Positions 1-64,000 of a stretch of DNA of 64,000 nt are shown here, one piece after another. Position numbers and translations under genes: made by a program. The first letter of the stretch is position 1, and each line of letters starts with the position of its first letter. The stretch spans positions 16,969 through 80,968 of the forward strand of contig DFOU01000011.1 of assembly GCA_002376865.1 (NCBI GenBank), in the 5' to 3' direction. Origin of the DNA: Patescibacteria group bacterium UBA3533 (GTDB taxonomy: Bacteria > Patescibacteriota > Minisyncoccia > Phycocordibacterales > Phycocordibacteraceae). The notes below the pieces were generated by a model that had not been told where the DNA came from, searched no databases, and saw nothing but the letters and a program-made list of their open reading frames with translations.

Positions 1-712
1 CTAGAGTTGAGATGTAGTTTGTGAGAGCATCAAACCATACGTACATAACTTGAGAGTCATCTCCAGGAACTGGCACACCCCATGAAAGTCGTTCCTTCTC
101 TCGAGAAATACTAAAGTCTTCAAGTCCATTTTTTACAAACTCAATTGCTTCCTTTCGCCTCCAATCAGGAATGATAGAGTCTTCCCTCTCTAGATACTTT
201 GGAAGTGCATCTTGGTAGTTACTAAACCTAAAGAAGTAATTCTCCTCTTCAATTTCAACTGGGTCCATTGTTGGATGGTTTGGACACTTCCCATCTACAA
301 GCTCACTCTCCTTTAGAAAAGCTTCATCCCCTACACAGTACAATCCCTTGTACTTCTTTTTATAAATATCTCCCTTTGCCTCGCACCTTTTCCAAATTTC
401 CTGTGCTGCTTTTATATGATTTTCATCTGTTGTTCTGATGAATGCATCGTTTGAAAGATTGAGAGCTTCCTTCAGTTTTTTAAACTGCTCAGCAAAATGA
501 TCTACATACTCTTGTACATCTTTTCCTTCTTCTTCTGCTTTCTGAAGAATCTTTTGTCCGTGCTCGTCTGTTCCTGTACTAAAAAAGACGTCATTTCCTT
601 GTAGTCGCCAGTGACGGGCCAAAAGATCTGCTTGGAGAATTTCAAGTGCAAAACCAACATGCGGATCCGCATTTACGTATGGAAGCGTAGTTGTTATGTA
701 CTTATTTGTCAT
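1..712 (-). CDS. metG: methionine--tRNA ligase, N-terminal part (C-terminus lies beyond the window start)
   Basis: Minus-strand translation from ATG at 710-712: MTNKYITTTLPYVNADPHVGFALE...FFSTGTDEHGQKI, the MetRS-type TGTDEHGQKI motif. Edge ORF not in the ORF track. Confidence 0.8.
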   Translation of the reverse strand, partial: MTNKYITTTLPYVNADPHVGFALEILQADLLARHWRLQGNDVFFSTGTDEHGQKILQKAEEEGKDVQEYVDHFAEQFKKLKEALNLSNDAFIRTTDENHIKAAQEIWKRCEAKGDIYKKKYKGLYCVGDEAFLKESELVDGKCPNHPTMDPVEIEEENYFFRFSNYQDALPKYLEREDSIIPDWRRKEAIEFVKNGLEDFSISREKERLSWGVPVPGDDSQVMYVWFDALTNYISTL

Positions 713-795
713 TCCCTTGAGGGTATCACAGGTTCTCGTCTTGCTCTACAAATAAAAATGGGGTACTTTCATGGAGGAAATTAGGGAGGTTCCTT

Positions 796-1071
796 ATGGG
801 GCAGGAGTGCAATCATACACCCGGTGTGGTGGATGAAGCTTATTGTAAACAGATTTCAAGTGTGCCAGCACGTGCTGAGAGATGTGCTGAATGCACATGC
901 AAGTGGCGCGTGACCGGAACAAAGCCGGCAGATCCAGAAGACGGACTTCCTGTTACAAGCAGGCGGTTTGAGAAAATGGGGACTCTCGCGCTCCAAGGTC
1001 ATTCTTCAAGCAACAGCTCCTTTGGTGCTGGAGGAGGCACACAACAGTCAGCGCGTATTGGAAGCCGTTGA
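796..1071 (+). CDS. hypothetical small Cys-rich protein (91 aa)
   Basis: ORF-track ORF. AGGGAGG at 784-790, 5 nt before the ATG. Hairpin terminator directly after the stop (1078-1102). Locally GC-rich. Confidence 0.4.
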   Translation: MGQECNHTPGVVDEAYCKQISSVPARAERCAECTCKWRVTGTKPADPEDGLPVTSRRFEKMGTLALQGHSSSNSSFGAGGGTQQSARIGSR

Positions 1072-1077
1072 CAAAAA

Positions 1078-1108
1078 GGCCGTCGAGCATTCTCGACGGC
1101 CTTTCTCT
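1078..1108 (-). terminator. bidirectional intrinsic terminator (ggccgtcgag / ctcgacggcc stem)
   Basis: Inverted repeat at 1078-1102 with an A-run on one side and a T-rich stretch on the other. Lies between the convergent 3' ends of the 796 ORF and the AI-2E gene. Confidence 0.6.
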
Positions 1109-2154
1109 TATGCTGCTTCTCGCTTTTGCTGGAAATCGTGCACAAGCTCCTGGATACCAGCTGCTATAGGCACAGCAAGAATTACACCAATAACTCCAGC
1201 TAACTGTCCTCCTGCAATAATGGCAAGGATCACAAGAAGTGGTGGCACTCCAATCACCTTCTTAACTACAAGTGGGTAGATAAGATTTCCCTGGAATTGA
1301 TTTACTACCAAGAAGAGTCCCGCAACAATAAAGGCAAGTGTTGCTCCTCCATCTACAAGCGCAACCATAACTCCTGGAATTGCAGCGATAATAGATCCAA
1401 ATACCGGGATAAGCTCCAAGACTGCAGCAAAAACTGCGAGCAAGAGAGCGTACGGCACACCAAGGATCATAAGTCCAAGGTATACAAGGATTCCAATAAT
1501 GAAAGAGAGCATGAGCTGTCCTTGCATCCATAGTCCAATCTTTCGCTGAGACCTTCTCCATAGATCGATTACATAATCCTGATGCTTTGTTGGCGTAACA
1601 ATCCGTAGGAAATCATCAATTCCTTGCTCTCGTACTGCAAAGTAGAATGAGAGAACAATAGTAAGGAATAGTGAGAAGATACCTCCAAAGATTGTTGCCA
1701 GAAGCCGTACGATTCCCTCCCCAGTATCTGAGAATGACTCCTGCAGAGAAAGCAGTGAATCGAGAATAGTTGTTTTAGCTGATGTTGTTTCAGCTCCAAG
1801 GATTCCTGCATTTCCAATTGAAGTTGGAAGCTCCACCGTCTCAAGGTATTGAGGAAGAAGCGCTAGGAATGATTGTGCCTCGTCGAGTACTGGTGGGATA
1901 AAGTAATAGATACCTACAAAAATACTTCCAAATACCAGCAGGTACATGATGATTACAGAGAGTACGCGGTGCAATCGCAAATGCTTTTTGAAAAACTCTA
2001 CTCCTGGCTCAATGGCAGACGCCAAAACAATGGCTGTAAGTACCAAAAGAAGCAGTTCTCGTAGTACAAAAATCGCATATGCTCCAATAAGCACTAGTAG
2101 AATTTTGATAACGCTCCCTGCTGTTATTGAGATATTGATTGGTCCCTTTGTCAT
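1108..2154 (-). CDS. AI-2E family (PerM/UPF0118-like) membrane transporter
   Basis: 348-aa polytopic membrane protein; overall pattern typical of the AI-2E transporter family. Confidence 0.55.
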   Translation of the reverse strand: MTKGPINISITAGSVIKILLVLIGAYAIFVLRELLLLVLTAIVLASAIEPGVEFFKKHLRLHRVLSVIIMYLLVFGSIFVGIYYFIPPVLDEAQSFLALLPQYLETVELPTSIGNAGILGAETTSAKTTILDSLLSLQESFSDTGEGIVRLLATIFGGIFSLFLTIVLSFYFAVREQGIDDFLRIVTPTKHQDYVIDLWRRSQRKIGLWMQGQLMLSFIIGILVYLGLMILGVPYALLLAVFAAVLELIPVFGSIIAAIPGVMVALVDGGATLAFIVAGLFLVVNQFQGNLIYPLVVKKVIGVPPLLVILAIIAGGQLAGVIGVILAVPIAAGIQELVHDFQQKREAA

Positions 2155-2166
2155 AGGGCTATCTTA

Positions 2167-3537
2167 TCACGATAGTTTTGAAATCAGATCCTCGATCTTC
2201 ACACGTTCCTGTTCTGCAGTGTCTCGGTTACGTACTGTAACGTCATTTCCTTCAAGAGAGTCAAAATCAACGGTCACACAATATGGCGTTCCAATCTCAT
2301 CTTGCCTTCTGTATCGCTTTCCAATGTTTCCATTGTCATCAAACATTACATTTCCAAACTCTTTCTTTAAAGCTGTAAATACTTCCCTTGCCTTCTCTAC
2401 AAGCTCAGGCTTGTTCTTAAGAAGTGGAAATACAGCAACAGTAACTGGAGCAAGATGCCTTGGTAGAGCTAGAACAGTTCTAATATTCCCATCAACCTCA
2501 TCTTCTACGTAGTTATCAAGCAATGTAAACAACATTGCACGACCAAGACCACCTGATGTTTCAATAATATGAGGAGTTATTTTATTTCCTTCCCCATCTA
2601 TATATTGCATTGATGTACCAGAATACTCTTGATGCCGACGAAGATCCCAATCTCCTCGATGGTGTATCCCCCAAGCTTCTTTCCACCCAAATGGAGTTTT
2701 ATATTCAATATCCCAAGCTTCTTTTGCATAATGTGCCATTTCATCTTTCTCATGCTGCCTGAAGCGAAGATTTTCTTCTTTTATTCCCAGACCTTTATAC
2801 CATTCCATACTAAAGGCTTTCCAAAATTCATACCAACGCTCACCCTCTTCTTTAGTTGGCGCGATGTAATACTGAAGCTCCATTTGCTCAAACTCTCGCA
2901 CACGAAATAAAAACTGACCTGGAACAATTTCATTTCGAAAAGCTTTTCCTATTTGACCTATACCAAAGGGAAGCTTTGGACGCATTGAGTCTAAAACATT
3001 CTTAAAATTAACTTGTACTCCCTGCGTAATCTCTCCACGAAGGTATGCCTTATCTTTTGAACCATCTACAGCACCAAGGTACGTCTCCATAAGGAGGTTA
3101 AATACTTTTGGCTTTCCTAGTGCGTTCCCATCAGGACTTTTGAGTTCAAGCTCGTCAATTTTCTCCCCCATTTCTTCAATACTCATATTGAACGTTTCAA
3201 CTCCTGCATCCTCAAGAACATGGTCTGCACGATATCGTTTCTTTGTTTCTACATCCTCTACAAGTGGATCAGTAAAAGATTCTGTATGACCAGAGGCTTC
3301 CCACACCTTCTCTGGCATAAGAATTGAAGCTGAAATTTTGTACATTTCCTCTCGATCTTCTACAAACTTTTTTGTCCAATACTTTTTTATATTCTCATTT
3401 AAAATAGACCCAAGTGGACCAAGATCCCATACACCAGAGAGACCTCCATAGATTTCAGAACCTTGAAAAACAAACCCTCGACGCTTTGCGAGAGAAATAA
3501 GCTTTTCCATTTTGTTTTCTACTTCGTGATTTGCCAT
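2167..3537 (-). CDS. glyQS: glycine--tRNA ligase (class II, GlyQS type)
   Basis: N-terminus LAKRRGFVFQGSEIYGGLSGVWDLGPLG is the characteristic GlyRS start; 456 aa. Confidence 0.85.
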   Translation of the reverse strand: MANHEVENKMEKLISLAKRRGFVFQGSEIYGGLSGVWDLGPLGSILNENIKKYWTKKFVEDREEMYKISASILMPEKVWEASGHTESFTDPLVEDVETKKRYRADHVLEDAGVETFNMSIEEMGEKIDELELKSPDGNALGKPKVFNLLMETYLGAVDGSKDKAYLRGEITQGVQVNFKNVLDSMRPKLPFGIGQIGKAFRNEIVPGQFLFRVREFEQMELQYYIAPTKEEGERWYEFWKAFSMEWYKGLGIKEENLRFRQHEKDEMAHYAKEAWDIEYKTPFGWKEAWGIHHRGDWDLRRHQEYSGTSMQYIDGEGNKITPHIIETSGGLGRAMLFTLLDNYVEDEVDGNIRTVLALPRHLAPVTVAVFPLLKNKPELVEKAREVFTALKKEFGNVMFDDNGNIGKRYRRQDEIGTPYCVTVDFDSLEGNDVTVRNRDTAEQERVKIEDLISKLS

Positions 3538-3538
3538 A

Positions 3539-5416
3539 TTAGTTACTTACTACTCCTTGTGCTCCAGTATATGACGGATCGTCTGTAATTGCAGTAGTTT
3601 TGGCTCCTCCTATGGTTTGTACGGTTGTTTGTGTGAAGCGGTCAAATCCTTCAAAGATTTGCTGCCCAACAACTTGGATTACATCTCCTGCTTGAGAAGA
3701 TTGCGGTGTAATACCAACCTGGAGTGCAACAGTCTTTGAAGAGTGCGCTGGAATCTCTCCAATATTCCACGATACTTCCCCTGTTCTCTCATCGTGAGTG
3801 ATAGCAGCTGAAAGTGGTGTCTGTGCTCCAGTAAATGTCGCATACGATGGCAATACAAATCGCACAGCAGAGTTTGCAATAGTATTTGTTGTATTTCCTG
3901 CAATCAATGTGAGCGTGTACGTGCTTAACTCCCCTGCCTTTGGTGGCCATGGTCCAATATTTGTAAATGGTCCTGTTGTTCTTGTGAGAGACGTAGCGAG
4001 AGATAGTGCTGACGCAACAGAGATATCACGCTCTACTTTATTCGTTACAGTAGAAGGAGCTCCGCTTCCAACTTCACGCCCTGAGACAGTTCCTACTATG
4101 TCGAGTGCTGGATTTCGAGCAGATCCAAGCTCGGCTGTTGTTTTTATAGGGAGCGTGAATGTTACGGTTCCACGCTCTTCTGGATCAAGTGTCGCAAGCT
4201 CTGAGTTTGTTTCCTTATTAAAGGTAATTGTTTTTGTTCCTGCATTATAGAATCCTCTTCCCGCTGAGATACGCGTTTCATCAAATGCATTTCCTGAGAA
4301 AGTAATAGTGATTTCTGCATCAAAGATCTGACTATCGAGATTATTTTTCCACGTAAGGCGCCCTGTTAGATCATCACCTGCATCCACGGTAAGAGATTCG
4401 CTTGCGTCCCCATCGAGAGACATTGAGACTGCAAGCTGACTATCTACGAGTGCAACTTTTACATCTTGCTCCATATAGATGAGTCCTAGGCTGTTTCCTC
4501 CAGGAGATAGATCAGTTCCAATATATGCATTAATAAATCTCTCATCTCCAGAGTTTCCTACAATGTCTCCTGTTATCGTTACTGTCTCTTTCTCTCCTGG
4601 CTTAAGGGTTCCAAGGTCCCACACATTATTTCCAATGTCTGCTGTTGGATTAGCATCGCGCACCGAATATCCAAATGGATACTCCAGAAGGAGCACTGCA
4701 TTGGGTACTGACTCTTCGGAATTTGTCTGCACCGTTATTGTTGTACTAAAACTCTCACCAGGAGCTACCTCCTCTGGTGCTGAGAGTGTTACGGCAAGCG
4801 GCGCACTCGTTATGATCACAGGATAGACCTCCTCCTTTACTACAATAGCGTTTGAGCTCTCTGGTCTAAATTCAATACGAAGTTTAATTTCCTTTTCCTC
4901 TCCCTCAGTTCCAAACAAGACTCCCTCAAAAGCTAACTCTTTCTTTTCTCCTGGCTTTAGAGGACCAAGTGAGAGAGTTTTGTATTGTAATTCGCGACTT
5001 ACATCGAGTGCATCACGTGTTCCTGTTGGGAATGTAACGGTAAGTTCCGCAAATGGAAGATTCACTGGGTTGGTGTTCTTTACCGTTGCTTGAATCAACA
5101 CACTCTCCCCCGATGCAATTGCTGGAGGGATCTCTACATTAAATTCAATGTTTTTAGGAGATACGGTTCGTCCTCCCTGCAGTACGAAAAATGCAGCAAT
5201 GATTATTGCGAGAGCAAAAAATCCTGCAGATCCCAGAAGGAACCATGTGGCATAGGGCTTGTGTGGTTTTTCTTCTTTTTGAACAGGAGGAGTCCATGCT
5301 TCTTGCTCAGTTGCTTCAGGTACTGTTGTTTTAACTTTTGGAGAAAATCCCCGCCTTGAGGCGGTTTTCTTATATAAATCAGTTCGTAGAGAGTCTAATT
5401 TACCCTTCTCACTCAT
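3539..5416 (-). CDS. membrane-anchored surface protein with repeated Ig-like (CARDB/DUF11-like) modules
   Basis: Internal start MSEKGKLD followed by a TM helix (FLLGSAGFFALAIIIAAFFVL). Repeated modules such as LGPLKPGEKKELAFEGVLFG and LGTLKPGEKETVTITGDIVG. Confidence 0.55.
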   Translation of the reverse strand: MSEKGKLDSLRTDLYKKTASRRGFSPKVKTTVPEATEQEAWTPPVQKEEKPHKPYATWFLLGSAGFFALAIIIAAFFVLQGGRTVSPKNIEFNVEIPPAIASGESVLIQATVKNTNPVNLPFAELTVTFPTGTRDALDVSRELQYKTLSLGPLKPGEKKELAFEGVLFGTEGEEKEIKLRIEFRPESSNAIVVKEEVYPVIITSAPLAVTLSAPEEVAPGESFSTTITVQTNSEESVPNAVLLLEYPFGYSVRDANPTADIGNNVWDLGTLKPGEKETVTITGDIVGNSGDERFINAYIGTDLSPGGNSLGLIYMEQDVKVALVDSQLAVSMSLDGDASESLTVDAGDDLTGRLTWKNNLDSQIFDAEITITFSGNAFDETRISAGRGFYNAGTKTITFNKETNSELATLDPEERGTVTFTLPIKTTAELGSARNPALDIVGTVSGREVGSGAPSTVTNKVERDISVASALSLATSLTRTTGPFTNIGPWPPKAGELSTYTLTLIAGNTTNTIANSAVRFVLPSYATFTGAQTPLSAAITHDERTGEVSWNIGEIPAHSSKTVALQVGITPQSSQAGDVIQVVGQQIFEGFDRFTQTTVQTIGGAKTTAITDDPSYTGAQGVVSN

Positions 5417-5615
5417 GTAGGAAACTATACCATTACTTAAGTATTTGTTGACAATAATTTTTAAATACAGCACCATCATTTTAGATCTGTGTACCTTGGC
5501 AGTGAAAGAGACTTGCAGTGTATGTATTTGGTCGAAAACCAAATATTATACGAGGCACGAACGGCCTCCATGCTCTCTGGCCACGAACGGCCGCACACAA
5601 GGTGGAGTACAACAA

Positions 5616-6242
5616 ATGTCCGAACTCTATATTCCTGACATGTTACGTGAGGATATCATTCCCGACTCTCTTTTCAGACAATGGGAAAAGAAGCATCACG
5701 ATGGCATCACAAGAGACCTTATTCGTGAGCATTTGGACCAAAAAAACTGGGCCGCCCTCCTTCAGATGGGGACAGTCTTCTTCCTTCTTATCATTTTTCC
5801 TGCAATGTGTTTTCTAGTAGTAGTCGCCTGGGCAGAAGAACCAGAAGGGTTCATCTTGAAATGGAGCATGACTAGCGCTACTGTCACCACCCTTTTCTTT
5901 GGCATTCTTTGCTTACGTTATGGGGGCAGACACTCGAGAAAAGCAGGCGAATGCCTTGAGCGCTTTGCATCATTTTATGATGCGCTAAATAATACAGCTG
6001 ATGCGTTTGCAATGCCTTATTCAGAGCTGCATTTACTCATTCCAAATGGGAGAAGTCTTCTTGTGGAAGACGCAGGAAAAATCTTGAGATTGCAGAAAAA
6101 AGAAGAACGTTTCAAAGTAAAACTCTCTTCAAAAGAACGAGTTGATCTTGAAAATAGTTTCCGCGGTAAGTTTGATGCATTAAAAGCATTCGGGGTTGTG
6201 TCAGGTGGATATGGCCCAATCTTTGCTGATGCTCAGAAATAA
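5616..6242 (+). CDS. hypothetical membrane protein
   Basis: AAGGTGGAG RBS upstream of ATG 5616 (MSELYIPDML...). Two TM segments. Hairpin terminator at 6247-6283. Confidence 0.5.
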   Translation: MSELYIPDMLREDIIPDSLFRQWEKKHHDGITRDLIREHLDQKNWAALLQMGTVFFLLIIFPAMCFLVVVAWAEEPEGFILKWSMTSATVTTLFFGILCLRYGGRHSRKAGECLERFASFYDALNNTADAFAMPYSELHLLIPNGRSLLVEDAGKILRLQKKEERFKVKLSSKERVDLENSFRGKFDALKAFGVVSGGYGPIFADAQK

Positions 6243-6246
6243 CTAC

Positions 6247-6283
6247 AGCCCGACCACATTTGTGGTCGGGCTTTTCTTATTTC
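6247..6283 (+). terminator. intrinsic terminator
   Basis: agcccgaccacatttgtggtcgggct hairpin followed by tttcttatttc. Confidence 0.65.
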
Positions 6284-6561
6284 TCTAATTCTTCCTCAAG
6301 TATAAAGAGAGTAAGTTTTTTATGGCTTCCAATCTCGTATTACAAAACTCTTTCCTTTACGCTCTACTATTACCTTCTGGCCATCTCTCCAGCGAAGCGC
6401 ACGGACATCATCTATGGGGAGTGTTATAGAAATACTCCCTCCTCCGTTTTTGTTTAATTTACGTACGTTATAGTCTTCTTGTTTTTTACGTCCCATATTT
6501 TTAGTGTAGCAGAGAAATTCGGGAGTTATTCGGGAGTGTTTACAATATTTTAATTCTTCTA

Positions 6562-6596
6562 AAGAAAAGAGTCCTTGGTGTTATCAAGGACTCTAT
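6562..6596 (-). terminator. intrinsic terminator for the 6601-6849 gene
   Basis: agagtccttg / caaggactct stem; T-rich tract on the minus strand after the stem. Confidence 0.5.
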
Positions 6597-6600
6597 AAAG

Positions 6601-6849
6601 TCAGTTGTTATTGAGAACGGTTCGCATAACCCAGAAGAGTACGCCCGCAATAATTACAATCAAATGCGCATTATGCGCAGCGAAATCCATGATTGCATCC
6701 CAATCACCATCAAAAAGAAAGTAACCGATGATTATGAACCCCGGCAGTGAGACGACATGCACTATCCTCTGGGCAATCAAGTACGGGTCAATCTTTGCTT
6801 TCCTTTTTTTGGCAGGAGGCGACGCTCTTGAACGAATCAATAAAAGCAT
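6601..6849 (-). CDS. small membrane protein (82 aa)
   Basis: Two predicted TM helices. Sits immediately downstream of the YbjQ-like gene in a GC-elevated segment. Confidence 0.45.
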   Translation of the reverse strand: MLLLIRSRASPPAKKRKAKIDPYLIAQRIVHVVSLPGFIIIGYFLFDGDWDAIMDFAAHNAHLIVIIAGVLFWVMRTVLNNN

Positions 6850-6858
6850 TTTCGCCCC

Positions 6859-7257
6859 CTAGCTCGTCGCTGTAGCGATCGGCATTTGCCGGAAATCTCC
6901 GGTTCTCTTGAGTGCATTTGCAACACACGTCACTTCAACAACTTGTGTTGCGTCCTTGAGAATCCATTCTTGCACAAGAACAAGATCAGCCCCAAGGGCC
7001 TTTGCCTCTGCCTCAACTTCGGCAAGAGCTTCCTTCCGGGCTAGGCGTGCAGTTTCAGAAACTGAGCGCACATGACCTTTCTCGAACAGGTTTCGAATAG
7101 AGCGGCCTAAACCACTCGTTCCCATACTGATTGCGGCTACGCCGACAACCACCTGAAGGGGTTCGTACCCTGCAGCAAGCAGAGCATAAAGTTCTGGACC
7201 GGTAAGCTCAGCGCTTTTTGTAGCACCGAGCTTGGACTCATGTTCTTCCTCTGACAA
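6859..7257 (-). CDS. YbjQ/UPF0145 (DUF74) family protein
   Basis: GYEPLQVVVGVAAISMG...EAEAKALGADLVLVQEW follows the YbjQ family pattern. TTG start preceded by AAGGAG. About 52% GC. Confidence 0.65.
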   Translation of the reverse strand: MSEEEHESKLGATKSAELTGPELYALLAAGYEPLQVVVGVAAISMGTSGLGRSIRNLFEKGHVRSVSETARLARKEALAEVEAEAKALGADLVLVQEWILKDATQVVEVTCVANALKRTGDFRQMPIATATS

Positions 7258-7396
7258 AACACCTATCTCCTTTAGTTGCGTCTGACAAGAAAGTACAATA
7301 AATAACTAGACTGGTCAATCTTTCGTCTTAATTGACAAAACATAATCTTTATTGCACCTTACCTTTTAGAATCCAGATACAGAAAGGAAGCTTGAG

Positions 7397-8059
7397 ATGT
7401 CCGGTTCTCAAACACCAGAGATACTTGAGACGCTATCAGCACTTGTTGATCTAGGAGACCATCTCCTAATCAACTTTAGTACCGGGGAAATATGTGGTGC
7501 CGAGCTGAATGTAAAACACAGACCTTCAGTTGAACAATTCATACCTACCATCGTCAAAGACCTGCTTGATCAGGTGTTAAAAGCAGGTATCGAATTTGAC
7601 GCTGTGGTTGGAATTCCGACCGGAGGATGTGCATGGGCGAATGAATTTGCCAGGCAGGTGCTTGCTGAGAAGGCGGGAGTTTACCAACACCAGCTTTGCA
7701 AAGGAGACAACAGTTGGGAATTTTTAATTCTTAATCCGGCAAATATTCAAGAGGGGACAAGATTTATAGTTGTTGATGATGTCATCTACAATGGCCAGGC
7801 ATCAAGACTTGTCACCAACCTACTTGAAGCTGCTGGGTGTGAGGTTGTCTGTTTTGCCTTCCCTGTCGCCGTCAGCAATACCGGAGTTGAATTTTGGGAA
7901 CATTTTGACATTCCAGCATTTGTGACTTATGACGGCGCTTTCATAAAAAACTACCTCAAGAAGTACTGCAACGAGGAAGGGGTTCCTGAAGAATCGGTAC
8001 GAGGTGGTTGGCGCAAGAAATCCCAGCAGCGGCTCGCGCACGTAGCTGGAAGCGGCTAA
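7397..8059 (+). CDS. type I phosphoribosyltransferase-domain protein (orotate-PRTase-like)
   Basis: GIEFDAVVGIPTGG and the PRPP-binding loop RFIVVDDVIYNGQASR. AAAGGAAG RBS. Confidence 0.65.
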   Translation: MSGSQTPEILETLSALVDLGDHLLINFSTGEICGAELNVKHRPSVEQFIPTIVKDLLDQVLKAGIEFDAVVGIPTGGCAWANEFARQVLAEKAGVYQHQLCKGDNSWEFLILNPANIQEGTRFIVVDDVIYNGQASRLVTNLLEAAGCEVVCFAFPVAVSNTGVEFWEHFDIPAFVTYDGAFIKNYLKKYCNEEGVPEESVRGGWRKKSQQRLAHVAGSG

Positions 8060-8085
8060 ATAAATTAGGGAAAGTTCCCTTACCT

Positions 8086-8116
8086 GCCGGCGGATTAGTT
8101 TCCGCCGGCTTTTTTT
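8086..8116 (+). terminator. intrinsic terminator (gccggcgg / ccgccggc stem plus T7)
   Basis: Perfect 8-bp GC stem followed by ttttttt. The stop codon of the convergent thermonuclease gene lies in its loop. Confidence 0.7.
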
Positions 8117-8874
8117 ATTCCTTTGTCTGCTGTCTGCCAAATGTTATTACACGCTGCACTTCTCTCGTATCCTGCTTCTAGCGCCTCTTCTTCAGTACAG
8201 AAATACTGCTCTCCTTTTCTTGGGTCTATCTTTACCCGCTTATAGTTAGGGCATCCTGGGAGGAAATAGTCTTTGGTATAACTCTTAGTTATATTTCCTT
8301 TAATTACACACTCCTTGGAGAAAGGATCGGCATCTTGCTCCCCCACCCTTGTTTCTTCTTGTATAGGGCAGCTATTCCAGAGTCCTACGTTATCTTCTTT
8401 TGCTTCTCGCTCATCTGCTTGCAGTTGACTTAAGTATGTTCTATTTGGTTGTACGTATACTTCTTTTGCATACCCCTTCTCTACCAGCATGCTGTTTACA
8501 AATAGATTGTCCTTCTCTGGGTCTTCTTCGTGTATGAAAACGTAGCGCAATAGCCTATCAAAGCTATCTTGTGCGGTTTGGTCCTTCTGCAAGAGTATTT
8601 CCTTTCCAAGGAGTGTCTTGGTTAGGTATTCCTTTGCTTCTTTCCCGTAGCAGGAGTTTAGCTCTGGTGCATCAATGTTTAAGAGTCTGATGCGGATGTT
8701 GTTTTCGATGATTATAGTGTCACCATCTACTACCTCTTCTACAAGGTGTGGTCTTTGTTCAAAGTTTGCACCATATACCTCATATGTTTTGTATACCTCG
8801 TACCCTCCGTATCCTCCTGCGGCTGCTACAAAGGCAAGTACTGCCATGATTACCTTGTGCGGGAGGGGTTTCAT
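8095..8874 (-). CDS. secreted thermonuclease (SNase-like) with Cys-rich C-terminal extension
   Basis: N-terminal signal/TM segment. DGDTIIIENNIRIRLLNIDAPE...YGKEAKEYL...RLLRYVF...NSMLVEKGYAKE matches the staphylococcal-nuclease fold motifs. Confidence 0.8.
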   Translation of the reverse strand: MKPLPHKVIMAVLAFVAAAGGYGGYEVYKTYEVYGANFEQRPHLVEEVVDGDTIIIENNIRIRLLNIDAPELNSCYGKEAKEYLTKTLLGKEILLQKDQTAQDSFDRLLRYVFIHEEDPEKDNLFVNSMLVEKGYAKEVYVQPNRTYLSQLQADEREAKEDNVGLWNSCPIQEETRVGEQDADPFSKECVIKGNITKSYTKDYFLPGCPNYKRVKIDPRKGEQYFCTEEEALEAGYERSAACNNIWQTADKGIKKAGGN

Positions 8875-8898
8875 TAGATTTAGTGTAGCAGGGTTTTG

Positions 8899-9444
8899 CT
8901 ATTTAAAAGATACTGGAGTGAGTTTTGTTTTTTTAAAATCTTTATCTGCAGTAATAATTTTTTTTAATCCATCGTTTTCCATAACTGAAAGATGGAATGC
9001 ATCTCCTGGAGCAAGTCCATAATTTTTTATTCCTTCCAAGGCCCTTGGAAGATGCAGATGATCTAATTTAGAAAAACTAATATAGCCACCGCTTTGTAGT
9101 GAGTTTACTGTGACATCAATATTTCCACTGATTGCTTTATAAGAAAAGTTTATTTTGTTAAAAACTAACTTGAGAGTAATTCCAGAAAAACTTAATTTTT
9201 CTAAAATGGTATTTATTTTCCTAATTCCTGGCCTATTCCCCCTAATTCTATTTTGAACTTTTCTGACAACACCCAGAAGTTCATAGATACAAAGCATTGA
9301 GGTTTTCATATTGCACTCGTTGACCAAAAGCCATACAAGCATTTTCTGAGCCTTTACATGATCAGGGTGTTCTGGTATAGAAATTCCGGCAAGAAAATTT
9401 GCATCTAGAAAAACACTCTCTTTTTGTGCAATTTTTACTGCCAT
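8899..9444 (-). CDS. PIN-domain protein (VapC-like nuclease, enlarged 181 aa)
   Basis: N-terminal VFLDANFL (first acidic motif), internal IYELLG Glu, and C-terminal GDAFHLSVMENDGLKKIITADKDF (third and fourth PIN motifs). AT-rich. Confidence 0.6.
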   Translation of the reverse strand: MAVKIAQKESVFLDANFLAGISIPEHPDHVKAQKMLVWLLVNECNMKTSMLCIYELLGVVRKVQNRIRGNRPGIRKINTILEKLSFSGITLKLVFNKINFSYKAISGNIDVTVNSLQSGGYISFSKLDHLHLPRALEGIKNYGLAPGDAFHLSVMENDGLKKIITADKDFKKTKLTPVSFK

Positions 9445-9725
9445 TAAATTTTCCCATCAAAATGATGTGGTTTTGCGCCAGCCAAGCTTACTGTGCCAAC
9501 AACATTACTTAAAAAATGTTTCTGTTTTTCATTAAGCTGCTTAAACAACTGATCTCCAACATTTTTCTTAATTAAATTAAGCCTTCTTTCACTTTCTTGG
9601 TCAAAGATTTCAAAAAATAAAGGGGTTGCACCTGAGCTTGTGGAGTAACGTGACGATGAGATAAAAAGCTCACTTGGAACTGAAGCGTAAATATTTGCGT
9701 CATCTAAAGGGAAGTATGGAATCAT
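9444..9725 (-). CDS. hypothetical protein (93 aa); possible partner of the PIN protein
   Basis: Stop overlaps the downstream PIN gene start (ATGA at 9444). No recognisable motif. Confidence 0.4.
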   Translation of the reverse strand: MIPYFPLDDANIYASVPSELFISSSRYSTSSGATPLFFEIFDQESERRLNLIKKNVGDQLFKQLNEKQKHFLSNVVGTVSLAGAKPHHFDGKI

Positions 9726-9728
9726 AAA

Positions 9729-10337
9729 TTAAATTTTATCAATTAAATCCTTAAACTTTAGAAATTCTTTAACGAAGTCTTTTTTTATAGATTCTATATC
9801 TGAAAGTCCGGAAGGGTAATGCACATTCAAATGCGCGAGATATTTTTTGTCAGCACTCACCGGCTTTATTTCAAACATATATTTTTTTTCTTCCTCTATG
9901 AAATTAATGCTGACACCCGCTTGAGACACATGAACTAAATTAGCAATTTTTTTACTAATTAAATCTTTAACCTCAAAAGAGTCTTCTGAATTCACCAGGG
10001 CATCAAAATTAAATCCGTAAGATGTTACTTTTTTTTGAGAGATGATACCTTTTTCGAAAAAAAGATTTAGATCTTCCATTATTGATGTTTCGGTTGGATC
10101 TTGAGAGCCCTTATCATTTATTAAAACCCTAACATTTTCAAAAACAAAATCTTTTTTTAAATCTGGAACAATAATAACTTTAATCCCCGGCCCCTCTATT
10201 GTTGAAGAGTTTAAATCTTTTTGCTTATTACTTTCTTTTAGAAGATCAACCACGGTTGATCCTGAGATAACCTTTTGTTCAAGCGGCTCAGAAAACAAAG
10301 TTGTAATATTTAGCCCTTTGATACTTTCTATTCTCAT
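9729..10337 (-). CDS. hypothetical protein (202 aa), first gene of the AT-rich PIN operon
   Basis: 3-nt gap to the next gene; very AT-rich (about 33-35% GC); no recognisable motif. Confidence 0.45.
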   Translation of the reverse strand: MRIESIKGLNITTLFSEPLEQKVISGSTVVDLLKESNKQKDLNSSTIEGPGIKVIIVPDLKKDFVFENVRVLINDKGSQDPTETSIMEDLNLFFEKGIISQKKVTSYGFNFDALVNSEDSFEVKDLISKKIANLVHVSQAGVSINFIEEEKKYMFEIKPVSADKKYLAHLNVHYPSGLSDIESIKKDFVKEFLKFKDLIDKI

Positions 10338-10370
10338 TACCTAGATAATATACTAAATAGTCACCTTTAC

Positions 10371-10886
10371 CTACAACCCCGCAGCCAAAATTCCCTTATT
10401 CACCTCAAGTATCAAATCTTCTGTTTTGTCTACGTTAGCCTCCTTGTCCGCATACCCAAGTGCAACAAGTATTTCAAAAGCAATCTCTGCCTCTTCCCTT
10501 TCAAAATCTATATCTTCCTCTCCTTTTACAAGCGCCTCTAACCTTTCATACACTTTTTGCTGCACCTCGTGCTCGGGTAACAATCTCCCCAGAAGACCAA
10601 GTATGTTTGCATATACTTTTTTACGCTCTCCTGTAAGGGTAAAGGAGTATTGCCGTACTTGATCCATTCCTTTAAGGCGCCAATTATATCTTCCACGAAT
10701 AAGAGAATAGATACTGTGTGTCCCAGGCTGCGTGCATGCAGCAAACGTAGCGCCCGCCCGCTTTGCAGCTTGTGCAATTACACGAATCTTTCCCAAGTCT
10801 TGGGTAAAGATAATTGCCTCTACAGAGTCTTCCTTATTGGGACGAGCTTTTAGTACGAATCCTGGAGTTGTGTACGTCTCATGCAT
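10371..10886 (-). CDS. recO: DNA repair protein RecO-like
   Basis: N-terminal OB-fold-like segment (GFVLKARPNKEDSVEAIIFTQDLGKIRVIAQAAKR); 171 aa, reduced form. Confidence 0.5.
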   Translation of the reverse strand: MHETYTTPGFVLKARPNKEDSVEAIIFTQDLGKIRVIAQAAKRAGATFAACTQPGTHSIYSLIRGRYNWRLKGMDQVRQYSFTLTGERKKVYANILGLLGRLLPEHEVQQKVYERLEALVKGEEDIDFEREEAEIAFEILVALGYADKEANVDKTEDLILEVNKGILAAGL

Positions 10887-13800
10887 GAACGACGTTTATC
10901 GTAAGTTGCTTCTCGCCAAGATCTACTTCTATTCCTCCAGGAAGCTCTTGTACGCGCTGGATAGTTTTAACTCCAGCAACACTCATAATTTCACTCTTGT
11001 ATGCATCTAGGAATGCTGCATTTCCTGCAATAGTTAGGATTGCAAAATCGTGTGGAGAGAAGTCCGCCTTCTTTCGTGCATCTTGTACCGCTCGTATAAA
11101 TTCTCGAACCATTCCCTTCTCCTTTAGCTCTGGAGTTAGTTCTGTATCAAGTTTAAGCTCTTCTCCATCGAGAATAATGTTCTCTACGTTTACTTCTTCC
11201 TTGATAAGAGCTTGGTATTCCTCTGTTAGAGAGATTCCTTTCTTTAGAGTGAGCGCATTGAGTGGCTGCCGTACTTTGTGCCCTGCAGTTTGTCGCATCA
11301 TAAGTGCATCACTTACGATAGTTCGTACTTCTTTCATAGTATCGAGTACTTCTTGGTCTATCTTCCCTGCTTCTGGCCAATCACATAGGTGTACACTCTC
11401 AGCATCACTCTCTTCTTTTAGTTCTCTATATAGATACTCTGCATAAAATGGCGTAGCAGGTGCCATTACCTTTGCAGTCTCCATAAGTACAAAGCGAAGT
11501 GTATGCATTGCATGCTCTGCATCTTCTCCTCCCTCTTTAATACGATCTCGAGAGCGCCTGACATACCATGTTGAAAGATCATCAAGGAAATCGAGAAGTG
11601 GGCGTGTGGCTTTATCAAATTCATATCCTTCATATCCTTTTGTTGTCTGATCTACAAGCTCATTTAGTCTTGAGATAATCCATGTATCAAGTACGTGCTT
11701 TGTTCCCTCTTTTCTCTGTACAGTGTCCTTATATAGATTGTAGAAAGAAAGTACGTTGTGCAGTCTTCCTACCACTTTTGAAGATGTTTCTTTTACACCT
11801 GCTTCTGAGAAAGAGAAGTCTTCTGCTCGTGATACAGGAGATGCGAGCATGTAGTACCGCACAGCATCTGCTCCATATTTATTGATTATCTCCATAGGAT
11901 CAGGATAGTTCTTGAGTTTCTTACTCATCTTCTGCCCATCCTCTGCAAGTACCGTTCCATTTACCACTACGTTTTCAAATGGTGCTTTTCCGAAGAGCCC
12001 TACGCCAAGAACGAGTAGTGAGTAGAACCACCCTCGTGTCTGATCGAGTCCCTCTGCAATATATTGTGCAGGATATCCCTTTGATTTACTAAAGAGTCCT
12101 CCCTTTGGATTAAATACATCTAAGTTGCTGTATGGATAGTTTTGCTGCGCATATGGCATTGATCCAGACTCAAACCAACAATCAAACACATCGAGGATCC
12201 GTGTGTACTCTTCTCCATCCTTCTCAAGCTTTATCTCATCAATATATGGACGATGGAAATCTAGCTCATAGTTTGCATTGTGTGGCAGCGCCACAAATGG
12301 AAGGTCCACTCGTGCTCCAGGCTCTGCGTGTGTCTTATCATGAATTTCCATTGAACGAGCACTGTTTGCTCCCTCAACAACTGCAGGAAGAATCTCCATT
12401 CCAATTCCATGCGTAACGATAAGAATCTTCTCATCTTGAAGCTGCGCTTCCTTCTCGTACATAAATTCTCCAAAGCGCTTCTTCACATCAAGGAAGCTCT
12501 CCCCTCCTGGGATAGTTGTCTCGTACGTGAAATCTTTCTCAATGAAATCAAAGTAATCTTTGATTGGCTTTCCTTGGAAATCTCCAAATCCAAGCTCGGC
12601 AAGTCGCTCATCAAAGACAACTTCGTCCTTTGAAAGGCCAATTTCTTCTGCAATTATTTCTGCTGTCTGCTTTGTTCGAAGGAATGGAGAAGCAAAGATT
12701 TTTGTAACTCCTTCTACTTTTAGCTTTGCGCCAGTCTCTTTTGCTAGCTTTACCCCTCTCTCAGTTAGCTTATACGGATCATCTTTATGTGCACTTACTA
12801 CATTTTTTACATTGTGCTCTCCCTCAGCGTGGCGCATTGCCATGTACGTGTTTCCTGACTTCTTTACGTGCGCCCGAAGATCCTCAACTCCACCCAATAC
12901 AATCTGATCTCCTTCTTCGTTCTCCCAGACAGGAAGAGGCGCTCCCCAGAAACGACTTCTTGAGATTGACCAGTCCTTTCCTCCCTTAAGCCAGTTACCG
13001 AATCGCTTAGATCCAACCTCTTTTGGCACCCAATGCACTTTGTCATTCTCCTTTACGAGTTGGTTCGTTATCTTTGGAGCGTTCACAAACCATGAGTCCA
13101 TCGCATAGTTTAGAAGCGGCTCATCTGTTCGCCATGAGTGTGGGTAGCTATGCTCAATCTTCTCTTTTTTGAAGAGTTTTCCAGCGTGTGCGAGCGCTTT
13201 GATGATTTCAATGTCAGTTGCTTGATGATTATCCTTTGGCTTTGCATCCATTCCGGCAAAGTCCCCTACTTCTTTTACAAACTTTCCACTCTTATTTACG
13301 TGGTGCACGATTGGCACACCTTCCTTTTGTGCAAGCTCAAGATCTTCTGCACCAAATGCTGGCGCTAGGTGTACTGCTCCTGTTCCAGAGTCTTCAGTTA
13401 CATAGTCTGCTGCATAGATTTTCCATGCATTCTCCTTCCCTTCTATCTCTTCGTTGAGGTAGTAGTTAAATGGAGGTTCGTATTCTTTCCCAACAAGATC
13501 CTTTCCTTTCATCTCTTCAAGGACTTCGTACTCCATTCCTTCAAAGAGTGAGAGTTTTTCTTTTGAAACAATGTACGTACCGTCTAGCTTTTCATCCCCT
13601 GTTACCTTTACCTTTGTATATACAAAATCAGGATTTACAGCAGCTGCCATGTTTCCAGGGAGTGTCCATGGTGTTGTGGTCCAGACAAGGAGTGAGGCGT
13701 TCATTCCTTTAATAGGTAGCGGTACTGTTACCGCAAAGTCTGTAATATCTTTATACCCTTGTGCTACTTCAATATTTGAAAGCTCTGTTCCCAGAAGTGG

Positions 13801-14337
13801 ACTTAGGTGGAGTGATTTAAATCCTTTATAGATAAGACCTTTATCATAGAGTGTTTTAAATGCCCACCACACACTCTCGGTATATGTTGGATCCATGGTT
13901 CGATAGTCATTGTCCATATCTACGAATCGTCCGATTCGCGGAATGAACTTCATCCAGTCATCTCTATACTGAAGCACTACCTTCTTTGCCTTCTCTACAA
14001 AGTTCTCAATTCCTACCTCTTCGATTATTTCCTGCTTAGTTGAAACACCAAACTCCTTCTCAACTTGTGCTTCAAGAGGAAGTCCATGACAGTCCCATCC
14101 CCAGCGACGCGGTACCGTATACCCCTTCATTGTCTTATACCGAGGAACAACATCCTTTAGAGTGCTCGCTAGTACGTGCCCATAGTGCGGGAGTCCTGTG
14201 GCAAATGGAGGTCCATCATAAAAAGTGAACGTCCCTTTGGGAGATTTTTTCTCTACAGATTTTTCAAAAATGCGCTCATTCTTCCAAAATTCCAGCATTT
14301 CTTCCTCTCGCTTCGAGAAGTCACTTTTGTCGCTCAT
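10879..14337 (-). CDS. ileS: isoleucine--tRNA ligase (type 2) with an inserted histidine-phosphatase (PGAM-like) domain
   Basis: PHYGHVL (HIGH), WTTTPWTLPGN (editing domain), KMSKKLKNYP (KMSKS), FGNWLKGGKDWSISRSRFWGAPLPVW. Unexpected segment of about 200 aa at nt 12259-12879 containing MRHAEGEHN, SPFLRTKQTAEII, GGESFLD..KRF and VTHGIGMEIL. Start taken at MSDKSDFSKREEEMLEFW. Confidence 0.9.
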   Translation of the reverse strand: MSDKSDFSKREEEMLEFWKNERIFEKSVEKKSPKGTFTFYDGPPFATGLPHYGHVLASTLKDVVPRYKTMKGYTVPRRWGWDCHGLPLEAQVEKEFGVSTKQEIIEEVGIENFVEKAKKVVLQYRDDWMKFIPRIGRFVDMDNDYRTMDPTYTESVWWAFKTLYDKGLIYKGFKSLHLSPLLGTELSNIEVAQGYKDITDFAVTVPLPIKGMNASLLVWTTTPWTLPGNMAAAVNPDFVYTKVKVTGDEKLDGTYIVSKEKLSLFEGMEYEVLEEMKGKDLVGKEYEPPFNYYLNEEIEGKENAWKIYAADYVTEDSGTGAVHLAPAFGAEDLELAQKEGVPIVHHVNKSGKFVKEVGDFAGMDAKPKDNHQATDIEIIKALAHAGKLFKKEKIEHSYPHSWRTDEPLLNYAMDSWFVNAPKITNQLVKENDKVHWVPKEVGSKRFGNWLKGGKDWSISRSRFWGAPLPVWENEEGDQIVLGGVEDLRAHVKKSGNTYMAMRHAEGEHNVKNVVSAHKDDPYKLTERGVKLAKETGAKLKVEGVTKIFASPFLRTKQTAEIIAEEIGLSKDEVVFDERLAELGFGDFQGKPIKDYFDFIEKDFTYETTIPGGESFLDVKKRFGEFMYEKEAQLQDEKILIVTHGIGMEILPAVVEGANSARSMEIHDKTHAEPGARVDLPFVALPHNANYELDFHRPYIDEIKLEKDGEEYTRILDVFDCWFESGSMPYAQQNYPYSNLDVFNPKGGLFSKSKGYPAQYIAEGLDQTRGWFYSLLVLGVGLFGKAPFENVVVNGTVLAEDGQKMSKKLKNYPDPMEIINKYGADAVRYYMLASPVSRAEDFSFSEAGVKETSSKVVGRLHNVLSFYNLYKDTVQRKEGTKHVLDTWIISRLNELVDQTTKGYEGYEFDKATRPLLDFLDDLSTWYVRRSRDRIKEGGEDAEHAMHTLRFVLMETAKVMAPATPFYAEYLYRELKEESDAESVHLCDWPEAGKIDQEVLDTMKEVRTIVSDALMMRQTAGHKVRQPLNALTLKKGISLTEEYQALIKEEVNVENIILDGEELKLDTELTPELKEKGMVREFIRAVQDARKKADFSPHDFAILTIAGNAAFLDAYKSEIMSVAGVKTIQRVQELPGGIEVDLGEKQLTINVVHA

Positions 14338-14363
14338 ATAAAGGATATAGTAGCAGGATGTAT

Positions 14364-14394
14364 AAAAAGTGAAAGACCGCACAATTGTGCGGTC
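14364..14394 (-). terminator. intrinsic terminator after the 14409-14660 gene
   Basis: gaccgcaca / tgtgcggtc stem followed by tttcacttttta on the minus strand. Confidence 0.6.
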
Positions 14395-14408
14395 CTCCCC
14401 AAAGATCA

Positions 14409-14660
14409 TCAAGCGGCTTGCGAAAGCCAGACATGGCCGGTGCCATTTTGCTGACGCCTCAGTCCACGTGCATTTAAAAATGCATCTTGAATGGAGACAT
14501 CGACCTGGCCTGGATCGGTGATGGTAATAACCGAACCTTCCATGGGGATCAATCCCTCCTTTTCACAGTGAATTTCAACAGGTCCCTTTTTCAAGAGCTT
14601 GTTGATGTCGCGCGCGAGCGTGCGCTGCGCACTTGGCCCATATGGACGACATTTCGACAA
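14409..14660 (-). CDS. small hypothetical protein (83 aa), GC-rich
   Basis: TTG start preceded by AAGGGAGGAGTG, its own terminator, about 50% GC. No recognised domain. Confidence 0.45.
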   Translation of the reverse strand: MSKCRPYGPSAQRTLARDINKLLKKGPVEIHCEKEGLIPMEGSVITITDPGQVDVSIQDAFLNARGLRRQQNGTGHVWLSQAA

Positions 14661-14710
14661 TTTTCACTCCTCCCTTAAATGAACAGAAAGAAGAATATAG
14701 CATGATTTTA

Positions 14711-14743
14711 CAAAAGGAAAAGGTCGAGTATTAACACTCGACC
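14711..14743 (-). terminator. intrinsic terminator overlapping the 3' end of the 14731-14940 gene
   Basis: ggtcgagt / actcgacc stem with the stop codon in the loop, then ttttccttttg on the minus strand. Confidence 0.6.
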
Positions 14744-14940
14744 CCTCCCCGACGAATGAAGTGTGCGCGAAGCTGTTGGATTTCTACATCACGGGCAGAA
14801 TCCCCTGGCGGCGGAATAAATATCCCTGGAGCTTTAGTGCCTGTCTTTCTAACACGCACGTTGCCTACGTTGCCATTTAAATACTCAACACACTCTTCGA
14901 TTGTCGGGAAGTCCAGTTCAGGAATTTCTTTACTGGACAT
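14731..14940 (-). CDS. small hypothetical protein (69 aa), GC-rich, monocistronic
   Basis: AAAGGAGGAGAGA then ATG; extended -10 (TGcTATAAT) about 33 nt upstream; own terminator. Confidence 0.45.
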   Translation of the reverse strand: MSSKEIPELDFPTIEECVEYLNGNVGNVRVRKTGTKAPGIFIPPPGDSARDVEIQQLRAHFIRRGGVEC

Positions 14941-14969
14941 TCTCTCCTCCTTTGTAGAACCTCTAAAAT

Positions 14970-14985
14970 TAAATTATAGCACCCT
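14970..14985 (-). promoter_or_regulatory. extended -10 promoter element (TGcTATAAT) for the 69-aa gene
   Basis: Minus-strand gtgctataat immediately downstream of the argS stop. Confidence 0.45.
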
Positions 14986-16615
14986 ACATCTTCTCTGGAG
15001 CCTCTATTCCCAGAAGCCATAGTCCGTTTGTCATCGTTAGGACAAATGCCTCAATAAGCAGAAGTTTGTATCCCTCATACTCTCCTCCAAGGATCTTCTC
15101 TTTTGCATAGAAACTATTAAATTCAGAAGCAAGTTCTGTTAGGAATCCTGTTACGTGGTGTGGCTCATACTTTTCTTGTGCACGAGCAACAACCTCTGGG
15201 AATCTATACAGAATCTTCTCAAGATCATATGGCTGCTCTGGAGCAACTGCATCTGCATCATCTTTTGAAGAGTCAGCAAGGATTTTCTTTGCTCGTACGA
15301 GAGCGTACTGCAGATACGGCCCTGAATCTCCCTCGGTAGAAAGTGAGTTGTTTACATCAAAGACAATGTCTCCTCCTGGCTGCTGCCGCAGAATACTGTA
15401 CTTAATTGCAGCTACTGCTACTTTCCGTGCAGTTTCTTCATCAGAATTCTGCTCTTTTACTTTCTCTACAAGATTATCGATAAGAGACTTCGCCGTTACG
15501 ATATCTCCTGTTCTTGAGCTCATCTTTCCTTCAGAGAGCTTCATCAAACCATTTGAAAGGTGCGTGATCTTTTCTGCCTGCTCTGGATGAATCTCAGAGA
15601 GAGCTTCCTTGATTACCTTGAAGTACTCTGCCTGCTCTTTTCCAGTTAGGATGATCGATTGATTGTGCTCCCACCACTCGTCCTTGATAGTTTCAAGCCC
15701 AAGCTCCTTTGCTTCATACGTTGGTGTTCCCTGCTTTGTTTTAAATACTCGAGTATGTAGCCCCTTCTTTTCTCCCTCATATACGATAGCTCCATCACTC
15801 TCTACGAAAACTCCTTTTTTAATTCCTTCCTCTACCACCTTCATTCCAACAGGCGCTGACTCACTTTCGAAAATAAATCGATCTAATTTTATATCTAAAG
15901 TATCAAGAACTTCTTGCACTCCTTCTATTGAAATCTTCCTTCCTTCCTCATGCTCTTTCATGAGATCTTTGTCTTCTCCTGCATAGATAGCTTTATTGAG
16001 TGTATCTATCTCTTCTTTTGCAGATTCATTCTCTTCGTATTCTTTTGCACCAAGAGCATATGCTTCTCCAATTACAGCAGGAGAGAGCTCTTTCCCAAGT
16101 TTTCGCAGTCCATAGATGGCCTTTGCAGCATGTGGCCCCACATCTCCTCCATATGATTCCTTTTTAACTTCTGCTCCAGAGAATTGGAGAAGCCGTGCAA
16201 TAGATTCTCCAATAGTTGCCCCCATAAGGTGCCCAATGTGAAGCTGCTTAAATGCATTAGCATTTACATACTCCATGATCACTTTGTGATCTACATTATT
16301 AGTATTGCTTCCCCACAGCCTACCGAGTGATCCAATTACCTTAAGAGATCCCGTGAAGAACTCACGAGAGAGTTTGAAGTTAATAAACCCAGGACCTGCA
16401 ATAGATACTTCCTCCACAAATGGAAGGTCAATCTTTTTTACAATCTCTTCTGCAAGTTCCTTTGGATTTACTCCCCGCTCTTTAGCAAGAGTCATGGCTA
16501 TGTTTGTTGCATAGTCTCCATGACTTAGATCTTGAGGGTGCTCAAGATGTACTGAAGAAGCCTCCACATCTGCTGCGGCAGCTACTGCTTTTTGTAGTTC
16601 TTTTACGAGATCCAT
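14984..16615 (-). CDS. argS: arginine--tRNA ligase
   Basis: 543 aa, class I HIGH region (ANAFKQLHIGHLMGATIGESIARLL); ArgRS-like N- and C-terminal architecture. Confidence 0.8.
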   Translation of the reverse strand: MDLVKELQKAVAAAADVEASSVHLEHPQDLSHGDYATNIAMTLAKERGVNPKELAEEIVKKIDLPFVEEVSIAGPGFINFKLSREFFTGSLKVIGSLGRLWGSNTNNVDHKVIMEYVNANAFKQLHIGHLMGATIGESIARLLQFSGAEVKKESYGGDVGPHAAKAIYGLRKLGKELSPAVIGEAYALGAKEYEENESAKEEIDTLNKAIYAGEDKDLMKEHEEGRKISIEGVQEVLDTLDIKLDRFIFESESAPVGMKVVEEGIKKGVFVESDGAIVYEGEKKGLHTRVFKTKQGTPTYEAKELGLETIKDEWWEHNQSIILTGKEQAEYFKVIKEALSEIHPEQAEKITHLSNGLMKLSEGKMSSRTGDIVTAKSLIDNLVEKVKEQNSDEETARKVAVAAIKYSILRQQPGGDIVFDVNNSLSTEGDSGPYLQYALVRAKKILADSSKDDADAVAPEQPYDLEKILYRFPEVVARAQEKYEPHHVTGFLTELASEFNSFYAKEKILGGEYEGYKLLLIEAFVLTMTNGLWLLGIEAPEKM

Positions 16616-16624
16616 GTATGCACT

Positions 16625-17875
16625 CTATACAAAAATCTGCGGAATGGGAAACTTTTCACAAAGCTCTTCCACCTTTTTCCGCACCTCCCCTGCTTTGCTT
16701 GTGTCTTTTAGTACTTCAACCATCCACTGCGCTACCAACTTACTTTCAGCTTCTTTAAACTTTCTTGTTGTTATAGCTGGTGTTCCAAACCTGATTCCAG
16801 ATGGATCAAGTGGTGGACGAGTATCGTCCGCAATAGCATTTTTATTAAGCGTAATACCTGCCTCATCAAGCGCATGCTCAGCCTCTGCTCCTGTAATGCC
16901 AAATGAAGTATGTACATCAAGGAGTATGAGGTGATTGCTTGTCCCTCCTGTTAGCATTCTTGCTCCAGCTTCCTTAAACACTTCCTCCATTGCCTTTGCA
17001 TTTTTAATTACCTGCTCTGCATATTCTTTAAACTGTGGGGTTAGTGCTTCTCCAAAGCACACTGCTTTTGCTGCAATCTGATGCATATGAGGACCACCCT
17101 GGAATCCTGGGAACATTGCCTTATCTACTTTCTTTGCAATTTCTCCCTTCTCTCTTATGAGGATCATTCCACCTCGAGGTCCTCGAAGAGTCTTATGTGT
17201 CGTTGTAGTCATTACATCAAATCCATAATCAAATGGATTCTCGTGTGCTCCTCCTGCGATAAGCCCTGCAATATGCGCCACGTCTGCTACCGTGTACGCA
17301 CCAACTTCATCTGCAATCTCTTTAAACTTTTTCCAATCAAGTTCTCGTGGATATGCTGAGAATCCTGCAAGGATAATTTTTGGCTTCTCTTTTAGAGCTA
17401 CTTCTCGAAGCTCGTCATAATCAATCTCCCCTGTCTCTACATCCTTCATCTTGTACCGTACAAAATTAAAGATCTTTGCAATTGCTGTAACAGGGTGCCC
17501 ATGTGTTAGATGCCCTCCATGACTTAGGTCCATTCCGAGCACCGTGTCTCCTGGCTCAAGCAAAGCAAAGTAGAGTCCAATGTTTGCATTTGCTCCTCCC
17601 AAGGGCTGTACGTTTGCGTGCTCACACTTGAAGAGCTTCTTTGCTCGCTCAATAGCAAGCAATTCTACTTTGTCCGTAAATTCTTGTCCGCCATAGTATC
17701 GCTTTCCTGGATACCCTTCTGAGTATTTATTGGTTAGTACTGAAGACATCGTCTCTCGCACTGCAGCAGATACATAGTTCTCAGACGGAATGAGTTCAAG
17801 ACCTTTATCCTGTCGCTCCTCTTCCCCTTCGAGAATCTCTAGCACTTCTTTGTCCTGTTTTTTTAGATATTCCAT
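16625..17875 (-). CDS. glyA: serine hydroxymethyltransferase
   Basis: LELIPSENYVSAAVRETMSSVLTNKYSEGYPGKRYYGG and the PLP-lysine region TTTTHKTLRGPRGG. Confidence 0.95.
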   Translation of the reverse strand: MEYLKKQDKEVLEILEGEEERQDKGLELIPSENYVSAAVRETMSSVLTNKYSEGYPGKRYYGGQEFTDKVELLAIERAKKLFKCEHANVQPLGGANANIGLYFALLEPGDTVLGMDLSHGGHLTHGHPVTAIAKIFNFVRYKMKDVETGEIDYDELREVALKEKPKIILAGFSAYPRELDWKKFKEIADEVGAYTVADVAHIAGLIAGGAHENPFDYGFDVMTTTTHKTLRGPRGGMILIREKGEIAKKVDKAMFPGFQGGPHMHQIAAKAVCFGEALTPQFKEYAEQVIKNAKAMEEVFKEAGARMLTGGTSNHLILLDVHTSFGITGAEAEHALDEAGITLNKNAIADDTRPPLDPSGIRFGTPAITTRKFKEAESKLVAQWMVEVLKDTSKAGEVRKKVEELCEKFPIPQIFV

Positions 17876-17876
17876 A

Positions 17877-18278
17877 TTATTTTTTACATTTACATCCCTT
17901 TAAATTTGCTTGGTATAAAATTGCGTTTGGATCTTTTACGAACTTCCCATCAACCAACTCTCCTGTACGTGAATTAATTTCTTTGCATACCTCTTCCATT
18001 ATTGCCGCAGGCTCATATCCCTGCTTCTTGAGTGCCCCGATGGCAAAAACAATAATGTCAGCCCACGCATCTGCAATTTCTTCTTCTGGTGCCTCTGTGT
18101 CGCCAACAATTTCTTCTGCATAGTGAGCGGCGCGCTCTCGTGCAGTTACACTGTCATACTTCCCAGTGCTTTCTAGAAGCTCTTCAAGAATAAATGAGGT
18201 TTCTTTTTTGTGATTGAATCCTTTCTCGAGAAGCCCTCGCTCTTTATTCCAATCAATTATGTTTTCAAATACATTCAT
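17877..18278 (-). CDS. MazG-like nucleoside triphosphate pyrophosphohydrolase (all-alpha NTP-PPase)
   Basis: ELLESTGKYD...YAEEIVGDTEAPEEEIADAWADIIVFAIG with spaced acidic residues typical of the MazG/dimeric dUTPase fold. Adjacent to dut. Confidence 0.5.
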   Translation of the reverse strand: MNVFENIIDWNKERGLLEKGFNHKKETSFILEELLESTGKYDSVTARERAAHYAEEIVGDTEAPEEEIADAWADIIVFAIGALKKQGYEPAAIMEEVCKEINSRTGELVDGKFVKDPNAILYQANLKGCKCKK

Positions 18279-18281
18279 AAG

Positions 18282-18713
18282 TTATTTTCCAGTACTTCCA
18301 AAGCCCCCTTCTCCTCTCTCTGTCTCATCCAAAGATTCAACTTCCTCAAAATCAGCGTGCGCAACTTCTTGCAAAAGCATTTGCGCCACCTTATCTCCCA
18401 CATCAAAGGTGTGCGCCTCTGTTCCGTGATTGATGATACCCACTTTTATCTCTCCCCTATACCCAGCATCAATAACTCCCCCGAGCACTTTAAGTCCTCG
18501 CTTTATTGCATTTCCGCTCTTATCCCAGATAAGGCCCACATACCCTTCAGGAATCGCCATAGCAAGTCCTGTTGGCACAGCCTTATATTCTCCTGGACTG
18601 ATAGTTACACCTTCTGTGCTACAAAGATCCATTCCAGCATCATCACTGTGAGCAAACTCTGGCACTTTGGCTGCCTCATGGAGTTTCTGTACTTGTATCT
18701 TGAGCTTCTTCAT
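18282..18713 (-). CDS. dut: dUTP diphosphatase
   Basis: AGMDLCS...SGNAIKRGLKVLGGVIDAGYRGEIKVGIIN...GDKVAQMLL, the classic trimeric dUTPase motifs. Confidence 0.9.
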   Translation of the reverse strand: MKKLKIQVQKLHEAAKVPEFAHSDDAGMDLCSTEGVTISPGEYKAVPTGLAMAIPEGYVGLIWDKSGNAIKRGLKVLGGVIDAGYRGEIKVGIINHGTEAHTFDVGDKVAQMLLQEVAHADFEEVESLDETERGEGGFGSTGK

Positions 18714-18748
18714 ATCTGGATGTTCTGCTGTTTAGTTTCTCTATTCTA

Positions 18749-19441
18749 TCACGCTCTATTTTTTAGGATATTTTGCACCAGAGCCCATAATTCCTCATGA
18801 ATATCTTCCCGTGTTCGAGGCTTTCCACGCTGCGCACACGCAATTCTGTACCAAGCATTTAATTTCTTAACTATTGAAAGTGCTCTCTTTCGAGAATTTT
18901 CTTGGTATTCAAGACTCTCTTCCGTTGCGTCTTTCTTTCCTTTTGTATATTCCTTTCCTTTCTTTGCTTCTTTTAGGAGTTCTGCGGCAACTTTAACTGG
19001 CATGTCTAAATAGATAATGGCATCGGGGCGCGGAATTTTAAAAACACCATGTTCCATCTCATCAAGCCATGTAAGGAATGTTTTTAGTTTCTTTGCGTCT
19101 TGGATTTTCCCTCCTTGATGTATTTGGTTTGCACTTACATACCGATCAAGAATCACGGTATATCCTTTTTTCATCCAGTCTTCTATTTTCTTTTTTGATT
19201 CAAACCTATCTGCAGCATACAAAACCGATGCAATGTGCGGATCAGTCTTTAGGAAATCTCCATGGTCTCCAACAAGACACTCTCCTATTAGCTTCCCAAA
19301 GAAATTATTTTCGTAGTGAGGGAAATCCAGAGTACGTACAGGAATCTTTTCTTTTTTTAGACGTTTTAGAAGAAGTTCCGTTTGCGTTGCCTTTCCACTT
19401 CCATCTCCGCCATCCAGTACTATCAGTTTTCCGCGCTTCAT
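18749..19441 (-). CDS. tmk: thymidylate kinase
   Basis: P-loop GKLIVLDGGDGSGKATQ; about 230 aa. Confidence 0.85.
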   Translation of the reverse strand: MKRGKLIVLDGGDGSGKATQTELLLKRLKKEKIPVRTLDFPHYENNFFGKLIGECLVGDHGDFLKTDPHIASVLYAADRFESKKKIEDWMKKGYTVILDRYVSANQIHQGGKIQDAKKLKTFLTWLDEMEHGVFKIPRPDAIIYLDMPVKVAAELLKEAKKGKEYTKGKKDATEESLEYQENSRKRALSIVKKLNAWYRIACAQRGKPRTREDIHEELWALVQNILKNRA

Positions 19442-19498
19442 ATTGGAGCAATTGTACCTTATTTTGTTAATTTTTGAGCGTGGTAAAATTCTCTCTAT

Positions 19499-20344
19499 AT
19501 GAAGAAATATCTGAACCTGTTAGACGACGTATTAGAAAATGGAGTAGACCGAGAAGGACGAAATGGAACAACCCGTGCAGTCTTTGCACGCCAAGCCCGC
19601 TTCAATCTAGAAGATGGCTTCCCTGCAGTTACTACAAAGAAACTTGCCTGGAAGGCAGTAGTGTCTGAGCTCCTTTGGTTTATCGAAGGTTCAGGAGACG
19701 ATAATCGTCTAAAAGAAATTCTAGGGAAAGATAAAACCATCTGGAGCGCTAATGCGAATGCTGACTACTGGAAACCAAAGGCAAAATTCGATGGAGACCT
19801 TGGACGAGTGTACGGCGTGCAATGGAGATCTTGGCAAAAGCCCGATGGAAGTACAGTAGATCAATTGGCTGAGGTTATCGAGCGCATTAAAAATGATCCC
19901 TATGATCGAAGATTAATCGTAAGCGCTTGGAATCCAGGAGAGCTAGACCTTATGGCACTTCCTCCTTGTCATATGTTCTTCCAGTTTTTTGTAACTCCAG
20001 ATGAGTCTGGGAAGCCTGCAAAACTGTCACTGCATATGGTGCAACGAAGTTGTGATCTGTTCCTTGGAGTTCCATTTAACATTGCATCGTATGCCCTCCT
20101 TCTTTCTATGGTGGCGCAAGTAACGGGACTTAAACCATTTGAGCTTGTTATGAGCTTTAATGACCTACATATATATGGGGATCATATGGATGCAGTAAAG
20201 GAGCAGTTGAAGCGAGAGCCTATGGACCTCCCTACTCTTAAGCTTAATCCTGATGTTAAAAATATTGATGATTTCACAATGGATGATATTGAACTAGAAG
20301 GCTACAAATCGCACGACACCATAAAGGCAAAGATGGCGGTGTAG
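19499..20344 (+). CDS. thyA: thymidylate synthase (ThyA type)
   Basis: LLWFIEGSGD, RVYGVQWRSW, IVSAWNPGELDLMALPPCHMFFQFFV (catalytic Cys). Confidence 0.95.
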   Translation: MKKYLNLLDDVLENGVDREGRNGTTRAVFARQARFNLEDGFPAVTTKKLAWKAVVSELLWFIEGSGDDNRLKEILGKDKTIWSANANADYWKPKAKFDGDLGRVYGVQWRSWQKPDGSTVDQLAEVIERIKNDPYDRRLIVSAWNPGELDLMALPPCHMFFQFFVTPDESGKPAKLSLHMVQRSCDLFLGVPFNIASYALLLSMVAQVTGLKPFELVMSFNDLHIYGDHMDAVKEQLKREPMDLPTLKLNPDVKNIDDFTMDDIELEGYKSHDTIKAKMAV

Positions 20345-20368
20345 AATATAAAAGGAAAGGAGACGATT

Positions 20369-20899
20369 ATGGCTATCAAAATCATTGCAGCAATTGGAGA
20401 TAAGCGTCTCCTGGGAGTTGTTAAAGACGGAAAGCATGGTCTTCCGTGGCGAATTCCTGAAGACTCAAAACATTTTAGCCACAGCACAAATGGTGCGGTA
20501 GTTATTATGGGAAGATCTACATGGGAATCTTTGCCAGATAGGTTTAGGCCTCTTCCGGATCGAACAAACTTTGTTCTTACAAGAAATCCTGATTATAGAG
20601 CAGAGGGCGCTAGAGTTTTCCCTGGTCTACATGAAGCACTTGAGGTTGCAGAAACTTTAAGTGACAAGACCATTTGGATTATGGGAGGCGCTAGCATCTA
20701 CGAGCAGGCACTCCCTATCGTCGATGAACTCTCTCTTACAATTGTAGAGGAAGAGCTCCTTCCTCCACCAATGGGAGGAGAGGAGCGCATTCTCTTCCCA
20801 GAGTACGAGCATCTTTTTGAATGCATAGACTCAACTCCTCGCATGCGCTCAGACAATAAAAATATTCCATACCGCTTTCAAACTTGGAAGCGAAAATAA
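20369..20899 (+). CDS. folA: dihydrofolate reductase
   Basis: IKIIAAIGDKRLLG...GLPWRIPEDSKHFSHSTNGAVVIMGRSTWESLP; AAGGAAAGGAG RBS. Confidence 0.9.
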   Translation: MAIKIIAAIGDKRLLGVVKDGKHGLPWRIPEDSKHFSHSTNGAVVIMGRSTWESLPDRFRPLPDRTNFVLTRNPDYRAEGARVFPGLHEALEVAETLSDKTIWIMGGASIYEQALPIVDELSLTIVEEELLPPPMGGEERILFPEYEHLFECIDSTPRMRSDNKNIPYRFQTWKRK

Positions 20900-20902
20900 G
20901 GA

Positions 20903-20940
20903 AAGGGCTTGGAGTTATCTCCAAGCCCTTTATTCTTTTG
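20903..20940 (+). terminator. bidirectional terminator between folA and the convergent HAD-like gene
   Basis: aagggcttggag / ctccaagccctt stem followed by tattctttt. Confidence 0.6.
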
Positions 20941-21631
20941 CATTAATCCGCCTAAGCAATCCTGCCCAGTCTGCAATGTAGCCACAGTTCTTCGGACGAA
21001 TGAAGTCTGCGCTGTCTTTTGCATTGTAGTGATGCATGAAGAGCATTCGCAGAGTCGCAAGTGAATCATCTCCTGGTGCAAGCTGACGCTTCTTGTCATC
21101 TACGAATAGATCATATTCGTGAAGGACTTGCGTCTTATCTTTTGCACCAAACACCATTGGCACGTGAAGACCGTGCGCTTTACACCAATTCTCTACAACC
21201 TCGGCCGAAAAACCAGGTCCGCGAGAAGTAACGATGCTCACGTCATGTCCTGCTTCTACAAGTTCCTTGATCGCAGCAATTGCTCCAGGAATCTCAGGAA
21301 TATTCTCCGCATACTCAGGGCGCTCATAGAGCACTTGCTTCATAGCTTCATATTCCTCAGAAGTCACACTCAGGAGTGTTCCATCCTGCTGATGTGACTT
21401 ATCTTCAAGCACCCATTCTTTGGTGAAGGTATACAATGGCGTACGGCCACTGTATACAGCCACAATCATCTTGCGATATTCTTCAGAAAACGGAACCACA
21501 TTATCGTTCCCCAGATAGGGACCCTTCATGCTGTCACCATCTTCGAATTTGCCGTACATTTCCATGAGCACAAGACGACGAGCCTCATGCACATTGGCAA
21601 TGACGCCGGACCAATCAAGTCCTATTTTCAT
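20930..21631 (-). CDS. HAD-like hydrolase, possibly a 5'(3')-deoxyribonucleotidase-like enzyme
   Basis: N-terminal MKIGLDWSGVI (degenerate HAD motif I), IVTSRG (motif II), YDLFVDDKK (motif IV-like). Sits in the dNMP metabolism cluster. Confidence 0.35.
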   Translation of the reverse strand: MKIGLDWSGVIANVHEARRLVLMEMYGKFEDGDSMKGPYLGNDNVVPFSEEYRKMIVAVYSGRTPLYTFTKEWVLEDKSHQQDGTLLSVTSEEYEAMKQVLYERPEYAENIPEIPGAIAAIKELVEAGHDVSIVTSRGPGFSAEVVENWCKAHGLHVPMVFGAKDKTQVLHEYDLFVDDKKRQLAPGDDSLATLRMLFMHHYNAKDSADFIRPKNCGYIADWAGLLRRINAKE

Positions 21632-21671
21632 CTTGATACTCCTTTTTCTTCTGTGGAGAAGGTACCGTATC

Positions 21672-21702
21672 TAAATGAAAAAACAACCCGTGTGGGTTGT
21701 TT
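21672..21702 (-). terminator. terminator downstream of rplK
   Basis: aaaaaacaaccc gtgt gggttgttttttc, a hairpin with flanking A/T runs. Confidence 0.6.
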
Positions 21703-21708
21703 TTTCTC

Positions 21709-22128
21709 TTACTCTGTATCGACTCCCATGGAACGAGCTGTTCCTGCGATAACCTTCTTTGCTTGCTCTAGATCTTTTGCATTGAGGTCATCCATCTTTT
21801 CAGTTGCAATTGCTGCGAGCTGATCTTGAGATAGCTTTCCTACCTTAGAAACGTTTGGCTTTCCTGACCCCTTTGGCTTTCCAATTGCCTTAAGGATAAG
21901 CCTAGAAGCTGGAGGTTTCTTAAGTGTGAATGTAAATGATCGATCATCATATACAAATAAGTCTACAGGAATGATGTCTCCCATCATTTCCCGTGTCTGG
22001 TCGTTGAACTGGTTTACGAAATCACCGATGTTGATTCCAGCCGGTCCAAGAACAGTTCCAACAGGAGGGGCTGGTGTTGCCTTCCCTGCGGGAATCTGGA
22101 GTTTAATTTTCTTTACTATTTCTGCCAT
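21709..22128 (-). CDS. rplK: 50S ribosomal protein L11
   Basis: KIKLQIPAGKATPAPPVGTVLGPAGINIGDFVNQFN. Confidence 0.9.
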   Translation of the reverse strand: MAEIVKKIKLQIPAGKATPAPPVGTVLGPAGINIGDFVNQFNDQTREMMGDIIPVDLFVYDDRSFTFTLKKPPASRLILKAIGKPKGSGKPNVSKVGKLSQDQLAAIATEKMDDLNAKDLEQAKKVIAGTARSMGVDTE

Positions 22129-22145
22129 ATGCCTCCGTATACTAC

Positions 22146-22691
22146 TTATATTTTCTTAACCTGCAAGAAGTCGAGCTCAACCGGTGTCTCACGCCCAAAC
22201 ATAGACACAAGAACCTTTACCTTTCCTCGCTCCTCATCTACCTCTCCAATCTTTCCTTCAAGCTCCTTAAATGGTCCGTCTGTGATGGTAACTGCATCAT
22301 CAACCTGTAGGTCAATCTTATGCTTAACCACCTCAGTGTTCATTCGATTCATAAGCTGATCTACTTCAGCCTGACTCATAGGTACCGGATGGATTCCTGA
22401 TCCTACGAACCCTGTTACTCGTGGAGTGTTTCGAACCACATACCATGAGTCATCATCCACGATCATTTTTACAAGGATGTATCCAGGATATACACGCTCC
22501 TCTTCTGTTACGCGCTTCCCTGCCTTTACCTTGATCTTCTTCTCAGTTGGAACAACAACCTCATAGATCTTGTCTTCCATTCCAAGAGACTCGATTCGCT
22601 GCCTTAGATTTCGTGCAACGGCATTCTCATACCCTGAGTATGTGTGAATCGCATACCAATGCGCATCTGCTGTAATTTCTTGTTTTGCCAT
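22146..22691 (-). CDS. nusG: transcription termination/antitermination factor NusG
   Basis: [14 protein letters not shown]...KOW-like C-terminus [30 protein letters not shown]. Conserved secE-nusG-rplK order. Confidence 0.9.
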
Positions 22692-22693
22692 AT

Positions 22694-22876
22694 TTAGAAG
22701 ATGAACTGCTCAGCAATACTAGTAAGTACAAAGTCGAACGCTCCTAGAAGTGCTGCAACAAAAAGTGAAATACCAATAACAAGTAGCGAGTATGCAATGG
22801 CTTGCCTGCGTGTTGGCCATGAGACATGCTGCATCTCTCCACGTACGTCCCGTAAATAATTGAAGAATGATTTCAT
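22694..22876 (-). CDS. secE: preprotein translocase subunit SecE
   Basis: 60 aa, single TM segment, directly upstream of nusG. Confidence 0.7.
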
Positions 22877-22914
22877 GATTTTAAAAAAGCCCTTCCGGGC
22901 CCTTACTTACTTGG

Positions 22915-22942
22915 AGTATAGCACTTATCTGCCTTAGGTCAA
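22915..22942 (-). promoter_or_regulatory. sigma70-like promoter for secE (TTGACC, 16 bp spacer, TATACT) followed by a short GC hairpin plus T6 in the leader
   Basis: Minus-strand ttgacc taaggcagataagtgc tatact, then gcccggaagggc tttttt, 12 nt before the secE ATG. Confidence 0.4.
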
Positions 22943-22959
22943 TAGAAAAGGACGGCCTG

Positions 22960-23325
22960 TTAGGGCCGTCCCACTTTCTTGCGATTGTAGATTTCCAGAG
23001 GACTTGTAGGGCCAGTAGGGCCAGACTTAGCTGGAACAACTGGCTTTTTCTGCGCAGCTGTAGCAAGCTCCTCCACCTTAGCGGCAATTTCCTCTGAGGT
23101 ACTCCCAGTGGCGTACGTTGAGAGAAAATAACCCCAGGAGTGCGAACCTTGCTTTACCCTTCCCCTTACACGCTTAACAAGATTATTATATGAAATAACA
23201 TCTCCAAAGATTTTGGGGAATTCTTCGTACAGAAGTCCTGCAACTTCTTCAAAGGACTTTCCTTCCATTATCTTTTTTGCAATGAATTGCAAAATTTCAT
23301 TGGTCCAAGAGATTCGAAATCCCAT
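22960..23325 (-). CDS. hypothetical protein (121 aa)
   Basis: AAGGAGG RBS, 6 nt spacer. Stop codon embedded in the ggacggccc / gggccgtcc terminator hairpin. No recognised domain. Confidence 0.45.
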   Translation of the reverse strand: MGFRISWTNEILQFIAKKIMEGKSFEEVAGLLYEEFPKIFGDVISYNNLVKRVRGRVKQGSHSWGYFLSTYATGSTSEEIAAKVEELATAAQKKPVVPAKSGPTGPTSPLEIYNRKKVGRP

Positions 23326-23369
23326 GAGAACCTCCTTCTTTTGCCTGCGCTTGGTATAGCACAGCCTAT

Positions 23370-23407
23370 TTACAAAGAAAAGGGGCGCCTCAAAAAGAGA
23401 CGCCCCT
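23370..23407 (-). terminator. intrinsic terminator after the GC-rich 306-aa gene
   Basis: aggggcg / cgcccct stem, then ttttctttg on the minus strand. Confidence 0.6.
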
Positions 23408-23426
23408 GTTTGCCGACTGGTGAAAG

Positions 23427-24347
23427 CTAGGCTTTCACTTTCGGCTTCTTGAAAGTATTCGGAGGTTGCGGCGACTTGCCTTTGGTGGCAATCGTACGCT
23501 GCCGATCGAGCTCAGCACGCGCAGCCTTCTTGGCAGCAGCTTCAGCCCGTGAACCCTTCTTCTTGGGTCCGGCTTTGTGGAGCGAAACGACATTGTCGTT
23601 CCTGCCACCGAAGCGACCGTCATAGAAGCGCTTGTAGAGCCCTTCGAGACGGCGATTCACGCCTTCATTCGCCTGGTCACGATACTTCGTGACGAGAGAG
23701 CGAAAGCGCTGGCGCGACTCCGGCGAGAAGGATTCCGGATGCTCACTCGCATGGCCGATCAGCCAATGCATCGTCTTGTCCACATCCCTTTCAATCGTCT
23801 GCTCGATGATATCCAGAGTGCGAACGGTAACGAGCTCCTTGAGTTCGTCCATCTCGACGGAAGAATCGTAGGCTTTGCCGCCCTGGTTCGTAAGGCGAAC
23901 CTTGCGACCGGTTGCCGTCAGCACGATGATGCTGGCGTCTTCAGGCAGGAGCCAAAGCTCCTCTCGAGAAGTCACCTTCCCGCTGCGCTTGACGGTGCCG
24001 GCGTCGATCTGCTCGGCGCTCGAATTGTTCGGAGCATACACTCCGTGCTGAGCGACCTGTGTGTCCTTCACGCCGTAGCCGGTATGCACGAGCACGATGA
24101 TGTCGTTCCCCGCACCTTTCTCCGAAAGATGCGGTTCATCCCCGTGCAGGAAAAGCTGCTCGAACGGCGTATGCTGGAGCTTGCCGTAAAAACGAATGAA
24201 TCGCTCCCAGCCGCCAGACTCTCGATTGCCCAAATACAGAGCACTCGTGCTGTTGGGCGTAAGACCAGAGATTCTGATCCCAGCCGTAGGCGTAGCGTCA
24301 GAGAGAATGGTGATGGCGTTCGCGGTATTCGAAACGGGAACTTGCAT
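23427..24347 (-). CDS. hypothetical protein (306 aa), strongly GC-rich (about 58%), Lys-rich basic C-terminal tail
   Basis: ACAGGAGGGTTCC then ATG. Flanked by terminators on both sides. GC-rich third codon positions. No confident domain assignment. Confidence 0.55.
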   Translation of the reverse strand: MQVPVSNTANAITILSDATPTAGIRISGLTPNSTSALYLGNRESGGWERFIRFYGKLQHTPFEQLFLHGDEPHLSEKGAGNDIIVLVHTGYGVKDTQVAQHGVYAPNNSSAEQIDAGTVKRSGKVTSREELWLLPEDASIIVLTATGRKVRLTNQGGKAYDSSVEMDELKELVTVRTLDIIEQTIERDVDKTMHWLIGHASEHPESFSPESRQRFRSLVTKYRDQANEGVNRRLEGLYKRFYDGRFGGRNDNVVSLHKAGPKKKGSRAEAAAKKAARAELDRQRTIATKGKSPQPPNTFKKPKVKA

Positions 24348-24377
24348 GGAACCCTCCTGTGAAAAAAGTTTCGAAGA

Positions 24378-24407
24378 TCAAATAGAAAAGAGGACCTCAT
24401 GTCCTCT
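24378..24407 (-). terminator. intrinsic terminator after the SIMPL-domain gene
   Basis: agaggac ctcat gtcctct hairpin, then ttttctatttg on the minus strand. Confidence 0.55.
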
Positions 24408-24445
24408 ATCTAATACTATTATACCACCTGTGTAGTATTTGTCAA

Positions 24446-25249
24446 CTATCTGATTTCGTACGTAATATTTACGCGAGCGGTAATCTCACTCTCTCCTACT
24501 GGGATTTCAGGTGTTGCACTTCCTCCCTTTGCATACGCTCCATCAAATGAAGCCTCGTACATAGGGTATCCGTATCGATCACTGCTCTCCCAGAAGCCAA
24601 CAACTCGCACAAGACTTACCCCAAGATCCTTTGCAAGGGTTCGAGCCTTGTCTTTTGCTTCTTTAATAGCCTCTTCTCGAGCTTCAGCTTGAATCTTGTC
24701 TAGATCATCGATCTCGAAGTTTGGTCCGTGAATGTTTTGTACATTCATCTCTCCAAGACCTCCAAGAACCACCCCTACTTGGTCTAGGTCCCGAATTTTC
24801 ACCGATACACTCTGACTTACCTCATACCCACTAAGTACCTGCTCTCCTCCCCTACACGATACACCCGGCAGACATGTTGTCTGAAGGTAGTCATACTGAG
24901 GATATACATTGTATGAATTTGTCTTGATATCCTTGTCTGCAATATCCTGATCATCAAGGTGTGCAAGCACTGAGCTTATAAGCTCTGTTGTCTGCGACTG
25001 TGCTGACGCAACAGTGTCTTCCTCAAAAGAAACCGTGAATGAGATTGTTGCAATATCTGGCACTGCAACCGCCTCCCCCACTCCCTCAACTGAGATAGTG
25101 TTTGTGGCAGGAACACCACTTCCGATAAATCGAAGCTCCATTAATCCTGCTAATGTTTGCACTGCCAAAAATGCAGCAAGGAGAAGAAATACTGCAGTTA
25201 CTGCATTGTTTTTCTTATACTCCACAATTTTTTCAAATATTTCTTTCAT
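24446..25249 (-). CDS. SIMPL-domain (DUF541, YggE-like) periplasmic protein
   Basis: Signal/TM anchor, then SVEGVGEAVAVPDIATISFTV...QSVSVKIRDLDQVGVVLG...EAREEAIKEAKDKARTLAKDLG. Confidence 0.7.
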   Translation of the reverse strand: MKEIFEKIVEYKKNNAVTAVFLLLAAFLAVQTLAGLMELRFIGSGVPATNTISVEGVGEAVAVPDIATISFTVSFEEDTVASAQSQTTELISSVLAHLDDQDIADKDIKTNSYNVYPQYDYLQTTCLPGVSCRGGEQVLSGYEVSQSVSVKIRDLDQVGVVLGGLGEMNVQNIHGPNFEIDDLDKIQAEAREEAIKEAKDKARTLAKDLGVSLVRVVGFWESSDRYGYPMYEASFDGAYAKGGSATPEIPVGESEITARVNITYEIR

Positions 25250-25326
25250 ATGCGGGCAGTATATCAGTTTGGTTTACTTTTGTATTTAGTGCAGGTATGG
25301 TGGCACTAGAAAGAAAGGAGGTTCTC

Positions 25327-25761
25327 ATGGAACTTACAGAGACCATTATCGACCTGCCACCTGAAGAAGACTCTGATGAGTTCCTTCGGGTGAGAAAATG
25401 TGAGTTTGACCCAAACTCAGGTATTGAAACTGAGTATTGGATTCAACGAGTTGCACCGATTGAGGGAGGTCTTATCACTGTCCTTGGTAGTGCAAGATAC
25501 ACAGAGCGTGGGTTCTTGCTTCTTGTTGAGAAGATCATGCCCCACATAAAGCCGAAACTTCTTGCAGGGAATCCAGATGGCACCTTTCAGGTGACATATG
25601 AATTCCATGGAGGGAGAGACAATTACAGACTTCGCAGAACTACAGGAAGCGGAGCTCTGTCGGATCAAATGGTTCTTTCAAAAGAAGAGCTCAAAACAAC
25701 AGTGGAGGCATTGTCGTGGCTAGAACTACTCAGAGCATTGGTGCGAAAACTTGCCCGATAA
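25327..25761 (+). CDS. hypothetical protein (144 aa)
   Basis: GAAAGGAGGTTCTC then ATG (MELTETIIDLPPEE...). The start context is near-identical to that of the 22960-23325 gene. Confidence 0.45.
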   Translation: MELTETIIDLPPEEDSDEFLRVRKCEFDPNSGIETEYWIQRVAPIEGGLITVLGSARYTERGFLLLVEKIMPHIKPKLLAGNPDGTFQVTYEFHGGRDNYRLRRTTGSGALSDQMVLSKEELKTTVEALSWLELLRALVRKLAR

Positions 25762-25967
25762 CAGGCAATACGTATGAACTTTTTCTTGTCTCTGATCCGG
25801 GTGAAAGGTGTGCGATGACAGAAGTTGTTGGCACCACAAGATCTGGGACGAAGTTTAAAGTAACAAGCCTTCCTCTGGAAATTGATAAATGGAGGTCAGG
25901 ACTTGTTCTTGGACTTAAGTCCTCAGCACCTCCTAGGGGGCTGTAATAGAAATATTACGGCCTCTTT

Positions 25968-26477
25968 TTATTTATAGAGCTCTACTGTCTTTGCCACCTC
26001 CTCACAAATACCATCAATACACTCTAGTTTTTGAACTTCTTCTGCATTTACCCATGTATGGTCATCAAAACACCCCTCCTCAAGAACCACATCTCCACTT
26101 TTATATGAGACAGCAAGTTTAATAAGCACTACAGGAATACCGTCTGGCCGAATAAAGGTGTTGGAGTTAATAAATTTAAAGTCGTCATTTAATTCAACAC
26201 CTGCCTCTTCCATTGTTTCTCTTTTAAGGAGAGCTTCTACAGAATCGAGATAATCGAGCACTTCTCCATTTAGACGAGTTGGATGCTCTAGATCAAAATC
26301 TTGCCACTCCATCTTTCCTCCTGGTGTTGCCCACCTTCCAGGGTGCACCTTTTCAGTTTCTGAGCGCTTTAACAAAAGACATCGTCCATCTTCTTTTCGG
26401 TATACGAGTGCATTTGCAACAAAATAAAAGAGCTTATCTTTTTTTGCCTTTTCTGTGCTGATTTCTTTTGCTGGCAT
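25968..26477 (-). CDS. NUDIX hydrolase
   Basis: Nudix box GGKMEW...LKRETMEEAGV. Confidence 0.8.
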   Translation of the reverse strand: MPAKEISTEKAKKDKLFYFVANALVYRKEDGRCLLLKRSETEKVHPGRWATPGGKMEWQDFDLEHPTRLNGEVLDYLDSVEALLKRETMEEAGVELNDDFKFINSNTFIRPDGIPVVLIKLAVSYKSGDVVLEEGCFDDHTWVNAEEVQKLECIDGICEEVAKTVELYK

Positions 26478-27103
26478 TATAGTGAGACGCTACTTACAAC
26501 TTCTTCTACTGTTTGTAGATCTTCAAGATCTTCTATATCAAAGTCTTCCATCCAATTTTCTACTGCAATGTCTCGTAGCGCTACAAGAACCAAGAAATCC
26601 TCAAGGAAAATTCCATACGTTACCTCTACTGTTGCTTCAAATCGCTCATTTACAATTCGATACGCTTCCCTCTCTCCTATAGTTACTACTTCAAAATCTT
26701 CAAGAGATTCTGGGTGCAAGTCAGATGGTGTAAGCGTTACCTTTTCTAAGAGAGCTTGCTCTTTGTCTCCTGTTTTAAATGCGTGAACACTAATGCTGTT
26801 TGAAATTACACTTGGTTCTTTTGAGTAGAATCCTAGACGCCCTTCAACTATTGAAGAGAGTAGCGGGAGCGTGTCTATAAATCCATTGGGTGCGGTAAAT
26901 GAGATTGGATCTGTACTACATGCTTCAAACTCACACTGGGGGCCTGTGCGTCCTACTGCAGAACCATCTGGGCAGATGCGGGCTTCAAGCGTACAAGCAA
27001 TGGGTCCTTCAGGAGCGCTTCTGTCCCGAAGTGCATTTTGATAAAGAAAACTACCGAGCCCTAATAGAATAATGAGTACAACACCAAGGAATAATTCTTT
27101 CAT
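26477..27103 (-). CDS. membrane-anchored/secreted hypothetical protein with a Cys cluster
   Basis: Start at MKELFLGVVLIILLGLGSF (TM); CTLEARICPDGSAVGRTGPQCEFEAC. Confidence 0.45.
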   Translation of the reverse strand: MKELFLGVVLIILLGLGSFLYQNALRDRSAPEGPIACTLEARICPDGSAVGRTGPQCEFEACSTDPISFTAPNGFIDTLPLLSSIVEGRLGFYSKEPSVISNSISVHAFKTGDKEQALLEKVTLTPSDLHPESLEDFEVVTIGEREAYRIVNERFEATVEVTYGIFLEDFLVLVALRDIAVENWMEDFDIEDLEDLQTVEEVVSSVSL

Positions 27104-27138
27104 TCTGTAAGTATACTTGCTCACGGCAAATATAAAAT

Positions 27139-27167
27139 TTGACACTTATATTGTATATATGCATAAT
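27139..27167 (+). promoter_or_regulatory. sigma70-like promoter (TTGACA, 17 bp spacer, CATAAT) for the 27207 gene
   Basis: tttgacacttatattgtatatatgcataat; correct spacing; about 40 nt before the ATG. Confidence 0.5.
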
Positions 27168-27206
27168 CTAGATTAGAAACATCAGAAGCAATCAGGAGAT
27201 GCCAAG

Positions 27207-27584
27207 ATGGCAGAGTTTCAACTTATAGACCTTGGTGAAGGAAACGGTGGGGACGGCGAGGTGCGGGACAACTTCAGAGACGCACTGCGTGATCTTTATG
27301 CTCGCATCCAACATGTTCATGAACACAGAATTCTGACACAGCAGTGGCTGGAAACAGCTATATGGATTCGCATAACACACACTGTCACCGAACTGACTGG
27401 GCCAATCTATTTCTATGATGCACGTGATATCGCGCACCATTATGGTCTTGTTGATGATGGCGGGAAAACCATCAAAGACGATGTGCAAGAGCCTGATGAG
27501 GATATATTACTCGAAGCGGCCTTGTTGTGTGCTGCCCAAGGCACCGCCAAAGAATACATCGAGAATCTCAAGGCCGTAGCTTGA
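27207..27584 (+). CDS. hypothetical protein (125 aa), GC-elevated
   Basis: CAGGAG RBS, own promoter and terminator (27599-27640); about 50% GC. Confidence 0.5.
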   Translation: MAEFQLIDLGEGNGGDGEVRDNFRDALRDLYARIQHVHEHRILTQQWLETAIWIRITHTVTELTGPIYFYDARDIAHHYGLVDDGGKTIKDDVQEPDEDILLEAALLCAAQGTAKEYIENLKAVA

Positions 27585-27598
27585 GCAATGCTATTGGC

Positions 27599-27640
27599 CA
27601 AAAGGCCGCCCTCTTTTTGTGGCGGCCTTTCATAATAATT
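27599..27640 (+). terminator. intrinsic terminator
   Basis: aaaggccgcc ctctttttgt ggcggccttt. Confidence 0.65.
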
Positions 27641-27690
27641 TTGTAATATCTGTGTCGTATCACAAAGTAGAAAATGCTACAGTACTGGCA

Positions 27691-29727
27691 ATGAAGCGTG
27701 TTGCCATAATACTTGTTGCAATTACTGTCGCTTTTCCCTTTGTAGCCTCTGCTGATATCGTTCTTGATCCAGATGTAAAAAATCCAATTCTCTTTTTACC
27801 TGGAATTCAAGCAAGTCGTTTGTATTCATTTTCTGACAATGGAAATTTTGAGCGTGTATGGGAGCCGTTAGGCAATAGTGATCTTAGAGAGCTTGAGATG
27901 ACAGAGAATGGTGAGAGCGTAAATGATATTCGTGTTGGACAGGTTATAGATAGAATTTTTGGCATAGGAGAAATCATCTATGGAAAAAATGATTTTGATA
28001 CTACAAATCAAGTTTTTTCTAATCCAAAATTACTTGAGCCACTAAGACTAGAAGACAGTCTTACTCCTGAGACACAAAAATATTTTTCAGCATACCAACT
28101 GTGGGTCGCATACCCCTACGACTGGAGGTATGACGTCTTCGATATTATTAGAGATGGAACTCTTCGCATGGATGGAGAACGACAGTATCTTGTTGAGGTT
28201 GTAGAAGCACTTGCAGAAAAAAGTGGAAAGATAAATATTGTTGCTCACTCAAATGGAGGTCTTTTAGCAAAAGCTTTAATGGTTCACCTTGAGGAAATTG
28301 GAAAAGAAGAGCTTGTGGAGAAAATTTTTCTTGTTGGAACACCTCAACTTGGAACACCAGAGGCAATAGGAGGACTTTTACACGGATACAAACAAAGCAG
28401 AGTACTTGGACTTGTTACAAACTCTGCAACATCAAGAGAGATTTCAAAAAATATGCCTGGCGCATACGCTCTTCTTCCCTCTCCTGCGTACTTTGAGAGA
28501 ATAGAAACACCCGTTGTGACTCACAGTATTTCTGGAAACCCTGTTGGTAATATTCCTTCTGGACCACTTTCTTCATATCAAAATCTTTTTGATTTCCTTA
28601 CTGGAAAAACATTTACTAGAAATGATCCATTCTTTGTAGATGCGCCTATAACACTGAGAGAGAATCTACTGGAAAAAGCGAAGGCAACTCATGCACGAAT
28701 TGATGCCTGGACACCTGGGCCAGAAACTACAGTTACTGAATTTGCTGGAGTTGGAAATGAAACCGCTATTAGTTTTTCATATAGAGAAACCCAGGCTTCA
28801 TACTGCCCTATTGGTCGTTTGGTTTGTATAAAAAGAAATGCAATTACCTACAGTCCCATCTTTTCATTTGATGGTGACAGTACAGTTGTTTCTCCTTCTG
28901 GTATTTTAGGTGACGGATATTATTTAGACTTAAATAAACTTAGCCTAGAAACTGATCGTGCACGAGAACATAAAAACTTGCTTGCAGAAGAAGAGCTGCT
29001 TTTGGGACTTGCCCCTGCCTTAACTGGAGAAGTTGTAACGTCTGACTTCCTCACAACAGAAAAACCAATAATCCCCACTGACAGAAACCACATTGCTATC
29101 AGTGTGCATTCCCCTGTGATTATTTCCGCAGAAGATAATTTGGGAAACATAACGTCTGTTGAATACGACACTGACCCTTCACAGACTCTTTTGAACATTA
29201 GAGAAGAAATTCCAGAAAGTTTTGTTGAAATAATTGGTGAAGGAAAATACATCTTTCTTCCAGAAGGAAATTATGAGATTTCTATAACAGGTACTGATGT
29301 TGGGTCTTTTGATCTTCTTCTTTCAGAGCTTAATGACAATGGCGAACTTCAAGAAACAGAAAAGTATTCAAACATTCCTGTCACAGCAAGCAGTACGGCT
29401 GCAACAACAATAGAAACAAACACTCTTTCTTCACTAACCCTTGATATTGAAGGTGACGGAACAAATGATTTTACCTTCTCAGAGGATGGTGCAAATGCAG
29501 AATCAATTAAAACTCTTATGATAAGTAATTTTGCTGCGCTAGATCTTAGGCCAACACTTCATTCTGCAATTGATCAATACTTTGCACTTTTGGAAACAGA
29601 GACTGATGAGGAAGTGCGAGCAACAATTATTGCGCAACTTGATCGCATTACTCAATTTCTTGATGGAAGATACATTACACAGGAGACAGCTAACGCTTGG
29701 AGAGCTTTTGTGCGAAACTTAGAGTAA
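27691..29727 (+). CDS. secreted alpha/beta-hydrolase, LCAT/PGAP1-like lipase or acyltransferase
   Basis: Signal peptide MKRVAIILVAITVAFPFVASA; YPYDWRYD motif; nucleophile elbow NIVAHSNGGLLAKA. Confidence 0.6.
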   Translation: MKRVAIILVAITVAFPFVASADIVLDPDVKNPILFLPGIQASRLYSFSDNGNFERVWEPLGNSDLRELEMTENGESVNDIRVGQVIDRIFGIGEIIYGKNDFDTTNQVFSNPKLLEPLRLEDSLTPETQKYFSAYQLWVAYPYDWRYDVFDIIRDGTLRMDGERQYLVEVVEALAEKSGKINIVAHSNGGLLAKALMVHLEEIGKEELVEKIFLVGTPQLGTPEAIGGLLHGYKQSRVLGLVTNSATSREISKNMPGAYALLPSPAYFERIETPVVTHSISGNPVGNIPSGPLSSYQNLFDFLTGKTFTRNDPFFVDAPITLRENLLEKAKATHARIDAWTPGPETTVTEFAGVGNETAISFSYRETQASYCPIGRLVCIKRNAITYSPIFSFDGDSTVVSPSGILGDGYYLDLNKLSLETDRAREHKNLLAEEELLLGLAPALTGEVVTSDFLTTEKPIIPTDRNHIAISVHSPVIISAEDNLGNITSVEYDTDPSQTLLNIREEIPESFVEIIGEGKYIFLPEGNYEISITGTDVGSFDLLLSELNDNGELQETEKYSNIPVTASSTAATTIETNTLSSLTLDIEGDGTNDFTFSEDGANAESIKTLMISNFAALDLRPTLHSAIDQYFALLETETDEEVRATIIAQLDRITQFLDGRYITQETANAWRAFVRNLE

Positions 29728-30128
29728 TGATCCGAAGATACATTCCTTTTATTTTTATAGGTTTTTTACTTGCAGGCTTTTTCTTTACACAACCACCTCA
29801 TCTCGGGCTTTGTTTTAACAGCAACAATTCTTTCCTAGTTCCATTTTGCTTCATTAACTTCACAACTTTCTGGGGTTTTGTGTACGCAAGCACATACTTC
29901 CTTATTCCGGCATCTCTCTTGACCTACTTATTTACAAAAAGAGGTTTTGAAATTTGGCTTTGGTACACTGGAGCATCTTTGCTGCTTGGCGCTTTTGTTT
30001 ATTTCTTAAACTTAAATCTTTGGACACCCGGCCTTGGATTTTTTCCAGAAGTGCTATTGTTCAACATAATTGGAGCAATCTACTTGACCGGAACAGTTGT
30101 TATTACTTTATTCAATCTTAGAAAATAA
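29727..30128 (+). CDS. hypothetical polytopic membrane protein
   Basis: TAATG overlap with the upstream gene; 4 predicted TM helices; terminator at 30130-30162. Confidence 0.45.
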   Translation: MIRRYIPFIFIGFLLAGFFFTQPPHLGLCFNSNNSFLVPFCFINFTTFWGFVYASTYFLIPASLLTYLFTKRGFEIWLWYTGASLLLGAFVYFLNLNLWTPGLGFFPEVLLFNIIGAIYLTGTVVITLFNLRK

Positions 30129-30129
30129 C

Positions 30130-30162
30130 AAAAAGCTCACACATGTGAGCTTTTTGTTATTT
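30130..30162 (+). terminator. bidirectional terminator (aaaaagctcaca / tgtgagcttttt)
   Basis: Perfect 12-bp stem flanked by A- and T-runs; abuts the 3' end of tRNA-His. Confidence 0.65.
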
Positions 30163-30237
30163 TGGGGCGGCCAGAGAGAATCGAACTCTCGATGTCGGTA
30201 CCACAAACCGAAGTTTTGCCACTAAACTATGGTCGCC
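30163..30237 (-). tRNA. tRNA-His (anticodon GTG) with genomically encoded G-1 and CCA
   Basis: Hand-folded: 5' G(-1)GCGACCA..., D arm GTTT/AAAC, anticodon loop TTGTGGT, T-loop TTCGATT, 3' ...TGGCCGC C CCA. Confidence 0.8.
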
Positions 30238-30265
30238 ATGTGCTGCATTTATACCAGCTGTATTA

Positions 30266-30295
30266 AAAATAGTCGAGCTTCCTCGACTATTTTTA
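30266..30295 (-). terminator. symmetric terminator downstream of rplS
   Basis: aaaaatagtcgag cttc ctcgactattttt. Confidence 0.65.
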
Positions 30296-30315
30296 ATTGA
30301 TAGAAAAAGTTGAAA

Positions 30316-30912
30316 TTAATCTTCTTTCTTCTCTTCAGGTTCTTCCTCAGCTGGAGTCTCCTCTTCTGGAGCCTCTTCTGCTGCAGGAGCTTCCTCTTCT
30401 GGCTCTTCAGCTGGAGTCTCCTCGGGAGTCTCAGCAGGAGCTTCTTCAGCAGCCTTTGCTTCCTCTGCTGCCTTAGCCTCTTCCTCTGCCCTTGCAGCTT
30501 CATCAGCCTCAGCTTTATTTCGAGCGTCCTCCTGCTCCTTCTCAGAAACAGTAGTTCGATCCATAAGACGCATACGTCGTAGCTGTCGTCGCATCTCTCG
30601 AGCAACCTTCTCTCGAATGAAGTACAACTTAGATCGTCGAACCTTAGATCGCTTAACGATCTCAATTTTATCAATATTTGGAGAATATAGAGGGAAAATC
30701 TTTTCTACCCCAATTCCTGACAGAGTAGTTCGTACTGTAAAAGTAGATCCTGCCTCTGCTCCGTGCTTTACCGCAATAACAAGACCTTCAAAAAGCTGGA
30801 TACGAGTCTTTCCTCGCTCCTGGATTTTCTGGTGTACGCGAACAGTATCTCCTGACTTTACGCCAAGCTCTTTTCGCTCCTCAATATTTACGGGTGAAAT
30901 TACCGTGTTCAT
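30316..30912 (-). CDS. rplS: 50S ribosomal protein L19 with a long acidic low-complexity C-terminal extension
   Basis: [31 protein letters not shown]...[22 protein letters not shown]...[11 protein letters not shown], then about 80 aa of [12 protein letters not shown] repeats. Confidence 0.85.
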
Positions 30913-30977
30913 GGCGCAGAGAATAGCAATTGTACCTATAAAAAGCAAGCGCGATTCCTAAAAATCGCGCTTTTACT

Positions 30978-31316
30978 CTACTTTGGGTATTTCCAATTCA
31001 TATACTCAACAAAACCTTCCGGTGGCACGCCAACAACTTCAGCGAGCTTTACAGCATTCACAAGCTGCTTCATCGCTGCAAGTTGCAAATCTTGCTCACC
31101 TTGCTGAGAGATACCCCCTGTAGGTCCTCCGGCGTGGTCTGCTGGCTCTGTAATACCGGCAATAGCACCAGCAGACTTTATGACATGATCCTGTATATGT
31201 CGTATCGCAAAGAGCCTTTGCTGGGCAGGATCTTCAGGAAAATTTGGATATGTCTCCTTGTTAAAAACAAAGAGTCTCCCAACTCTTTCAAAGAGATCTT
31301 TTACAGATAGAGACAT
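30978..31316 (-). CDS. hypothetical protein (112 aa), possibly an all-alpha MazG-like fold
   Basis: No strong motif; the call is weak. Confidence 0.35.
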   Translation of the reverse strand: MSLSVKDLFERVGRLFVFNKETYPNFPEDPAQQRLFAIRHIQDHVIKSAGAIAGITEPADHAGGPTGGISQQGEQDLQLAAMKQLVNAVKLAEVVGVPPEGFVEYMNWKYPK

Positions 31317-31351
31317 TACTCTCTCCTTTCAATCTGACTTTTTAGAAAGTA

Positions 31352-32071
31352 TCACCCAGCCTTGAAGAAGTCCAGTGCATTCCCGAAGTCCTCAGGAAGT
31401 GGCGCTTCGAAGGTTTTGGTCTCTCCAGAGGGAAGATTTACCTCAAGGGTTTGTGCGTGGAGTGCCATTCGCTCAAATCCTAGTGCGCATTCTCTTTTGG
31501 GAGCATAGAGCTTGTCGCAGACAATTGGATAGTTTAAATACTTCATATGTACACGAAGTTGGTGTGTCCTTCCTGTCTTTGGATACAGCTTTACGGCTGC
31601 AAACTCGCCATTATCCTCCCCTACCTCATACTCTGTTATTGCTTCACGCAAATTTCCTCGAGCACCACGTTGCGCTGACCACATTTTAAAATTCTGAGCA
31701 CTTCGCCCTATTGGCGCATCGATAACTCCTTTTTTATTCTTTGGCACTCCATATACAAAAGCCAGGTATCCTTTCTTTACCTCTCTATTTTGAAACTGCT
31801 CTTTTAGATGCGCATGTGCTGCTGCTGTCTTTGCCAAAATTAAAACTCCAGACGTGTCTCTATCAAGACGGTGCACAACACCAGGTCGAGTTATCTCCTC
31901 TCCATTTTTAAGTGTCATTGCCTCCCCTACATCTTTGCTCTCAGGATAGCTCTCTAGCATCCAGTCACTTACCGTCTCATCTTTTGAAATGCCATCTGCA
32001 TGTACCAAAATACCAGCAGGTTTATTTATAACCACCACATCATTGTCTTCGTAAATAATTTCTATTTTCAT
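31352..32071 (-). CDS. RluA-family pseudouridine synthase
   Basis: Catalytic motif VHRLDRDTSGVLILAKT. Confidence 0.85.
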   Translation of the reverse strand: MKIEIIYEDNDVVVINKPAGILVHADGISKDETVSDWMLESYPESKDVGEAMTLKNGEEITRPGVVHRLDRDTSGVLILAKTAAAHAHLKEQFQNREVKKGYLAFVYGVPKNKKGVIDAPIGRSAQNFKMWSAQRGARGNLREAITEYEVGEDNGEFAAVKLYPKTGRTHQLRVHMKYLNYPIVCDKLYAPKRECALGFERMALHAQTLEVNLPSGETKTFEAPLPEDFGNALDFFKAG

Positions 32072-32745
32072 ACTCCGTGTCGCCTCTCTCTTTCATTGTA
32101 CTCTTTAATACACTCTATAAGGGTGTCTTTGCTAAAATCTGGCCAAAAGATATCAAGAAAGAAAAGCTCACTATATGCTGCTTGCCACATAAGGAAGTTT
32201 GAAAGTCTCTTCTCTCCTCCAGTGCGGATGATAATGTCAGGATCCTTCATATCAGCAGTATCAAGTGCATTACTTATTCCTTCCCCTGAAAGTTCTGCTC
32301 CAGCTTTCATTGCTCGCACAATCTCATCACGCCCTCCATATGAGAGCGCAAGTGCTACTGTCCCCTCTCCATTTTTTGTTCGCTCTTGAATTTCTTTCAT
32401 CTCTTCCTGAATTTCTTTTTCAAAACGAGAAAGGTCTCCGATAAATTTAATACGTGGTGCATTTGGAAGCTTCTTTAGCTCATCTTCAATTTTTGAAAGG
32501 CCCTGCTTTAGGAGTTCCATGAGTGCTTTTACCTCTTCTTCACTTCGATTCCAGTTCTCTGTTGAAAATGCATAAAAAATATATTCTGCTGCTCCATACT
32601 CATTTTTGAGAGATTCATATTCCTGAAGAAGATTAAGAAGTGCCTTAAATCCTTCGTTGTGTCCTTCAGCAGTAGACATGCCCTTTGCTCTCGCCCACCG
32701 GCGATTTCCGTCCATAATTATTCCTACTGAAAGCTCTTTACTCAT
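32068..32745 (-). CDS. uppS: undecaprenyl-diphosphate synthase (isoprenyl transferase)
   Basis: IIMDGNRRWARAKGM...ALSYGGRDEIV. Confidence 0.9.
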   Translation of the reverse strand: MSKELSVGIIMDGNRRWARAKGMSTAEGHNEGFKALLNLLQEYESLKNEYGAAEYIFYAFSTENWNRSEEEVKALMELLKQGLSKIEDELKKLPNAPRIKFIGDLSRFEKEIQEEMKEIQERTKNGEGTVALALSYGGRDEIVRAMKAGAELSGEGISNALDTADMKDPDIIIRTGGEKRLSNFLMWQAAYSELFFLDIFWPDFSKDTLIECIKEYNERERRHGV

Positions 32746-33019
32746 GCACTATTTCAAAACTCTTAAACTCCCCATTTGCACCATCCCACCATTTCACATC
32801 TATATTTTCAACCTCTGCCAATATTGGCCCTTCTTCCAAGAGATCTATGTAGTCCTTCAAATCTTGCTCTTCTCCCTCTGCTACAAGCTCAACCGTATTA
32901 TCCGGAAGGTTCTTAACCCACCCAGTTAAGCCGTATTTTCGAGATTTTCTCTTGGCAAAGTCCCGGTACATAACAAGCTGTACTCTTCCGGATATAATAA
33001 GGCGCACTCGTTTTTTCAT
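32738..33019 (-). CDS. acyP: acylphosphatase
   Basis: ISGRVQLVMYRDFA...GLTGWVKNLPDNTVELVAEGEE. Confidence 0.8.
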   Translation of the reverse strand: MKKRVRLIISGRVQLVMYRDFAKRKSRKYGLTGWVKNLPDNTVELVAEGEEQDLKDYIDLLEEGPILAEVENIDVKWWDGANGEFKSFEIVHE

Positions 33020-33076
33020 ACATGCGAGTGTATCACTCTTGCAGAAAAAGCAGTAATTGCGTATGCTCCTTTGTAC

Positions 33077-33152
33077 GGGCGATTAGCTCAGTTGGTAGAG
33101 CAGTTCGTTTACACCGAAAAGGTCGGGGGTTCAAGTCCCTCATCGCCCACCA
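33077..33152 (+). tRNA. tRNA-Val (anticodon TAC), CCA encoded
   Basis: GGGCGAT TA GCTC AGTTGGTA GAGC ... loop TTTACAC ... GGGGG TTCAAGT CCCTC ATCGCCC A CCA. Confidence 0.8.
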
Positions 33153-33157
33153 AAGAG

Positions 33158-33192
33158 AAACCGCACATCATAACGATGTGCGGTTTTCTTAT
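33158..33192 (+). terminator. bidirectional terminator (aaccgcacatc / gatgtgcggtt)
   Basis: 11-bp stem followed by ttctta. Confidence 0.65.
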
Positions 33193-33439
33193 GAGACATA
33201 ATCAAAATAGTCCTCACTAAGTCCAACACCAAACCCTGGAATTATATCTTCTTCAAAAGAAATCATGTGCCCGGGCTCACAGTCATCTTCTTTTCCATCA
33301 TCAAACCAAACTTTTTCTACAGTTAATGGCGTTCGCGGAATTGATGCTCCAGACTGTTCCAAGTACGTCAGAAAAAGTCTGGTTTCTTCATCGTCACGTA
33401 AGACAACTTTGTCGCCGACTTTAAACTTTGAAGATTCCA
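33189..33439 (-). CDS. small hypothetical protein (83 aa)
   Basis: Internal ATG of the 33189-33938 ORF preceded by GTAAGGAGAG. The upstream part of that long ORF overlaps the cupin gene in another frame, so the short form is preferred. Confidence 0.4.
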
Positions 33440-33513
33440 TCGATGCTCTCCTTACTATATCTAAAACTAAGGTATCAAAAGAAGAAACCCGGAGCAACTG
33501 CTCCGGGTTTTTC

Positions 33514-34029
33514 TTATTGATCTGCGTACCATACGATATCGTTTCCGATAATTGGTGCGGATGCAGAAAATAAGTATACATAGTCTCCTTCTCCGACGCG
33601 CTTAATGCTGTGCCAGATTCCAGGACGGATCTGGTATGCGCGGCTTCTCTGTAAAAATGTTGAGCCTTTAGGCTCCCCATGATCTGAGAAAAACTCAAAC
33701 TCCAGCAAGGTACATTTTTGTGTATCTTGGCCGGGAATAAGAATTGAACTTGCAGCAGCTTTGTGCCGATGTAAATCAATGTGATCCTCCGGAGCAAAGC
33801 GAAGTATTTCAACAGTAATTTTCTGTGGGAAGCCATACTCGACGAGCTTATCCTCAAAAAATTCTTCTGGAACATCTGCAGCAAATAGTGCCGCACGAGA
33901 TTCCGGATGCTCTTCACGCACCCAAGACAATCCCTCAAACTTACATGGAGGCATCGTCTTATTTATATGAGAGAGAAGTCCTCCAAGCGCTTTGAGCGTT
34001 TTAGGAACACCAGTCCTTCGAATGTTCAT
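33514..34029 (-). CDS. cupin-fold protein (hypothetical)
   Basis: AAAGGAGAG RBS; His-containing beta-barrel-like motifs (HIDLHRH...GIWHSI). Confidence 0.45.
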   Translation of the reverse strand: MNIRRTGVPKTLKALGGLLSHINKTMPPCKFEGLSWVREEHPESRAALFAADVPEEFFEDKLVEYGFPQKITVEILRFAPEDHIDLHRHKAAASSILIPGQDTQKCTLLEFEFFSDHGEPKGSTFLQRSRAYQIRPGIWHSIKRVGEGDYVYLFSASAPIIGNDIVWYADQ

Positions 34030-34071
34030 GACACTCTCCTTTCCTTCTATATATGAACCTACCTTAAAATA

Positions 34072-34102
34072 GAAAAAGACGCGAGCATTCGCGTCTTTTT
34101 CT
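34072..34102 (-). terminator. bidirectional terminator downstream of tRNA-Arg(TCT)
   Basis: aaaaagacgcga gcat tcgcgtcttttt. Confidence 0.65.
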
Positions 34103-34109
34103 TATCTAG

Positions 34110-34181
34110 TACTCCCACCAGGAATCGAACCCAGATCGAGAGGATAGAAGCCTCTTGTTTTATCCATTAAACTATGGGAGC
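34110..34181 (-). tRNA. tRNA-Arg (anticodon TCT)
   Basis: GCTCCCA TA GTTT AATGGATA AAAC A AGAGG CTTCTAT CCTCT CGAT CTGGG TTCGATT CCTGG TGGGAGT A; no encoded CCA. Confidence 0.75.
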
Positions 34182-34198
34182 TCCCCCATACCCTACGA

Positions 34199-34537
34199 CT
34201 AGTTACGTGCTGGGTCAACAAATGGATAGCTCGTATCTACAAATGCATCTTTCTCATTCTCTCGAACTTCAAAGATTGTTTCTATTTCTTTAAGACGATC
34301 TGAAATCTCTTGTGTCTCCTTTGGCTCTGGATTTGTGTTTGTGCTTTGTGAGAGTGGCTCTCCTTCGTACACACGAGTAAAGAAAATTGCATTTGTTACC
34401 GCAGATAGAAGCAGTGCAATTGCAGCAATAATAAGGAGCACCGTCCAATCTCGCTCTGCATTTATATGTCCTGCATACCCACGCTTAATCGTATTTACAA
34501 AGTTGAGAGCTTTTTTGCTGAGAGTTTTAAAATTCAT
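34199..34537 (-). CDS. bitopic membrane protein in the pil operon (PilO/PilP-like, putative)
   Basis: Single TM (WTVLLIIAAIALLLSAVTNAIFF); location downstream of pilMNO. Confidence 0.4.
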   Translation of the reverse strand: MNFKTLSKKALNFVNTIKRGYAGHINAERDWTVLLIIAAIALLLSAVTNAIFFTRVYEGEPLSQSTNTNPEPKETQEISDRLKEIETIFEVRENEKDAFVDTSYPFVDPARN

Positions 34538-34538
34538 A

Positions 34539-35051
34539 TTATTGTTGCTTCACGCTATACGATGCTGACGCAGTCCACGTTGCATCTCCCCCATCTCGTA
34601 CGATGGTCTCAATCGTACCGCTTTCAATTGTGATAAACACTGGAAGTTTTTCAATAGCACCAAGTGTCTGCATTACCCTCTTGAATGATCCTTCGGCAGT
34701 TAGATTGATATCAAACATTTCTGTCTCTTTATTTGCTGCAACTGAAACAATTTCAATCTCCACCCCTGTCTCCTCTTCAACTCCTTCAAGAATTTCCAAG
34801 AAATCTACAACAGTCTCTTCTGAGACAAGATATTCATACACCGTACTCTCTTGAGAGTTAATGAGCGTGAGGGTTCTTTGTGCTCTGTTGATTCGCTCTT
34901 CTTTATCAAAAGCTGCATTAATCTCTTGAGCTAAGAAGAAGCTACTCTCTTGAAGCTTTGAGACTGCATCAAAGGTAATAAAGTACGCGGTACCAGATAG
35001 TACAAGAATAAGTACTGAGATAATAAGTGGAATGAGAGTTCGCCGATTCAT
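34539..35051 (-). CDS. pilO: type IV pilus assembly protein PilO-like
   Basis: Bitopic topology; coiled-coil plus periplasmic domain; operon context with pilM and pilN. Confidence 0.5.
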   Translation of the reverse strand: MNRRTLIPLIISVLILVLSGTAYFITFDAVSKLQESSFFLAQEINAAFDKEERINRAQRTLTLINSQESTVYEYLVSEETVVDFLEILEGVEEETGVEIEIVSVAANKETEMFDINLTAEGSFKRVMQTLGAIEKLPVFITIESGTIETIVRDGGDATWTASASYSVKQQ

Positions 35052-35584
35052 GATTCTAATGTAATTGAAATATTAAATGGCAAATCTTTTTCCTTTGAAA
35101 GGTTCCCTATTGGGAAATCTACGCCGGCAACCTCTTCGCGCTCTTCAAGGGTCTTTGCAAAAGAGCGTAGCGCATCTCTATCATCTGCAATCCCGCGAAC
35201 ACCAATCTGCACTGCAGGATCTTTTGGATTATATGAGATCTGCGTAATGGCAATTCCAGAGCGAGACACTTCAAGCACCTCTTCTATTGCAGATACAAAT
35301 AGCGGCTGCTCGGGAAGTGTCTGGAGCAATGCAATCTGCTCATTGAGCGCCTTAAGGCGAGCCTCTACCTCATCACTTCCTGATGCCTCAAGAGTTTTTC
35401 CGATAAATTCCTTTTCTACCTCCTGATTTAGTACTCGTGCCTGCAAGAATACATATGAAGGAACGAGCAATATGCTGTGAATGATGGTAAGCACTGAAAC
35501 AACAAGAAGCACCACTGCAAGAAAGCGCAGCAAGTACATTCGCTTAAAGGCTTGTTTGCTTATCTCTGGAAGTAAATTAATCAT
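35048..35584 (-). CDS. pilN: type IV pilus assembly protein PilN
   Basis: Canonical N-terminal INLLPE motif followed by a TM helix. Confidence 0.65.
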   Translation of the reverse strand: MINLLPEISKQAFKRMYLLRFLAVVLLVVSVLTIIHSILLVPSYVFLQARVLNQEVEKEFIGKTLEASGSDEVEARLKALNEQIALLQTLPEQPLFVSAIEEVLEVSRSGIAITQISYNPKDPAVQIGVRGIADDRDALRSFAKTLEEREEVAGVDFPIGNLSKEKDLPFNISITLES

Positions 35585-36671
35585 CGTTAAATTCTCGAAG
35601 CGCAAGACCAATTGCTACGCTATAGCTTAGTGACTGCTCAAATTCAATTGGTGGCACTACCTCATTAAATGGCGCAAGATTCACAAAGGGATCCCCTGTC
35701 CTCACCGGCACACCAACAGATGCCATAAGGTACTCAGGAAGCCCGCGCAGACTTCCATTTCCTCCTGCAAGCACAATCATTTCAATTGGCTTTACTGACT
35801 TTTCATTTCTTGCCCTGTCTTGCCAGTATTCAAATCGCTTTGATACTTCATCGCGAAGTCCTGAAAGCGTTGTGAGTACTGATGAGAGGTACCCTACATT
35901 CCCCTCCTCTGGAATAATCCCTTTCTCTCGTTTAATAACTTTCGCCTCGTCCTCTGTTACGCCATAGAATTTCTGCACCGCTTGGGTTAGTGCATGCCCT
36001 CCAATATCAAGTGTGGTTGCAAAGAGTGGATGCTTTCCATCTTGAATGATCATGATCTTGGTTGTTGTCCTTCCAAAATCAACAATCATGCATGTTCCTG
36101 TATCTCCCTGTGAGAGCAGTGCTCGAGGGACTGCATTCATCTCGCTTTCCATTGCCTTTACCGTAATACCGCTTGCAGAGACTGCGTCACTGTACTCAGA
36201 AACTACACGCCGAGCGTACGCCACCCCTGTCACGTGCTGAATGTCTTTTTCTCGAGAGAGCCTGTCTGCACCAAAGCGCGCTTCAGATGCAGGAAGTGGC
36301 ACCTGCTCTGAAATGTTTTGAGCAACAGATGCGCGAAGCACCGCATCATCTGCTGTATAGGGAACTTTTGCTTGAAAGAGATATGACTTTTGCTCAGGGA
36401 GCGCAATGTTTGCAAAATGCACGCCGTGCTCTTTTTGAATTCTCTTTAAAACAGTCTGGAGTGTGCTTCGCTCTACAAGGTCTCCGTCGGTAATAACTCC
36501 TTTATTAAATCGGTACTTTCCAAATGCCTCAATAACCACTCCTTTTACTGAGCGGTTAAGTACAACAAACTTCACCCCACTTGCCGACATGTCGATACCA
36601 GCAGTTGGCATCTTCAAAAATCGTGGAGGCGGAAAAAGCGCGCGAAATGTTCGCGAAAGTCCTTGTGCCAT
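35577..36671 (-). CDS. pilM: type IV pilus assembly protein PilM (actin-like ATPase fold)
   Basis: 364 aa; FtsA/PilM-like pattern (AGIDMSASGVKFVVL...; MIVDFGRTTTKIMII). Confidence 0.75.
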   Translation of the reverse strand: MAQGLSRTFRALFPPPRFLKMPTAGIDMSASGVKFVVLNRSVKGVVIEAFGKYRFNKGVITDGDLVERSTLQTVLKRIQKEHGVHFANIALPEQKSYLFQAKVPYTADDAVLRASVAQNISEQVPLPASEARFGADRLSREKDIQHVTGVAYARRVVSEYSDAVSASGITVKAMESEMNAVPRALLSQGDTGTCMIVDFGRTTTKIMIIQDGKHPLFATTLDIGGHALTQAVQKFYGVTEDEAKVIKREKGIIPEEGNVGYLSSVLTTLSGLRDEVSKRFEYWQDRARNEKSVKPIEMIVLAGGNGSLRGLPEYLMASVGVPVRTGDPFVNLAPFNEVVPPIEFEQSLSYSVAIGLALREFNDD

Positions 36672-36710
36672 ACACGTAGTATACCGTCTCTTATCTACTT
36701 TCTTTCTTCT

Positions 36711-37340
36711 TTAGAGGACGAAGTGTACAAAAACACCTCCAAGGATTACCGCGGCAATAACTGCAACTAGTATCCCGATAGCTCCAAACATCTTAAGGCC
36801 TTTAAGCACCAGCCGTACACCATGGGGCCCTAGGTGCGCTACAAGGAATGCAATAATTCCGAATCGAATAATTCTCGCAAACACTACACCAAACAAAAAT
36901 GCACCGAAGTTAACTTTAAATACTCCTGCAGCAAGTAAAAATGGCACCCATGGAATTGGTGTTACTCCTACAAAAAGAATTCCCCATACTAGATTAAGAT
37001 CAAAGAGCTGCTGCACATTTGTAAATGCCTGCTCCCCCCCAACGAGAGCTAGCAAAATATTTCCAAACGTATCGAAAAAGAATGCACCAAGTATGTAGGT
37101 TATAACTGCACCAACTGCAGCAAAGAATGTCGCAAAGAGCGTATAGAAAATCCACTTACGAGGTTTTGCCAAGACAAGTGCTGCGATAACGATCTCTGGC
37201 GGGAAGAAAAGAATGATTGAATCAAGGACAGCAAATACCGCAAGCGCCGCTTTCGCAAGAAAACTATTCTCGCACCGCTCAAACCACTTCCACCACGCAG
37301 GAAGATCTTCTAATTGCTCGTCTTTGATTTCTGGTGTCAT
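36711..37340 (-). CDS. DedA/YqaA (SNARE-associated) family membrane protein
   Basis: LFFPPEIVIAALV motif and polytopic topology. Confidence 0.55.
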   Translation of the reverse strand: MTPEIKDEQLEDLPAWWKWFERCENSFLAKAALAVFAVLDSIILFFPPEIVIAALVLAKPRKWIFYTLFATFFAAVGAVITYILGAFFFDTFGNILLALVGGEQAFTNVQQLFDLNLVWGILFVGVTPIPWVPFLLAAGVFKVNFGAFLFGVVFARIIRFGIIAFLVAHLGPHGVRLVLKGLKMFGAIGILVAVIAAVILGGVFVHFVL

Positions 37341-37654
37341 CCTATTTTTGTACCAGGTGTTACGTCTGTTGTTGGAGAAATAAATGTTCCCTCATTTGGA
37401 ACCAAAATCATTCCATTACTTTCAAATCCTCGAATTGTTCGTGGCTCAAGATTTGTTACAAATGGAAACTGCTTCCCCACAAGCTCTTCTGGCTCTTCAA
37501 TTCTATCGCGAATACCTGAAATTATTTGTCTGTCCTCCTCTTCACCAAAATCTACTGTTAGCCGGACAAGCTTATCTGTATCTGGAACAAGCTCTGCACT
37601 TGTAACCGTACCAATGCTCATCTCTAACTTTCCAAAATCATCAATTGTTGCCAT
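37337..37654 (-). CDS. standalone tRNA-binding domain protein (CsaA/YgjH/EMAP-like)
   Basis: DFGKLEMSIGTVTSAELVPDTDKLVRLTVDFGEEEDRQIISG matches the Myf/EMAP OB-fold tRNA-binding domain. Confidence 0.75.
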   Translation of the reverse strand: MATIDDFGKLEMSIGTVTSAELVPDTDKLVRLTVDFGEEEDRQIISGIRDRIEEPEELVGKQFPFVTNLEPRTIRGFESNGMILVPNEGTFISPTTDVTPGTKIG

Positions 37655-38039
37655 GTCGCTCTAAATAACTCGTTAAAATAATTGCTGCTGCTATTGCGTC
37701 TGCTCTCTCGCTCTCCTTCCCCGCAAGTTTTTGTGCATCTTTTGCCTGCTTAGTTGTGTAGTACTCAGGTTCAAAATCAATTGTCACCCCAGCATTTACC
37801 CCAAGCTTCTCTGCAAAGTCTTTGAGCTCTTGTTGAATTGCATTCTCTTCTCCATCTAAATTCTTTGAATCTCCAAACACTACCGTTTGCACTCCTTCTT
37901 CTTCGATAAGTTTTGTAACCTCTTCAAGAAGAGCTGGCGTATTTGTTAATACTGTATGAGGGAACCCCATCTTTCCATCGTCATCTGAGAGAGCAAGCCC
38001 CACACACTTACTTCCATAATCAATTCCAAGATATCGCAT
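37641..38039 (-). CDS. ruvX: putative pre-16S rRNA nuclease / Holliday-junction resolvase-like YqgF
   Basis: MRYLGIDYGSKCVGLALSD N-terminal motif. Confidence 0.85.
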   Translation of the reverse strand: MRYLGIDYGSKCVGLALSDDDGKMGFPHTVLTNTPALLEEVTKLIEEEGVQTVVFGDSKNLDGEENAIQQELKDFAEKLGVNAGVTIDFEPEYYTTKQAKDAQKLAGKESERADAIAAAIILTSYLERHGNN

Positions 38040-38086
38040 ACATAGAGCATACCAGAGAGAATTTTCTATGCTATAGTCTCTGCCAT

Positions 38087-38392
38087 ATGGATTACACAGC
38101 AGTTATTGGATCAATCATCAGCGGAAATGCTGCTGAACTTGGTCTTATTGGAGGATTAGTAATTTTAGCACTAGTAGTTTGGACAATTGTTTGGAAAGGA
38201 CTTGCCCTATGGCACGCCGCAAAGAACGGACACAAAATTTGGTTCATTGCACTTCTTATTCTAAATACTGTTGGAATACTAGAAATCATTTACTACTTCT
38301 TCTTCCGAAAGAAAGGACAAAAAGGTCAGCAAATTGTTGAGGAAAATTTCCCGGCAAAAGAAGCTGAGGAAGAGCCAAAAGAAGCTCTATAA
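38087..38392 (+). CDS. small membrane protein (PLD_nuc_N-like, about 100 aa)
   Basis: Two TM helices with LWHAAKNGHKIWFIALLILNTVG; internal ATG chosen to avoid overlap with ruvX. Confidence 0.4.
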   Translation: MDYTAVIGSIISGNAAELGLIGGLVILALVVWTIVWKGLALWHAAKNGHKIWFIALLILNTVGILEIIYYFFFRKKGQKGQQIVEENFPAKEAEEEPKEAL

Positions 38393-38422
38393 CAAAAAGC
38401 GCCCATCTGGGCGCTTTTTGTT
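38393..38422 (+). terminator. bidirectional terminator (aaaaagcgccca / gggcgcttttt)
   Basis: Hairpin with flanking A/T runs between the 38087 gene and tRNA-Ser. Confidence 0.65.
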
Positions 38423-38427
38423 ATCTG

Positions 38428-38515
38428 CGGAGAGGGTGGGATTCGAACCCACGGACCCCGTAAAGGATCTCTTGTTTTCAAGACAAGTGCCTTAGACCAA
38501 CTCAGCCACCTCTCC
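38428..38515 (-). tRNA. tRNA-Ser (anticodon TGA), long variable arm
   Basis: GGAGAGG TG GCTGAGTTGGTCTAAGGC A CTTGT CTTGAAA ACAAG + variable arm + GTGGG TTCGAAT CCCAC CCTCTCC G. Confidence 0.8.
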
Positions 38516-38552
38516 CTGTCTATCCCCCTTAGGGCGACACTTTAGCACCTTT

Positions 38553-39005
38553 TTATACAGGAAACAAACCTTTTCCGAAGTGATGTGTAGCGTGACAATT
38601 TGGGCACAATAGTTCTAAATTAGATAATACATCTGTTCCGCCGCGATGCCGTTCCTTTTTGTGATGAACCTGGAGTATTGCGTAATTAGACATGTTACAG
38701 CGCTCACACACTCCACCTCTTTTTTGTGCCAATCTCTCTTTTAACAATGACCCTTGATACGCTTTGTTAAATTTACCTTCTTTAGTATACGAAATGCCAG
38801 TGCGTGACTTATTTGCACAGGTGCGCGAACAGGTCTTTTTTTGACCGACATAAACTCCTTTGCAGATTTTGCACTCTTTCTTTTTCTGCTGTCCAAGACC
38901 CATGCATTTTTGAGAGCAATATACGTTACCGTTTTTAATTTGTGTTGGCCTGCGATACATTCTCTCCTCGCACATAACACATTTGCAATTTGGTCTTCTT
39001 TTCAT
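38553..39005 (-). CDS. HNH endonuclease with Cys-rich zinc-ribbon repeats
   Basis: LQVHHKKERHRGGTDVLSNLELLCPNCHATHH, preceded by three CxxC...C repeats. Start at MKRRPNCKC; the upstream part of the ORF overlaps a plus-strand gene. Confidence 0.7.
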   Translation of the reverse strand: MKRRPNCKCVMCEERMYRRPTQIKNGNVYCSQKCMGLGQQKKKECKICKGVYVGQKKTCSRTCANKSRTGISYTKEGKFNKAYQGSLLKERLAQKRGGVCERCNMSNYAILQVHHKKERHRGGTDVLSNLELLCPNCHATHHFGKGLFPV

Positions 39006-39096
39006 ATTAAGTCTCTCTACCACTATACCACTTACTAAATGTTTTATTTGAACACTTCTGGGCAAATGTTCAAATGAAGATGCTATACTTTTTGCA

Positions 39097-39564
39097 ATGG
39101 ACAACAGCCCTCTATCTTGGAGAACAACAGAGAGGAATATCAAAGCCAGAAAACCTGACTGGTACTGGATCCTTGGAATTATTGCAGCAGCACTTGCTAT
39201 TGCTTCTATTCTTTTTGGAAACGTTCTCTTTGCAATTGTAATTGTCACAGGAGCAGTAGCGCTTGGCTTTGCTTCAGTTGGGGCTGCCAACGAATACACC
39301 ATTACGCTAACGAATCGAGGAGTGTTGATTGATTCAACACTCTTCCCATACGAAAATATTATCTCCTTCTGTATTCTTGAGTTTGAAAATGAAGATCCAG
39401 TACTTTCTCTTCGTACAAAAAGTATCTTTGCTCCACAGCTTTCTATTCCCCTTCCCGAAGGAATAGATCCTTATGAAGTATTTGATGTACTTGAGTACTA
39501 CGTACAAGAGGAAGAGCATCTAGATGGACTCTTCGAACGTTTTGTGGATTTTCTAGGATTTTAG
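39097..39564 (+). CDS. hypothetical membrane protein
   Basis: Two TM helices near the N-terminus; no recognised domain. Confidence 0.4.
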   Translation: MDNSPLSWRTTERNIKARKPDWYWILGIIAAALAIASILFGNVLFAIVIVTGAVALGFASVGAANEYTITLTNRGVLIDSTLFPYENIISFCILEFENEDPVLSLRTKSIFAPQLSIPLPEGIDPYEVFDVLEYYVQEEEHLDGLFERFVDFLGF

Positions 39565-39582
39565 TGTAATTTATTTGCTACT

Positions 39583-39654
39583 GCTCCCGTAGTTTAACGG
39601 ATAAAACATTGGCTTGCGGAGCCGACGCTCCAGGTTCGATTCCTGGCGGGAGCA
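39583..39654 (+). tRNA. tRNA-Arg (anticodon read as GCG)
   Basis: GCTCCCG TA GTTT AACGGATA AAAC A TTGGC TTGCGGA GCCGA CGCT CCAGG TTCGATT CCTGG CGGGAGC A. Backbone nearly identical to the tRNA-Arg(TCT) at 34110-34181. Confidence 0.7.
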
Positions 39655-39720
39655 CAAAGTATTTACATACAACCTTTTTCCTGTACCCTCTCTTTTAGAG
39701 AGAACATTGGAGTGAAGCTC

Positions 39721-40194
39721 ATGACAATTCAACATGTACATCTTCCTCTTGGAACTTTCAAGAGCCTTGAAGTACTAATCAATGCACTTAAAAAAGCCCA
39801 TGTGCCTATTGAGGCTGGTGCACACATGCTTCTAACAAATTTTGATTTCAAACTTGAGACAGAGGAACGTGCCGCAACCATTGCTATCGGACCCCTCTCA
39901 GACTTTGGAGTACAAGAAGACGTAACTCTTTTTGAATGCTTTAGGAAACTTGGGGAGAAAAATTACAAACCCTGTCCTCCTGAAGTTGGTCCGTTGCTTG
40001 CTTTGAAACGAGACCTTCCTCTCGACGTAAACAGTTTTGCTGTGGGCATGGAGCCTTTTTTGGCTCCCACAGACACGGAAGATATTTTCTATGTGAAATA
40101 CAATGGTGTATATAGGACACTTTCTTCTATGCAGGTAGGTGGAGAAACTTTCTTTACCCCGGCAGAAACAATAGCCATGATTGCCCCATCATGA
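39721..40194 (+). CDS. hypothetical protein
   Basis: GGAG then 9 nt then ATG; no recognised domain. Confidence 0.4.
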   Translation: MTIQHVHLPLGTFKSLEVLINALKKAHVPIEAGAHMLLTNFDFKLETEERAATIAIGPLSDFGVQEDVTLFECFRKLGEKNYKPCPPEVGPLLALKRDLPLDVNSFAVGMEPFLAPTDTEDIFYVKYNGVYRTLSSMQVGGETFFTPAETIAMIAPS

Positions 40195-40226
40195 TCTTAT
40201 GCGAAAAGCGCTTTCCAGCGCTTTTC

Positions 40227-40496
40227 TTATTTCCCCTCTTTCTTTGCGATAGCTCGAGCGAGCTGAGATTTCTTTCGTGAGGCAGTGTTTGGCTTAATGA
40301 TCCCTCGCTTTGCGGCTTTATCAATTGCCTTGTATGCAGTTGGAAGCTTTTCTTGTGCTCCTTTTACATCACCTGCTGTAATAAGCTCCTGTGTTTCCTT
40401 TACTTCATCCTTTAGAGTTCGGCTTCGGCGTACGTTAAACACTCGCTTTCTAAGCGATGCTCGGTGTGCCTTTTTTGCTCCTTCTGTAATTGCCAT
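40227..40496 (-). CDS. rpsT: 30S ribosomal protein S20
   Basis: Internal start MAITEGAKKAHRASLRKRVFNVRRSRTLK...; basic, 89 aa. Confidence 0.85.
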   Translation of the reverse strand: MAITEGAKKAHRASLRKRVFNVRRSRTLKDEVKETQELITAGDVKGAQEKLPTAYKAIDKAAKRGIIKPNTASRKKSQLARAIAKKEGK

Positions 40497-40556
40497 ATGT
40501 GAGCGCGATAATATAGGAGAAAGGCAACAAATGCAAGCGCGTGATACGATATATCC

Positions 40557-41114
40557 ATGATTAGAACGATTTCTGGGACGGTTCAGACAGTTAGTGACGA
40601 GCACGCAGTTATTGGCGTATTTGGCCTAGGCATTATGGTTCGCATGCCCAAAACCGACCTTCTCGCGCTCTCTAAAGGAGGTGAAGTTGCTCTCCACACC
40701 TACTTGGCCCTCCGAGAAAATGCAGCAGATTTATATGGCTTTGTTGCAGAAGATACGCTCCACTTCTTTGAGCTTCTCCTTACGGTCTCTGGTGTAGGTC
40801 CCCGCTCAGCTCTCGCTATTGCAGATCTTGCTCCTGTTGGAGTATTGGGAGATGCAATCCGTGCAAAAGATATCTCATACCTTACTCGCGTTGCGGGAGT
40901 TGGAAAGAAAATGGCAGAGAAAATTATCGTAGAGCTTAAAGACAAGGTTGAAGGAGATGGAGATGCAGAAGTAAGGGATGACGATACTGAAATATTAGAT
41001 ACACTAATAGCTCTTGGCTATAAGGAGCGTGAAGCAAAGAAAGCGCTCCACGCAATTCCAAATACTATCGTTGGGAAAGATGCCAGGCTTAAGGCAGCAT
41101 TAAAGCAATCATGA
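40557..41114 (+). CDS. ruvA: Holliday junction branch-migration protein RuvA
   Basis: MIRTISGTV...GGEVALHTYLALRENAADLYGF...LLLTVSGVGPRSALAI. Confidence 0.9.
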   Translation: MIRTISGTVQTVSDEHAVIGVFGLGIMVRMPKTDLLALSKGGEVALHTYLALRENAADLYGFVAEDTLHFFELLLTVSGVGPRSALAIADLAPVGVLGDAIRAKDISYLTRVAGVGKKMAEKIIVELKDKVEGDGDAEVRDDDTEILDTLIALGYKEREAKKALHAIPNTIVGKDARLKAALKQS

Positions 41115-42349
41115 TTTCAAAAATAAAATCACTCATCAGGAGCATTACTCCATCTTTTGTACTTTCGCTCTATCACCTTTCTCTTTCATTTATAAGTGCA
41201 GTATTAACCGGCTTCCCTGCAAAGAGCATGCAGGTGGTGCTTGTAACAGGAACAAAAGGAAAATCTACGGTTTCTGAATTGCTCTACACAATTTTAAAAG
41301 AGACTGATCACAAGACTGCTCTTATCAGCACCATCAAGTTTGCACTGCCTGAGGAAACTATTCCAAATAAACTAAAGATGACCATGCCGGGGCGCGGGCA
41401 AATTCACAGACTCTTGAAGCGTGCAAAAGATCAGGGAGCAACACATGCTGTTATTGAAGCTACGAGCGAGGGAGCAAAACTATTTAGACACACCTTCCTC
41501 TTCCCTTCTGTACTTGTCTTCACAAACCTACAGAAAGAGCATATTGAATCTCATGGTTCTTTTGAAAACTATAAAAATGCAAAGCTTCGATATGCAAAAG
41601 AAATCCGAAAAAATTCGGGAGCTATTGTTGCAAATGCAGATGATCCTCATGCGCAAGACTTCCTCTCATATGCAAAGGCACAAATTCCTTTCACTCAAGG
41701 AGAGCTAAAAGACTTGAGGACAGATGCAAAAGGAATTTCATTTACTTATGCAGGAGAAAACATTTCTCTTCCCTTGCCTGGAGTCTTTAATGGCCTTAAT
41801 GCACTTGCTGCACTTAAGGTTTCCGAGCTTCTAGGAATTAATACATCTGATGCAGCTGGGGCTATCCAGAAGATTGAAAAGGTGCGAGGGCGCGTAGAGT
41901 TTGTAGATGGAGGACAGGATTTTGCAGCAGTTGTAGATTATGCGCACACTCCAGATTCACTCGTTGCGCTCTATGGAGCTTTTAAAGACCAAAAAAAGAT
42001 CTGTATCTTAGGAAACACAGGAGGAGGAAGGGATACCTGGAAGCGCCCTCTTATGGGAGAGATTGCTGCAAAGCATTGCGATCATGTGATTCTTACCAAT
42101 GAAGATCCTTATGATGAGGATCCAGAGAAAATCATCTCTGAGATGTCAGAGAATATGACTCCTGCACCTACAGTTATTATGGATAGACGTGAGGCTATCG
42201 CATCGGCACTGAAGAAAGCTTCGAGGGGAGATGTTGTTCTGATCTCTGGAAAAGGAACAGATCCTTATATTATGGAAGCAAATGGCAAGAGAACAGAATG
42301 GGATGATGCGACTGTTGTGCGTGAAGAGCTTGCAAAGCTTACCGGTTAA
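41111..42349 (+). CDS. Mur ligase family protein (MurE-like, short)
   Basis: VVLVTGTKGKSTVSEL P-loop; DYAHTPDSL motif; 412 aa. Confidence 0.65.
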   Translation: MISKIKSLIRSITPSFVLSLYHLSLSFISAVLTGFPAKSMQVVLVTGTKGKSTVSELLYTILKETDHKTALISTIKFALPEETIPNKLKMTMPGRGQIHRLLKRAKDQGATHAVIEATSEGAKLFRHTFLFPSVLVFTNLQKEHIESHGSFENYKNAKLRYAKEIRKNSGAIVANADDPHAQDFLSYAKAQIPFTQGELKDLRTDAKGISFTYAGENISLPLPGVFNGLNALAALKVSELLGINTSDAAGAIQKIEKVRGRVEFVDGGQDFAAVVDYAHTPDSLVALYGAFKDQKKICILGNTGGGRDTWKRPLMGEIAAKHCDHVILTNEDPYDEDPEKIISEMSENMTPAPTVIMDRREAIASALKKASRGDVVLISGKGTDPYIMEANGKRTEWDDATVVREELAKLTG

Positions 42350-42367
42350 AACCTATAGTACATATAT

Positions 42368-43354
42368 ATGGCAGATGAAAGCGGAGGTGGAGGAGGAATT
42401 GGCGACGCCCTTTTCATAATTGGAATTTTTATTCTTCTCTTCTTCGTATGGGTTGCAACTGGCGGACCCAATAAGCCAATAGCATCTGGTGGATTTACTA
42501 TCACTTCTCCAAAACCTATTAGCACTGGTGAGGCTCGTGGAACTGGAGCGCTCCTAGGGTATAGAGCACCGAGCACTCCTCGAGTGAATACTCGCTCTTC
42601 TTCGGGGGGAGATGATTCAGAAACTGAAGAGCGTAAAAAACAAACAGAGGCAGAGAATGAACTTACTTCACTGGAGCGATCTATATATAGAGGAGACGTG
42701 ACACTTGTACGAAGTACTAGTGGTGCAAAGAAAACTGATCCACGAGAAGAGTATCTGAAGCTTAAGGTCTCATCTCGAGCAGAGAACCCTATTAGTATTT
42801 CAAATTGGAAACTAGTATCTGAGGTTACTGGAAAGAGTGAGGTGATTCCATTTGGAACAGAGCTTCCACTCTCTGGAATCATTACCGAGCGAGAAGCGCT
42901 CTACCTTGATCCGGGAGATGATGCATACATTATCTCTGGCCGCTCTCCTATTGGTGCATCCTTCCGTATAAATATGTGCATGGGATACTTTGCACAGTAC
43001 CAATCATTTACGCCAACTCTTAGAAAATCCTGCCCACTTCCTGAAGATGAGCTTAAAGCATTCTCGAGCATTGATCTAAATCGTGAAATAGCGTGTGAAG
43101 AATTTGTAGAGGACATTCCGCGATGCTCTATCGCAACAAGTATCCCCCCTACTGTTTCTGGATCTTGTAAAGGATTTGTTGAAACAAATATTAGTTACAA
43201 CGGATGTGTAAGAAATCACAAAAATGACGAGAAGTTCTTTGATGATGAGTGGCGCATCTATCTAGGAAGGTCTGGAGAACTGTGGAAGAAAGAGCGAGAA
43301 ACTATTCGACTGTATGATAGTGCTGGAAAGTTAGTAGATCAGATCTCATACTAG
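42368..43354 (+). CDS. membrane-anchored hypothetical protein with a possible lamin-tail-like (LTD) domain
   Basis: N-terminal TM; EYLKLKVSSRAENPISISNWKLVS resembles the LTD beta-sandwich core; Cys-rich C-terminus. Confidence 0.45.
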   Translation: MADESGGGGGIGDALFIIGIFILLFFVWVATGGPNKPIASGGFTITSPKPISTGEARGTGALLGYRAPSTPRVNTRSSSGGDDSETEERKKQTEAENELTSLERSIYRGDVTLVRSTSGAKKTDPREEYLKLKVSSRAENPISISNWKLVSEVTGKSEVIPFGTELPLSGIITEREALYLDPGDDAYIISGRSPIGASFRINMCMGYFAQYQSFTPTLRKSCPLPEDELKAFSSIDLNREIACEEFVEDIPRCSIATSIPPTVSGSCKGFVETNISYNGCVRNHKNDEKFFDDEWRIYLGRSGELWKKERETIRLYDSAGKLVDQISY

Positions 43355-43392
43355 TTGATATTCTCCTTACTTTGCGGTTATATAGGGGAATT

Positions 43393-43465
43393 CCGCCCAT
43401 AGCTCAGTTGGTAGAGCAGCTCCCTTTTAAGGAGAAGGTCCTAGGTTCGAGCCCTAGTGGGCGGA
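43393..43465 (+). tRNA. tRNA-Lys (anticodon TTT)
   Basis: CCGCCCA TA GCTC AGTTGGTA GAGC A GCTCC CTTTTAA GGAGA AGGTC CTAGG TTCGAGC CCTAG TGGGCGG A. Confidence 0.8.
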
Positions 43466-43477
43466 CAAGATATAAAA

Positions 43478-43502
43478 AAGAGGACATTAATCGTGTCCTC
43501 TT
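43478..43502 (+). terminator. terminator after tRNA-Lys (aagaggaca / tgtcctctt)
   Basis: Hairpin preceded by aaaaaa; the stop of the convergent 43487 gene lies within it. Confidence 0.5.
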
Positions 43503-43744
43503 ATAAGTTTTAGTGCTTCTTCTTCACTTATTTCTTCGTAGTCAAAACAATAGTCTGTCTCTTCAAACTTACAACAACGACATTTCCAATCTCTTTTCCA
43601 GGAAAAATATTGCCCTTTTGAATTCTTGAAGACATGAAGTCCATCATAATGACCACTACGTCGGAGACACGCAGAATCCTCATACTCTTCTAATTCAAAA
43701 TCGTGTTCCATCCGTGGAACTAGAAAGCCACAGCTCTCAACCAT
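43487..43744 (-). CDS. small Cys-rich hypothetical protein (85 aa)
   Basis: ORF-track ORF; CRCCK and CFDY motifs; no homology recognised. Confidence 0.35.
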   Translation of the reverse strand: MVESCGFLVPRMEHDFELEEYEDSACLRRSGHYDGLHVFKNSKGQYFSWKRDWKCRCCKFEETDYCFDYEEISEEEALKLIRGHD

Positions 43745-43777
43745 AACTGTCTCCTTTCTAGGAGAGAAGGTATCATA

Positions 43778-44398
43778 TTAAATTTTTAAAAGAAATAATT
43801 CCAACCCCTCTTCAAAATCCACCTCTCCTCTTCTAGCCTCATGATAGAAATCAATAAATCTTTTTGATTGCCGTGCTGCATTTTTATCCTTTGGAATATT
43901 CCTTCGAAGTTTTGAGTGGATAAATCCTGCAAGCATTTCAGGCTCTGCTCCTGCCTTTCGTTCTTTTTGATATTCTTTCCATAAAGAGAGTCCATCTCCT
44001 CTATCTATTGCATTCCAGATAGCAAAGTTTGGCTTGCTATCTTTTGCAGGAAGGTCGTATGAGAAAACTTTTGTGGCATTGGCTTCAATTGCTTTCTTTG
44101 CTTTAGCCAAAAGCTTCCCTTCTATAATTGCAAAAACATTGTCTGACTCTGCGAGACTTTTAATATGTTCGAGAATAAAATCTTCTTTGCTCTTACAAAG
44201 TCCATCAAGAGATATGAGCATTCGCTTTGCAAAGAGTGATTGTCCTCCAAGATTCTCCAATACTACTCCCTCATCAAATGTATCTTCAGTTAGTCGCAGG
44301 TATGTGAGAGAGGGATCTTTTGCACGCCCTGCCTCAATCCAAGCAGAAGCCTTTGCGCGAACTTTGTCCTGGTCTGTTCCTATAAATGCGTAGATCAT
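43778..44398 (-). CDS. holA: DNA polymerase III delta subunit-like (HolA-like, reduced)
   Basis: N-terminal MIYAFIGTDQDKV resembles the HolA start; ATGA overlap with the polA stop. Confidence 0.4.
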   Translation of the reverse strand: MIYAFIGTDQDKVRAKASAWIEAGRAKDPSLTYLRLTEDTFDEGVVLENLGGQSLFAKRMLISLDGLCKSKEDFILEHIKSLAESDNVFAIIEGKLLAKAKKAIEANATKVFSYDLPAKDSKPNFAIWNAIDRGDGLSLWKEYQKERKAGAEPEMLAGFIHSKLRRNIPKDKNAARQSKRFIDFYHEARRGEVDFEEGLELFLLKI

Positions 44399-46731
44399 AT
44401 ATCTATTGTCTCTCCCCAATTATCTCCTATTGCTCCGTCTACTTTAAGCGGTACATCATTTGTGTCTGTTAGCGGCACAGCATTCTCCATTATTTCTTTG
44501 ATCTTTGGAGCAATACTTGGATCCTTCATTTCATATACCAATTCATCATGCACCTGAAGCACAAGATGAGCATCGTGCCCTTCCTTCTTTAGGAACTCGT
44601 CTACCTTTACCATGGCAATTTTAATGATGTCAGATTGTGTTCCTTGGATTGGAGCATTAAGTGCCATTCGCTCAGCTTGAGCTCTCACAAATGGAAGTGA
44701 TGAGTTAATTCCTTCGAAGTGCCGGCGTCTTCCGAACATGGTTTCTGTATATCCAAACTTCCGAGCATTCCCTTTTGTGTGCTCAAGGTACTCTGAGAGT
44801 TTGTGGTACTTAGAGAAATACTCATTTAGGTACTCTTGTGCTTCAGCCTGCGTTGAATCAATTGCCTTCTTTAGGGCATTGACTCCCATTCCATAGAGAA
44901 TTCCAAAGTTAATGGCCTTTGCCCTTCGACGCATTTCTTTATCTACCTGCTCTGCTGGGACACCAAATACCTCTGCTGCTACCGCCTGGTGTACGTCCTG
45001 ACCTGTTTTAAATACCTCCATAAGTTTCTCATCGCCAGATAAGAAGGCTGCAATGCGTAATTCAATCTGAGAGTAATCAAATACTCCAAGTTTGTATCCT
45101 TTAGCTGGAATAAATGCATTTCGAATTACCTTTCCTCTATCACTCTTTATAGGAATGTTTTGAAGGTTTGGATTTATTGATGCCATTCGACCTGTTGTAG
45201 TTCCAGCTTGTACAAAGTCAGCATGCAGACGATTCTCTTTGTCGAGTGTTGTGTGCAATGTATCGATATATGTTGAGAGAAGTTTCTGAAGTTCTCGATA
45301 TTCAAGAATAAGAGGAATGATTTCATGATCCTCAATCATTTTTACAAGCTCGCTCTCTCGTGTTGATCGTTGTCCTGTTGCAGTCTTCTTTTGGTTCTTT
45401 GGTTTGAGCTCTAATTTCTCATACAGAATAACTCCAAGCTGTCTTGGAGAGTTAATGTTGAACTCTTCTCCTGCAAGTTTGTAGATCTTTGCTCTGAGTG
45501 CCTCAAGTTCTTTATGATATTCCTTTGAAAGTTTCTCTAGATGCTTCACATTAAGCATTACTCCCCTTTCTTCCATTTGGTGTACTACAGGCAGCAATGG
45601 CAACTCAATCTCATCATAGAGTTTTTGAAGTTTTGGTTCTTTTTTTAATTCTGCTTTTAGAATTTTTTCTGACTCTTTAAAATCTCGCACCTTTGTATAT
45701 GCACAAATATCTTCAAGACTTGGGTTGCTCGTATCAGAGTGCAAAAGCCAGAGCATAATTGCTACTCGCTCCACTTCCCTTATATCAATCTCCTCTTCTT
45801 TTTCTTCCTCCTTCTCTTCTTCTACAATTCCAGCAAGATTTTTTACCCGGTCGCGAAGTGTTCGAAAGCCAAGCTCACCAAAAAGCTCCATTAACTTCTC
45901 TACATGATTCTCTAGGTGCCAATCTTCAAACTTTTCAATTGTAATTGGAGCGTCAGTATGAATAATCGCAAGACTTTTTGAAAATTCTGCCTGCTCTTGA
46001 TGCTCTTTTAAGAGATTTATGATGCGAGGCTTAAATCCTTTCTCTAAAAATTGCTCTTCATCTTTTTTAAGCGCCTTATATACATCCTCGAGAGAGCCAA
46101 AAGCTTTGATGAGGCTTGTTGCAGTCTTGTCCCCCACTCCTGGGATACCCGGAATGTTGTCTGACGGATCTCCTCTGAAACCTTTGTAATCTGGAATGAG
46201 GTCTGAGTGGAATTCAAATCGATCCTGCACTGCTTCTTCATCGTACAAAACAGTGTCGGTTATTCCTTTTCGCATTGTAAATACTTTTACGCGACCCTCT
46301 TCTACAAGCTGTAGCGTATCCATATCGCCAGATACGATAATTACCTCAAGATCTTTCTTTCTTTTTGTCTTCTTTACGATTGTTCCAATCACATCATCAG
46401 CCTCGTACCCTTCTGCTGAATACAAAGGAATACCAAAAGCTTTGAAAATATCTGGCATTCGCCCTAATTGGTGCCCCAGTTCATCATCCATCTTCTTTCG
46501 TGTTCCTTTGTACTCTTCAAAAGCCAGATGCCTATGTGTTGGCTTTGGAAGGTCGTTTGTGGCAACGATATAGTCAGGATTGAGATCTTTAATTGTCTTT
46601 AGGAGAATAGTTGAAAGACCATAGAGCGCTCCTGTTGGCTCTCCTTTATCTGATACAAAGTCAGGTAATGCATGATACGCACGATGAATCAGTGCGTGTG
46701 AATCAAGTACGATTAGTCGTTTATCTGCCAT
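44395..46731 (-). CDS. polA: DNA polymerase I (5'-3' exonuclease plus polymerase; short, 778 aa)
   Basis: N-terminal FEN domain (LIVLDSHALIHRAYHAL); polymerase motifs DYSQIELRIAAFLSGD, KAINFGILYGMG, LQVHDELV. Confidence 0.9.
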   Translation of the reverse strand: MADKRLIVLDSHALIHRAYHALPDFVSDKGEPTGALYGLSTILLKTIKDLNPDYIVATNDLPKPTHRHLAFEEYKGTRKKMDDELGHQLGRMPDIFKAFGIPLYSAEGYEADDVIGTIVKKTKRKKDLEVIIVSGDMDTLQLVEEGRVKVFTMRKGITDTVLYDEEAVQDRFEFHSDLIPDYKGFRGDPSDNIPGIPGVGDKTATSLIKAFGSLEDVYKALKKDEEQFLEKGFKPRIINLLKEHQEQAEFSKSLAIIHTDAPITIEKFEDWHLENHVEKLMELFGELGFRTLRDRVKNLAGIVEEEKEEEKEEEIDIREVERVAIMLWLLHSDTSNPSLEDICAYTKVRDFKESEKILKAELKKEPKLQKLYDEIELPLLPVVHQMEERGVMLNVKHLEKLSKEYHKELEALRAKIYKLAGEEFNINSPRQLGVILYEKLELKPKNQKKTATGQRSTRESELVKMIEDHEIIPLILEYRELQKLLSTYIDTLHTTLDKENRLHADFVQAGTTTGRMASINPNLQNIPIKSDRGKVIRNAFIPAKGYKLGVFDYSQIELRIAAFLSGDEKLMEVFKTGQDVHQAVAAEVFGVPAEQVDKEMRRRAKAINFGILYGMGVNALKKAIDSTQAEAQEYLNEYFSKYHKLSEYLEHTKGNARKFGYTETMFGRRRHFEGINSSLPFVRAQAERMALNAPIQGTQSDIIKIAMVKVDEFLKKEGHDAHLVLQVHDELVYEMKDPSIAPKIKEIMENAVPLTDTNDVPLKVDGAIGDNWGETIDI

Positions 46732-47155
46732 AGGTAATATTTCTAGTCTCTCCCTTAAGCTCTATTTCTATTTCTTTCCGGAAATCAGGAAGCTCCTCCT
46801 CTACCCTCTCTGGCCACTCAAGTACGATGAGGTTTTTACTGTCTTGTAGTAACTCTTTAAAACTAATTGGTTCAAGACCCTCTTCTCCTTCTAGTCTATA
46901 TGCGTCTATATGAATAAGTTTTTCAAATTTTTGATCTACAAGATCGTACTCTTTCGCCAATACAAAAGTTGGAGATGTTATGTGCTCTTCAACACCTAAA
47001 ACTTTTGCCAATTCTTTTGTGAAGGCAGTTTTTCCAGCCCCCAAGTCACCCTTTAGAGTTAGCAAGGCTGCATGCTCGTTATCCTGCTCGAGTGTCTCGT
47101 ATATTTCTTTTGCTACATTTTGTAGCTCCTCTAGTGTAGAGATATTCCATTCCAT
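46721..47155 (-). CDS. tsaE: tRNA threonylcarbamoyladenosine biosynthesis protein TsaE
   Basis: LTLKGDLGAGKTAFTKEL P-loop and HITSPTFVLAKEY motif; start at MEWNISTLEEL; 11-nt overlap with polA. Confidence 0.8.
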   Translation of the reverse strand: MEWNISTLEELQNVAKEIYETLEQDNEHAALLTLKGDLGAGKTAFTKELAKVLGVEEHITSPTFVLAKEYDLVDQKFEKLIHIDAYRLEGEEGLEPISFKELLQDSKNLIVLEWPERVEEELPDFRKEIEIELKGETRNITYGR

Positions 47156-47175
47156 TAAGGCTATTGTACCAAATA

Positions 47176-47212
47176 TGAAAAACCGCGCCTTTCCCGAAGG
47201 AAAGACGCGGTT
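47176..47212 (-). terminator. intrinsic terminator after the GC-rich lipoprotein gene
   Basis: aaccgcgcctttcc cgaa ggaaagacgcggtt, then ttttcatat on the minus strand. Confidence 0.55.
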
Positions 47213-47231
47213 GCTTGCCGTCCACTTGAAG

Positions 47232-47684
47232 TTAGCGATAGCGGCCACTGCCGTAGTAGCTGGTGCGGCACGCAGGATGGCGATCCCAGCGAGTCACACA
47301 TTCGAAGCGATCCTCATGGAGCATCACGTCGAACTCTTCGGCCACACACGGGCCACGACGACGCTGGTTACAGCGAGGAATCGTGACAGAACGCCACTGT
47401 TCTTCGCCCTCCAGGCGCACCCAGACGATGTGGGCCGCATCACTCATGTGACGAAGCCGGTCCGAATGCATCGCTCCAGGTCGCCCCAAGATGGTGCAGT
47501 GGCCGCGGACATACCCTTCAGCTTGCGTGGTGCAAACCTCGAAAGGTAGTCCGGAGCGAAACTGGATGTTCCCAGTGTCGCCGAAGTTGAAGAAGTTACG
47601 GGCATCGCCCGAACCAACTTCGGCTGTGGTTGCGCACCCTCCGAGGAGGGTGAGCGCGGCAAGTAAAGGTACAAGATGACGCAT
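47232..47684 (-). CDS. putative lipoprotein (150 aa), about 60% GC, Cys-rich
   Basis: GGAGGG then ATG; signal peptide with lipobox LLGGC; composition sharply different from its neighbours. Confidence 0.55.
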   Translation of the reverse strand: MRHLVPLLAALTLLGGCATTAEVGSGDARNFFNFGDTGNIQFRSGLPFEVCTTQAEGYVRGHCTILGRPGAMHSDRLRHMSDAAHIVWVRLEGEEQWRSVTIPRCNQRRRGPCVAEEFDVMLHEDRFECVTRWDRHPACRTSYYGSGRYR

Positions 47685-47760
47685 GTCACCCTCCATTCAT
47701 TAGTGAATACTGTGTATATTATATAACTTTACTATGTTTTTGTCAATATAGATACTTCGT

Positions 47761-47792
47761 CTACGTAATTAACTACGTAGTTAATTACGTAG
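47761..47792. promoter_or_regulatory. perfect 32-bp palindrome (three TACGTA units) in the divergent pilB / lipoprotein intergenic region
   Basis: c TACGTA ATTAAC TACGTA GTTAAT TACGTA g equals its own reverse complement; about 20 bp upstream of the pilB start. Confidence 0.6.
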
Positions 47793-47813
47793 CTAGCACA
47801 TCCCTGGTATTAT

Positions 47814-49472
47814 GTGCCTATGCCAGAGTTTAAGGATGGAGATAAAACCCTAGACGCCGCACGGCGCGCTGAAGCTGAAGATGTTTCAGAGATTTTAGCG
47901 AATCGATACAACCTTGGGTACATAAACCTAAGCACCTACCCCATAAACCCTGAGGCACTTCGTTTGAGTACTGAGGATGAAGCAAGAGCAATGCGTATTG
48001 TTCCCTTTCAAAAAGAAGGAAAGGTTGTGAGCATTGCTTTTGATAGGCCGACAAATCAAAATATTGATACATTTGCTCAGGAACTTTCTTCAAAAGGATT
48101 TTCTGTGGAGAAATTCCTTGTATCTTCATACAGTATTGAAAAAGCTCTTACTCGATATGCTGATCTTGATGCAGCATCTACAAGCACTCCTGGAGCATTT
48201 ACTATTTCAGAAAATAGATTGGCAGAAGAGCTCTCTCAATTAACTTCCCCAGCTGACATTACGAAAAAAGTAGACTCTTTGAGCAAGTTAGATAAGGCAC
48301 GACGTGCCACACGACTACTTGAGGTTCTTTTTGCAGGAGCTGCCTCAGTTGGCGCATCTGATATTCACCTTGAGCCTGGAGAGGAGGCAGCTCGCATTCG
48401 AATGCGAGTTACCGGAATGCTCCAAGACATTGCTCGTATTGATCTTCCAGCATACAGCCTGCTCCTTTCACGTATTAAATTGCTCTCTGCAATGAAGTTA
48501 AATGTGCACACACGTCCACAAGACGGACGATTTAGTATTGCTATCGGAGAGAATGACGTAGAAGTGCGAGCATCTGCCATTCCTGGAGCTTTTGGAGAAT
48601 CTATGGTGCTGCGTGTTCTTAACTCAGAGCAAAGTAAGGTATCAATAGACTCGCTTGGTATCCCAGAAAATATTCTCTCTCGTATTGAAAAGGAAATTAG
48701 AAAGCCAAATGGAATGCTTCTCACAACAGGACCTACAGGATCTGGAAAAACAACAGCACTGTATGCATTCCTTCAAAAGATTTACTCTCCCGACATTAAG
48801 ATTATTACCATCGAAGATCCTGTTGAGTATAAATTGCCAGGAATTGTACAGACACAAGTTGAAAAAGATAAGTACACCTTTGCCTCAGGACTTAAGTCAT
48901 CTCTTCGACAAGACCCTGATGTAATTATGGTTGGAGAGATTCGAGATGCAGACGTTGCGGAGACCGCAATTAGAGCATCTCTAACAGGACACTTTGTACT
49001 TTCAACGCTCCACACCAATTCTGCGGCAGGAACCTTCCCTCGCCTTGTAAATCTTGGTGTTGATCCAAAGAGTTTTGGTTCTGCAATTAATGTAGCGATG
49101 GGACAGCGTCTTGTGAGGGTATTAGATCCTGCCAAAACAAAGGATGCACCTCTTGAAGGAGCAGAGAAAGAGTTTGTAGAGAAGCACCTCTCTACCCTTC
49201 CTGAGAACGTAGAAAAGCCAGAGGTTCCTGAAATGCAGAAAGTGCCTGCGACAGATACTCCAGCTGATGCTTTTGTAAGTCGAGTTGGAATTTACGAGGC
49301 AATCTTTATGGACGATGAGCTTGCTGAGTTCCTAAAAAGTAGCCCTAGCGAGAGTGCTATACAAAAAGAAGCGCACCGACAAGGTACGCTTACAATGGCC
49401 CAAGATGGAGTGCTTAAGGCACTTAAGGGCACAACTACAATCGCAGAAGTGATGCGAGTTGTAGGTGAATAG
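47814..49472 (+). CDS. pilB: type IV pilus assembly ATPase PilB (GspE family)
   Basis: Walker A LLTTGPTGSGKTT, Walker B/Asp box VGEIRD, His box LSTLHTNSAAG. The ORF starts with GTG at 47814; first ATG is at 47820. Confidence 0.9.
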   Translation: MPMPEFKDGDKTLDAARRAEAEDVSEILANRYNLGYINLSTYPINPEALRLSTEDEARAMRIVPFQKEGKVVSIAFDRPTNQNIDTFAQELSSKGFSVEKFLVSSYSIEKALTRYADLDAASTSTPGAFTISENRLAEELSQLTSPADITKKVDSLSKLDKARRATRLLEVLFAGAASVGASDIHLEPGEEAARIRMRVTGMLQDIARIDLPAYSLLLSRIKLLSAMKLNVHTRPQDGRFSIAIGENDVEVRASAIPGAFGESMVLRVLNSEQSKVSIDSLGIPENILSRIEKEIRKPNGMLLTTGPTGSGKTTALYAFLQKIYSPDIKIITIEDPVEYKLPGIVQTQVEKDKYTFASGLKSSLRQDPDVIMVGEIRDADVAETAIRASLTGHFVLSTLHTNSAAGTFPRLVNLGVDPKSFGSAINVAMGQRLVRVLDPAKTKDAPLEGAEKEFVEKHLSTLPENVEKPEVPEMQKVPATDTPADAFVSRVGIYEAIFMDDELAEFLKSSPSESAIQKEAHRQGTLTMAQDGVLKALKGTTTIAEVMRVVGE

Positions 49473-49672
49473 AAAAAACGCATAGTCCCTAAGGCAATTA
49501 AGATCCCTGAACCTGGGGAGTCAATCAGCAACAAAACCGAAGTAATGCACCAATTGGTCCCTGGGACGGGCCCAAGCCGTCAAGCTTTGCCTTAGAGACT
49601 ATACGTTCTTGTCTAAAGAAAAAGGCGAGTAAAGTACTCGCACTGGAAAGGATTCTATCATATAATACAGAC

Positions 49673-50653
49673 ATGTCAAGTACCCCGGAAGAAAAGAAAG
49701 ATATACGAGTAGACCTCGACGCAACACTTCGCCCTGATAATTGGAAGGAGTATGTAGGTCAGGAGCATGCAAAAGAGAACCTCAAGATCTCTATTGAGGC
49801 TGCTAAAAACCGTGGAGAGCTTCCGGAGCACCTACTTTTCTATGGACCTCCTGGTGTTGGAAAGACAACACTAGCGCACGTTATCGCAAATGAGCTAGAC
49901 GCTCCTGTGCGAGTAACATCAGGTGTTGCAGTTGAGCGTGCAGCAGATTTAGCTGCCATCCTTACAAACTTAGAGCCAGGAGACGTGCTCTTTATTGATG
50001 AGATTCATCAACTTTCAAAGAAAGTGGAGGAGCTTCTCTACCCTGCCCTTGAAGCAGGGAGGCTCGATATTATTTTAGGGAAAGGACCATCAGCTCGTAC
50101 TGTGCAACTAGACCTTCCTCCATTTGCACTCGTTGGTGCAACGACACGAATTGCCCAGGTATCGTCCCCTCTTCGCTCTCGCTTTGGAGGAGGAGTTCAT
50201 CAACTTGATTTATATACTGACGAAGAGATTCAAACGATCATCTCTCGATCTGCAAAGCTTCTAAAGTTTGATGTGCCTGAAGATGTTCTAAAACTTATTG
50301 CACACCGTTCACGATCTACTCCAAGAACTGCAAACTTCCTCTTAAAGAGGTTTAGAGATTATGTCTCTGTACAAGACAAGAAGCCTGATCCAAAGTTGTT
50401 TGCAGATGCATGTACATTGTTTGGAATAGACGAGATGGGACTTACTAAAGACGATAGACGATATCTTAAAGTTCTAATCGAGACATTCCGAGGGGGACCT
50501 GTTGGAAGCAAGACACTCGCTACAGCTCTTGGAGAAGAAGTTACAACACTTGAAGACCTTTACGAGCCATACCTTATCCGTCTTGGGTTTGTTGAAAGAA
50601 CAACAAGAGGACGTACTGCAACAAAGAAAGCATATGAGCATTTGGATTTATAG
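49673..50653 (+). CDS. ruvB: Holliday junction DNA helicase RuvB
   Basis: LLFYGPPGVGKTTLAHVIANEL, DVLFIDEIHQLS, GATTRIAQVSSPLRSRFG. Confidence 0.95.
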   Translation: MSSTPEEKKDIRVDLDATLRPDNWKEYVGQEHAKENLKISIEAAKNRGELPEHLLFYGPPGVGKTTLAHVIANELDAPVRVTSGVAVERAADLAAILTNLEPGDVLFIDEIHQLSKKVEELLYPALEAGRLDIILGKGPSARTVQLDLPPFALVGATTRIAQVSSPLRSRFGGGVHQLDLYTDEEIQTIISRSAKLLKFDVPEDVLKLIAHRSRSTPRTANFLLKRFRDYVSVQDKKPDPKLFADACTLFGIDEMGLTKDDRRYLKVLIETFRGGPVGSKTLATALGEEVTTLEDLYEPYLIRLGFVERTTRGRTATKKAYEHLDL

Positions 50654-50654
50654 T

Positions 50655-50810
50655 ATGGATAAAAAAGAAAAAAATCTGGGAATTGCCATAGGAGTAGGAT
50701 TGAGCCTTGGAGTTGTGTTTGGTGCAGTTCTTGAAAATGTTGGACTTGGAATATCCTTAGGGCTGGCACTTGGTGCTGGAGTTGGTGTTGCTTTTAATGA
50801 AAAGGAGTGA
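50655..50810 (+). CDS. small glycine-zipper membrane peptide (51 aa)
   Basis: MDKKEKNLGIAIGVGLSLGVVFGAVLENVGLGISLGLALGAGVGVAF; start overlaps the ruvB stop. Confidence 0.3.
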   Translation: MDKKEKNLGIAIGVGLSLGVVFGAVLENVGLGISLGLALGAGVGVAFNEKE

Positions 50811-50849
50811 CTTTTCTTTTAAGTTTTAAGTACGTATAGTAGAAGCAAT

Positions 50850-51380
50850 ATGGCAGGACATAATAAGTGGTCAAAAATTAAGCACAAGAAAGCAATTACC
50901 GATGGAAAGAAAAGTAAGGTCTTTTCAAGGCATGCAAAGTTAATTGCAGTTGCAAGTAAGGCAGCAGGTGGAGATGTAAGTGATCCAGGTCTTCGTGCTG
51001 CAATTGATAATGCAAAGGCAGATTCAATGCCAAAAGATAATATTGAGCGTGCTGTCGCAAAAGGAACAGATAAAAATGCTGCAGATCTAGAGCCAATTAC
51101 CTATGAGTTCTATGGGCCCGGAGGACTCGCCTTTATTGTCGAAACACTAACTGACAATAGAAATAGAACAGCTCAAGAAATTAAGCACATTCTTTCAAGG
51201 AGAGGCTTTACTCTCGGTGAGCCAGGATCTGCCGCATGGGCATTTACAAAATCTGGAATGGAATGGACTCCAAATTCAACAATGGATCTTCCGGATTCTG
51301 AACTTGAATCATTTGAGGCACTTATAGAAGATCTGGAGGAGCAAGACGATGTACAAGATGTCTTCAGCAACAAATCATAA
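50850..51380 (+). CDS. YebC/PmpR-family DNA-binding regulator (short form, 176 aa)
   Basis: MAGHNKWSKIKHKKAITDGKKSKVFSR N-terminus. Confidence 0.8.
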   Translation: MAGHNKWSKIKHKKAITDGKKSKVFSRHAKLIAVASKAAGGDVSDPGLRAAIDNAKADSMPKDNIERAVAKGTDKNAADLEPITYEFYGPGGLAFIVETLTDNRNRTAQEIKHILSRRGFTLGEPGSAAWAFTKSGMEWTPNSTMDLPDSELESFEALIEDLEEQDDVQDVFSNKS

Positions 51381-51852
51381 AACAATACTAGCGTGTGACC
51401 CCGGATATGACCGGCTTGGTATTGCTGTGCTTGAAGGAACAGTGCACGAGTCTTCCCTCCTCTTCTCTACCTGTCTTCAAACAGATAAAAAAGATGATCT
51501 CTCAAAAAGACTTGGGGAGCTACACCAAGAGCTTCTTTCAATAATTAAAAAATATAAACCTGATGCGATTGCAGTTGAAAAACTTTTCTTCTCAACAAAT
51601 AATAAAAAGAGTGCGCTTGCTGTAGCAGAGTCTCGAGGCATGATTTTAGCACTCGCTGGAGTTCACGAAATCCCTGTAATTGAACACTCTCCCCAAGAAG
51701 TAAAGATTGCAGTAACTGGATATGGAAGTGCCAGTAAAAAAGATGTAATGGACATGACAAAGCGTCTTATCAAAGGAATTGACCCTAAAGCACTTGATGA
51801 TGAATATGATGCGGTAGCGCTTAGTATCTGTGCGCTTGCATCTCATAGGTAG
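51349..51852 (+). CDS. ruvC: crossover junction endodeoxyribonuclease RuvC
   Basis: ILACDPGYDRLGIAVLEG; conserved yebC-ruvC linkage. Confidence 0.8.
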   Translation: MYKMSSATNHKTILACDPGYDRLGIAVLEGTVHESSLLFSTCLQTDKKDDLSKRLGELHQELLSIIKKYKPDAIAVEKLFFSTNNKKSALAVAESRGMILALAGVHEIPVIEHSPQEVKIAVTGYGSASKKDVMDMTKRLIKGIDPKALDDEYDAVALSICALASHR

Positions 51853-51891
51853 GTGCGATACCTTCGATATTGGATTAAAAGGGAGAGAACA

Positions 51892-52320
51892 ATGAGTTTT
51901 CAATATGTTGCTGCCGCAAGTGCTTTTCTTTCGGCAATTGCAAAAATTGAGCGGGAAGAAGACTTTCTTCCGCTTTGTTTTTTTGTTGAAAAAACTTCTG
52001 AAGCTTCTCACATGTCTGAGGAGGATATCTCTGAAGTACTGGAAGCACTTGATCTTGAGATTGAGTCTTTCCGTGCTGAGATAGACCCGGATGAGAAGAT
52101 GCTGGGAAAAGCTTTGAACCTTCGTGAAAAAATCGCAAACAAAGACGGCGGTATCTATCCCGCCTGCGAAATTCTGGAGGAAGCAGTAAAGAAATTTGCT
52201 GCCCCGGGACAAAGGCGTGTTTTGCTTGAGCTGTGCAAGATTCATGGTCCTCAACAAAACATTCCTCATCGAGAAAGACTCACTGAGGGACTCTCTGTCT
52301 CTCTTCGGGAAGCAGCGTAG
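51892..52320 (+). CDS. hypothetical protein (142 aa)
   Basis: AAAAGGGAGAGAACA then ATG; strong hairpin terminator at 52328-52356. Confidence 0.4.
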   Translation: MSFQYVAAASAFLSAIAKIEREEDFLPLCFFVEKTSEASHMSEEDISEVLEALDLEIESFRAEIDPDEKMLGKALNLREKIANKDGGIYPACEILEEAVKKFAAPGQRRVLLELCKIHGPQQNIPHRERLTEGLSVSLREAA

Positions 52321-52443
52321 TTTTTTAATGGCCTGCCAAGATTCTTGGCAGGCCATATTTATATCCACAAACACGCAAAAAACATCTTGCGTGTATAAAT
52401 TTTTTTGATAAAAATACAGAGCGCAAACGCGCCATTAGATCTA

Positions 52444-52599
52444 ATGAACATTTTTATGAGCGATCATGAAGATATGAGTCCAGCAATGGATGACGAAATG
52501 ATGGACGATGCTATGGAAATGGATGCAGATGATGCTGAAATGGAAATGGACGGTGAGGATCACGAAGAGGATGGTGATTCTGACGAAGACGAGGAGTAA
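52444..52599 (+). CDS. small extremely acidic Met/Asp/Glu-rich protein (51 aa)
   Basis: MNIFMSDHEDMSPAMDDEMMDDAMEMDADDAEMEMDGEDHEEDGDSDEDEE; extended -10 TGTATAAAT upstream; strong terminator at 52606-52646. Confidence 0.35.
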   Translation: MNIFMSDHEDMSPAMDDEMMDDAMEMDADDAEMEMDGEDHEEDGDSDEDEE

Positions 52600-52605
52600 A
52601 TATAT

Positions 52606-52646
52606 AAAACACAACGGCCCTACACTTGGGGCCGTTGTGTTTTACG
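52606..52646 (+). terminator. intrinsic terminator (aaacacaacggccc / gggccgttgtgttt)
   Basis: 14-bp stem followed by tacgttgg. Confidence 0.65.
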
Positions 52647-52669
52647 TTGGTACTCGCTAGTATTGATGC

Positions 52670-54751
52670 ATGAAAAAGAAAGGTCTGCTTAGATCACACC
52701 ACAAGAGAGTATTGGCTCTGTTTTTCGGAACAGGATTCCTTATGACAGGGATTCTTATTCTTTGGGTTGCCCTACTCCCTACTCCAGACCTCAATGCTTT
52801 TGAGGAGCGAAAGGTTGTACAATCTACAAAAATCTATGACCGTACAGGAGAAGTTCTTCTCTATGATTTAAGTCAGGATGTGAAGCGGAGCTTGGTTCCT
52901 CTATCTGACATTTCTCCATATATTCAAAATGCGACTATAGCACTTGAGGACGATCGTTTTTATGACCACTTTGGTGTTCGTCCAATTGCTTTTGTACGAG
53001 CAATTCTTGTAAATATTACAAAAGGATCATTCGCTCAAGGAGGATCAACAATCACACAGCAGGTTGTAAAAAACTCTATCCTTACTATCGATAAGAGTAT
53101 TTCTCGAAAGCTAAAAGAGTGGATTATCGCTATTAAGCTTGAGCAGGTGTACTCAAAGGATCAAATTCTTTCTGTCTATCTCAATGAATCTCCATATGGA
53201 GGAAACTTGTATGGAGCAGAGGAAGCCTCTCGTGCTTTCTTTGGAAAAAGTTCAAATGACGTAACGCTTGCAGAGGCTGCATACCTTGCAGCACTTCCTA
53301 AAGCACCTACTTTTTACTCTCCATATGGAAATAACAGAGACAAACTAGAAGAGCGAAAGAATTTTGCACTACTAAGAATGTCTCAGCTTGGATTTATTAC
53401 AGAAGAAGAGCACGAGTCAGCAAAAACAGAAGACGTTACCTTCCTCCTTCGAGGAGACCAAGGAATCAAAGCTCCTCATTTTGTATTTTATGTGCAAGAA
53501 AAACTAGAGGAGCTTTATGGTCCACGTGTAATTGAAGAAGGAGGACTTACTGTTATTACAACTCTTGATTTTGATCTTCAAGTTAAGGGTGAGGAGATTG
53601 TAAATCGATATGCACTAGCAAATGCTGAGCGACATGATGCAGAAAATGCTGCAATTATTGCTATTGATCCAACAAATGGAGAAATCCTCACCATGGTTGG
53701 TTCAAGAGACTACTTTGATACTGAAATTGATGGGAACTTTAATATTGCTCTAGCCGAGAGGCAGCCTGGATCTACCTTTAAACCATTTGTATATGTACAA
53801 GCTCTACGAGAAGGATACACACGAGACACAATTCTCTTTGACCTCCCTACTCAGTTCTCTGCTTCTTGTGATTCAGACAAGTTTGAAAGTGATGATGAGT
53901 GTTATTCACCTGGAAACTATGATGACCTCTTCCGTGGGCCAATGAAATTGATTGATGCTCTTGCACAATCAGTTAACGTACCTGCCGTTAAGGCTCTGTA
54001 TCTTGTTGGAATTCAGGATGTAATTAATCTTGCCTCAAGAATGGGACTCACTACCCTAACTGATCCTGATCGATACGGACTTTCTCTTGTGCTTGGAGGT
54101 GGAGAAGTTCAACTTATCGACATAACAAGTGCTTATGGAGTATTTGCAACCAATGGAGTGAGAAACGATGAGTTTGCCATTAAAGAAATTCGGGATAAAA
54201 ACGGTGATATAGTCTATGAATCATCTCTTTCTCCTAAAGTTGTTCTAGAAGAGGCTGCTGCAAAAGAATTGAACTTCATGCTTTCAAATAATGAAGCTCG
54301 AACTCCAGCATTTGGAGCAAACTCTCCTCTACACTTTGCAGGATATGACGTTGCTGCAAAAACAGGAACAACAAATGATTATCGAGATGCGTGGATTATT
54401 GGATATACACCAAACATTGCAGTTGGAGCGTGGGCTGGAAACAATGACAACAGACCAATGGATAAGCAGGTAGCTGGATTTATTATTGCTCCACTATGGA
54501 ATGAGTTTATGCGAGAAGCTCTCCTTACTCGCCCAAGAGCATTCTTCTCTGAGACTCCTCCTGTACCGCAAGACATCAAACCCATCCTTCGAGGTGTGTG
54601 GAATGTGGAGAATAATATTGGACACTCAATCCTTCATTATGTAGACAAGAACAATCCCAGAGGGCCTCAACCTCTATTGCCTGGAAATGATTCTCAATAC
54701 GCACACTGGGAGTACTCTGTGCAGAATTGGTTGTTTGGAGGTGTTAATTAA
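52670..54751 (+). CDS. class A penicillin-binding protein (transglycosylase plus transpeptidase)
   Basis: GT51 motifs ALEDDRFYDHFGV and GGSTITQQ; transpeptidase STFKPF, SVN and KTGT motifs. Confidence 0.9.
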   Translation: MKKKGLLRSHHKRVLALFFGTGFLMTGILILWVALLPTPDLNAFEERKVVQSTKIYDRTGEVLLYDLSQDVKRSLVPLSDISPYIQNATIALEDDRFYDHFGVRPIAFVRAILVNITKGSFAQGGSTITQQVVKNSILTIDKSISRKLKEWIIAIKLEQVYSKDQILSVYLNESPYGGNLYGAEEASRAFFGKSSNDVTLAEAAYLAALPKAPTFYSPYGNNRDKLEERKNFALLRMSQLGFITEEEHESAKTEDVTFLLRGDQGIKAPHFVFYVQEKLEELYGPRVIEEGGLTVITTLDFDLQVKGEEIVNRYALANAERHDAENAAIIAIDPTNGEILTMVGSRDYFDTEIDGNFNIALAERQPGSTFKPFVYVQALREGYTRDTILFDLPTQFSASCDSDKFESDDECYSPGNYDDLFRGPMKLIDALAQSVNVPAVKALYLVGIQDVINLASRMGLTTLTDPDRYGLSLVLGGGEVQLIDITSAYGVFATNGVRNDEFAIKEIRDKNGDIVYESSLSPKVVLEEAAAKELNFMLSNNEARTPAFGANSPLHFAGYDVAAKTGTTNDYRDAWIIGYTPNIAVGAWAGNNDNRPMDKQVAGFIIAPLWNEFMREALLTRPRAFFSETPPVPQDIKPILRGVWNVENNIGHSILHYVDKNNPRGPQPLLPGNDSQYAHWEYSVQNWLFGGVN

Positions 54752-55107
54752 ATAAGAACTTCCTTCTCATTTATAAGATGAGTATGAAAATGTGCCGGAA
54801 TTGATTTATTTCTCATCATCGGTTCAAACATATATCCATAATTAGAATGGATATATTCTTTTTTAATTAGAAGCATCTCTTCAAACTCTTCTTGCGTTAA
54901 TTCTTCTTCTCCTACATGTCTTTTTGAAACCAACATGTCATGATCTTTTGCAATAAGGTCATACGGAAATTTATTTTTAATTATTTTCCAATGATTCCAT
55001 TCTTTTATTGATGGTTCATTACAAAGAGGACACTCTTTAAGTCCTCCATTATTTTTTTCTTTTGTATATAAAGCTTCAGTTTCTTTTGTTCTAAAGATCT
55101 TTCCCAT
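54748..55107 (-). CDS. HIT-like (histidine triad) family protein
   Basis: C-terminal HFHTHLI histidine triad; AT-rich. Confidence 0.5.
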   Translation of the reverse strand: MGKIFRTKETEALYTKEKNNGGLKECPLCNEPSIKEWNHWKIIKNKFPYDLIAKDHDMLVSKRHVGEEELTQEEFEEMLLIKKEYIHSNYGYMFEPMMRNKSIPAHFHTHLINEKEVLI

Positions 55108-55108
55108 A

Positions 55109-56203
55109 TTATCGATTCATCGGCATTACAATATACGTAAATGTAGTGTCTCCCACCCCCTGAATAAGAAGTGGCTTCCCAGGACCTGCAAATGAGAATT
55201 GCGTACTATCTGAATTAATAACTCCATATACTTCAGATACATACCTGTGGTTAAAGTTCATAGAAATATCATCTCCTTCAAGAGCAGCTTGTACTGTCTC
55301 TACTGTCTCTCCCGTATCCATGTTCTGAGCGAGCAAAATAAACTTCTTTCCTTCAGGAGATACATCCACCGTTACCTTTGAGAAACTGTCGCTAAAGATA
55401 GCAACGGTCTTTAGAGCATCTAAAAGATCTTGCGTAAGGATAGTTGCGTGCGTTGTAAAGCTCTTTGGAAGGATTTGTGTGTAGTCGGGGAAGTTTCCAG
55501 TTGTAAGTCGTGAAGTAACAAATCCTTTTCCAGTATCAAATGTCACATGATGCTCATCAAGTGATACAGAAACAGTATCTGCTCCATCTAAAATAGAAAT
55601 AATATCGGGTACATTTCGTGCTGGCACCAAAATAGGATCAAATTCAGTACTTTTATCTACAGGAACCTTCTTTTCAGCAAGGCGGAATGAATCAGTTGCA
55701 ACAGAAACAAGTCCTTCATCTGTTCCTTTCAAATAAATAGAAGCGAGCTCAGGTCGAATCATCGATAGAGAGGCGCAAAATGCCACGCTATCAAAACTTT
55801 GAGCTAGTTTAGGACCAGGTATCGTAAAGGTAGTTCCTGATGCTTTAGGAAGGTCTGGGAAGTCTTCTGCAGAGATAGTTTTAATCTTAGTTGAACCAAC
55901 CTTTGTCTTTGCAGTTACGATATCTCCTGATGCTTTTAGAGAAAGAGTCTCATCTCCTTTTAGTGTTCCAACAAAGCTTGTAAGGATAGGTGCTGGGATT
56001 GCTACCTCACCCTCTTCAGTTACCTTTCCAGGCAATACAAACTCAATACCAACTTCTAGGTTTGTTGCTCTCACCATCACCTTATTGTCTTTTGCAATTA
56101 GAACAACACAACCTAGTACAGGCAGTTGAGGATTTTTTTGTACAACGCGTGCAGCTCCTTTCACTGCATGTTGTATATCCCTGTGCTTAATTTCTATATA
56201 CAT
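55109..56203 (-). CDS. dnaN: DNA polymerase III beta sliding clamp
   Basis: 364 aa, three-domain clamp pattern; directly downstream of dnaA. Confidence 0.85.
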   Translation of the reverse strand: MYIEIKHRDIQHAVKGAARVVQKNPQLPVLGCVVLIAKDNKVMVRATNLEVGIEFVLPGKVTEEGEVAIPAPILTSFVGTLKGDETLSLKASGDIVTAKTKVGSTKIKTISAEDFPDLPKASGTTFTIPGPKLAQSFDSVAFCASLSMIRPELASIYLKGTDEGLVSVATDSFRLAEKKVPVDKSTEFDPILVPARNVPDIISILDGADTVSVSLDEHHVTFDTGKGFVTSRLTTGNFPDYTQILPKSFTTHATILTQDLLDALKTVAIFSDSFSKVTVDVSPEGKKFILLAQNMDTGETVETVQAALEGDDISMNFNHRYVSEVYGVINSDSTQFSFAGPGKPLLIQGVGDTTFTYIVMPMNR

Positions 56204-56434
56204 AAGTTATTGTTGTTATTAGTACTGTGGAGAGGTGGAAAAGTCTTTTATATCCCTCTATTCTCCCCTCCTTCTCTCCTGCTCCCTGTTGATAGTGTTG
56301 TGTTCCCAGAAAATATTTTTGTGTATAATTTTTCTTTTTTTAAAGTCGGTGTGGAAAAGGTCATTTTTGTTAGATTGTTATCCCAGTCTTTTTTATTTCT
56401 TTTCCACAGTACTTTACCCACAGTATCCCCAGGG
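56204..56434. other. putative oriC (dnaA-dnaN intergenic): DnaA-box-like 9-mers plus an AT-rich unwinding element
   Basis: tgtggaaaa (56348-56356), ttttccaca (56398-56406), ttacccaca (56412-56420), ttatcccag, and the AT tract gaaaatatttttgtgtataatttttctttttttaaag. Confidence 0.5.
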
Positions 56435-57790
56435 TTATACGAGTAATCCTCGTACCTGATCGACTTCCTCACTGAGGGCAGTATCAGTGAGAAGCTCTCT
56501 CTTAATCTTCTCACATGAGTGGATTACGGTTGTATGGTCCCTTCCGCCAAGCTTACTTCCAATAGTTGGGTACGACACACTGAAATCTTCTCGGAGGATA
56601 TACATAATTACCTGCCGAGGGCGTACCACCTCCCTCCTTCTTGTCTTCTCATAGATTGATTCCTCATCAATTCCGTAGAATTCAGCAATCTTAGAGACGA
56701 TGTTCTTAACAGAGATCGATCGCTGAGGCTTACTAATGGTTTTAAGGATGTGTTTTACGTCATTTAGACTTGGTGTCTCCCCTTTTAGCTGTGCTTGGCA
56801 CACAATACTGTTTAATATTCCCTCAAGTTCTCGAATACTCCCCTTTGCAGAGGTTGCAATGAACTCAATTGTCTCCTCAGGCAATACAATTCCATGTTGT
56901 GTTGCCTTCTTTCGAAGGATTGAGATACGAGAATCAGTATCTGGCTCTCCAATATCTACAATCATTCCCATTGAGAAGCGAGTTTGCAGCCTATCTGCAA
57001 TCTCAGGGATGTGATTAGGGTTTCGATCTGATGAGAAAACAATTTGTTTGTTGTTATCGTGTAGATAATTAAACAAATGGAACAATTCTTCCTGTGTTTT
57101 CTCCATTTTGGCGATAAATTGAATATCGTCCATGATAAGAAGGTCATATTGACGGTACTTCTCCTTAAATCTATTTGCCGTTCCGTTTGCAACGGCACTT
57201 TGGAACTCATGAGCGAACTTCTCAGATGCTAGGTAGAAGACTTTTCGGTTTGGATACAGTCTTTTGTATTCATTTCCAATAGATTGGATAAGGTGAGTCT
57301 TCCCTCTTCCTGTGTCTCCATAGATAAATAGAGGGTTGTACGTTATTCCAGGTCTTTTAACTGAAGCATTTGCTGCAGCATATGCCAATTCATTAAAAGA
57401 ACCCACAACAAACGAATCAAACGTATATCGTGGGTTTAGATTGTCACTCTTGTTGATGTAGTACTGCTCAAGAGGAAGCTCTCCTGTAGCATTCTTGGTC
57501 TTATATGAGCGGTCTGCGTGCCTTCTCTTCTCGTCTCGTACAATAATGTACTCAATATTTCGTATATCCTCACTAATTCCAAGCACAATTTGTAAAAGAA
57601 GCTTATGGAATTTCTTTATGTACCAGTCTTTAAAGAATTGAGATGGCACTCCAATGTAGACAACGCTGTCATCTATCCGTACAATACCGCTGTCCTTAAA
57701 CCATGTGTTGAAGTTGGCAGATGAAATAGAGAGTTCAACCTGAGCTAATATTTTTTCCCACAATTCACGCGTATCAATCTGAGTGTTCAT
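56435..57790 (-). CDS. dnaA: chromosomal replication initiator DnaA
   Basis: Walker A GDTGRGKTHL; C-terminal DNA-binding signature GGRDHTTVIHSCEKIK. Confidence 0.95.
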   Translation of the reverse strand: MNTQIDTRELWEKILAQVELSISSANFNTWFKDSGIVRIDDSVVYIGVPSQFFKDWYIKKFHKLLLQIVLGISEDIRNIEYIIVRDEKRRHADRSYKTKNATGELPLEQYYINKSDNLNPRYTFDSFVVGSFNELAYAAANASVKRPGITYNPLFIYGDTGRGKTHLIQSIGNEYKRLYPNRKVFYLASEKFAHEFQSAVANGTANRFKEKYRQYDLLIMDDIQFIAKMEKTQEELFHLFNYLHDNNKQIVFSSDRNPNHIPEIADRLQTRFSMGMIVDIGEPDTDSRISILRKKATQHGIVLPEETIEFIATSAKGSIRELEGILNSIVCQAQLKGETPSLNDVKHILKTISKPQRSISVKNIVSKIAEFYGIDEESIYEKTRRREVVRPRQVIMYILREDFSVSYPTIGSKLGGRDHTTVIHSCEKIKRELLTDTALSEEVDQVRGLLV

Positions 57791-57889
57791 AACAATGTAT
57801 TATAAAGATCTGAGCGGAAGTTTAAAGGCCTAGAAAAAACCCTGATTCATTGCCAAATTTTTAACAACCTGTTAGTATCCTGTGGATAT

Positions 57890-58036
57890 ATGCCAAAGCG
57901 AACATACCAACCAAATAAGAGGAAGCGAGCCAAGACACATGGTTTCCTTTCACGAACCGCTTCCCCAACTGGGAAAAACGTACTAAAAGCGCGACGACGT
58001 AAGGGTCGAGCAAGTCTTTCAGTATCTTCTAAATAA
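57890..58036 (+). CDS. rpmH: 50S ribosomal protein L34
   Basis: Hand-translated [48 protein letters not shown] (below the ORF-track size cutoff). TAATG overlap with rnpA. A DnaA-box-like tgtggatat lies immediately upstream. Confidence 0.85.
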
Positions 58037-58347
58037 TGCTTAAGAAGGAACAACGTCTTAGTCGAGATAAGTTCAATAGCATCTTTGCAAGTGGAAAACG
58101 CATCCATAGTGATGCGTTTTCGCTTATATACTCCCCTACTACGGATGTGCCGTGTGCTTCTGTTGTTGTTTCTAAAAAGGTTGCAGGAGGAGTTATTGCT
58201 CGCAACTTACTAAAGCGAAAACTCTATAATGTTATTAAAACAAACTTAGTGCACGACACCATTTTGCTTACAAAGAAAGGAATTAAAGGCAAAAGTTTTG
58301 AGGAACTTGTAGAAATTTATAACGACCTGCTTACAAAAGCGAAATAA
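58036..58347 (+). CDS. rnpA: ribonuclease P protein component
   Basis: Basic 103-aa protein (VVVSKKVAGGVIARNLLKRKL); conserved rpmH-rnpA-yidC order. Confidence 0.8.
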   Translation: MLKKEQRLSRDKFNSIFASGKRIHSDAFSLIYSPTTDVPCASVVVSKKVAGGVIARNLLKRKLYNVIKTNLVHDTILLTKKGIKGKSFEELVEIYNDLLTKAK

Positions 58348-58365
58348 GGTAGAATACATCTCACT

Positions 58366-59133
58366 ATGATCGGAAACATTTTTCACGCAGTAGCGTACGA
58401 CCCTATTTATAACCTTTTAGTATTTCTTGTAGACGTTATCCCTGGAGGTGATGTAGGTCTTGCGGTAGTTTTAGCTACTGTTGTGGTGAAGATTGTTCTC
58501 TTCCCTCTTTCGCTCTCTGCCGTACGTACGCAGATGGTGATGAAGATTGCGCAGCCTAAAATTAAAGAGATTCAGGAGCGTCTAAAGGATAAGCGAGAAG
58601 AAATGGCAAAAGAGCTTATGGCTCTCTATAAGGAGTATAAGATTAATCCTTTCTCATCTCTCCTACTCTTCCTTATCCAGATCCCTATTATTATCGCCCT
58701 GTACCTCGTGTTCCTTCGAGAAGCCTTTCCAGAGGTAAATGTAGATCTTCTCTATTCATTTGTTGCTATTCCAGAGGTCATAAGTCTTCAGTTCCTAGGA
58801 TTTATTGATGTAACAGGACGAAGTATCATCCTCGCACTTCTTGCAGGTATTACAGCTTATTTCCAGGTTCGTTTTGCGATGCCAGCTCCAGGACCACGGA
58901 AAGAAAATGCGTCTATGAAAGACGACATGATTCGAAACCTACAGATTCAGATGCGATTTATGATGCCTGTGCTTATTACAATCTTTGCATATGTAATTTC
59001 AGCTGCGGTGGCTCTCTATTTTGTTGCAAGCAACCTCTTTGCAATTGGACAAGAGCTTTATATGCGTCAGACAGTAAAGAAGGAAAAGAAAGAAGAGGAA
59101 GGAATTGTGGATGCTGAGGTGAAGGAAGTTTAA
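58366..59133 (+). CDS. yidC: membrane protein insertase YidC (short form)
   Basis: TVVVKIVLFPLS...KIAQPKIKEIQERLKDKREEMAKELMALYKEYKINPFSS. Confidence 0.9.
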   Translation: MIGNIFHAVAYDPIYNLLVFLVDVIPGGDVGLAVVLATVVVKIVLFPLSLSAVRTQMVMKIAQPKIKEIQERLKDKREEMAKELMALYKEYKINPFSSLLLFLIQIPIIIALYLVFLREAFPEVNVDLLYSFVAIPEVISLQFLGFIDVTGRSIILALLAGITAYFQVRFAMPAPGPRKENASMKDDMIRNLQIQMRFMMPVLITIFAYVISAAVALYFVASNLFAIGQELYMRQTVKKEKKEEEGIVDAEVKEV

Positions 59134-59201
59134 GTTCTTTACAAAAAAATTATTCTATGTGACATTGCACCTAGCAAAGGCTCTTTAGAAGGAAGAGAAC
59201 A

Positions 59202-59510
59202 ATGGAAAAATATAGAATCTTTTTTCCACTTGGTATTTCGCGGGTAAAAAAAGAAGAAGATATAAAAGGACTGCGAGATATTCTTGGTAAATTTGAGTTT
59301 CTTGGTGTGAATGTTTCTCGAACCTCAGAGACAGCTTTCTCGATTAGCCTCAATCGTACGAAAGTTCCAACAGCTCGTAGTGGACTAAAGGACATTAGTG
59401 AGACTGTTGGAGGTCTTGTTGGAGACAGCCTACGTTTGATGTTTGGCCAGAAAATCAAAATCTTATCTCCGAGGGAAAATGGTGTAGAAGTCGTTTTTTA
59501 CAAAGAGTGA
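59202..59510 (+). CDS. hypothetical protein (102 aa), possibly a small Jag/KhpB-like RNA-binding protein by position
   Basis: AGGAAGAGAACA then ATG; position after yidC; no confident motif. Confidence 0.35.
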   Translation: MEKYRIFFPLGISRVKKEEDIKGLRDILGKFEFLGVNVSRTSETAFSISLNRTKVPTARSGLKDISETVGGLVGDSLRLMFGQKIKILSPRENGVEVVFYKE

Positions 59511-59519
59511 CAATCAGAC

Positions 59520-59560
59520 AAAAACGCCTCATGTTACTTAACATGAGGCGTTTTTCTTTT
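59520..59560 (+). terminator. strong bidirectional terminator (aaaacgcctcatgtta / taacatgaggcgtttt)
   Basis: 16-bp perfect stem followed by tctttt. Confidence 0.7.
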
Positions 59561-60746
59561 AGAGATCAAATCCCCAAAGAGTGCCGTCTCTCCTGTTGAT
59601 GAAGGTTAGATAATCTTCATCCTCATCTACCGAAAGGTTAATTCCATCAAATGGCCCGCTCTCATCAAAGAATGCAATTGCTCGTGCTGTTCCAAGAGCA
59701 GCATTAATGCGCCACAGAGAGTCAGTAAATGAAATATATCCTTGGTACCAGTGCTCTGGATAGTTTGCAGGAGGTATGATCTCAGGAACCATACAATAGA
59801 GTGTTGTCTCATCTCCCCACACACACTTCTCAGGAAGTACTGCAAGCGGCAGTGCTTTTATTTCATCATCTCCCCTATCGTAGAGAGCTGATGTGTATGA
59901 CCTGTCTGAAGACTCGCTAAATACTACAAACTCTCCCGCTTCATTTGGAAGTGCGGTAAGTCCATTGATTCCTCCAAGGATTCGCTTCTGCGATCCATTT
60001 TCATAAAAATAAAGTGCGCCAGCGAGCGTGCTTACTGGCTTGGTAAGAACAGCAGCAAAAGACTCAGCAAACGAAGGAACAAGAATGCTTAGAAGATTGC
60101 TTTCAAATGAAAGACTCTCCCCTCTTCCTTCATTGTCTGAGATAAACCCTTCGCTTCCCCTCTCTGTTGTATGAACAGAAAGAAGTGAGTCATTAAATGT
60201 TTGCACTGCAGGTAAATCAACATCAAGGTATGAGCCATTGAGTGATCCTCCAGCAAGATCTCCAAGGTATGTTTCTATCTCTCCATCTCCATTCACGTAT
60301 CTAAAGACAACTTTGCTTGGATCGTTAAACCAGTGGACGTCCTGGATACCTGGGAAGGTTGTATTTGAAGTTCTTTCAGCTGTATTTTCTTCTGGATCGT
60401 ATGAGAAGACGTGCCCTGTTTGTTTGTCTACATACTGCACAACTGGTGTGCGTACAGACTCTGTTGTGCTCCCTACCGTTACTTCTATCTCATTTGTTCG
60501 AACAATAACTCCAGCTACAGGAGCTTCATGAATTTGTGTGAGAATAGTTTTTTCCTGTATTGGAGTGTCGTCAACAACAAAATCGATGTTGTCATCCTCT
60601 GGAATAGTTATAGGAGATCCTCCAGAACCAAATGATGGATTATTGTTTGGTGTTCCTGAAGTATCTCGAAGGACAAAGAAGTACACTCCCCCTGCAAGAA
60701 GGACGAAGAGAAGAATTATTCCTAAAAAGATTGCGATTCGGTTCAT
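59559..60746 (-). CDS. membrane-anchored hypothetical protein (395 aa), large extracytoplasmic domain
   Basis: N-terminal TM (IAIFLGIILLFVLLAGGVYFFVL); no recognised domain. Confidence 0.45.
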   Translation of the reverse strand: MNRIAIFLGIILLFVLLAGGVYFFVLRDTSGTPNNNPSFGSGGSPITIPEDDNIDFVVDDTPIQEKTILTQIHEAPVAGVIVRTNEIEVTVGSTTESVRTPVVQYVDKQTGHVFSYDPEENTAERTSNTTFPGIQDVHWFNDPSKVVFRYVNGDGEIETYLGDLAGGSLNGSYLDVDLPAVQTFNDSLLSVHTTERGSEGFISDNEGRGESLSFESNLLSILVPSFAESFAAVLTKPVSTLAGALYFYENGSQKRILGGINGLTALPNEAGEFVVFSESSDRSYTSALYDRGDDEIKALPLAVLPEKCVWGDETTLYCMVPEIIPPANYPEHWYQGYISFTDSLWRINAALGTARAIAFFDESGPFDGINLSVDEDEDYLTFINRRDGTLWGFDL

Positions 60747-60749
60747 GTT

Positions 60750-61679
60750 TTAAAATAGTCCACACCTAACACCTCCACTTCCTCCAACAATTTCTAATCT
60801 TTCAACAATACTGTCTCCAACTCGTGTTCGTGTTGTCGGCATGAGCTCAAGAATTCCTGCATGGAGAAGTTCCGTAACTTTATTGTCTGCCCAAGTACTA
60901 TTAGCATTTTCATCAATTTGATTACACAGCCCAGCTTTTACACGACCAGTAATATTAATGGCTGCACCCTGTATAACTGTCCCAAGTTCGTTATCTAAAT
61001 AAATATCAGCTTTAACAGCAATATTTATTGTTCTCTGGTCACAAAAGACTTCATTGTGTGTTCCTCCATCAGCTCTTACTCTTCTGCTGTCCAGCAAACC
61101 TTCTGTACTAGAGCAACATCTCGCAAGTTCAGTATGAGACATGTCTTCTACGGTCGGTAGGTGACCATCTCTTTCTGGCCCAATAACATTCTGTTTGTTG
61201 CCCCTCCAAGCGACATCAGTACATGCAGCAGAAATGGTTCCTTCAACTCCTCCAGGACCTCCTACTCCATTATCAATAGGGTTTCTTCCGTATTTGTCAG
61301 GATCAAGATTATCTAAATTGAAATTAAGATTCAAAATATCTTGATTGATAACTCCAAATACAATAACTGGAGAAAGCAGAAGCAGAAGTCCAAGGATTGC
61401 TCTTTGGATATCTTCTCTTCCTGCACTCTTTTCCCCCACCGCCTCACTTGTCATGTATCTAAATCCTCCATACATAATGATAAGTACTGCAAGAATAGCT
61501 CCAAGACCAACTCCATACTGATAGAGTTGATTTACAAATGAACCGATGTTCTCTTGGTTTCCTGTTTCTACACCAATGTCAGTTAAAGGTTCTACAGTAA
61601 TAGCGCCTTGTGCGAGAGCTTCTGCGCCAAAAAGAAGTGCAAGTGCAAGAAGTCCGAATGTATAAAGTGTTGCTTTCAT
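60750..61679 (-). CDS. hypothetical secreted/membrane protein; N-terminal part has VirB2/TrbC-pilin-like topology
   Basis: Signal peptide, two closely spaced TM helices (LGAILAVLIIMYGGF / ILGLLLLLSPVIVFGVI), then a Cys-containing extension of about 190 aa. Confidence 0.4.
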   Translation of the reverse strand: MKATLYTFGLLALALLFGAEALAQGAITVEPLTDIGVETGNQENIGSFVNQLYQYGVGLGAILAVLIIMYGGFRYMTSEAVGEKSAGREDIQRAILGLLLLLSPVIVFGVINQDILNLNFNLDNLDPDKYGRNPIDNGVGGPGGVEGTISAACTDVAWRGNKQNVIGPERDGHLPTVEDMSHTELARCCSSTEGLLDSRRVRADGGTHNEVFCDQRTINIAVKADIYLDNELGTVIQGAAINITGRVKAGLCNQIDENANSTWADNKVTELLHAGILELMPTTRTRVGDSIVERLEIVGGSGGVRCGLF

Positions 61680-61680
61680 A

Positions 61681-62679
61681 TTAGAAATTAAATAATCCTG
61701 AATTTTCAATACCAAAAGTAAATGCTGCTGAATCACTTCCTTGGATAACCACTTCCTTAGGGTGTTCGATTGAAACACTTACCTGTGCTTTCCCTCTTCC
61801 ATTCCCTGCTTGGCGAAGGGTGATGGTTCCAAGGTCATCATTGGTGCTTTCTACTGTCTTTCCATTTAACTTCCACTTATATGTAATAGGAAGAGAGCTT
61901 CTGTATGTCCCCGGTACATAAAATGGCTCTGCATTAATTGTAACCTCTTCTTCTGCAAGCTCTGATTCGTTTGCCAAGATACTCGCAGTACTTAGTCCAA
62001 GAAGTGGGTTAATGGCATAGAGTAGCACCTGAGGAGTTTCAGTTTTTAGAGAAACAACCTCTCTTCCTTGTACTTTTCCATCAGCACTTTCTACGTCTAC
62101 ACGAACTTCAAGCCTTCTGCTGTATGGAGCCGCGGTTGTCTTTAGAATGTTTCGTCCAGCGCCAGATAGTGATCCTTGCACGGTTCCATTTACACGCCAT
62201 GTGTAGATAAAATCTTCAGCATCGTATCCATTTCCAAAAAACGGGGTTGCAACAACACGAATAGGTGCCTCATGTGTAGGAAGAGCCCTTCCTTTATATA
62301 GTGGTGGTGTGTAGGTGTTGGGTTCAACAATAAGATCAATTGCAGATGTGGTTATGGCAGTGCTGTGAGAGATAGTTTCCCCTCCCCTTGTTGCGGTAAA
62401 GGCAACAGTTTTTCTTTCTCCAACATCTCCTGCAATTACCTCAATACTTTTTATTCCCTTCCCCTCCTTTACAATCTCCCCATCAACTCTCCAGGTTGTA
62501 TATGCTCGAGAAATATCAAAAGAGTATGTCTCTGCAAAGACAGTAACCACTTCTCCTGTGTCAGGGAATTGAGGATTTATTTCAAAATCAAAGGCACGCT
62601 CCACCTGCGCTGCAGCAGGTAATGCGCTCAAAAGAGAAAGTACTAAAAGTGCACTAAAAATCCGTACAAGTGCTTGCAT
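61681..62679 (-). CDS. secreted protein with three Ig/PKD-like repeats
   Basis: Signal peptide; repeats WRVDGEIV, WRVNGTVQ and WKLNGKTV. Confidence 0.5.
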   Translation of the reverse strand: MQALVRIFSALLVLSLLSALPAAAQVERAFDFEINPQFPDTGEVVTVFAETYSFDISRAYTTWRVDGEIVKEGKGIKSIEVIAGDVGERKTVAFTATRGGETISHSTAITTSAIDLIVEPNTYTPPLYKGRALPTHEAPIRVVATPFFGNGYDAEDFIYTWRVNGTVQGSLSGAGRNILKTTAAPYSRRLEVRVDVESADGKVQGREVVSLKTETPQVLLYAINPLLGLSTASILANESELAEEEVTINAEPFYVPGTYRSSLPITYKWKLNGKTVESTNDDLGTITLRQAGNGRGKAQVSVSIEHPKEVVIQGSDSAAFTFGIENSGLFNF

Positions 62680-62727
62680 ATAGTGCTATGGTAGCACGCA
62701 CTACAGAAGAAAAAGTGTGGTTTTCAA

Positions 62728-63201
62728 CTATGCTGCTCGCTTCTGCTCCTCCTCTTTTTGATTATCATTTGCGGCCTTGGCAACTTTGCTTACAACTTTT
62801 CCCGCTGGAGTTGCTTTAAGTAAGAAATCAGGCACAAGTGATGCAGGAAATCCTTTTGATCCATTTGCTTCAATTAGTGTAAAGAGAACTGATCCTGAAA
62901 GAATTGGCATTGCTGTCAAAAAAGGTAGTGCTTCAAGCAATAGCCCCCCAGTTCGTGAAAGGAATGACATTGGTTTCTTAATATTGAAAAATTGTACGTT
63001 AAGGAAGGCAAACCAGATTATAAATACCATATACGCAAAGATAGTAACTGGTGTTGTGATTACAAAAACAAGAACTTGGGTTACTACAGTTGGAAGAAAG
63101 CCAAGCATTGTCTCTACAAGCTGGAAAAGATCAAAGAAACCAGCGACAAGTAGCATTGCGCTAGCAGGAAGCATTCCTATTTTTGGTTTATTAGGCTCCA
63201 T
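62728..63201 (-). CDS. polytopic membrane protein immediately downstream of the VirB4-like gene
   Basis: 3-4 TM helices; 11-nt overlap with the VirB4-like gene. Confidence 0.4.
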   Translation of the reverse strand: MEPNKPKIGMLPASAMLLVAGFFDLFQLVETMLGFLPTVVTQVLVFVITTPVTIFAYMVFIIWFAFLNVQFFNIKKPMSFLSRTGGLLLEALPFLTAMPILSGSVLFTLIEANGSKGFPASLVPDFLLKATPAGKVVSKVAKAANDNQKEEEQKRAA

Positions 63202-64000
63202 TTTGTGGATTTGTTGCAGCTAAGCGCTCCTTTTCGCGCTTTATGGCAAGTAATTGTGATGGATCTGAGGTAATAATCTGATCCTCTGTGTATGAGGCAA
63301 CAATCTTAATAGCTACATGTTTAAGTCCTGCAAAGAATATTCCCTCTCCTACCCCACTTTCAAGAAGCAAGAACTTCTCTTCTTCAGTTAAATTAAAGAT
63401 TTCTTGCAATTGATCAATAACAGTTGGCGACTGCTTCATCAAAAGTTGCATTGAAGAGTTTGAAAGCATTGGTCTTCCGTATGGAGAGTTTAGGAAGTCA
63501 TCTACATCTTGCGTAAGAGCTGCAACTCCAAGGAAGTACTTTCGTCCTCGCTTTGCCATTGAGTAGAGGAAGGATGCGGTGTCCTCATGCTTCATCATCC
63601 ACCATGCCTCATCAATAACAAGAAGTCGTTTCTTGAGATTTCTTCGTACCGCATTCCAAATGTGGTGCGTGATGATGTACATCGCAACAGGCTTAAGGTC
63701 ATCCTCCATGTCTCGCACTGAGAAGACAATAAATTGCTTATTGATGTCGACATTGGTTGGGCGATTTAAGAATCCAGACCATGTTCCTCGTGTGTACTTG
63801 CTTAGTTTTTGCACCAAAGAGTCAGATCCTTCCATCCCAGAGAGCACCATTTCAAAATCTGAGAGAAGTGGCACCTCCATGTTTGAGAAATCAGTCTCAC
63901 CGGTAATGTCTTTAAGTGCATACGTCTCAGATAGCGCCCGATCTACCATCGCATCCTCCTCAGGAGTGAGTCCCCCGAGCATAAGCCGGAATAATCCCAC
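63191..64000 (-). CDS. VirB4/TrbE/CagE-family type IV secretion ATPase, C-terminal 269 aa (N-terminus beyond window end)
   Basis: Walker B LLVIDEAWWMM, then AKRGRKYFLGVAALTQDVDDF, the conserved VirB4 C-terminal motifs. Confidence 0.65.
   Translation of the reverse strand: MGLFRLMLGGLTPEEDAMVDRALSETYALKDITGETDFSNMEVPLLSDFEMVLSGMEGSDSLVQKLSKYTRGTWSGFLNRPTNVDINKQFIVFSVRDMEDDLKPVAMYIITHHIWNAVRRNLKKRLLVIDEAWWMMKHEDTASFLYSMAKRGRKYFLGVAALTQDVDDFLNSPYGRPMLSNSSMQLLMKQSPTVIDQLQEIFNLTEEEKFLLLESGVGEGIFFAGLKHVAIKIVASYTEDQIITSDPSQLLAIKREKERLAATNPQNGA

Follow-up and report, generated by a model that had tools for sequence, protein, structure and literature searches.

Shine-Dalgarno-led single-gene units among largely SD-less core genes in a marine Paceibacteria-type genome: foreign cassettes or a second mode of expression?

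The 64,000-nt stretch of DNA analysed here, called the window below, belongs to a tiny marine Paceibacteria-type Patescibacteria genome assembled from a metagenome (GC 42.5%), a member of a phylum that is mostly uncultured and host-dependent and whose gene expression is almost unstudied. The first-pass annotation had contrasted its housekeeping genes, which lack a Shine-Dalgarno (SD) site, with GC-rich insertions that carry strong ones, and had read the latter as a family of horizontally acquired mini-cassettes, possibly from a higher-GC, SD-using donor such as a host bacterium. The question raised by the locus is whether these genes are foreign or whether they belong to the way in which such a genome expresses its own genes. 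The observation proved largely real, being confirmed in part, and its interpretation is partly supported.

A scan of the starts of the named housekeeping genes bore out that they have no SD, and the same is true of the majority of core genes in the window. The description of native genes as SD-less holds for most of the core but fails for rplK (22128), DHFR (20369) and three further genes (34029, 43744 and 44419), which have a good SD. It is also incomplete, as 23 of 75 ORF starts in the window have a TAnnnT -10 box whose end lies 5-9 nt upstream, compared with 7% of all ATGs (p=9e-10), and the distance to the start codon peaks at 6 nt. Among the loci of relatives (given L numbers here), the box precedes about 31% and 35.5% of gene calls in two computations, and an SD core precedes 5-10% only. 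For the core genes that carry such a box, about one in three, this promoter geometry points to leaderless transcripts; other SD-less core genes are translationally coupled. The 3' end of 16S rRNA was sought in the window and in every relative locus fetched and is absent from them, so SD/anti-SD pairing is an assumption throughout. Full-text literature searches returned no paper describing mixed leaderless and SD-led starts for Patescibacteria.

The starts at 796, 7257, 14660, 14940, 23325, 24347, 25327, 27207 and 47684 are each preceded by a strong SD motif at a distance of 5-9 nt, in agreement with the original list of SD-bearing insertions, including the gene at 6859-7257, whose SD precedes a TTG start as had been claimed. 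The SD-led genes and their signals, apart from the 306-aa gene described further below, are as follows.

796-1071, plus strand: 91-aa SD-led orphan gene (AGGGAGGTTCCTTATG), GC 0.53
6859-7257, minus strand: 132-aa gene, SD-led, TTG as start codon, GC 0.52, weak YbjQ_1 match
14409-14940, minus strand: two small SD-led genes between LeuRS and ArgRS, of 83 aa (14409-14660) and 69 aa (14731-14940)
20930-21631, minus strand: gene for an NT5C-like 5'-nucleotidase, SD-led, not present in L004 or L008
22949-22972, minus strand: intrinsic terminator of the 121-aa gene, 9-bp stem with 7 GC pairs and a T-run, overlapping the stop codon
22960-23325, minus strand: 121-aa orphan gene, GC 0.445, SD AAGGAGG at 23331-23337 with a spacing of five nt to the ATG
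25315-25761, plus strand: 144-aa orphan gene, ATG at 25327, SD AAGGAGG at 25315-25321
25935-25966, plus strand: terminator of the 144-aa unit, 14-bp stem and T-run
27111-27633, plus strand: 125-aa unit, ORF 27207-27584, GC 0.49, terminator at about 27602-27632
30978-31316, minus strand: 112-aa orphan gene, SD-led, not present in L004, L007, L008 or L091
47232-47746, minus strand: 150-aa lipoprotein gene with its signals, ORF 47232-47684, GC 0.60, GC3 0.63

That several of these genes have a promoter and terminator of their own was likewise upheld, the promoter and terminator scan finding both. The window holds 15 terminator-like sites (4.2 +/- 1.8 expected), with terminators 3' of the 306-aa, 121-aa, 144-aa and 125-aa genes, and the promoters include TTGACC-16-TATACT at 22942-22915, TTGACC-17-TACTTT at 7318 for the 132-aa gene and, for the lipoprotein gene, TTGACA-17-TATAAT at 47718-47746 followed by the SD GGAGGGTGAC at 47685-47694. 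SD strength correlates with gene GC within the window, as had been expected (Spearman -0.27, p=0.017), and no RNA genes were found under its GC-rich spots. The label "GC-rich cassettes", however, fits strongly only 23427-24347 and 47232-47684; elevation is mild (0.49-0.53) in the five genes at 796, 6859, 14409, 14731 and 27207, and the 121-aa and 144-aa genes (22960-23325 and 25327-25761) are at about 0.45, near the window mean of 0.425.

These last two genes do share the identical 16-nt start region that had been reported, AAGGAGGTTCTCATGG, which is exact at 23322-23337 (minus strand) and 25315-25330 (plus strand) and occurs exactly twice (shuffle expectation 0.07, allowing up to 2 mismatches). 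Within the 16-mer, AAGGAGGT and the ATG are functionally constrained, so that only about 5 bases are left unexplained and the match is weak evidence for a common origin. No flank or protein similarity was found between the two genes, and the 16-nt start context is the sole repeat common to the units. The idea of one family of mini-cassettes was not sustained, there being no protein or flank similarity among the cassettes, and no protein function was found for the cassette genes.

Much of the argument about origin turns on the 306-aa gene, which lies between SIMPL and secE and encodes a protein whose N-terminal half is rich in beta structure and which also has a helical bundle and a tail rich in Lys.

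23381-23407, minus strand: intrinsic terminator of the 306-aa gene, 11-bp stem with 8 GC pairs and a T-run
23427-24347, minus strand: 306-aa orphan gene, GC 0.57, GC3 0.68, SD AGGAGGG at 24352-24358
24389-24407, minus strand: leader hairpin and U-run, downstream of the promoter and upstream of the SD
24418-24445, minus strand: consensus promoter TTGACA-16-TATAAT with TG, 12/12 matches

The promoter begins 1 nt past the SIMPL stop codon and is conserved in L001, L003 and L091; five orthologs retain the leader hairpin, which shows 6 compensatory pairs, and the orthologs have an equivalent terminator hairpin. (An ORF called at 23577-24362 is an antisense shadow of this GC-rich gene.) All seven family members checked (the window, L001, L003, L086, L089, L090 and L091) lie between SIMPL and secE/nusG. 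The gene is missing from L004, L006, L007 and L008, and SIMPL directly adjoins secE in L004 and L008, which have the same gene order. Its codon use is inverted relative to that of the core (GGC 50% vs 4%, CCG 57% vs 9%, GCA 4% vs 55%), for which GC3 is 0.335. In five low-GC genomes GC3 of the family is 0.63-0.77 and that of the neighbour SIMPL 0.30-0.37, and overall GC follows the host genome, being 0.43 in a 0.38 genome and 0.65 in a 0.56 genome. Synonymous divergence is saturated (dS 0.95-2.5), like that of SIMPL (0.84-1.3), and dN/dS is about 0.25-0.4. Since GC3 has stayed high at saturated synonymous sites, the GC-richness of the 306-aa gene is, judged from sequence, a stable trait of the gene and not residual foreign composition. 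The lipoprotein gene repeats this pattern, being a positional ortholog whose dS is saturated and whose GC3 has stayed high; four homologs were found, and the orthologs in L093 and L095 lie between pilB and tsaE and are likewise GC-rich and SD-led. (The ORF at 46980-47549 is, in the same manner, an antisense shadow of the GC-rich gene.)

The claim that the cassettes are not native core genes stood up, in that they are accessory single-gene units which close relatives lack, replace or carry in highly diverged form. Between 13.4 and 34.3 kb, the source's own gene calls give SD-led starts to 6 of 10 accessory and 3 of 18 core genes (p=0.035); counted by hand, the figures become 8/10 and 3/18 when translation is taken to start at the SD-preceded ATGs 23325 and 25327, in two genes that the public gene calls begin at non-SD ATGs. 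Median nucleotide identity to the near-identical locus L006 is 0.735 for SD-led and 0.93 for non-SD genes (p=0.007). The 83-aa block, for example, has an identity of about 0.5 to L006 with flanks at 0.92-0.97, and the 144-aa gene, absent or replaced in L004, L007, L008 and L091, has 0.48-0.83. The 121-aa gene was found in the window and L006 only, its protein had no match in Pfam, PHROG, PADLOC or NCBIfam, and no homolog of the 91-aa gene was found in 80 dnaA loci. The slots themselves are fixed: SIMPL|secE, pilB|tsaE, LeuRS|ArgRS and NUDIX|SIMPL vary in content by strain, with flanks 90-98% identical. In most of 71 loci SIMPL and secE are separated by about 70-300 nt, but in about 20 the spacer reaches 350-4332 nt with unrelated ORFs; L007 has an unrelated GC-rich SD-led 274-aa gene there, and other SD-led ORFs occupy the slot in L010, L014, L015, L036, L048, L054, L077 and L081.

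The link between GC and SD extends to relatives, where the longest ORF is SD-led in 9 of 28 GC-rich segments (0.96 +/- 0.96 in controls) and, by the same GC-island test on an independent set of loci, 6 of 23 (0.42 +/- 0.65). The link between accessory status and SD has exceptions: LCAT at 27691 is accessory and has no SD, and in all 80 nusG loci taken together an SD precedes 12% of singletons vs 6-10% of core genes, a modest excess that is not significant (p=0.2) in crude calls that include spurious ORFs.

The 125-aa unit has its promoter TTGACA-17-CATAAT at 27139-27167 (11/12 matches) and its SD AGGAG at 27194-27198. It is inserted at a site where L006 has two divergent leaderless promoters with a 44-nt spacer, and L006 lacks the unit despite flanks about 90% identical. 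Two homologs of the protein were found, in L096 and L098, in two unrelated neighbourhoods, each with a TTGACA promoter, SD and terminator; the unit does move. Imperfect direct repeats of 9-15 nt flank this unit (GT(G)ATAC..ACAGA) and the 121-aa unit, the latter lying between two copies of GTGCTATAC(C/T), which is the secE -10 region. No terminal inverted repeats, transposase or multiple copies were seen at the cassette units, and no recombinase was found, the unit junctions carrying only the short imperfect direct repeats.

Do these units come from a higher-GC, SD-using donor such as a host, their composition not yet ameliorated? In codon usage, the 306-aa and lipoprotein genes do resemble those of a high-GC organism (GC3 0.68 and 0.63 against 0.335 in the core), the distribution of the units is patchy among close relatives, the GC-rich SD-led ORFs found clade-wide include the transfer-prone nucleotide-metabolism genes DHFR, ThyA, ThyX-like and dCMP-deaminase-like, and GC of the 125-aa gene matches that of the other carrier genomes, about 0.48. 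Nevertheless, searches of 1.84 and 5.8 billion proteins with the 306-aa, lipoprotein and 125-aa proteins gave few hits (6, 4 and 2 respectively, the 6 being the representatives of the 306-aa family among the 1.84 billion), each of those looked up lying in a Paceibacteria/Patescibacteria-like context, and every 306-aa member and lipoprotein ortholog looked up is in the same chromosomal slot. Their dS is saturated and equals that of the neighbour gene, GC3 is high in every lineage with an offset that tracks the host genome, and composition shows no decay toward the host value at dS 0.95-2.5. The best hits of both genes fall in the same lineage, an outcome that the first-pass annotation had named as speaking against its view, but with an odd composition common to all orthologs. 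Recent import from a host-like donor is disfavoured for these two GC-richest genes, for which no outside donor was found, and we hold it to be improbable as a general account.

Cargo of Patescibacteria phages, plasmids or other mobile elements, comparable to morons and with SD, promoter and terminator as portable signals, is unlikely as well, if somewhat less so. A promoter, gene and terminator inserted between genes adjacent in relatives (the 306-aa, 125-aa and lipoprotein units), the three different neighbourhoods of the 125-aa unit and the repeats around the 121-aa and 125-aa units are what such cargo would look like; however, none of ten cassette proteins scanned had a PHROG match, IMG/VR scans with four cassettes found no viral contig encoding relatives, the Pfam-annotated neighbours are core chromosomal genes without any integrase, transposase or phage gene, and the two GC-richest genes look vertically inherited. 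Artefact (mis-assembly or contamination, wrong starts, or chance G-rich motifs in GC-rich DNA) is very hard to credit. The genome is metagenome-assembled and the ORF calls are heuristic, those at 23577-24362 and 46980-47549 having been antisense shadows, but the 306-aa gene is on 8 contigs (NCBI, JGI/IMG, Logan and ENA), 7 of them with the same neighbour genes, the SIMPL and secE junctions recur in orthologs from other samples, and 15 of 51 upstream windows contain the SD motif as against 0 of 51 for the complementary motif, these 15-nt windows being AT-rich (mean GC 0.41).

The reading that we favour, at a probability of about 0.6, is that there are two modes of expression, leaderless or coupled for the core and SD-led for flexible genes, with GC a stable gene property in the two strongest cases. 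By default, core promoters would be dominated by the -10 box, with mRNAs starting no more than about 3 nt from the ATG, and the remaining core genes would be coupled translationally to the gene upstream; initiated in either way, core genes would need no SD. The minority mode would be leadered with a canonical SD and concentrated in small, fast-evolving, lineage-restricted genes of unassigned function, several of them monocistronic units with consensus -35 and -10 boxes, a leader of about 20-70 nt, an AGGAGG placed 5-8 nt ahead of the start codon (ATG) and a terminator, wedged in intergenic or promoter regions between core genes. Strains would gain, lose and replace such units, most likely by uptake and recombination within Patescibacteria. 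In the two strongest GC cases, a third codon position that shuns A and prefers G or C would have persisted at a fixed position through saturating divergence, although the persistent GC3 could in principle also stem from repeated re-import out of an unsampled GC-rich pool. It is possible, if doubtful, that a consensus -35/-10, a leader (in some cases with a 5' hairpin), a strong SD and G/C-ending codons shunned by the core together form a second, stably inherited "expression dialect" of Paceibacteria for fast-evolving, lineage-specific genes, maintained by selection rather than being a foreign trace; if so, switching between leaderless (70S-type) and SD-led (30S-type) translation, and tuning of proteins via tRNA supply or mRNA stability, would become possible.

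Several known systems resemble parts of the two-mode arrangement. Phage morons of the Hendrix type are single genes with their own sigma-70 promoter and factor-independent terminator, often of deviant base composition; the units here likewise place promoter, gene and terminator between genes adjacent in relatives, but they belong to a bacterial chromosome, are not surrounded by a prophage and had no phage homologs found, and the two GC-richest are held at one locus across deep divergence. Integron cassettes, similarly small, single-gene, strain-variable and without assigned function, are typically promoterless, have attC sites and stand in one array next to intI; we rejected them, as the units are scattered over six or more sites with their own promoters and terminators, and no integrase is among the Pfam-annotated neighbours. 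Flexible genomic islets, or replacement hot spots between core genes, are known from marine bacteria and share the fixed slots with strain-variable content, whereas the slots here hold single genes of 0.3-1 kb and accessory DNA that is GC-richer than the core, the usual trend being GC-poorer. Under the amelioration model, compositionally atypical genes are read as recent horizontal transfers, which fits the atypical GC3, codon usage and patchy distribution but not positional orthologs that show no drift at dS of at least 1 and have no detectable donor. Mixtures of leaderless and SD-led genes are reported for Actinobacteria and Deinococcus (GeneMarkS-2 "group C", PMC6028130) and for Mycobacterium (PMC3898074 and PMC4633059). 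The feature common to such genomes and the present one is that many genes have a -10 box at a fixed short distance before the start, with an SD on other genes; here the organism is one of the Patescibacteria, and SD motifs precede only about 5-10% of gene calls and are tied to flexible, fast-evolving genes.

The stable GC-rich codon usage despite saturated dS is a caution against passing from atypical composition to recent transfer. A leaderless or coupled default, if true, would alter gene calling in Patescibacteria. If SD-led units bounded by a promoter and a terminator mark the flexible pool, they would also provide a cheap sequence signature for strain-specific genes, which are the likeliest mediators of host interaction.

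The Shine-Dalgarno (SD) sites that the first-pass annotation had listed ahead of the GC-rich genes were borne out by direct reading of the sequence, and a scan for promoters and terminators likewise upheld its claim that several of these genes (named here by protein length) carry signals of their own. TTGACA-17-CATAAT precedes the 125-aa gene, TTGACA-16-TATAAT lies 5' of the 306-aa gene, and each small gene is followed by an intrinsic terminator, with 15 terminator-like sites in the window compared with 4.2 +/- 1.8 expected. The link between GC content and SD usage is looser in the window than that annotation had it, however, as GC is near the window average of 42.5% in the 121-aa and 144-aa genes, and as native genes, described as largely SD-less, include some with an SD, such as rplK and DHFR. 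The 16-nt start context common to the 121-aa and 144-aa genes is exact at 23322-23337 (-) and 25315-25330 (+), where 0.07 matches would be expected even with two mismatches; its AAGGAGGT part matches the canonical anti-SD and its ATG is the start codon, leaving about 5 bases unexplained. A search for this context in relatives recovered GGAGGTTC-N(1-4)-ATG at a small number of further SD-led orphans, all in the closest relatives. The idea of one cassette family did not hold up, since the proteins have no similarity to each other, and the non-coding flanks of the cassettes have only the 16-mer in common.

Public gene calls start the 121-aa gene at 23268 (102 aa) and the 144-aa gene at 25297 (154 aa), both at SD-less ATGs; an ATG preceded by AAGGAGG at ideal spacing lies 19 codons upstream of the public start in the former and 10 codons downstream in the latter. 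The 144-aa unit may also hold a second small ORF within 25716-25946 (+), ahead of the terminator at 25935-25966; it would span 76 aa if begun at a GTG preceded by GGAGG, and 43 aa if begun at the ATG at 25815.

The GC profile has a single sharp spike of 0.56-0.62 over 23400-24300, flanked by non-coding DNA at 0.37-0.42, and a second spike at 47151-47700 coincides with the gene of a 150-aa lipoprotein, encoded on the minus strand at 47232-47684 (GC 0.60), for which the start proposed at 47684 was right. Rfam and ARAGORN found no RNA family or tRNA under the GC-rich spots, the only six tRNAs all lying elsewhere in the window. Base composition also departs the other way, falling below the genome average in two AT-rich islands, 8899-10337 (three genes, GC 0.31-0.35) and 54748-55107 (one gene, GC 0.29).

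NusG of the window matches that of Patescibacteria group bacterium UBA2103 (DCYT01000004.1; locus L006, our closest comparison) at 100% identity, and those of a complete genome from this group (CP174360.1, L007) and MAG NORP156 (L008) at 91-93%, with farther matches in Kaiserbacteria, Zambryskibacteria and Paceibacterota MAGs. Window proteins are present in Tara Oceans TARA_078 mesopelagic assemblies, and the contig with the GC-rich gene was retrieved 8 times from several public sources, 7 of them with identical neighbour genes. The order acylphosphatase-UppS-RluA ... NUDIX-SIMPL-secE-nusG-rplK-DHFR-thyA-tmk ... SHMT-ArgRS-LeuRS is conserved in relatives. The leucyl-tRNA synthetase gene (10879-14412 (-)) has a histidine-phosphatase domain (PF00300) inside the enzyme, as listed also for loci L004, L090 and L091 of relatives.

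For the core genes, promoter geometry suggests leaderless initiation. A TAnnnT box ends 5-9 nt upstream of 23 of 75 ORF starts, compared with 7% of all ATGs (p = 9e-10), and the distances peak at 6 nt, the spacing expected for transcription starting on the A of the ATG. Examples are as follows.

ruvB, 49673: TATAAT-6-ATG
SIMPL: TATACT-8
Gene at 42368: TATAGT-8
pilB, 47820: TATTAT-6

These promoters have weak -35 boxes (1-4 of 6 matches), and in L006 two such promoters stand back to back within a 44-nt spacer. Elsewhere the start codon touches or overlaps the stop codon of the gene before it, and coupling is probable, as for nusG (preceded by secE), NUDIX (by the 208-aa gene) and the 133-aa gene (by LCAT). 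Across 80 nusG loci and 80 dnaA loci of relatives, the TAnnnT box precedes 31-35% of crude gene calls and an SD core only 5-10%. Full-text literature searches found no paper tying leaderless initiation or SD usage to CPR/Patescibacteria, and the 16S 3' end is absent from all fetched loci. The secE gene has a TTGACC-16-TATACT promoter and then a short GNRA-loop hairpin and U-run directly before the ATG, with no SD (22881-22942 (-)). The same module occurs in nine loci of relatives (L001, L003, L004, L007, L008, L086 and L089-L091), and its hairpin may act as a stabiliser of the 5' end or as an attenuator.

The small SD-led genes fall largely in the flexible part of the genome, as nucleotide comparison with relatives leaves these gaps.

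14.38-15.0 kb: region of the 83-aa and 69-aa genes
20930-21631: NT5C, missing from L004 and L008
22.93-24.45 kb: 121-aa and 306-aa genes
25.3-25.97 kb: 144-aa gene
27.1-30.1 kb: 125-aa gene, LCAT and 133-aa gene
30.95-31.4 kb: 112-aa gene

All genes in the gaps are SD-led save LCAT and its coupled 133-aa partner; the 69-aa gene is kept in L006 at 0.86 nucleotide identity, with a weak match in L004. On the source's own gene calls, SD-led starts are found in 6 of 10 accessory and 3 of 18 core genes (p = 0.035), and taking the ATGs that follow an SD, at 23325 and 25327, as the starts raises the accessory figure to 8 of 10 by our count. Compared with L006, the background is 92-98% identical and the SD-led genes lie in divergent or missing blocks (median identity 0.735 vs 0.93, p = 0.007), with the exception of rplK, which is SD-led yet outside these blocks. 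The divergence from L006 is mosaic at 18282-21700, where a DHFR and NT5C block is 65-79% identical within the 92-98% background; L006 lacks the dUTPase gene (18282-18713) and has 704 additional nt separating tmk from thyA.

In 71 loci, the spacer between SIMPL and secE typically measures about 70-300 nt; it reaches 350-4332 nt in about 20 lineages, with unrelated, often SD-led ORFs inside, such as a GC-rich 274-aa gene in L007. We rejected the spacer genes of L007 and L010 (a further relative) as diverged members of the 306-aa family (hhalign probability 0.2%), and the only match of other occupants to that family is a weak one in the tail, to locus L059. In the higher-GC relative L089, a 48-aa Lys/Arg-rich SD-led ORF (1601-1747) lies between the 306-aa-family gene and secE.

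The 125-aa unit (about 543 nt) interrupts the leaderless promoter of the 208-aa gene precisely within its -10 region; the end of the unit recreates a TATACT box, and the copies GTGATACGAcACAGA and GTATAC-TTACAGA lie on either side of it. On both sides of the 121-aa unit stands GTGCTATAC(C/T), which is the -10 region of the secE promoter; the new gene is driven by one copy and secE by the other. Such short, imperfect repeats may reflect either a target duplication or an insertion mediated by microhomology. The 125-aa gene does move: its two homologs (61-64% identity) each have a TTGACA promoter, SD and terminator and are surrounded by unrelated genes, on contigs with a GC of about 48%. The other genes on those contigs mix leaderless-type and SD starts, which suggests that the contigs are also from Patescibacteria.

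The association of SD and high GC content was borne out as a clade-wide pattern by agreeing tests in two independent sets of loci. Among 44 low-GC nusG loci, 28 segments are at least 0.11 above local GC, and the first start of the longest ORF is SD-led in 9 of them, compared with 0.96 +/- 0.96 (maximum 4) at random. At 42 dnaA loci, which serve only as an independent clade-level test set, the closest being at 71% identity or less, 6 of 23 GC-rich segments are SD-led vs 0.42 +/- 0.65; for the units at 796 and 6859, the dnaA-locus metagenome scan likewise returned only relatives at 71% identity or less. The SD motif is present in 15 of 51 upstream windows and its complement in none of the 51, and as these windows are AT-rich, base composition is not its cause. 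GC3 is about 0.05 higher in SD-led genes, whether widely shared (p = 4e-5) or rare (p = 0.008).

Recognisable GC-rich SD-led genes elsewhere include those for DHFR, ThyA, ThyX-like and dCMP-deaminase-like proteins and several lipoproteins, so some genes of this class were plausibly transferred. In the window, the SD-led NT5C gene matches PF06941, while searches of Pfam, NCBIfam, PHROG and PADLOC yielded no fitting family for the orphans, the sole match being a borderline YbjQ_1 hit for a 132-aa protein. A phage origin gained no support from four IMG/VR scans for relatives of the cassettes, all of them negative. The ORFs at 14756-15022 (+) and 18210-18800 (+) were judged spurious antisense calls.

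For the best examples of the pattern, the 306-aa and lipoprotein genes, the results lend no support to the reading of the cassettes as non-native and host-derived. The 306-aa family is small (three matches among 5.8 billion proteins by word-index search, six among 1.84 billion representatives by full HMMER profile search), and every member with a fetched contig sits between SIMPL and secE/nusG. Identity to the window protein is 65% in L001, 63% in L003, 39% in L086 and 34% in L091; L089 and L090 also have members, both SD-led. The gene is GC-richer than its surroundings in each fetched case (0.58 vs 0.43, 0.59 vs 0.46, 0.61 vs 0.45-0.48, 0.55 vs 0.44, 0.65 vs 0.55-0.57 and 0.43 vs 0.36-0.39). 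The window, L001, L003 and L091 have a common promoter-hairpin-SD-gene-terminator layout, with a weak SD in L091; the layout recurs in L086, where the short contig shows a -10 box but no clear -35.

Among the orthologs, synonymous divergence (dS) reaches 0.95-1.09 for the three closest and 1.25-2.5 for the others, next to 0.84-1.33 in the adjacent SIMPL, and dN/dS of about 0.25-0.4 indicates that the protein is real and constrained. At such depth neutral amelioration would be expected to have run its course, yet GC3 stays at 0.63-0.77 vs 0.30-0.37 in SIMPL, with A-ending codons almost wholly avoided and codons rare in core genes favoured. The composition thus appears to be maintained, and by these sequence comparisons the gene is old rather than foreign. 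As its GC boundaries are sharp and follow the ORF, a cause acting on coding sequence or mRNA is favoured over a regional one; biased gene conversion, codon-level regulation, mRNA stability and repeated import from an unsampled pool are the candidates.

A long antisense ORF (23577-24362 (+)) in the 306-aa gene could be miscalled as a gene. We rejected it as an overlapping gene because it arises from the general avoidance of A at third positions, and because synonymous saturation of the sense strand would destroy its protein. Five orthologs retain the leader hairpin and U-run (24389-24407 (-)), with compensatory changes at six pairs, and a second, weak helix could pair a U-run with the SD. Like the hairpin before secE, this one is only a few nt away from where the 5' end is expected, which suggests a 5' stabiliser or attenuator. 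The protein family has the motifs GGWERF, LVLVRTG and SREELWLLPE and a Lys-rich tail, the latter hinting at binding of nucleic acids. Its predicted structure (pLDDT 50 with 3 sequences, 59 with 8) is confident only for a C-terminal helical bundle at about residues 166-245, and Foldseek found nothing in the PDB at E <= 0.001.

The lipoprotein gene, with GGAGGGTGAC ahead of its ATG and a perfect TTGACA-17-TATAAT promoter, repeats this persistence of composition at one locus. It has four homologs only and lies between pilB and tsaE in L093 (same contig as L091) and L095, where the orthologs are SD-led (GGAGGGCGAC and GGAGGGTGAC) with GC of 0.55 and 0.53 vs about 0.38-0.44 for their neighbours. 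GC3 is 0.44-0.63 vs 0.32-0.33 in tsaE, with dS saturated. The ORF at 46980-47549 (+), which could also be miscalled, was rejected as an antisense shadow from avoidance of A-ending codons. A 32-nt perfect palindrome, CTACGTAATTAACTACGTAGTTAATTACGTAG (about 47762-47793), between pilB and the lipoprotein promoter looks like a putative operator; L095 has a similar one in the same place.

The pattern of SD-led GC-rich genes is real and clade-wide. Most likely, these genomes combine a leaderless or coupled core with flexible, self-contained SD-led single-gene units, some of which keep a stable GC-rich codon usage. By default, core genes would be leaderless or coupled and require no SD, and a second route would serve flexible single-gene units, each with its promoter, SD and terminator.

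Follow-up and report, generated by a model that had tools for sequence, protein, structure and literature searches.

A GC-rich gene at the SIMPL-secE locus of Paceibacteria: probably a long-standing resident with a maintained excess of synonymous GC

The window analysed here (the whole stretch of DNA, 64,000 nucleotides long) contains a stand-alone gene for a 306-aa protein that is far richer in GC than its surroundings. Is this gene a foreign insert and, if not, what gives it its composition? Composition alone suggests a textbook foreign island, and the preliminary description of this DNA proposed a foreign, perhaps actinobacterial, origin. The gene instead appears to be an old resident of its locus whose deviant composition is maintained. 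The features of the locus are as follows.

24446..25249, minus strand: SIMPL/DUF541 gene, left boundary of the slot (Pfam PF04402, E-value: 8.7e-49)
24418..24445, minus strand: the gene's own sigma70-type promoter, scoring 12/12
24379..24407, minus strand: leader hairpin and T-rich run (terminator scan, folding, covariation)
24352..24358, minus strand: Shine-Dalgarno sequence AGGAGGG, four nucleotides before the ATG (direct reading)
23427..24347, minus strand: coding sequence of the 306-aa protein (ORF scan, ATG start)
23853..24347, minus strand: N-terminal beta-rich domain, aa 1-165 (alignments, AlphaFold model)
23619..23852, minus strand: four-helix region, aa 166-243
23430..23618, minus strand: C-terminal module, aa 244-306 (YDGRFGG..DNVV motif, then a Lys/Arg/Ala-rich tail)
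23371..23407, minus strand: intrinsic terminator of the 306-aa gene (terminator scan, folding)
22960..23325, minus strand: orf121, a second cargo gene unrelated to the 306-aa gene, with a normal GC content (44.5%)
22883..22942, minus strand: secE promoter and leader hairpin, right boundary of the slot (terminator/promoter scan)

The GC content of the gene is 57.2%, compared with 42.5% for the 64-kb window, 45.1% for the 3 kb to its left and 42.9% for the 3 kb to its right. Among 921-bp sliding windows (mean: 0.425, sd: 0.031), the gene is the window maximum. The contrast of 15-18 points given previously is confirmed as a contrast but not in size, which is 12-15 points as measured. GC at the first, second and third codon positions is 0.60, 0.44 and 0.68, respectively, and the mean GC3 of the comparison genes is 0.357. 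Only GC3 deviates strongly (z-score: 4.2; GC1: 0.8, GC2: 1.3), and in amino-acid composition the protein resembles those of its host. The excess sits at synonymous sites, where the third positions are A-poor (A: 0.08-0.12, T: 0.15-0.25) and especially C-rich.

The gene is under selection as a coding sequence. Compared with orthologues that are 63-65% identical, it has a dN/dS of 0.24-0.29, and its third positions are approximately twice as changeable as its first and second positions. An identical protein is present in NCBI, JGI, ENA, Logan and GEM assemblies, and it carries no name in any of these five sources. It is highly likely that this is a real, selected gene that is resident at the SIMPL-secE locus; the preliminary description was right to treat it as a self-contained gene of anomalous composition. 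A long ORF on the opposite strand (23577..24362, plus strand, 261 aa, from the ORF scan) was rejected as a gene and, as previously supposed, is an artefact of composition. Its frame is exactly codon-opposed to that of the sense gene, and a stop in it can therefore arise only opposite a TTA, CTA or TCA codon of the sense strand; these codons occur 0, 0 and 1 times, respectively, in the 306-aa gene. In the family members P5, P7 and P8 this frame is interrupted by 3, 14 and 8 stops. The antisense protein is 44-49% identical among orthologues (compared with 63-67% for the sense protein) and has no Pfam match.

The protein belongs to a family of eight divergent members among approximately 15 billion proteins (a word-indexed search gave three matches among 5.8e9 clusters and an exhaustive profile search gave six among 1.84e9 representatives). 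All eight are from marine or aquatic Paceibacteria (CPR), and each is encoded directly upstream of secE-nusG-rplK; where the contig extends far enough, SIMPL is found on the other side. As the homologues detected are all from Paceibacteria and occupy one position, the gene is not a recent foreign or actinobacterial insert, contrary to the origin first proposed. No family match was found by tblastn in 50,697 phage and 72,556 plasmid records or in scans of IMG/VR contigs and JGI metagenomes. The gene is missing from most relatives, including the sister species L004, whose flanks are 87-92% identical to the window at the nucleotide level. The preliminary description had contemplated a common lineage-specific protein found at this locus in all relatives; the gene is indeed lineage-specific and fixed at the locus, but most relatives are without it. 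It would be a lineage-restricted, dispensable and functional stand-alone gene that has been in the SIMPL-secE spacer since before the host lineages diverged.

The slot itself is well defined. Of 80 related reference loci, 69 have SIMPL upstream of secE, with a median spacer of 166 bp (under 300 bp in 48 of the 69), such that the gene occupies what is in most relatives, as had been suggested, a short interval with nothing in it. On the right, the secE promoter (TTGACC-16-TATACT, 22942-22915) and leader hairpin (GGGCCCGGAAGGGC followed by U6, 22902-22883) are kept in L001, L002, L004, L005, L006, P4, P5, P7 and P8. This promoter and hairpin stand 3' of either the 306-aa gene or an empty site. 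The second cargo gene, orf121, has no Pfam or PHROG match; it is 81% identical in L004, which lacks the 306-aa gene, and is missing from L001, L002 and L088, which all have it. There is no integrase or transposase near the 306-aa gene and no target-site duplication at the junction between the window and L004. As to whether the L004 spacer is the scar of a deletion, its right junction is exact, but the 21 nt that remain have no significant match. The tRNA-Trp or rpmG gene suggested for this position in relatives was not found, and neither the window nor any of 24 relatives has a tRNA in the slot. No other slot ORF proved to be a hidden family member; an ORF in the slot of L057 shows a weak likeness to the tail only (hmmsearch E-value: 1.6e-4 in a 26-sequence set, hhalign probability: 4.6%).

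The GC excess is shared by the family. The offsets of the eight members are +0.144, +0.151, +0.144, +0.141, +0.123, +0.081, +0.058 and +0.147, the smaller ones being those of P7 (+0.058) and P6 (+0.081). Members that are 22-65% identical in protein sequence keep the offset, and the GC of the gene rises with that of the host over the range of 43% to 65% (r = 0.85, slope 0.9). Among 1,031 genes from 81 loci taken as a null set, the offset reaches +0.126 at the 99.5th percentile, and the 306-aa gene is within the top 0.7%. The flanking SIMPL gene has a dS of 0.85-1.7 between the same hosts. Under neutral decay, an offset would be reduced to at most 34% of its original value after 0.5 substitutions per site per lineage (computed), so an inherited origin needs an ancestral GC3 above 1. 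Given neutral decay and a dS of at least 1, the offset is not residual and something maintains the excess. Active maintenance is thus considered probable. To produce the excess, a fixation bias of S ~ 1.1-1.3 relative to other genes would be needed (computed).

The transcription and translation signals of the gene are unusually complete. Its promoter consists of TTGACA (24445-24440), a 16-nt spacer ending in TGG (an extended -10) and TATAAT (24423-24418), and only one other perfect match occurs on either strand of the 64-kb window. The sequence TTGAC(A/G)...TGGTATA(A/C)T is kept upstream of the gene in the family members L001, L002, P5, P7 and P8. The perfect promoter (24445-24418, minus strand) was overlooked in the preliminary description and lies outside the coordinates given there. 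Approximately 11 nt past the -10 box begins a leader hairpin (AGAGGAC-ATGAG-GTCCTCT, followed by UUUCUAUUUG) with a 7-bp stem at 24407-24389 (-13.3 kcal/mol, z = -2.4). Hairpins of -12.8 to -17.7 kcal/mol are found at the equivalent place in four orthologues, and compensatory changes on both sides of the stem occur in five of ten pairs. In L002 the hairpin is without a U-run and a separate SIMPL terminator is located upstream of the promoter. The hairpin probably has both roles, as the terminator of SIMPL and as the 5'-proximal stem-loop of the 306-aa mRNA.

The Shine-Dalgarno sequence confirms the strong ribosome-binding site noted previously and is kept as GGGAGG or AGGAGGG in L001, L002, P4 and P6. 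At the other end of the gene, the terminator has an 11-bp stem (8 G-C pairs) at 23407-23381 followed by UUUCUUUGUA (-24.5 kcal/mol, z = -5.0), and equivalent terminators are found 3' of the gene in the other seven family members. In members without orf121, the T-run of this terminator adjoins the -35 box of the secE promoter. The hairpins on both sides had been thought to insulate the gene. Both exist and have T-rich runs, but because the gene's own promoter is upstream of the first, this "upstream terminator" is inside the gene's leader and does not insulate it. The region contains 11 terminator-like sites (expected from shuffles: 2.6 +/- 1.5), and an Rfam scan of 21.5-25.5 kb found no element other than one chance match to a Phe leader (E-value: 0.29). 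Read from its sequence elements, the unit has the layout that would be expected for an abundant, stable mRNA.

The encoded protein (33.9 kDa, pI 9.6, computed) is cytoplasmic, with a beta-rich N-terminal domain of unrecognised fold and a partly disordered tail. The N-terminal domain has the family motifs GGWERF, (I/L)VLVxTG, AQHGV and SREELWLLPE and is the only part common to the longer homologues P0006-P0008. P0007 and P0008 have N-terminal extensions in which a SAP/HeH-like motif was suspected, but Pfam does not support this motif and it was rejected. The AlphaFold2 model is poor overall (mean pLDDT: 50 with three sequences, 58.8 with eight): strands at residues 83-163 have a pLDDT of 56-74, residues 1-79 are below 50, and a helix at residues 267-289 has low-confidence segments on either side. 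The last 50 residues include 16 K+R (net charge: +13). The basic tail noted previously is thus genuine, and it is conserved across all eight members (13-21 K+R, net charge +9 to +17), more by composition than by sequence, while the body charge in the 306-310 aa class is -5 to +6. Histidine-containing motifs had also been pointed out. They are present in the window sequence but do not form a conserved site: H69, H73, H88, H199 and H203 vary, and a conserved His-based metal site was rejected, only H101 and H194 being invariant among the three closest sequences.

Neither the protein, its separate domains nor any family member has a match in Pfam, PHROGs, NCBIfam or PADLOC, and sequence and profile searches of the PDB gave chance-level matches only (uS9, E-value: 0.035; PYL3, E-value: 0.14). 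Pfam, profile searches and the poor structural model detect no DNA- or RNA-binding domain. Pfam and PHROG show no GIY-YIG, HNH, LAGLIDADG or PD-(D/E)xK nuclease domain. A homing endonuclease identity was rejected on this ground and because the family-invariant residues are mostly Gly, with no catalytic-looking set. As there is no family or fold match, the function of the protein is inferred only. Nucleic-acid binding can be predicted tentatively, with a likelihood a little below even. Judging by composition, sequence-nonspecific binding of DNA or RNA by the tail would be the most likely activity, and the folded domains may provide specificity or oligomerisation.

The best explanation as a whole, though somewhat short of probable, is an old resident gene whose GC-rich synonymous sites are held by selection linked to expression. 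The gene's own consensus promoter would produce a transcript with a conserved stem-loop, a strong Shine-Dalgarno sequence and a strong terminator at its end, and selection tied to very high expression, acting on the DNA or the mRNA, would be the main cause of the GC excess. That expression in particular is what maintains the excess is possible rather than probable, the expression level itself being predicted. The two 12/12 promoters of the window drive the 306-aa gene and orf154, both GC-rich singletons, and the orthologues of orf154 likewise keep their locus and an offset of +0.12 to +0.17. Among 1,053 genes, promoters of at least 11/12 (scored against an E. coli-type consensus) go with a higher GC3 offset (Mann-Whitney p = 0.003; ten genes, four of them from the two families in question). 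The genes behind these promoters include unrelated ones in L055 and L008. The expression link is also favoured because the promoter, leader hairpin, Shine-Dalgarno sequence and terminator are conserved and the hairpin has compensatory changes. Background support comes from reports that synonymous G+C content or the mRNA itself affects fitness independently of codon adaptation (PMC4478552, PMC6112741). GC3 is ordinary (0.34-0.45) in rplK, nusG and secE, although these genes are expected to be well expressed. Abundance would be somewhat surprising for a protein that the sister species does without.

Selection for mRNA structure was rejected as the specific cause. Folding z-scores relative to synonymous shuffles are -3.1 to -5.6 for the gene and -2.6 to -4.1 for control genes; since the mRNA is thus no more structured than those of the controls, selection for RNA structure as such is without support. 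No k-mer within the gene is repeated beyond its frequency in synonymous shuffles. In its boldest form, which is rather unlikely, expression-linked selection would define a CPR class of hyper-transcribed stand-alone genes, each with a perfect promoter, a 5' stem-loop and a strong terminator, whose G/C-rich, A-poor synonymous sites are held by selection on mRNA or DNA (S ~1.3). The 306-aa protein would then rank among the cell's most abundant proteins and serve as a basic-tailed coat, specific to the lineage, of the chromosome or of RNA.

The excess could also arise by GC-biased gene conversion at a recombination hot spot, with alleles and cargo of the slot often exchanged among related Paceibacteria, heteroduplex repair pushing its contents towards G/C and the composition unrelated to the protein's function. 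This is unlikely, but several observations agree with it. Recombination is reported to be linked with GC3 across bacteria independently of codon selection (Lassalle et al. 2015, PMC4450053), and a GC3 of 0.68 against a mean of 0.357 fits such a process. The flanks of the compared loci are near-equal (SIMPL dN: 0.10-0.15, NusG identity: 90-94%) and the alleles between them are discordant, with a dN of 0.26-0.30 within and 0.66-0.80 between classes. L004 and L006 have null alleles and L005 has unrelated cargo, and unrelated slot ORFs are also GC-raised in L005 (+0.093), L008 (+0.091) and L079 (GC3 +0.316). The discordance between alleles and flanks is, however, seen among few, saturated alleles and is not a direct demonstration of recombination, and orf121 and the slot ORFs of L020 and L063 do not have elevated GC. 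A further difficulty is that the GC shift is limited to the coding sequence: GC is 36.7% in the 98 nt that precede the start codon, and GC3 is at background (0.30-0.38) over the final 150 codons of SIMPL and 0.41 in secE. Gene conversion also leaves unexplained the strong asymmetry between A and T at third positions and the link with perfect promoters.

A different proposal concerns function and is compatible with any explanation of the composition. The gene may serve in biological conflict, whether as anti-phage defence, in immunity or in antagonism between bacteria, and be subject to diversifying selection, with a tail that engages foreign nucleic acid. It occupies a variable slot between conserved core genes, its presence differs between sister species, its allele classes are 36-40% identical within one host clade, and it evolves two to six times faster than its flanks (dN: 0.26-0.80, compared with 0.10-0.15). 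This role is nonetheless improbable. None of the eight members matches any of 5,027 PADLOC models, domain and profile searches found no nuclease, ATPase, TIR, SIR2 or other effector domain, and the invariant residues are, as noted above, mainly glycines. There are no defence genes nearby, the position is kept across family-level divergence (unusual for defence genes) and dN/dS is well below 1.

Repeated import from an unsampled reservoir of approximately 60% GC (phage, plasmid or host), with each copy young and unameliorated, is more doubtful still. It would account for the patchy distribution and the absence from the sister species, for slot cargo that differs among genomes and for the cassette-like appearance of the gene, which has its own promoter and terminator and junctions of the form "terminator T-run plus TTGAC" on both sides. 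However, all eight members found among approximately 15 billion proteins are in the Paceibacteria slot and none is elsewhere, the phage, plasmid and IMG/VR searches gave no match, and the boundaries are without integrase, tRNA or target-site duplication. In addition, the amino-acid composition is host-like and the GC of the gene tracks that of the host, unlike what a common external pool would give. That the gene came in one recent transfer, still unameliorated, from an actinobacterium or another bacterium of high GC is very improbable: the gene is 14 GC points above its genome, is the top outlier of the window and is missing from most relatives, but neither the word-indexed nor the profile searches found a homologue outside Paceibacteria, orthologues of 22-65% identity share the locus and the offset, the decay arithmetic excludes an inherited offset, and host-like GC1 and GC2 with a deviant GC3 are the reverse of the order of amelioration.

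The locus has several implications. The GC3 excess of approximately 30 points in one family and a second gene of the same genomes, across lineages with saturated synonymous sites, makes the long-debated GC-favouring force of bacterial genes testable in nature. If the high expression is real, an uncultured CPR lineage would have in the 306-aa protein a candidate for one of its major proteins associated with nucleic acids, and one that databases do not annotate. If the hyper-transcribed class exists, it would be a natural, lineage-replicated demonstration of selection on synonymous G+C in an AT-rich reduced genome.

Among known systems, the gene resembles the single-gene islands of horizontal transfer (ORFan accessory genes) in having its own promoter and terminator, core-gene flanks, an outlying GC content, no homologue of known function and no counterpart in most relatives. 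It differs in that there is no donor lineage, mobility gene, tRNA or boundary repeat, and in that its family is confined to the host lineage and one position. Its deviation affects synonymous sites only, is shared by members of 22-65% identity and follows host GC, and is thus maintained rather than decaying. An old resident with a maintained deviation implies that GC-based calls of horizontal transfer can mislead in reduced genomes.

Histone-H1-like tails rich in Lys, Ala and Pro are found in Hc1 of Chlamydia, in the C-terminal tail of mycobacterial HupB/MDP1 and in AlgP and PhaF of Pseudomonas. The 306-aa family shares with these proteins a Lys/Arg/Ala-rich C-terminal segment of approximately 50 aa (+9 to +17) and a near-neutral body. 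It has no sequence match to them in Pfam, NCBIfam or PDB sequence and profile searches, its tail is missing their tandem AKP/PAKKA-type repeats, and its folded domains (the beta-rich N-terminal domain and the helical bundle) are unrelated to theirs; DNA binding is a prediction for this protein.

The ompA, lpp and aprE mRNAs are strongly expressed and long-lived and combine a promoter close to consensus, a stem-loop at the very 5' end and a Shine-Dalgarno sequence and terminator that are both strong. These elements come in the same order in the 306-aa unit, whose stem-loop begins only a few nucleotides past the 5' end predicted near 24411. It differs in that the stem-loop is followed by a U-run and is located at the expected site of the SIMPL terminator, and for this reason the leader could attenuate rather than stabilise.

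The GC-favouring selection or conversion described in the literature (Kelkar et al. 2015, PMC4478552; Mittal et al. 2018, PMC6112741; Lassalle et al. 2015, PMC4450053) is, like the force proposed here, independent of genome codon preference, and the S of ~1.1-1.3 estimated for the 306-aa gene is within the range discussed for such forces. Those forces are genome-wide or graded, whereas here the effect falls mainly on one or two genes of a reduced, AT-rich genome, amounts to approximately 30 points of GC3 and coincides with perfect consensus promoters.

The 306-aa gene lies in the SIMPL-secE spacer, and its coding sequence and expression signals are as follows:

23427..24347 (- strand): ORF of the 306-aa gene, 306 aa
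Four nt 5' of the ATG: Shine-Dalgarno sequence AGGAGGG
24407-24389: hairpin and T-run upstream of the gene (-13.3 kcal/mol)
23407-23381: hairpin and T-run downstream of the gene (-24.5 kcal/mol)
24445-24418 (- strand): perfect promoter TTGACA-16-TATAAT with extended -10, upstream of the 24407-24389 hairpin

With 57.2% GC, compared to 42.5% for the window, this gene is the window's GC maximum (sliding 921-bp windows: mean 0.425, sd 0.031). The preliminary description was correct overall, but slightly overstated the GC difference, which is 12-15 points rather than 15-18. The upstream hairpin and T-run that it called a terminator are present, but it missed the perfect promoter 5' of the hairpin, just beyond the coordinates that it reported. 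Compared to two orthologues (63-65% identical), the gene has a dN/dS of 0.24-0.29 at a dS of about 1, and third-position differences are approximately twice those at first and second positions. The promoter, leader stem-loop (with compensatory changes), Shine-Dalgarno sequence and terminator are conserved family-wide. On such comparative evidence, this is very probably a real gene that is under selection and resident at this locus. The long antisense ORF over it had been considered an artefact, and this is borne out: it occupies the exactly codon-opposed frame, where its stops match sense TTA, CTA and TCA codons (0, 0 and 1 in the gene, respectively), more distant members of the family interrupt it 3, 14 and 8 times, its translation is less conserved than the sense protein (44-49% vs 63-67%) and it has no match in a Pfam search.

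The leader hairpin between SIMPL and the 306-aa gene is followed by a U-run in the window, in the related locus L001 and in family members P4 and P5, and in these it is the sole terminator available to SIMPL. In L002, another locus with the gene, a separate SIMPL terminator lies 5' of the promoter and the leader hairpin has no U-run. Because of these arrangements, the hairpin is probably both the SIMPL terminator and a 5' stem-loop of the 306-aa gene mRNA. A comparable hairpin, with U6, occurs in the secE leader: a conserved promoter of the secE-nusG operon is followed approximately 12 nt on by a short G+C hairpin (GGGCCCGGAAGGGC) and U6, directly 5' of the secE start codon.

22883-22942 (- strand): secE leader (promoter, hairpin and U6), also in L001, L002, L004, L005, L006, L084, L085, L088 and L091

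This leader is attenuator-like and conserved across genomes; it has no Rfam family.

The adjoining NusG places the host in a marine Patescibacteria (Paceibacteria/Parcubacteria) MAG lineage, 'UBA2103'. The 306-aa protein has three matches among 5.8e9 clusters (word-indexed search) and six among 1.84e9 representatives (exhaustive HMMER profile search). With a single sequence taken for each locus, the family comes to eight divergent members (22-65% identity), none of them named in any source; judged by these searches, it is extremely small. All eight lie directly upstream of secE-nusG-rplK, with SIMPL/DUF541 upstream wherever the contig extends that far. As a rule, SIMPL and secE are adjacent in Paceibacteria (median spacer 166 bp; <300 bp in 48 of 69 reference loci), and the 306-aa gene is found in none of 80 reference loci, the sister species L004 included. 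L004 has NusG and SIMPL proteins 100% and 95% identical to those of the window and flanks of 87-92% nucleotide identity; where the window has 1,082 nt (promoter through terminator), L004 has 21 nt, and the right-hand junction is exact. A separate cargo gene of the same spacer, orf121 (22960-23325, - strand; normal GC; no family match), is present in the window and in L004 (81% identical), which is without the 306-aa gene; L001, L002 and L088 show the reverse pattern. The slots of L005, L008 and L057 hold unrelated ORFs, and the slot is not marked by a tRNA, integrase or repeat. What the locus holds is a fast-evolving accessory gene, unannotated and restricted to its lineage, whose address is fixed.

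Two other regions of the window deserve mention. Adjoining rplK, at about 14900-21650, lies a compact cluster for dTMP and one-carbon metabolism (NT5C-like nucleotidase, DHFR, thymidylate synthase, thymidylate kinase, dUTPase and SHMT). Its arrangement is kept in L088; the cluster looks unremarkable in kind, but is more complete than usual for a genome of 0.6 Mb. Between a PilB-like gene and its neighbour (about 49470-49680, - strand) is a candidate small structured RNA. Its features are a promoter scoring 11/12 (TTGACA-16-TAGAAT), a hairpin at the 5' side and a long closed rod with terminal U6. A 176-nt stretch of it has a folding energy of -73.2 kcal/mol (z = -6.8), and a search of Rfam found nothing, either at the gathering score or at E <=1.

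Inspection by eye showed neither a signal peptide nor a transmembrane segment in the 306-aa protein, and family, domain and fold searches gave no match. An AlphaFold model from eight sequences (mean pLDDT 58.8) shows strands at 83-163 (beta-rich region) and, modelled with confidence, four helices at 166-243; a basic helix (267-289) lies inside a low-confidence tail. The N-domain is the sole part in common with the longer homologues (P0006-P0008), and the strongly basic tail is present in all eight members. The possible His-containing motifs suggested earlier are not conserved in the family; its invariant residues are mostly glycines, a pattern that speaks against enzymatic function. Nucleic-acid binding via the basic tail, suggested by composition, is the most economical function to propose, with a little under an even chance of being correct.

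The GC3 of the 306-aa gene is 0.678 compared to a host mean of 0.357 (z = 4.2), whereas GC1 (z = 0.8), GC2 (z = 1.3) and amino-acid composition are host-like; the GC excess is synonymous. At third positions, A is 0.08-0.12 vs 0.34 and C is 0.31-0.44 vs 0.13, and CpG avoidance was not found. The shift begins and stops with the coding sequence (the 98 nt 5' of the start codon are 36.7% GC). The offset between the gene and its own genome is positive in all eight members (+0.058 to +0.151). For a set of 1,031 genes drawn from 81 Paceibacteria loci the 99.5th percentile is +0.126, which six of the members exceed. Gene GC follows host GC across 37-57% (r = 0.85, slope 0.9). Flanking SIMPL has a dS of 0.85-1.7 between the same hosts. 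Neutral decay is calculated to bring the offset down to 34% at 0.5 substitutions per site per lineage and to 11% at 1.0; present offsets are 0.26-0.32 in every lineage, and therefore are not left over from an ancestor; holding them takes a fixation bias of S about 1.1-1.3. The deviant synonymous composition is thus probably actively maintained.

With both strands scanned, the window has two 12/12 consensus promoters, which precede the 306-aa gene and orf154:

47232-47696 (- strand): orf154, 154-aa putative lipoprotein, the window's other GC-rich single gene (59.8% GC)
47746-47718 (- strand): orf154 promoter, perfect TTGACA-17-TATAAT

Orf154 has a signal peptide, an LLGGC lipobox and its own terminator, and no match in a Pfam search. 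Its locus (PilB-like / orf154 / TsaE / PolA) is kept in two other genomes with orthologues 64-67% identical, and its offset of +0.12 to +0.17 is kept in these orthologues (GC offsets +0.125 and +0.119). Among 1,053 genes, GC3 offsets are higher behind promoters of at least 11/12 (p = 0.003, n = 10), including unrelated L055 and L008 genes. Two unannotated genes may be of the same class as the 306-aa gene and orf154: L055:1810-2499 (+ strand; 229 aa, 12/12 promoter, GC3 offset +0.149) and window 27207-27584 (+ strand; 125 aa, 11/12 promoter, GC3 offset +0.105).

Selection on DNA or mRNA, tied to a presumed very high expression, would hold synonymous sites G/C-rich. This is tentatively favoured as the maintaining force because of the perfect promoters, the orf154 parallel, the promoter/GC3 association and the conserved signals, and experiments are reported to show effects of composition that do not depend on translation or codon usage (PMC4478552, PMC6112741). 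Against it, the GC3 of rplK, nusG and secE is ordinary and folding of the 306-aa gene mRNA is not exceptional compared to control genes.

The main rival, GC-biased gene conversion at a recombination hot spot (PMC4450053), would account for allele classes that are only 36-40% identical within one host clade, the flanks of which are almost equally distant from one another, and for the GC elevation of unrelated cargo in the same slot. It is nevertheless rather unlikely, as the GC shift is sharply bounded by the coding-sequence ends and flank GC3 is background. The GC-elevated unrelated slot ORFs are L005:4887-5711 (+0.093), L008:4582-5550 (+0.091; behind an 11/12 promoter), a 270-aa ORF in the L057 spacer (about +0.12; weak resemblance to the 306-aa protein, in the tail only) and L079:5217-5540 (GC3 +0.316); none has a Pfam match. 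Interpretation of the gene as a foreign insert does not hold, since a fading foreign signal is argued against by an offset beyond neutral decay in every lineage and by homologues confined to the slot, and the family has no match in phage, plasmid or viral collections.

Compositional single-gene islands are a known kind; the 306-aa gene differs from these in a synonymous composition that appears to be actively maintained.

Follow-up and report, generated by a model that had tools for sequence, protein, structure and literature searches.

A perfect 32-bp palindrome upstream of pilB in a marine Patescibacteria bacterium is a candidate operator for a small AbrB-like regulator

Introduction

AbrB, MazE, VapB and MraZ are regulators and antitoxins with the SpoVT/AbrB (swapped-hairpin) fold. 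The operators of proteins with the SpoVT/AbrB fold are repeated or palindromic sequences, which overlap the promoters of the regulators' own genes. MraZ uses direct repeats with a period of about 10 bp. The small AbrB-like proteins of the candidate phyla radiation (CPR, Patescibacteria) that are described below resemble these regulators in type, with matches to PF04014, and are small and presumably oligomeric. The sites upstream of their genes are likewise repeated or palindromic and overlap what would be the regulators' own promoters, which suggests autoregulation. AbrB itself is reported to bind varying sequences (PMC4022651). The CPR proteins differ from the SpoVT/AbrB antitoxins in that they stand alone, with no toxin partner. 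Their sites at the loci inspected are also built strictly as box-TTAA-box, and every paralog has a clear box sequence.

The operators of the YefM-YoeB and Axe-Txe systems contain paired palindromes with a TGTACA core, 12 bp apart from centre to centre and within 80 bp of the start codon, and a small dimeric repressor occupies them one after the other and with cooperativity (PMC1802561). The palindrome studied here likewise has self-complementary cores of 6 bp that lie 12 bp apart near a start codon. It differs in its core, which is TACGTA rather than TGTACA, in its candidate fold, which is that of AbrB rather than YefM/Phd, and in having three boxes and perfect overall symmetry. There is no toxin-antitoxin operon at the locus, whether yefM-yoeB, axe-txe or another, and the flanking genes encode a lipoprotein and PilB.

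The methionine repressor MetJ, a ribbon-helix-helix protein that reads DNA with beta-strands, binds as cooperative dimers to met-boxes, which are tandem self-complementary boxes of 8 bp without a spacer and vary in number. Tandem short self-complementary boxes and a small repressor are common to MetJ and to the system proposed here, whereas the 12-bp period and the TTAA spacers of the palindrome set it apart. We know of no corepressor for the AbrB-like family of the CPR, unlike MetJ.

To our knowledge gene regulation in the CPR is almost unstudied, and a full-text literature search found no paper linking AbrB-type regulators to the CPR or Patescibacteria. In these ultra-small, host-dependent cells, attachment and DNA uptake are generally attributed in large part to type IV pili and ComEC. 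Here we analyse a palindrome between a lipoprotein gene and a pilB-like gene in a marine Patescibacteria bacterium. The window, by which we mean the whole stretch of 64 kb that was analysed, is also represented by identical DNA in ENA, JGI and Logan assemblies.

Results and Discussion

The palindrome and the promoters around it

The sequence CTACGTAATTAACTACGTAGTTAATTACGTAG at positions 47761-47792 reads the same on both strands, and each of its arms is exactly 16 nt long. It contains three TACGTA cores, as an earlier note on this DNA had described, and the centres of these (47764.5, 47776.5 and 47788.5) are 12 bp apart. No other spacer-free perfect palindrome in the window is as long, those next in length having 20 and 18 bp. 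The half-site TACGTAATTAACTACGTA (18 nt) has no second match in the window when up to 3 mismatches are allowed, with 0.01 expected from shuffles, and a search of the 64 kb for TACGTA-N6-TACGTA that tolerates 2 mismatches finds the palindrome alone. The TACGTA hexamer by itself shows no enrichment, with 17 occurrences in the window and about 20 estimated from base composition. A chance origin of the palindrome is ruled out by its length, its uniqueness in the window and the shuffle expectation.

The palindrome can be parsed as CTACGTAA-TTAA-CTACGTAG-TTAA-TTACGTAG, that is three boxes of 8 bp with a period of 12 bp. An equally good parse gives two units centred on TTAA and 12 bp apart, which have the middle box in common.

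The genes around the palindrome are polA(-), tsaE(-), a 150-aa lipoprotein gene(-), the intergenic region, a pilB-like T2SSE ATPase gene(+), ruvB, yebC and ruvC. The divergent position of the intergenic region between the GC-rich lipoprotein gene and pilB, noted earlier, is borne out by the gene starts at 47684 and 47820. The features of the locus are listed in Table 1.

Table 1. Features of the pilB locus and of the AbrB-like gene in the window
Feature	Position	Strand	Evidence or remark
Perfect 32-bp palindrome, proposed three-box operator	47761-47792		Sequence; identical in L128, symmetric variant in L004
Box 1, CTACGTAA, hybrid box	47761-47768		Box-TTAA-box layout shared with sites before AbrB-like genes
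TTAA spacer 1, centre of unit 1	47769-47772		Sequence
Box 2, CTACGTAG, central palindromic box	47773-47780		Sequence
TTAA spacer 2, centre of unit 2	47781-47784		Sequence
Box 3, TTACGTAG, at predicted -35 position of pilB promoter	47785-47792		17 nt upstream of -10 hexamer 47808-47813
Extended -10 of pilB, TGgTATTAT, 6 nt before ATG	47805-47813	+	Conserved across eight genomes
pilB-like T2SSE ATPase gene, 550 aa	47820-49472	+	Pfam T2SSE 2e-102 and MshEN; gene callers use ATG 47820
Lipoprotein promoter -35, TTGACA, 14 nt from palindrome	47741-47746	-	12/12 consensus; same 14 nt in L004 and L128
Lipoprotein promoter -10, TATAAT	47718-47723	-	Present in every allele, also in that of L127 at a different genomic location
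GC-rich lipoprotein gene, 150 aa from MRHLVPLL, lipobox LLGGC	47232-47684	-	60% GC in a genome of 42% GC; a hypervariable exchanged allele
Intrinsic terminator of lipoprotein gene; left end of exchanged segment	47181-47212	-	Terminator scan and identity drop against L128
Sole SpoVT/AbrB-like mini-regulator gene in window, 58 aa	6320-6496	-	tblastn 4e-16 to UBA2103 protein; family HMM 6e-30
Pair of CTCCCGAA boxes with a spacing of 11 bp, directly before extended -10 of AbrB-like gene	6518-6536	-	Sequence; orthologs

The lipoprotein gene has a perfect promoter, TTGACA-17-TATAAT, on the minus strand (47746 to 47718). The TTGTCA that had been read as an element of the pilB promoter is the complement of the -35 hexamer of this promoter. 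The tattat element proposed as a -10 downstream of the palindrome can be kept, it forms part of a conserved extended -10 (TGnTATtAT) that lies 6 nt before the ATG. The pattern TGnTA(t/c)(t/c/a)AT followed by 6-7 nt and ATG precedes pilB in the window and in the related genomes L128, L004, L005, L131, L132, L133 and L126, and across the window a TAnnnT is found 5-8 nt ahead of the ATG at 22 of 64 gene starts. Because the pilB element is conserved at this distance and many starts in the window are alike, the pilB mRNA is probably leaderless.

The distance from the end of the palindrome to the pilB ATG is 27 nt, rather than about 20 bp as first estimated, and that to the extended -10 is 12 nt. 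Counted from the presumed leaderless start of pilB, the palindrome would extend from -28 to -59, with box 3 coinciding with the -35 position. Relative to the divergent lipoprotein promoter its span would be about -50 to -81.

Conservation in related genomes

Comparison of the regions upstream of pilB gives a divided result, the palindrome is kept in two relatives, L128 and L004, and is absent or reduced to a remnant in five more distant ones. In L128 (PilB 98% identical) the 32 bp are unchanged and the symmetry extends to 38 bp. None of the 32 palindrome positions differ between the window and L128, against 6 of 26 positions in two short flanks (Fisher p = 0.006), and the surrounding genes have about 94% nucleotide identity. 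L004 (PilB 85%) has a perfect 32-bp variant, CTACGTAG-TTAA-TTACGTAA-TTAA-CTACGTAG. The window and L004 differ at four positions, which fall into two pairs (8/25 and 13/20) that are symmetric and complementary, a pattern with a chance probability of about 4e-4. The gap between the palindrome and the lipoprotein -35 is 14 nt in all three genomes, whereas the pilB extended -10 is 12 nt away in the window and 20 nt away in L004. On these comparisons the palindrome is under purifying selection and its symmetry is maintained.

The palindrome is absent from this locus in L005, L131 and L133 (the genome UBA2103), whose PilB proteins are 77-83% identical and which keep the lipoprotein gene and both core promoters. 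It is also absent from the locus in L132 (PilB 77%), where the lipoprotein gene is absent too. In L126, of which partial sequence is available, there is a remnant, TTAATTAC-A-CTAGCA, in place of the palindrome. The window, L128 and L004 group together in a tree of PilB, and this fits a single gain followed by vertical descent. The palindrome is best regarded as a lineage-specific regulon site and not as an ancestral feature of pilB.

The earlier note had named two grounds for doubting an operator, absence from relatives that have the same promoter and repetition elsewhere in unrelated positions. Both are found when taken literally, the first in the five relatives above and the second at other genes in UBA2103, yet neither refutes an operator.

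The same sequence at other loci

No other copy of the palindrome is present in the window, the same sequence does occur at other genes in the relative UBA2103. The sequence TACGTARTTAAYTACGTA is present in GTDB genomes at no fewer than 119 loci, at least, mostly in Patescibacteria and Bacteroidota. Among the matches listed several genomes have more than one copy and many are arrays of 2-4 boxes with a 12-bp period. UBA2103, the PilB of which is 77% identical to that of the window, has the motif at at least two loci, both on a contig of 406 kb. At one of these a 32-mer identical to the L004 palindrome abuts the start codon of comEC and overlaps the stop of an RNase HI gene. At the other, CTACGTAATTAACTACGTAG, which equals positions 1-20 of the window palindrome, lies directly upstream of a gene for a protein of 67 aa with a weak match to MazE/AbrB.

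Homologs of this small UBA2103 protein are encoded directly beside the motif in 11 of the roughly 119 matches listed. A twelfth locus, L101, has its own TACGTAatacatTACGTA, a TACGTA-N6-TACGTA site upstream of the gene which is independent of the match that selected the locus. There are thus twelve Patescibacteria loci in which TACGTA-N6-TACGTA(-N6-TACGTA) lies 3-70 nt upstream of an AbrB-like gene for a protein of about 60 aa.

TACGTA palindromes are not exclusive to this family. Seven Bacteroidota loci have TACGTA-RTTAAY-TACGTA palindromes of 18-24 bp beside MarR-GNAT genes. These sites belong to the same class of 18-mer as that in the window and are immediately beside a regulator gene; they differ in belonging to another phylum and protein family, and in having two boxes only, which lie inside a longer ATA...TAT palindrome. 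Many matches to a related sequence, TACGTAATTAATTACGTA, are found between convergent genes together with runs of A and T and look like bidirectional terminators.

A family of small AbrB-like proteins with upstream box arrays

The association was also assessed free of motif selection, with 80 metagenome loci chosen by protein similarity only, using an alignment of four sequences as the query. Of 76 protein-chosen loci, 8 have an exact TACGTA-N6-TACGTA in the 130 nt that precede the gene, compared with 2 matches in 185 kb elsewhere. A 7-mer that recurs with a period of 12 or 24 bp (11-13 or 23-25 bp) occurs within 80 nt upstream in 39 of 63 unique loci, compared with 7% of 1260 control windows. 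Perfect palindromes of the form 5-TTAA-5 are found upstream in 13 of the 63 unique loci and in 1 of the 1260 control windows.

Many of the protein-chosen loci contain two or three boxes with a 12-bp period and TTAA or TTTAA joints just before the ATG, and the box sequences differ between loci. Examples of such arrays are CTCATGAG-TTAA-CTCTAGAG-TTAA-CTCATGAG, ATACTGAT-TTAA-ATCAGTAT, CTACTGAA-TTAA-TTCAGTAA and ATACCTATTTAAATAGGTAT. The spacers TTAA and TTTAA(A) are recurrent in the arrays of the family, other TACGTA-N6-TACGTA sites have different spacers. A layout of the window type is also present in L106, L108, L151, L153, L162, L167, L198 and others. The palindrome upstream of pilB has the box layout, the TACGTA core and the promoter-proximal position (within about 80 nt of the start codon) that are seen in these arrays.

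Clustered at 50% identity, the family falls into at least 340 groups. Of four homologs compared with the SpoVT/AbrB-type domain of Pfam (PF04014), three exceed its cut-off, with homologs scoring 26.3-29.5 bits against 24.7, and the best matches of the family profile to AbrB in the PDB have E-values of about 0.2-0.3. The type of box co-varies with the loop that follows a near-invariant arginine, R12. Boxes with TACGTA or TACATA go with the loop RKLTK[VIL]G, CTCATGAG boxes with ...GRGRT, ATACTGAT boxes with RKI.[KR].G.SYA and CCCGAA boxes with RKLNKNGGGS. Each paralog of the family appears to have a box sequence of its own.

The AbrB-like protein encoded in the window

The one member of the family in the window scores 20.8 bits against the Pfam MazE_antitoxin domain (PF04014), below the cut-off of 24.7, and its AlphaFold model has a pLDDT of 57, which is too poor to use. 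It has the loop RKLNKNGGGS and CCCGAA boxes, not RKLTK[VIL]G and TACGTA. Its CTCCCGAA boxes are kept in the orthologs L214 and L215 and occur in the opposite orientation in L216 (the orthologs are 90% and 67% identical). This protein is predicted to be of the CCCGAA type, and as a binder of the palindrome it is disfavoured by its own boxes and those of its orthologs. The presumed TACGTA binder would therefore have to be a paralog encoded outside the 64 kb, in a genome of roughly 0.6 Mb. There is no TACGTA-type member of the family within the window, and the sequence alone does not name the binder.

A proposed operator for a TACGTA-type regulator

We propose that the palindrome is an operator for a TACGTA-type member of the mini-AbrB family, a reading to which we give a probability of about 0.55. 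The earlier suggestion of a transcription-factor operator that overlaps the pilB promoter region is retained, it is supported by the signs of selection, the kept symmetry and the layout, which is that of AbrB-type sites. The regulator, a protein of about 60 aa with the SpoVT/AbrB fold, would probably bind as two cooperating dimers or as a tetramer, such that the two TTAA-centred units are each bound by a dimer or both by one tetramer. The bound protein would cover -28 to -59 of pilB, including the -35 position, and at the lipoprotein promoter it would cover -50 to -81. Repression or modulation of pilB would be the most probable outcome. The site would have been gained once, in the ancestor of the clade that contains the window, L128 and L004.

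Two considerations count against simple occlusion of the promoter. The gap between the palindrome and the extended -10 is 12 nt (20 nt in L004) compared with about 5-6 nt in the autoregulatory sites, and occlusion is therefore less certain. Extended -10 promoters are also less dependent on their -35.

Since comEC of UBA2103 is preceded by the same site, there may be a regulon for DNA uptake, of which pilB and comEC are the only two cases. No enrichment of pilus or competence genes was found among 70 genes downstream of the motif in other genomes, where only the GNAT/MarR and MazE-like families are enriched, and there is no other pilB or comEC near the motif among the matches listed. A wider scheme can be put forward as a tentative one, which we consider possible but rather doubtful. 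In this scheme the Patescibacteria would have a mini-AbrB family with a modular box-TTAA-box code that is set by the recognition loop, and its TACGTA member would have recruited pilB in the window, L128 and L004 and comEC in UBA2103.

As an object the palindrome is of an ordinary kind, a transcription-factor operator, and its interest lies in the regulator family and the target genes. If the wider scheme is true, no regulator and its operator would have been predicted as a pair in the CPR before, nor any regulon for competence or pili. The 32-bp site at pilB, its counterpart at comEC and the correspondence between loop and box form a concrete hypothesis that is testable without culturing. The co-variation of loop and box would be a compact natural dataset on change of specificity in a minimal DNA-binding fold.

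Alternative explanations

The palindrome may instead be an operator for some other DNA-binding protein encoded elsewhere, such as a MarR-type or Xre-type regulator or another dimer or tetramer, in which case the resemblance to the AbrB-like arrays would be coincidental. We consider this unlikely. In its favour, simple AT-rich palindromes can be used by many protein families, the seven Bacteroidota loci pair TACGTA-RTTAAY-TACGTA with MarR-GNAT genes, and the paralog in the window looks specific for CCCGAA. The MarR-linked sites have two boxes, however, and it is the AbrB-like arrays that match the three boxes, the 12-bp period and the TTAA joints. The AbrB-like gene is the recurrent neighbour of the motif in Patescibacteria, and the related UBA2103 pairs the very same sequence with such a gene. 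There is no homolog of MarR or LexA within the window, and a MarR operator was set aside on this ground. A LexA (SOS) box for pilB and ruvB was likewise discarded, the recurrent neighbour of the motif being AbrB-like and not lexA or recA. A role as a structural element, either a cruciform or a hairpin that acts as a recombination hot spot for exchange of the lipoprotein cassette, is improbable. A single strand of the palindrome does fold into a stem of 14 bp (-12 kcal/mol, z = -5), the paired changes between the window and L004 keep the arms complementary, and the adjacent lipoprotein gene has been replaced between close relatives. The breakpoints of this exchange are nevertheless about 50 bp away, with the promoter and the palindrome in the conserved part, and five relatives have the lipoprotein gene but lack the palindrome, four of them at the same site and L127 in another context. 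A constraint on structure alone also fails to explain an identical sequence at unrelated loci of UBA2103.

It is more improbable still that the palindrome derives from a small mobile repeat with palindromic sequence, such as a REP/REPIN or MITE, one copy of which landed at this position by chance. Its presence or absence among relatives in the same intergenic region with rearranged flanks, the same 32-mer at another locus of UBA2103 and the CTAC...GTAG ends would all fit such an element, GTAG recalling the ends of REP sequences. Against this, there is one copy in 64 kb and there are at least two loci on the 406-kb contig of UBA2103, and these copies occupy precise promoter-proximal positions, including one upstream of the regulator gene itself. 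The PilB tree fits one gain and vertical descent, and no match was found in viral contigs, on which ground a phage origin was rejected. No target-site duplication is visible, in flanks that are short, AT-rich and rearranged and in which insertion edges cannot be defined. The least credible of the explanations, with hardly any chance of being correct, is an RNA hairpin acting as a 5' UTR element or as a terminator. It draws on the strong hairpin potential and on the related TACGTAATTAATTACGTA palindromes between convergent genes that resemble bidirectional terminators. The palindrome lies upstream of both predicted divergent promoters, and neither mRNA should contain it. It has no T-tract, the terminator scan makes no call at the palindrome and places the actual terminator at 47212-47181, and there is no Rfam match near threshold.

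Exchange of the neighbouring lipoprotein gene

On either side of the lipoprotein gene the window and L128 have an identity of about 94%, which drops to 35-49% only between about 47200 and 47705, a segment that corresponds to the lipoprotein coding region and its 5' UTR. The breakpoints of the exchange are near 47200 and 47705, the right one being about 50 bp to the left of the palindrome, which is in the conserved part. The lipoprotein gene is present without the palindrome in five relatives, in four of them at the same site (L005, L126, L131 and L133) and in L127 elsewhere. The idea in the earlier note that the palindrome is a recombination site or marks the insertion boundary of the GC-rich gene does not agree with these positions. 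An insertion scar of a 'foreign' lipoprotein gene was rejected as well, the gene being syntenic in six relatives, four of which have no palindrome.

A mobile unit or local inversion of about 48 bp was suspected because the reverse complement of the left flank in the window, ACGAAGTATCTATA, resembles the right flank in L004, ACGAAGAATCACTAT. It was dropped, as L133 has a similar near-palindromic AT-rich sequence in the forward orientation without the palindrome, and the flanks cannot be aligned reliably.

In L127 the lipoprotein gene is beside a CYTH gene, in another genomic context; its promoter is the perfect one found in the window, and no palindrome accompanies it. The lipoprotein of the window is 36% identical to the protein of the L128 allele and 91% identical to that of the L127 allele, which marks the gene as a hypervariable cassette that has been swapped between close relatives.

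The lipoprotein cassette and neighbouring gene starts

Alleles of the GC-rich lipoprotein gene differ strongly and have been exchanged between genomes, which makes it a hypervariable cassette. The window protein shares only 36% identity with the allele of the relative that has 98% PilB identity (L128); it is 91% identical to an allele adjoining a CYTH gene in another organism. The alleles have a GC content of 0.45-0.60 vs 0.40-0.45 for their loci (window, L127, L128, L004, L005, L126, L131 and L133). The fully read alleles of the window, L004, L131, L133 and L127 have a perfect TTGACA-17-TATAAT promoter; this arrangement is also present in L126 with a slightly different -10 context. The lipoprotein had no match in Pfam or NCBIfam, and a search among 5.8 billion proteins found only four clusters of homologs. 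In L127, which carries the cassette in another genomic context, an in-frame TGA (1578-1580) replaces the Trp codon of the window allele; downstream of it the reading frame is intact. This could represent a pseudogene, a sequencing error or a TGA read as sense.

The longest tsaE ORF overlaps both the lipoprotein gene and its terminator. An internal start at about 47152 (144 aa) is favoured by gene callers and by Pfam coverage. Elsewhere, a segment of about 200 bp between ruvB and yebC (window 50643-50842), containing a small glycine-zipper-like ORF, is missing from L128, which is otherwise about 94% identical.

Coordinates of features in the window and in a comparison locus
Feature	Location	Strand
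tsaE longest ORF, 175 aa	window 46721-47248	
GC-rich lipoprotein gene with promoter and terminator	window 47181-47746	minus
Stand-alone SpoVT/AbrB-like gene, 58 aa, with upstream boxes	window 6320-6536	minus
Perfect palindrome GACCGCACAATTGTGCGGTC, 20 bp	window 14375-14394	
Perfect palindrome CTCGCATTCGAATGCGAG, 18 bp, within pilB coding region	window 48391-48408	
36-bp palindrome upstream of comEC	L069 5256-5291 (UBA2103)	

TACGTA-type palindromes in other settings

In the related genome UBA2103 the comEC palindrome overlaps the final codons and stop of an RNase HI gene (…ACT ACG TAG). At its other end it directly adjoins the ATG of comEC, so a promoter of its own cannot fit between the two.

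In Bacteroidota, TACGTA-RTTAAY-TACGTA palindromes within ATA...TAT directly adjoin MarR-GNAT fusion genes (L010, L017, L043, L072, L081, L091 and L109). Here the palindrome probably serves another family of regulators as its autoregulatory operator. Many TACGTAATTAATTACGTA matches have an A-run on one side and a T-run on the other and are situated between convergent genes (L040, L058, L060, L092 and others). They resemble intrinsic terminators that work in both directions and are built on the same AT-rich palindrome.

The AbrB-like gene and possible leaderless starts

Two CTCCCGAA boxes, 11 bp apart, lie upstream of the SpoVT/AbrB-like gene, which has its own terminator. The boxes directly precede TGcTACACT, which is followed by 6 nt and the ATG. 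They are kept in the orthologs L214 and L215 and have the opposite orientation in L216.

A TAnnnT sequence occurs 5-8 nt before the ATG at 22 of the 64 crude gene starts in the window, nine of these with an extended TGn. It is commoner than a Shine-Dalgarno-like sequence (only 12/64), which suggests that leaderless mRNAs are widespread in this organism.
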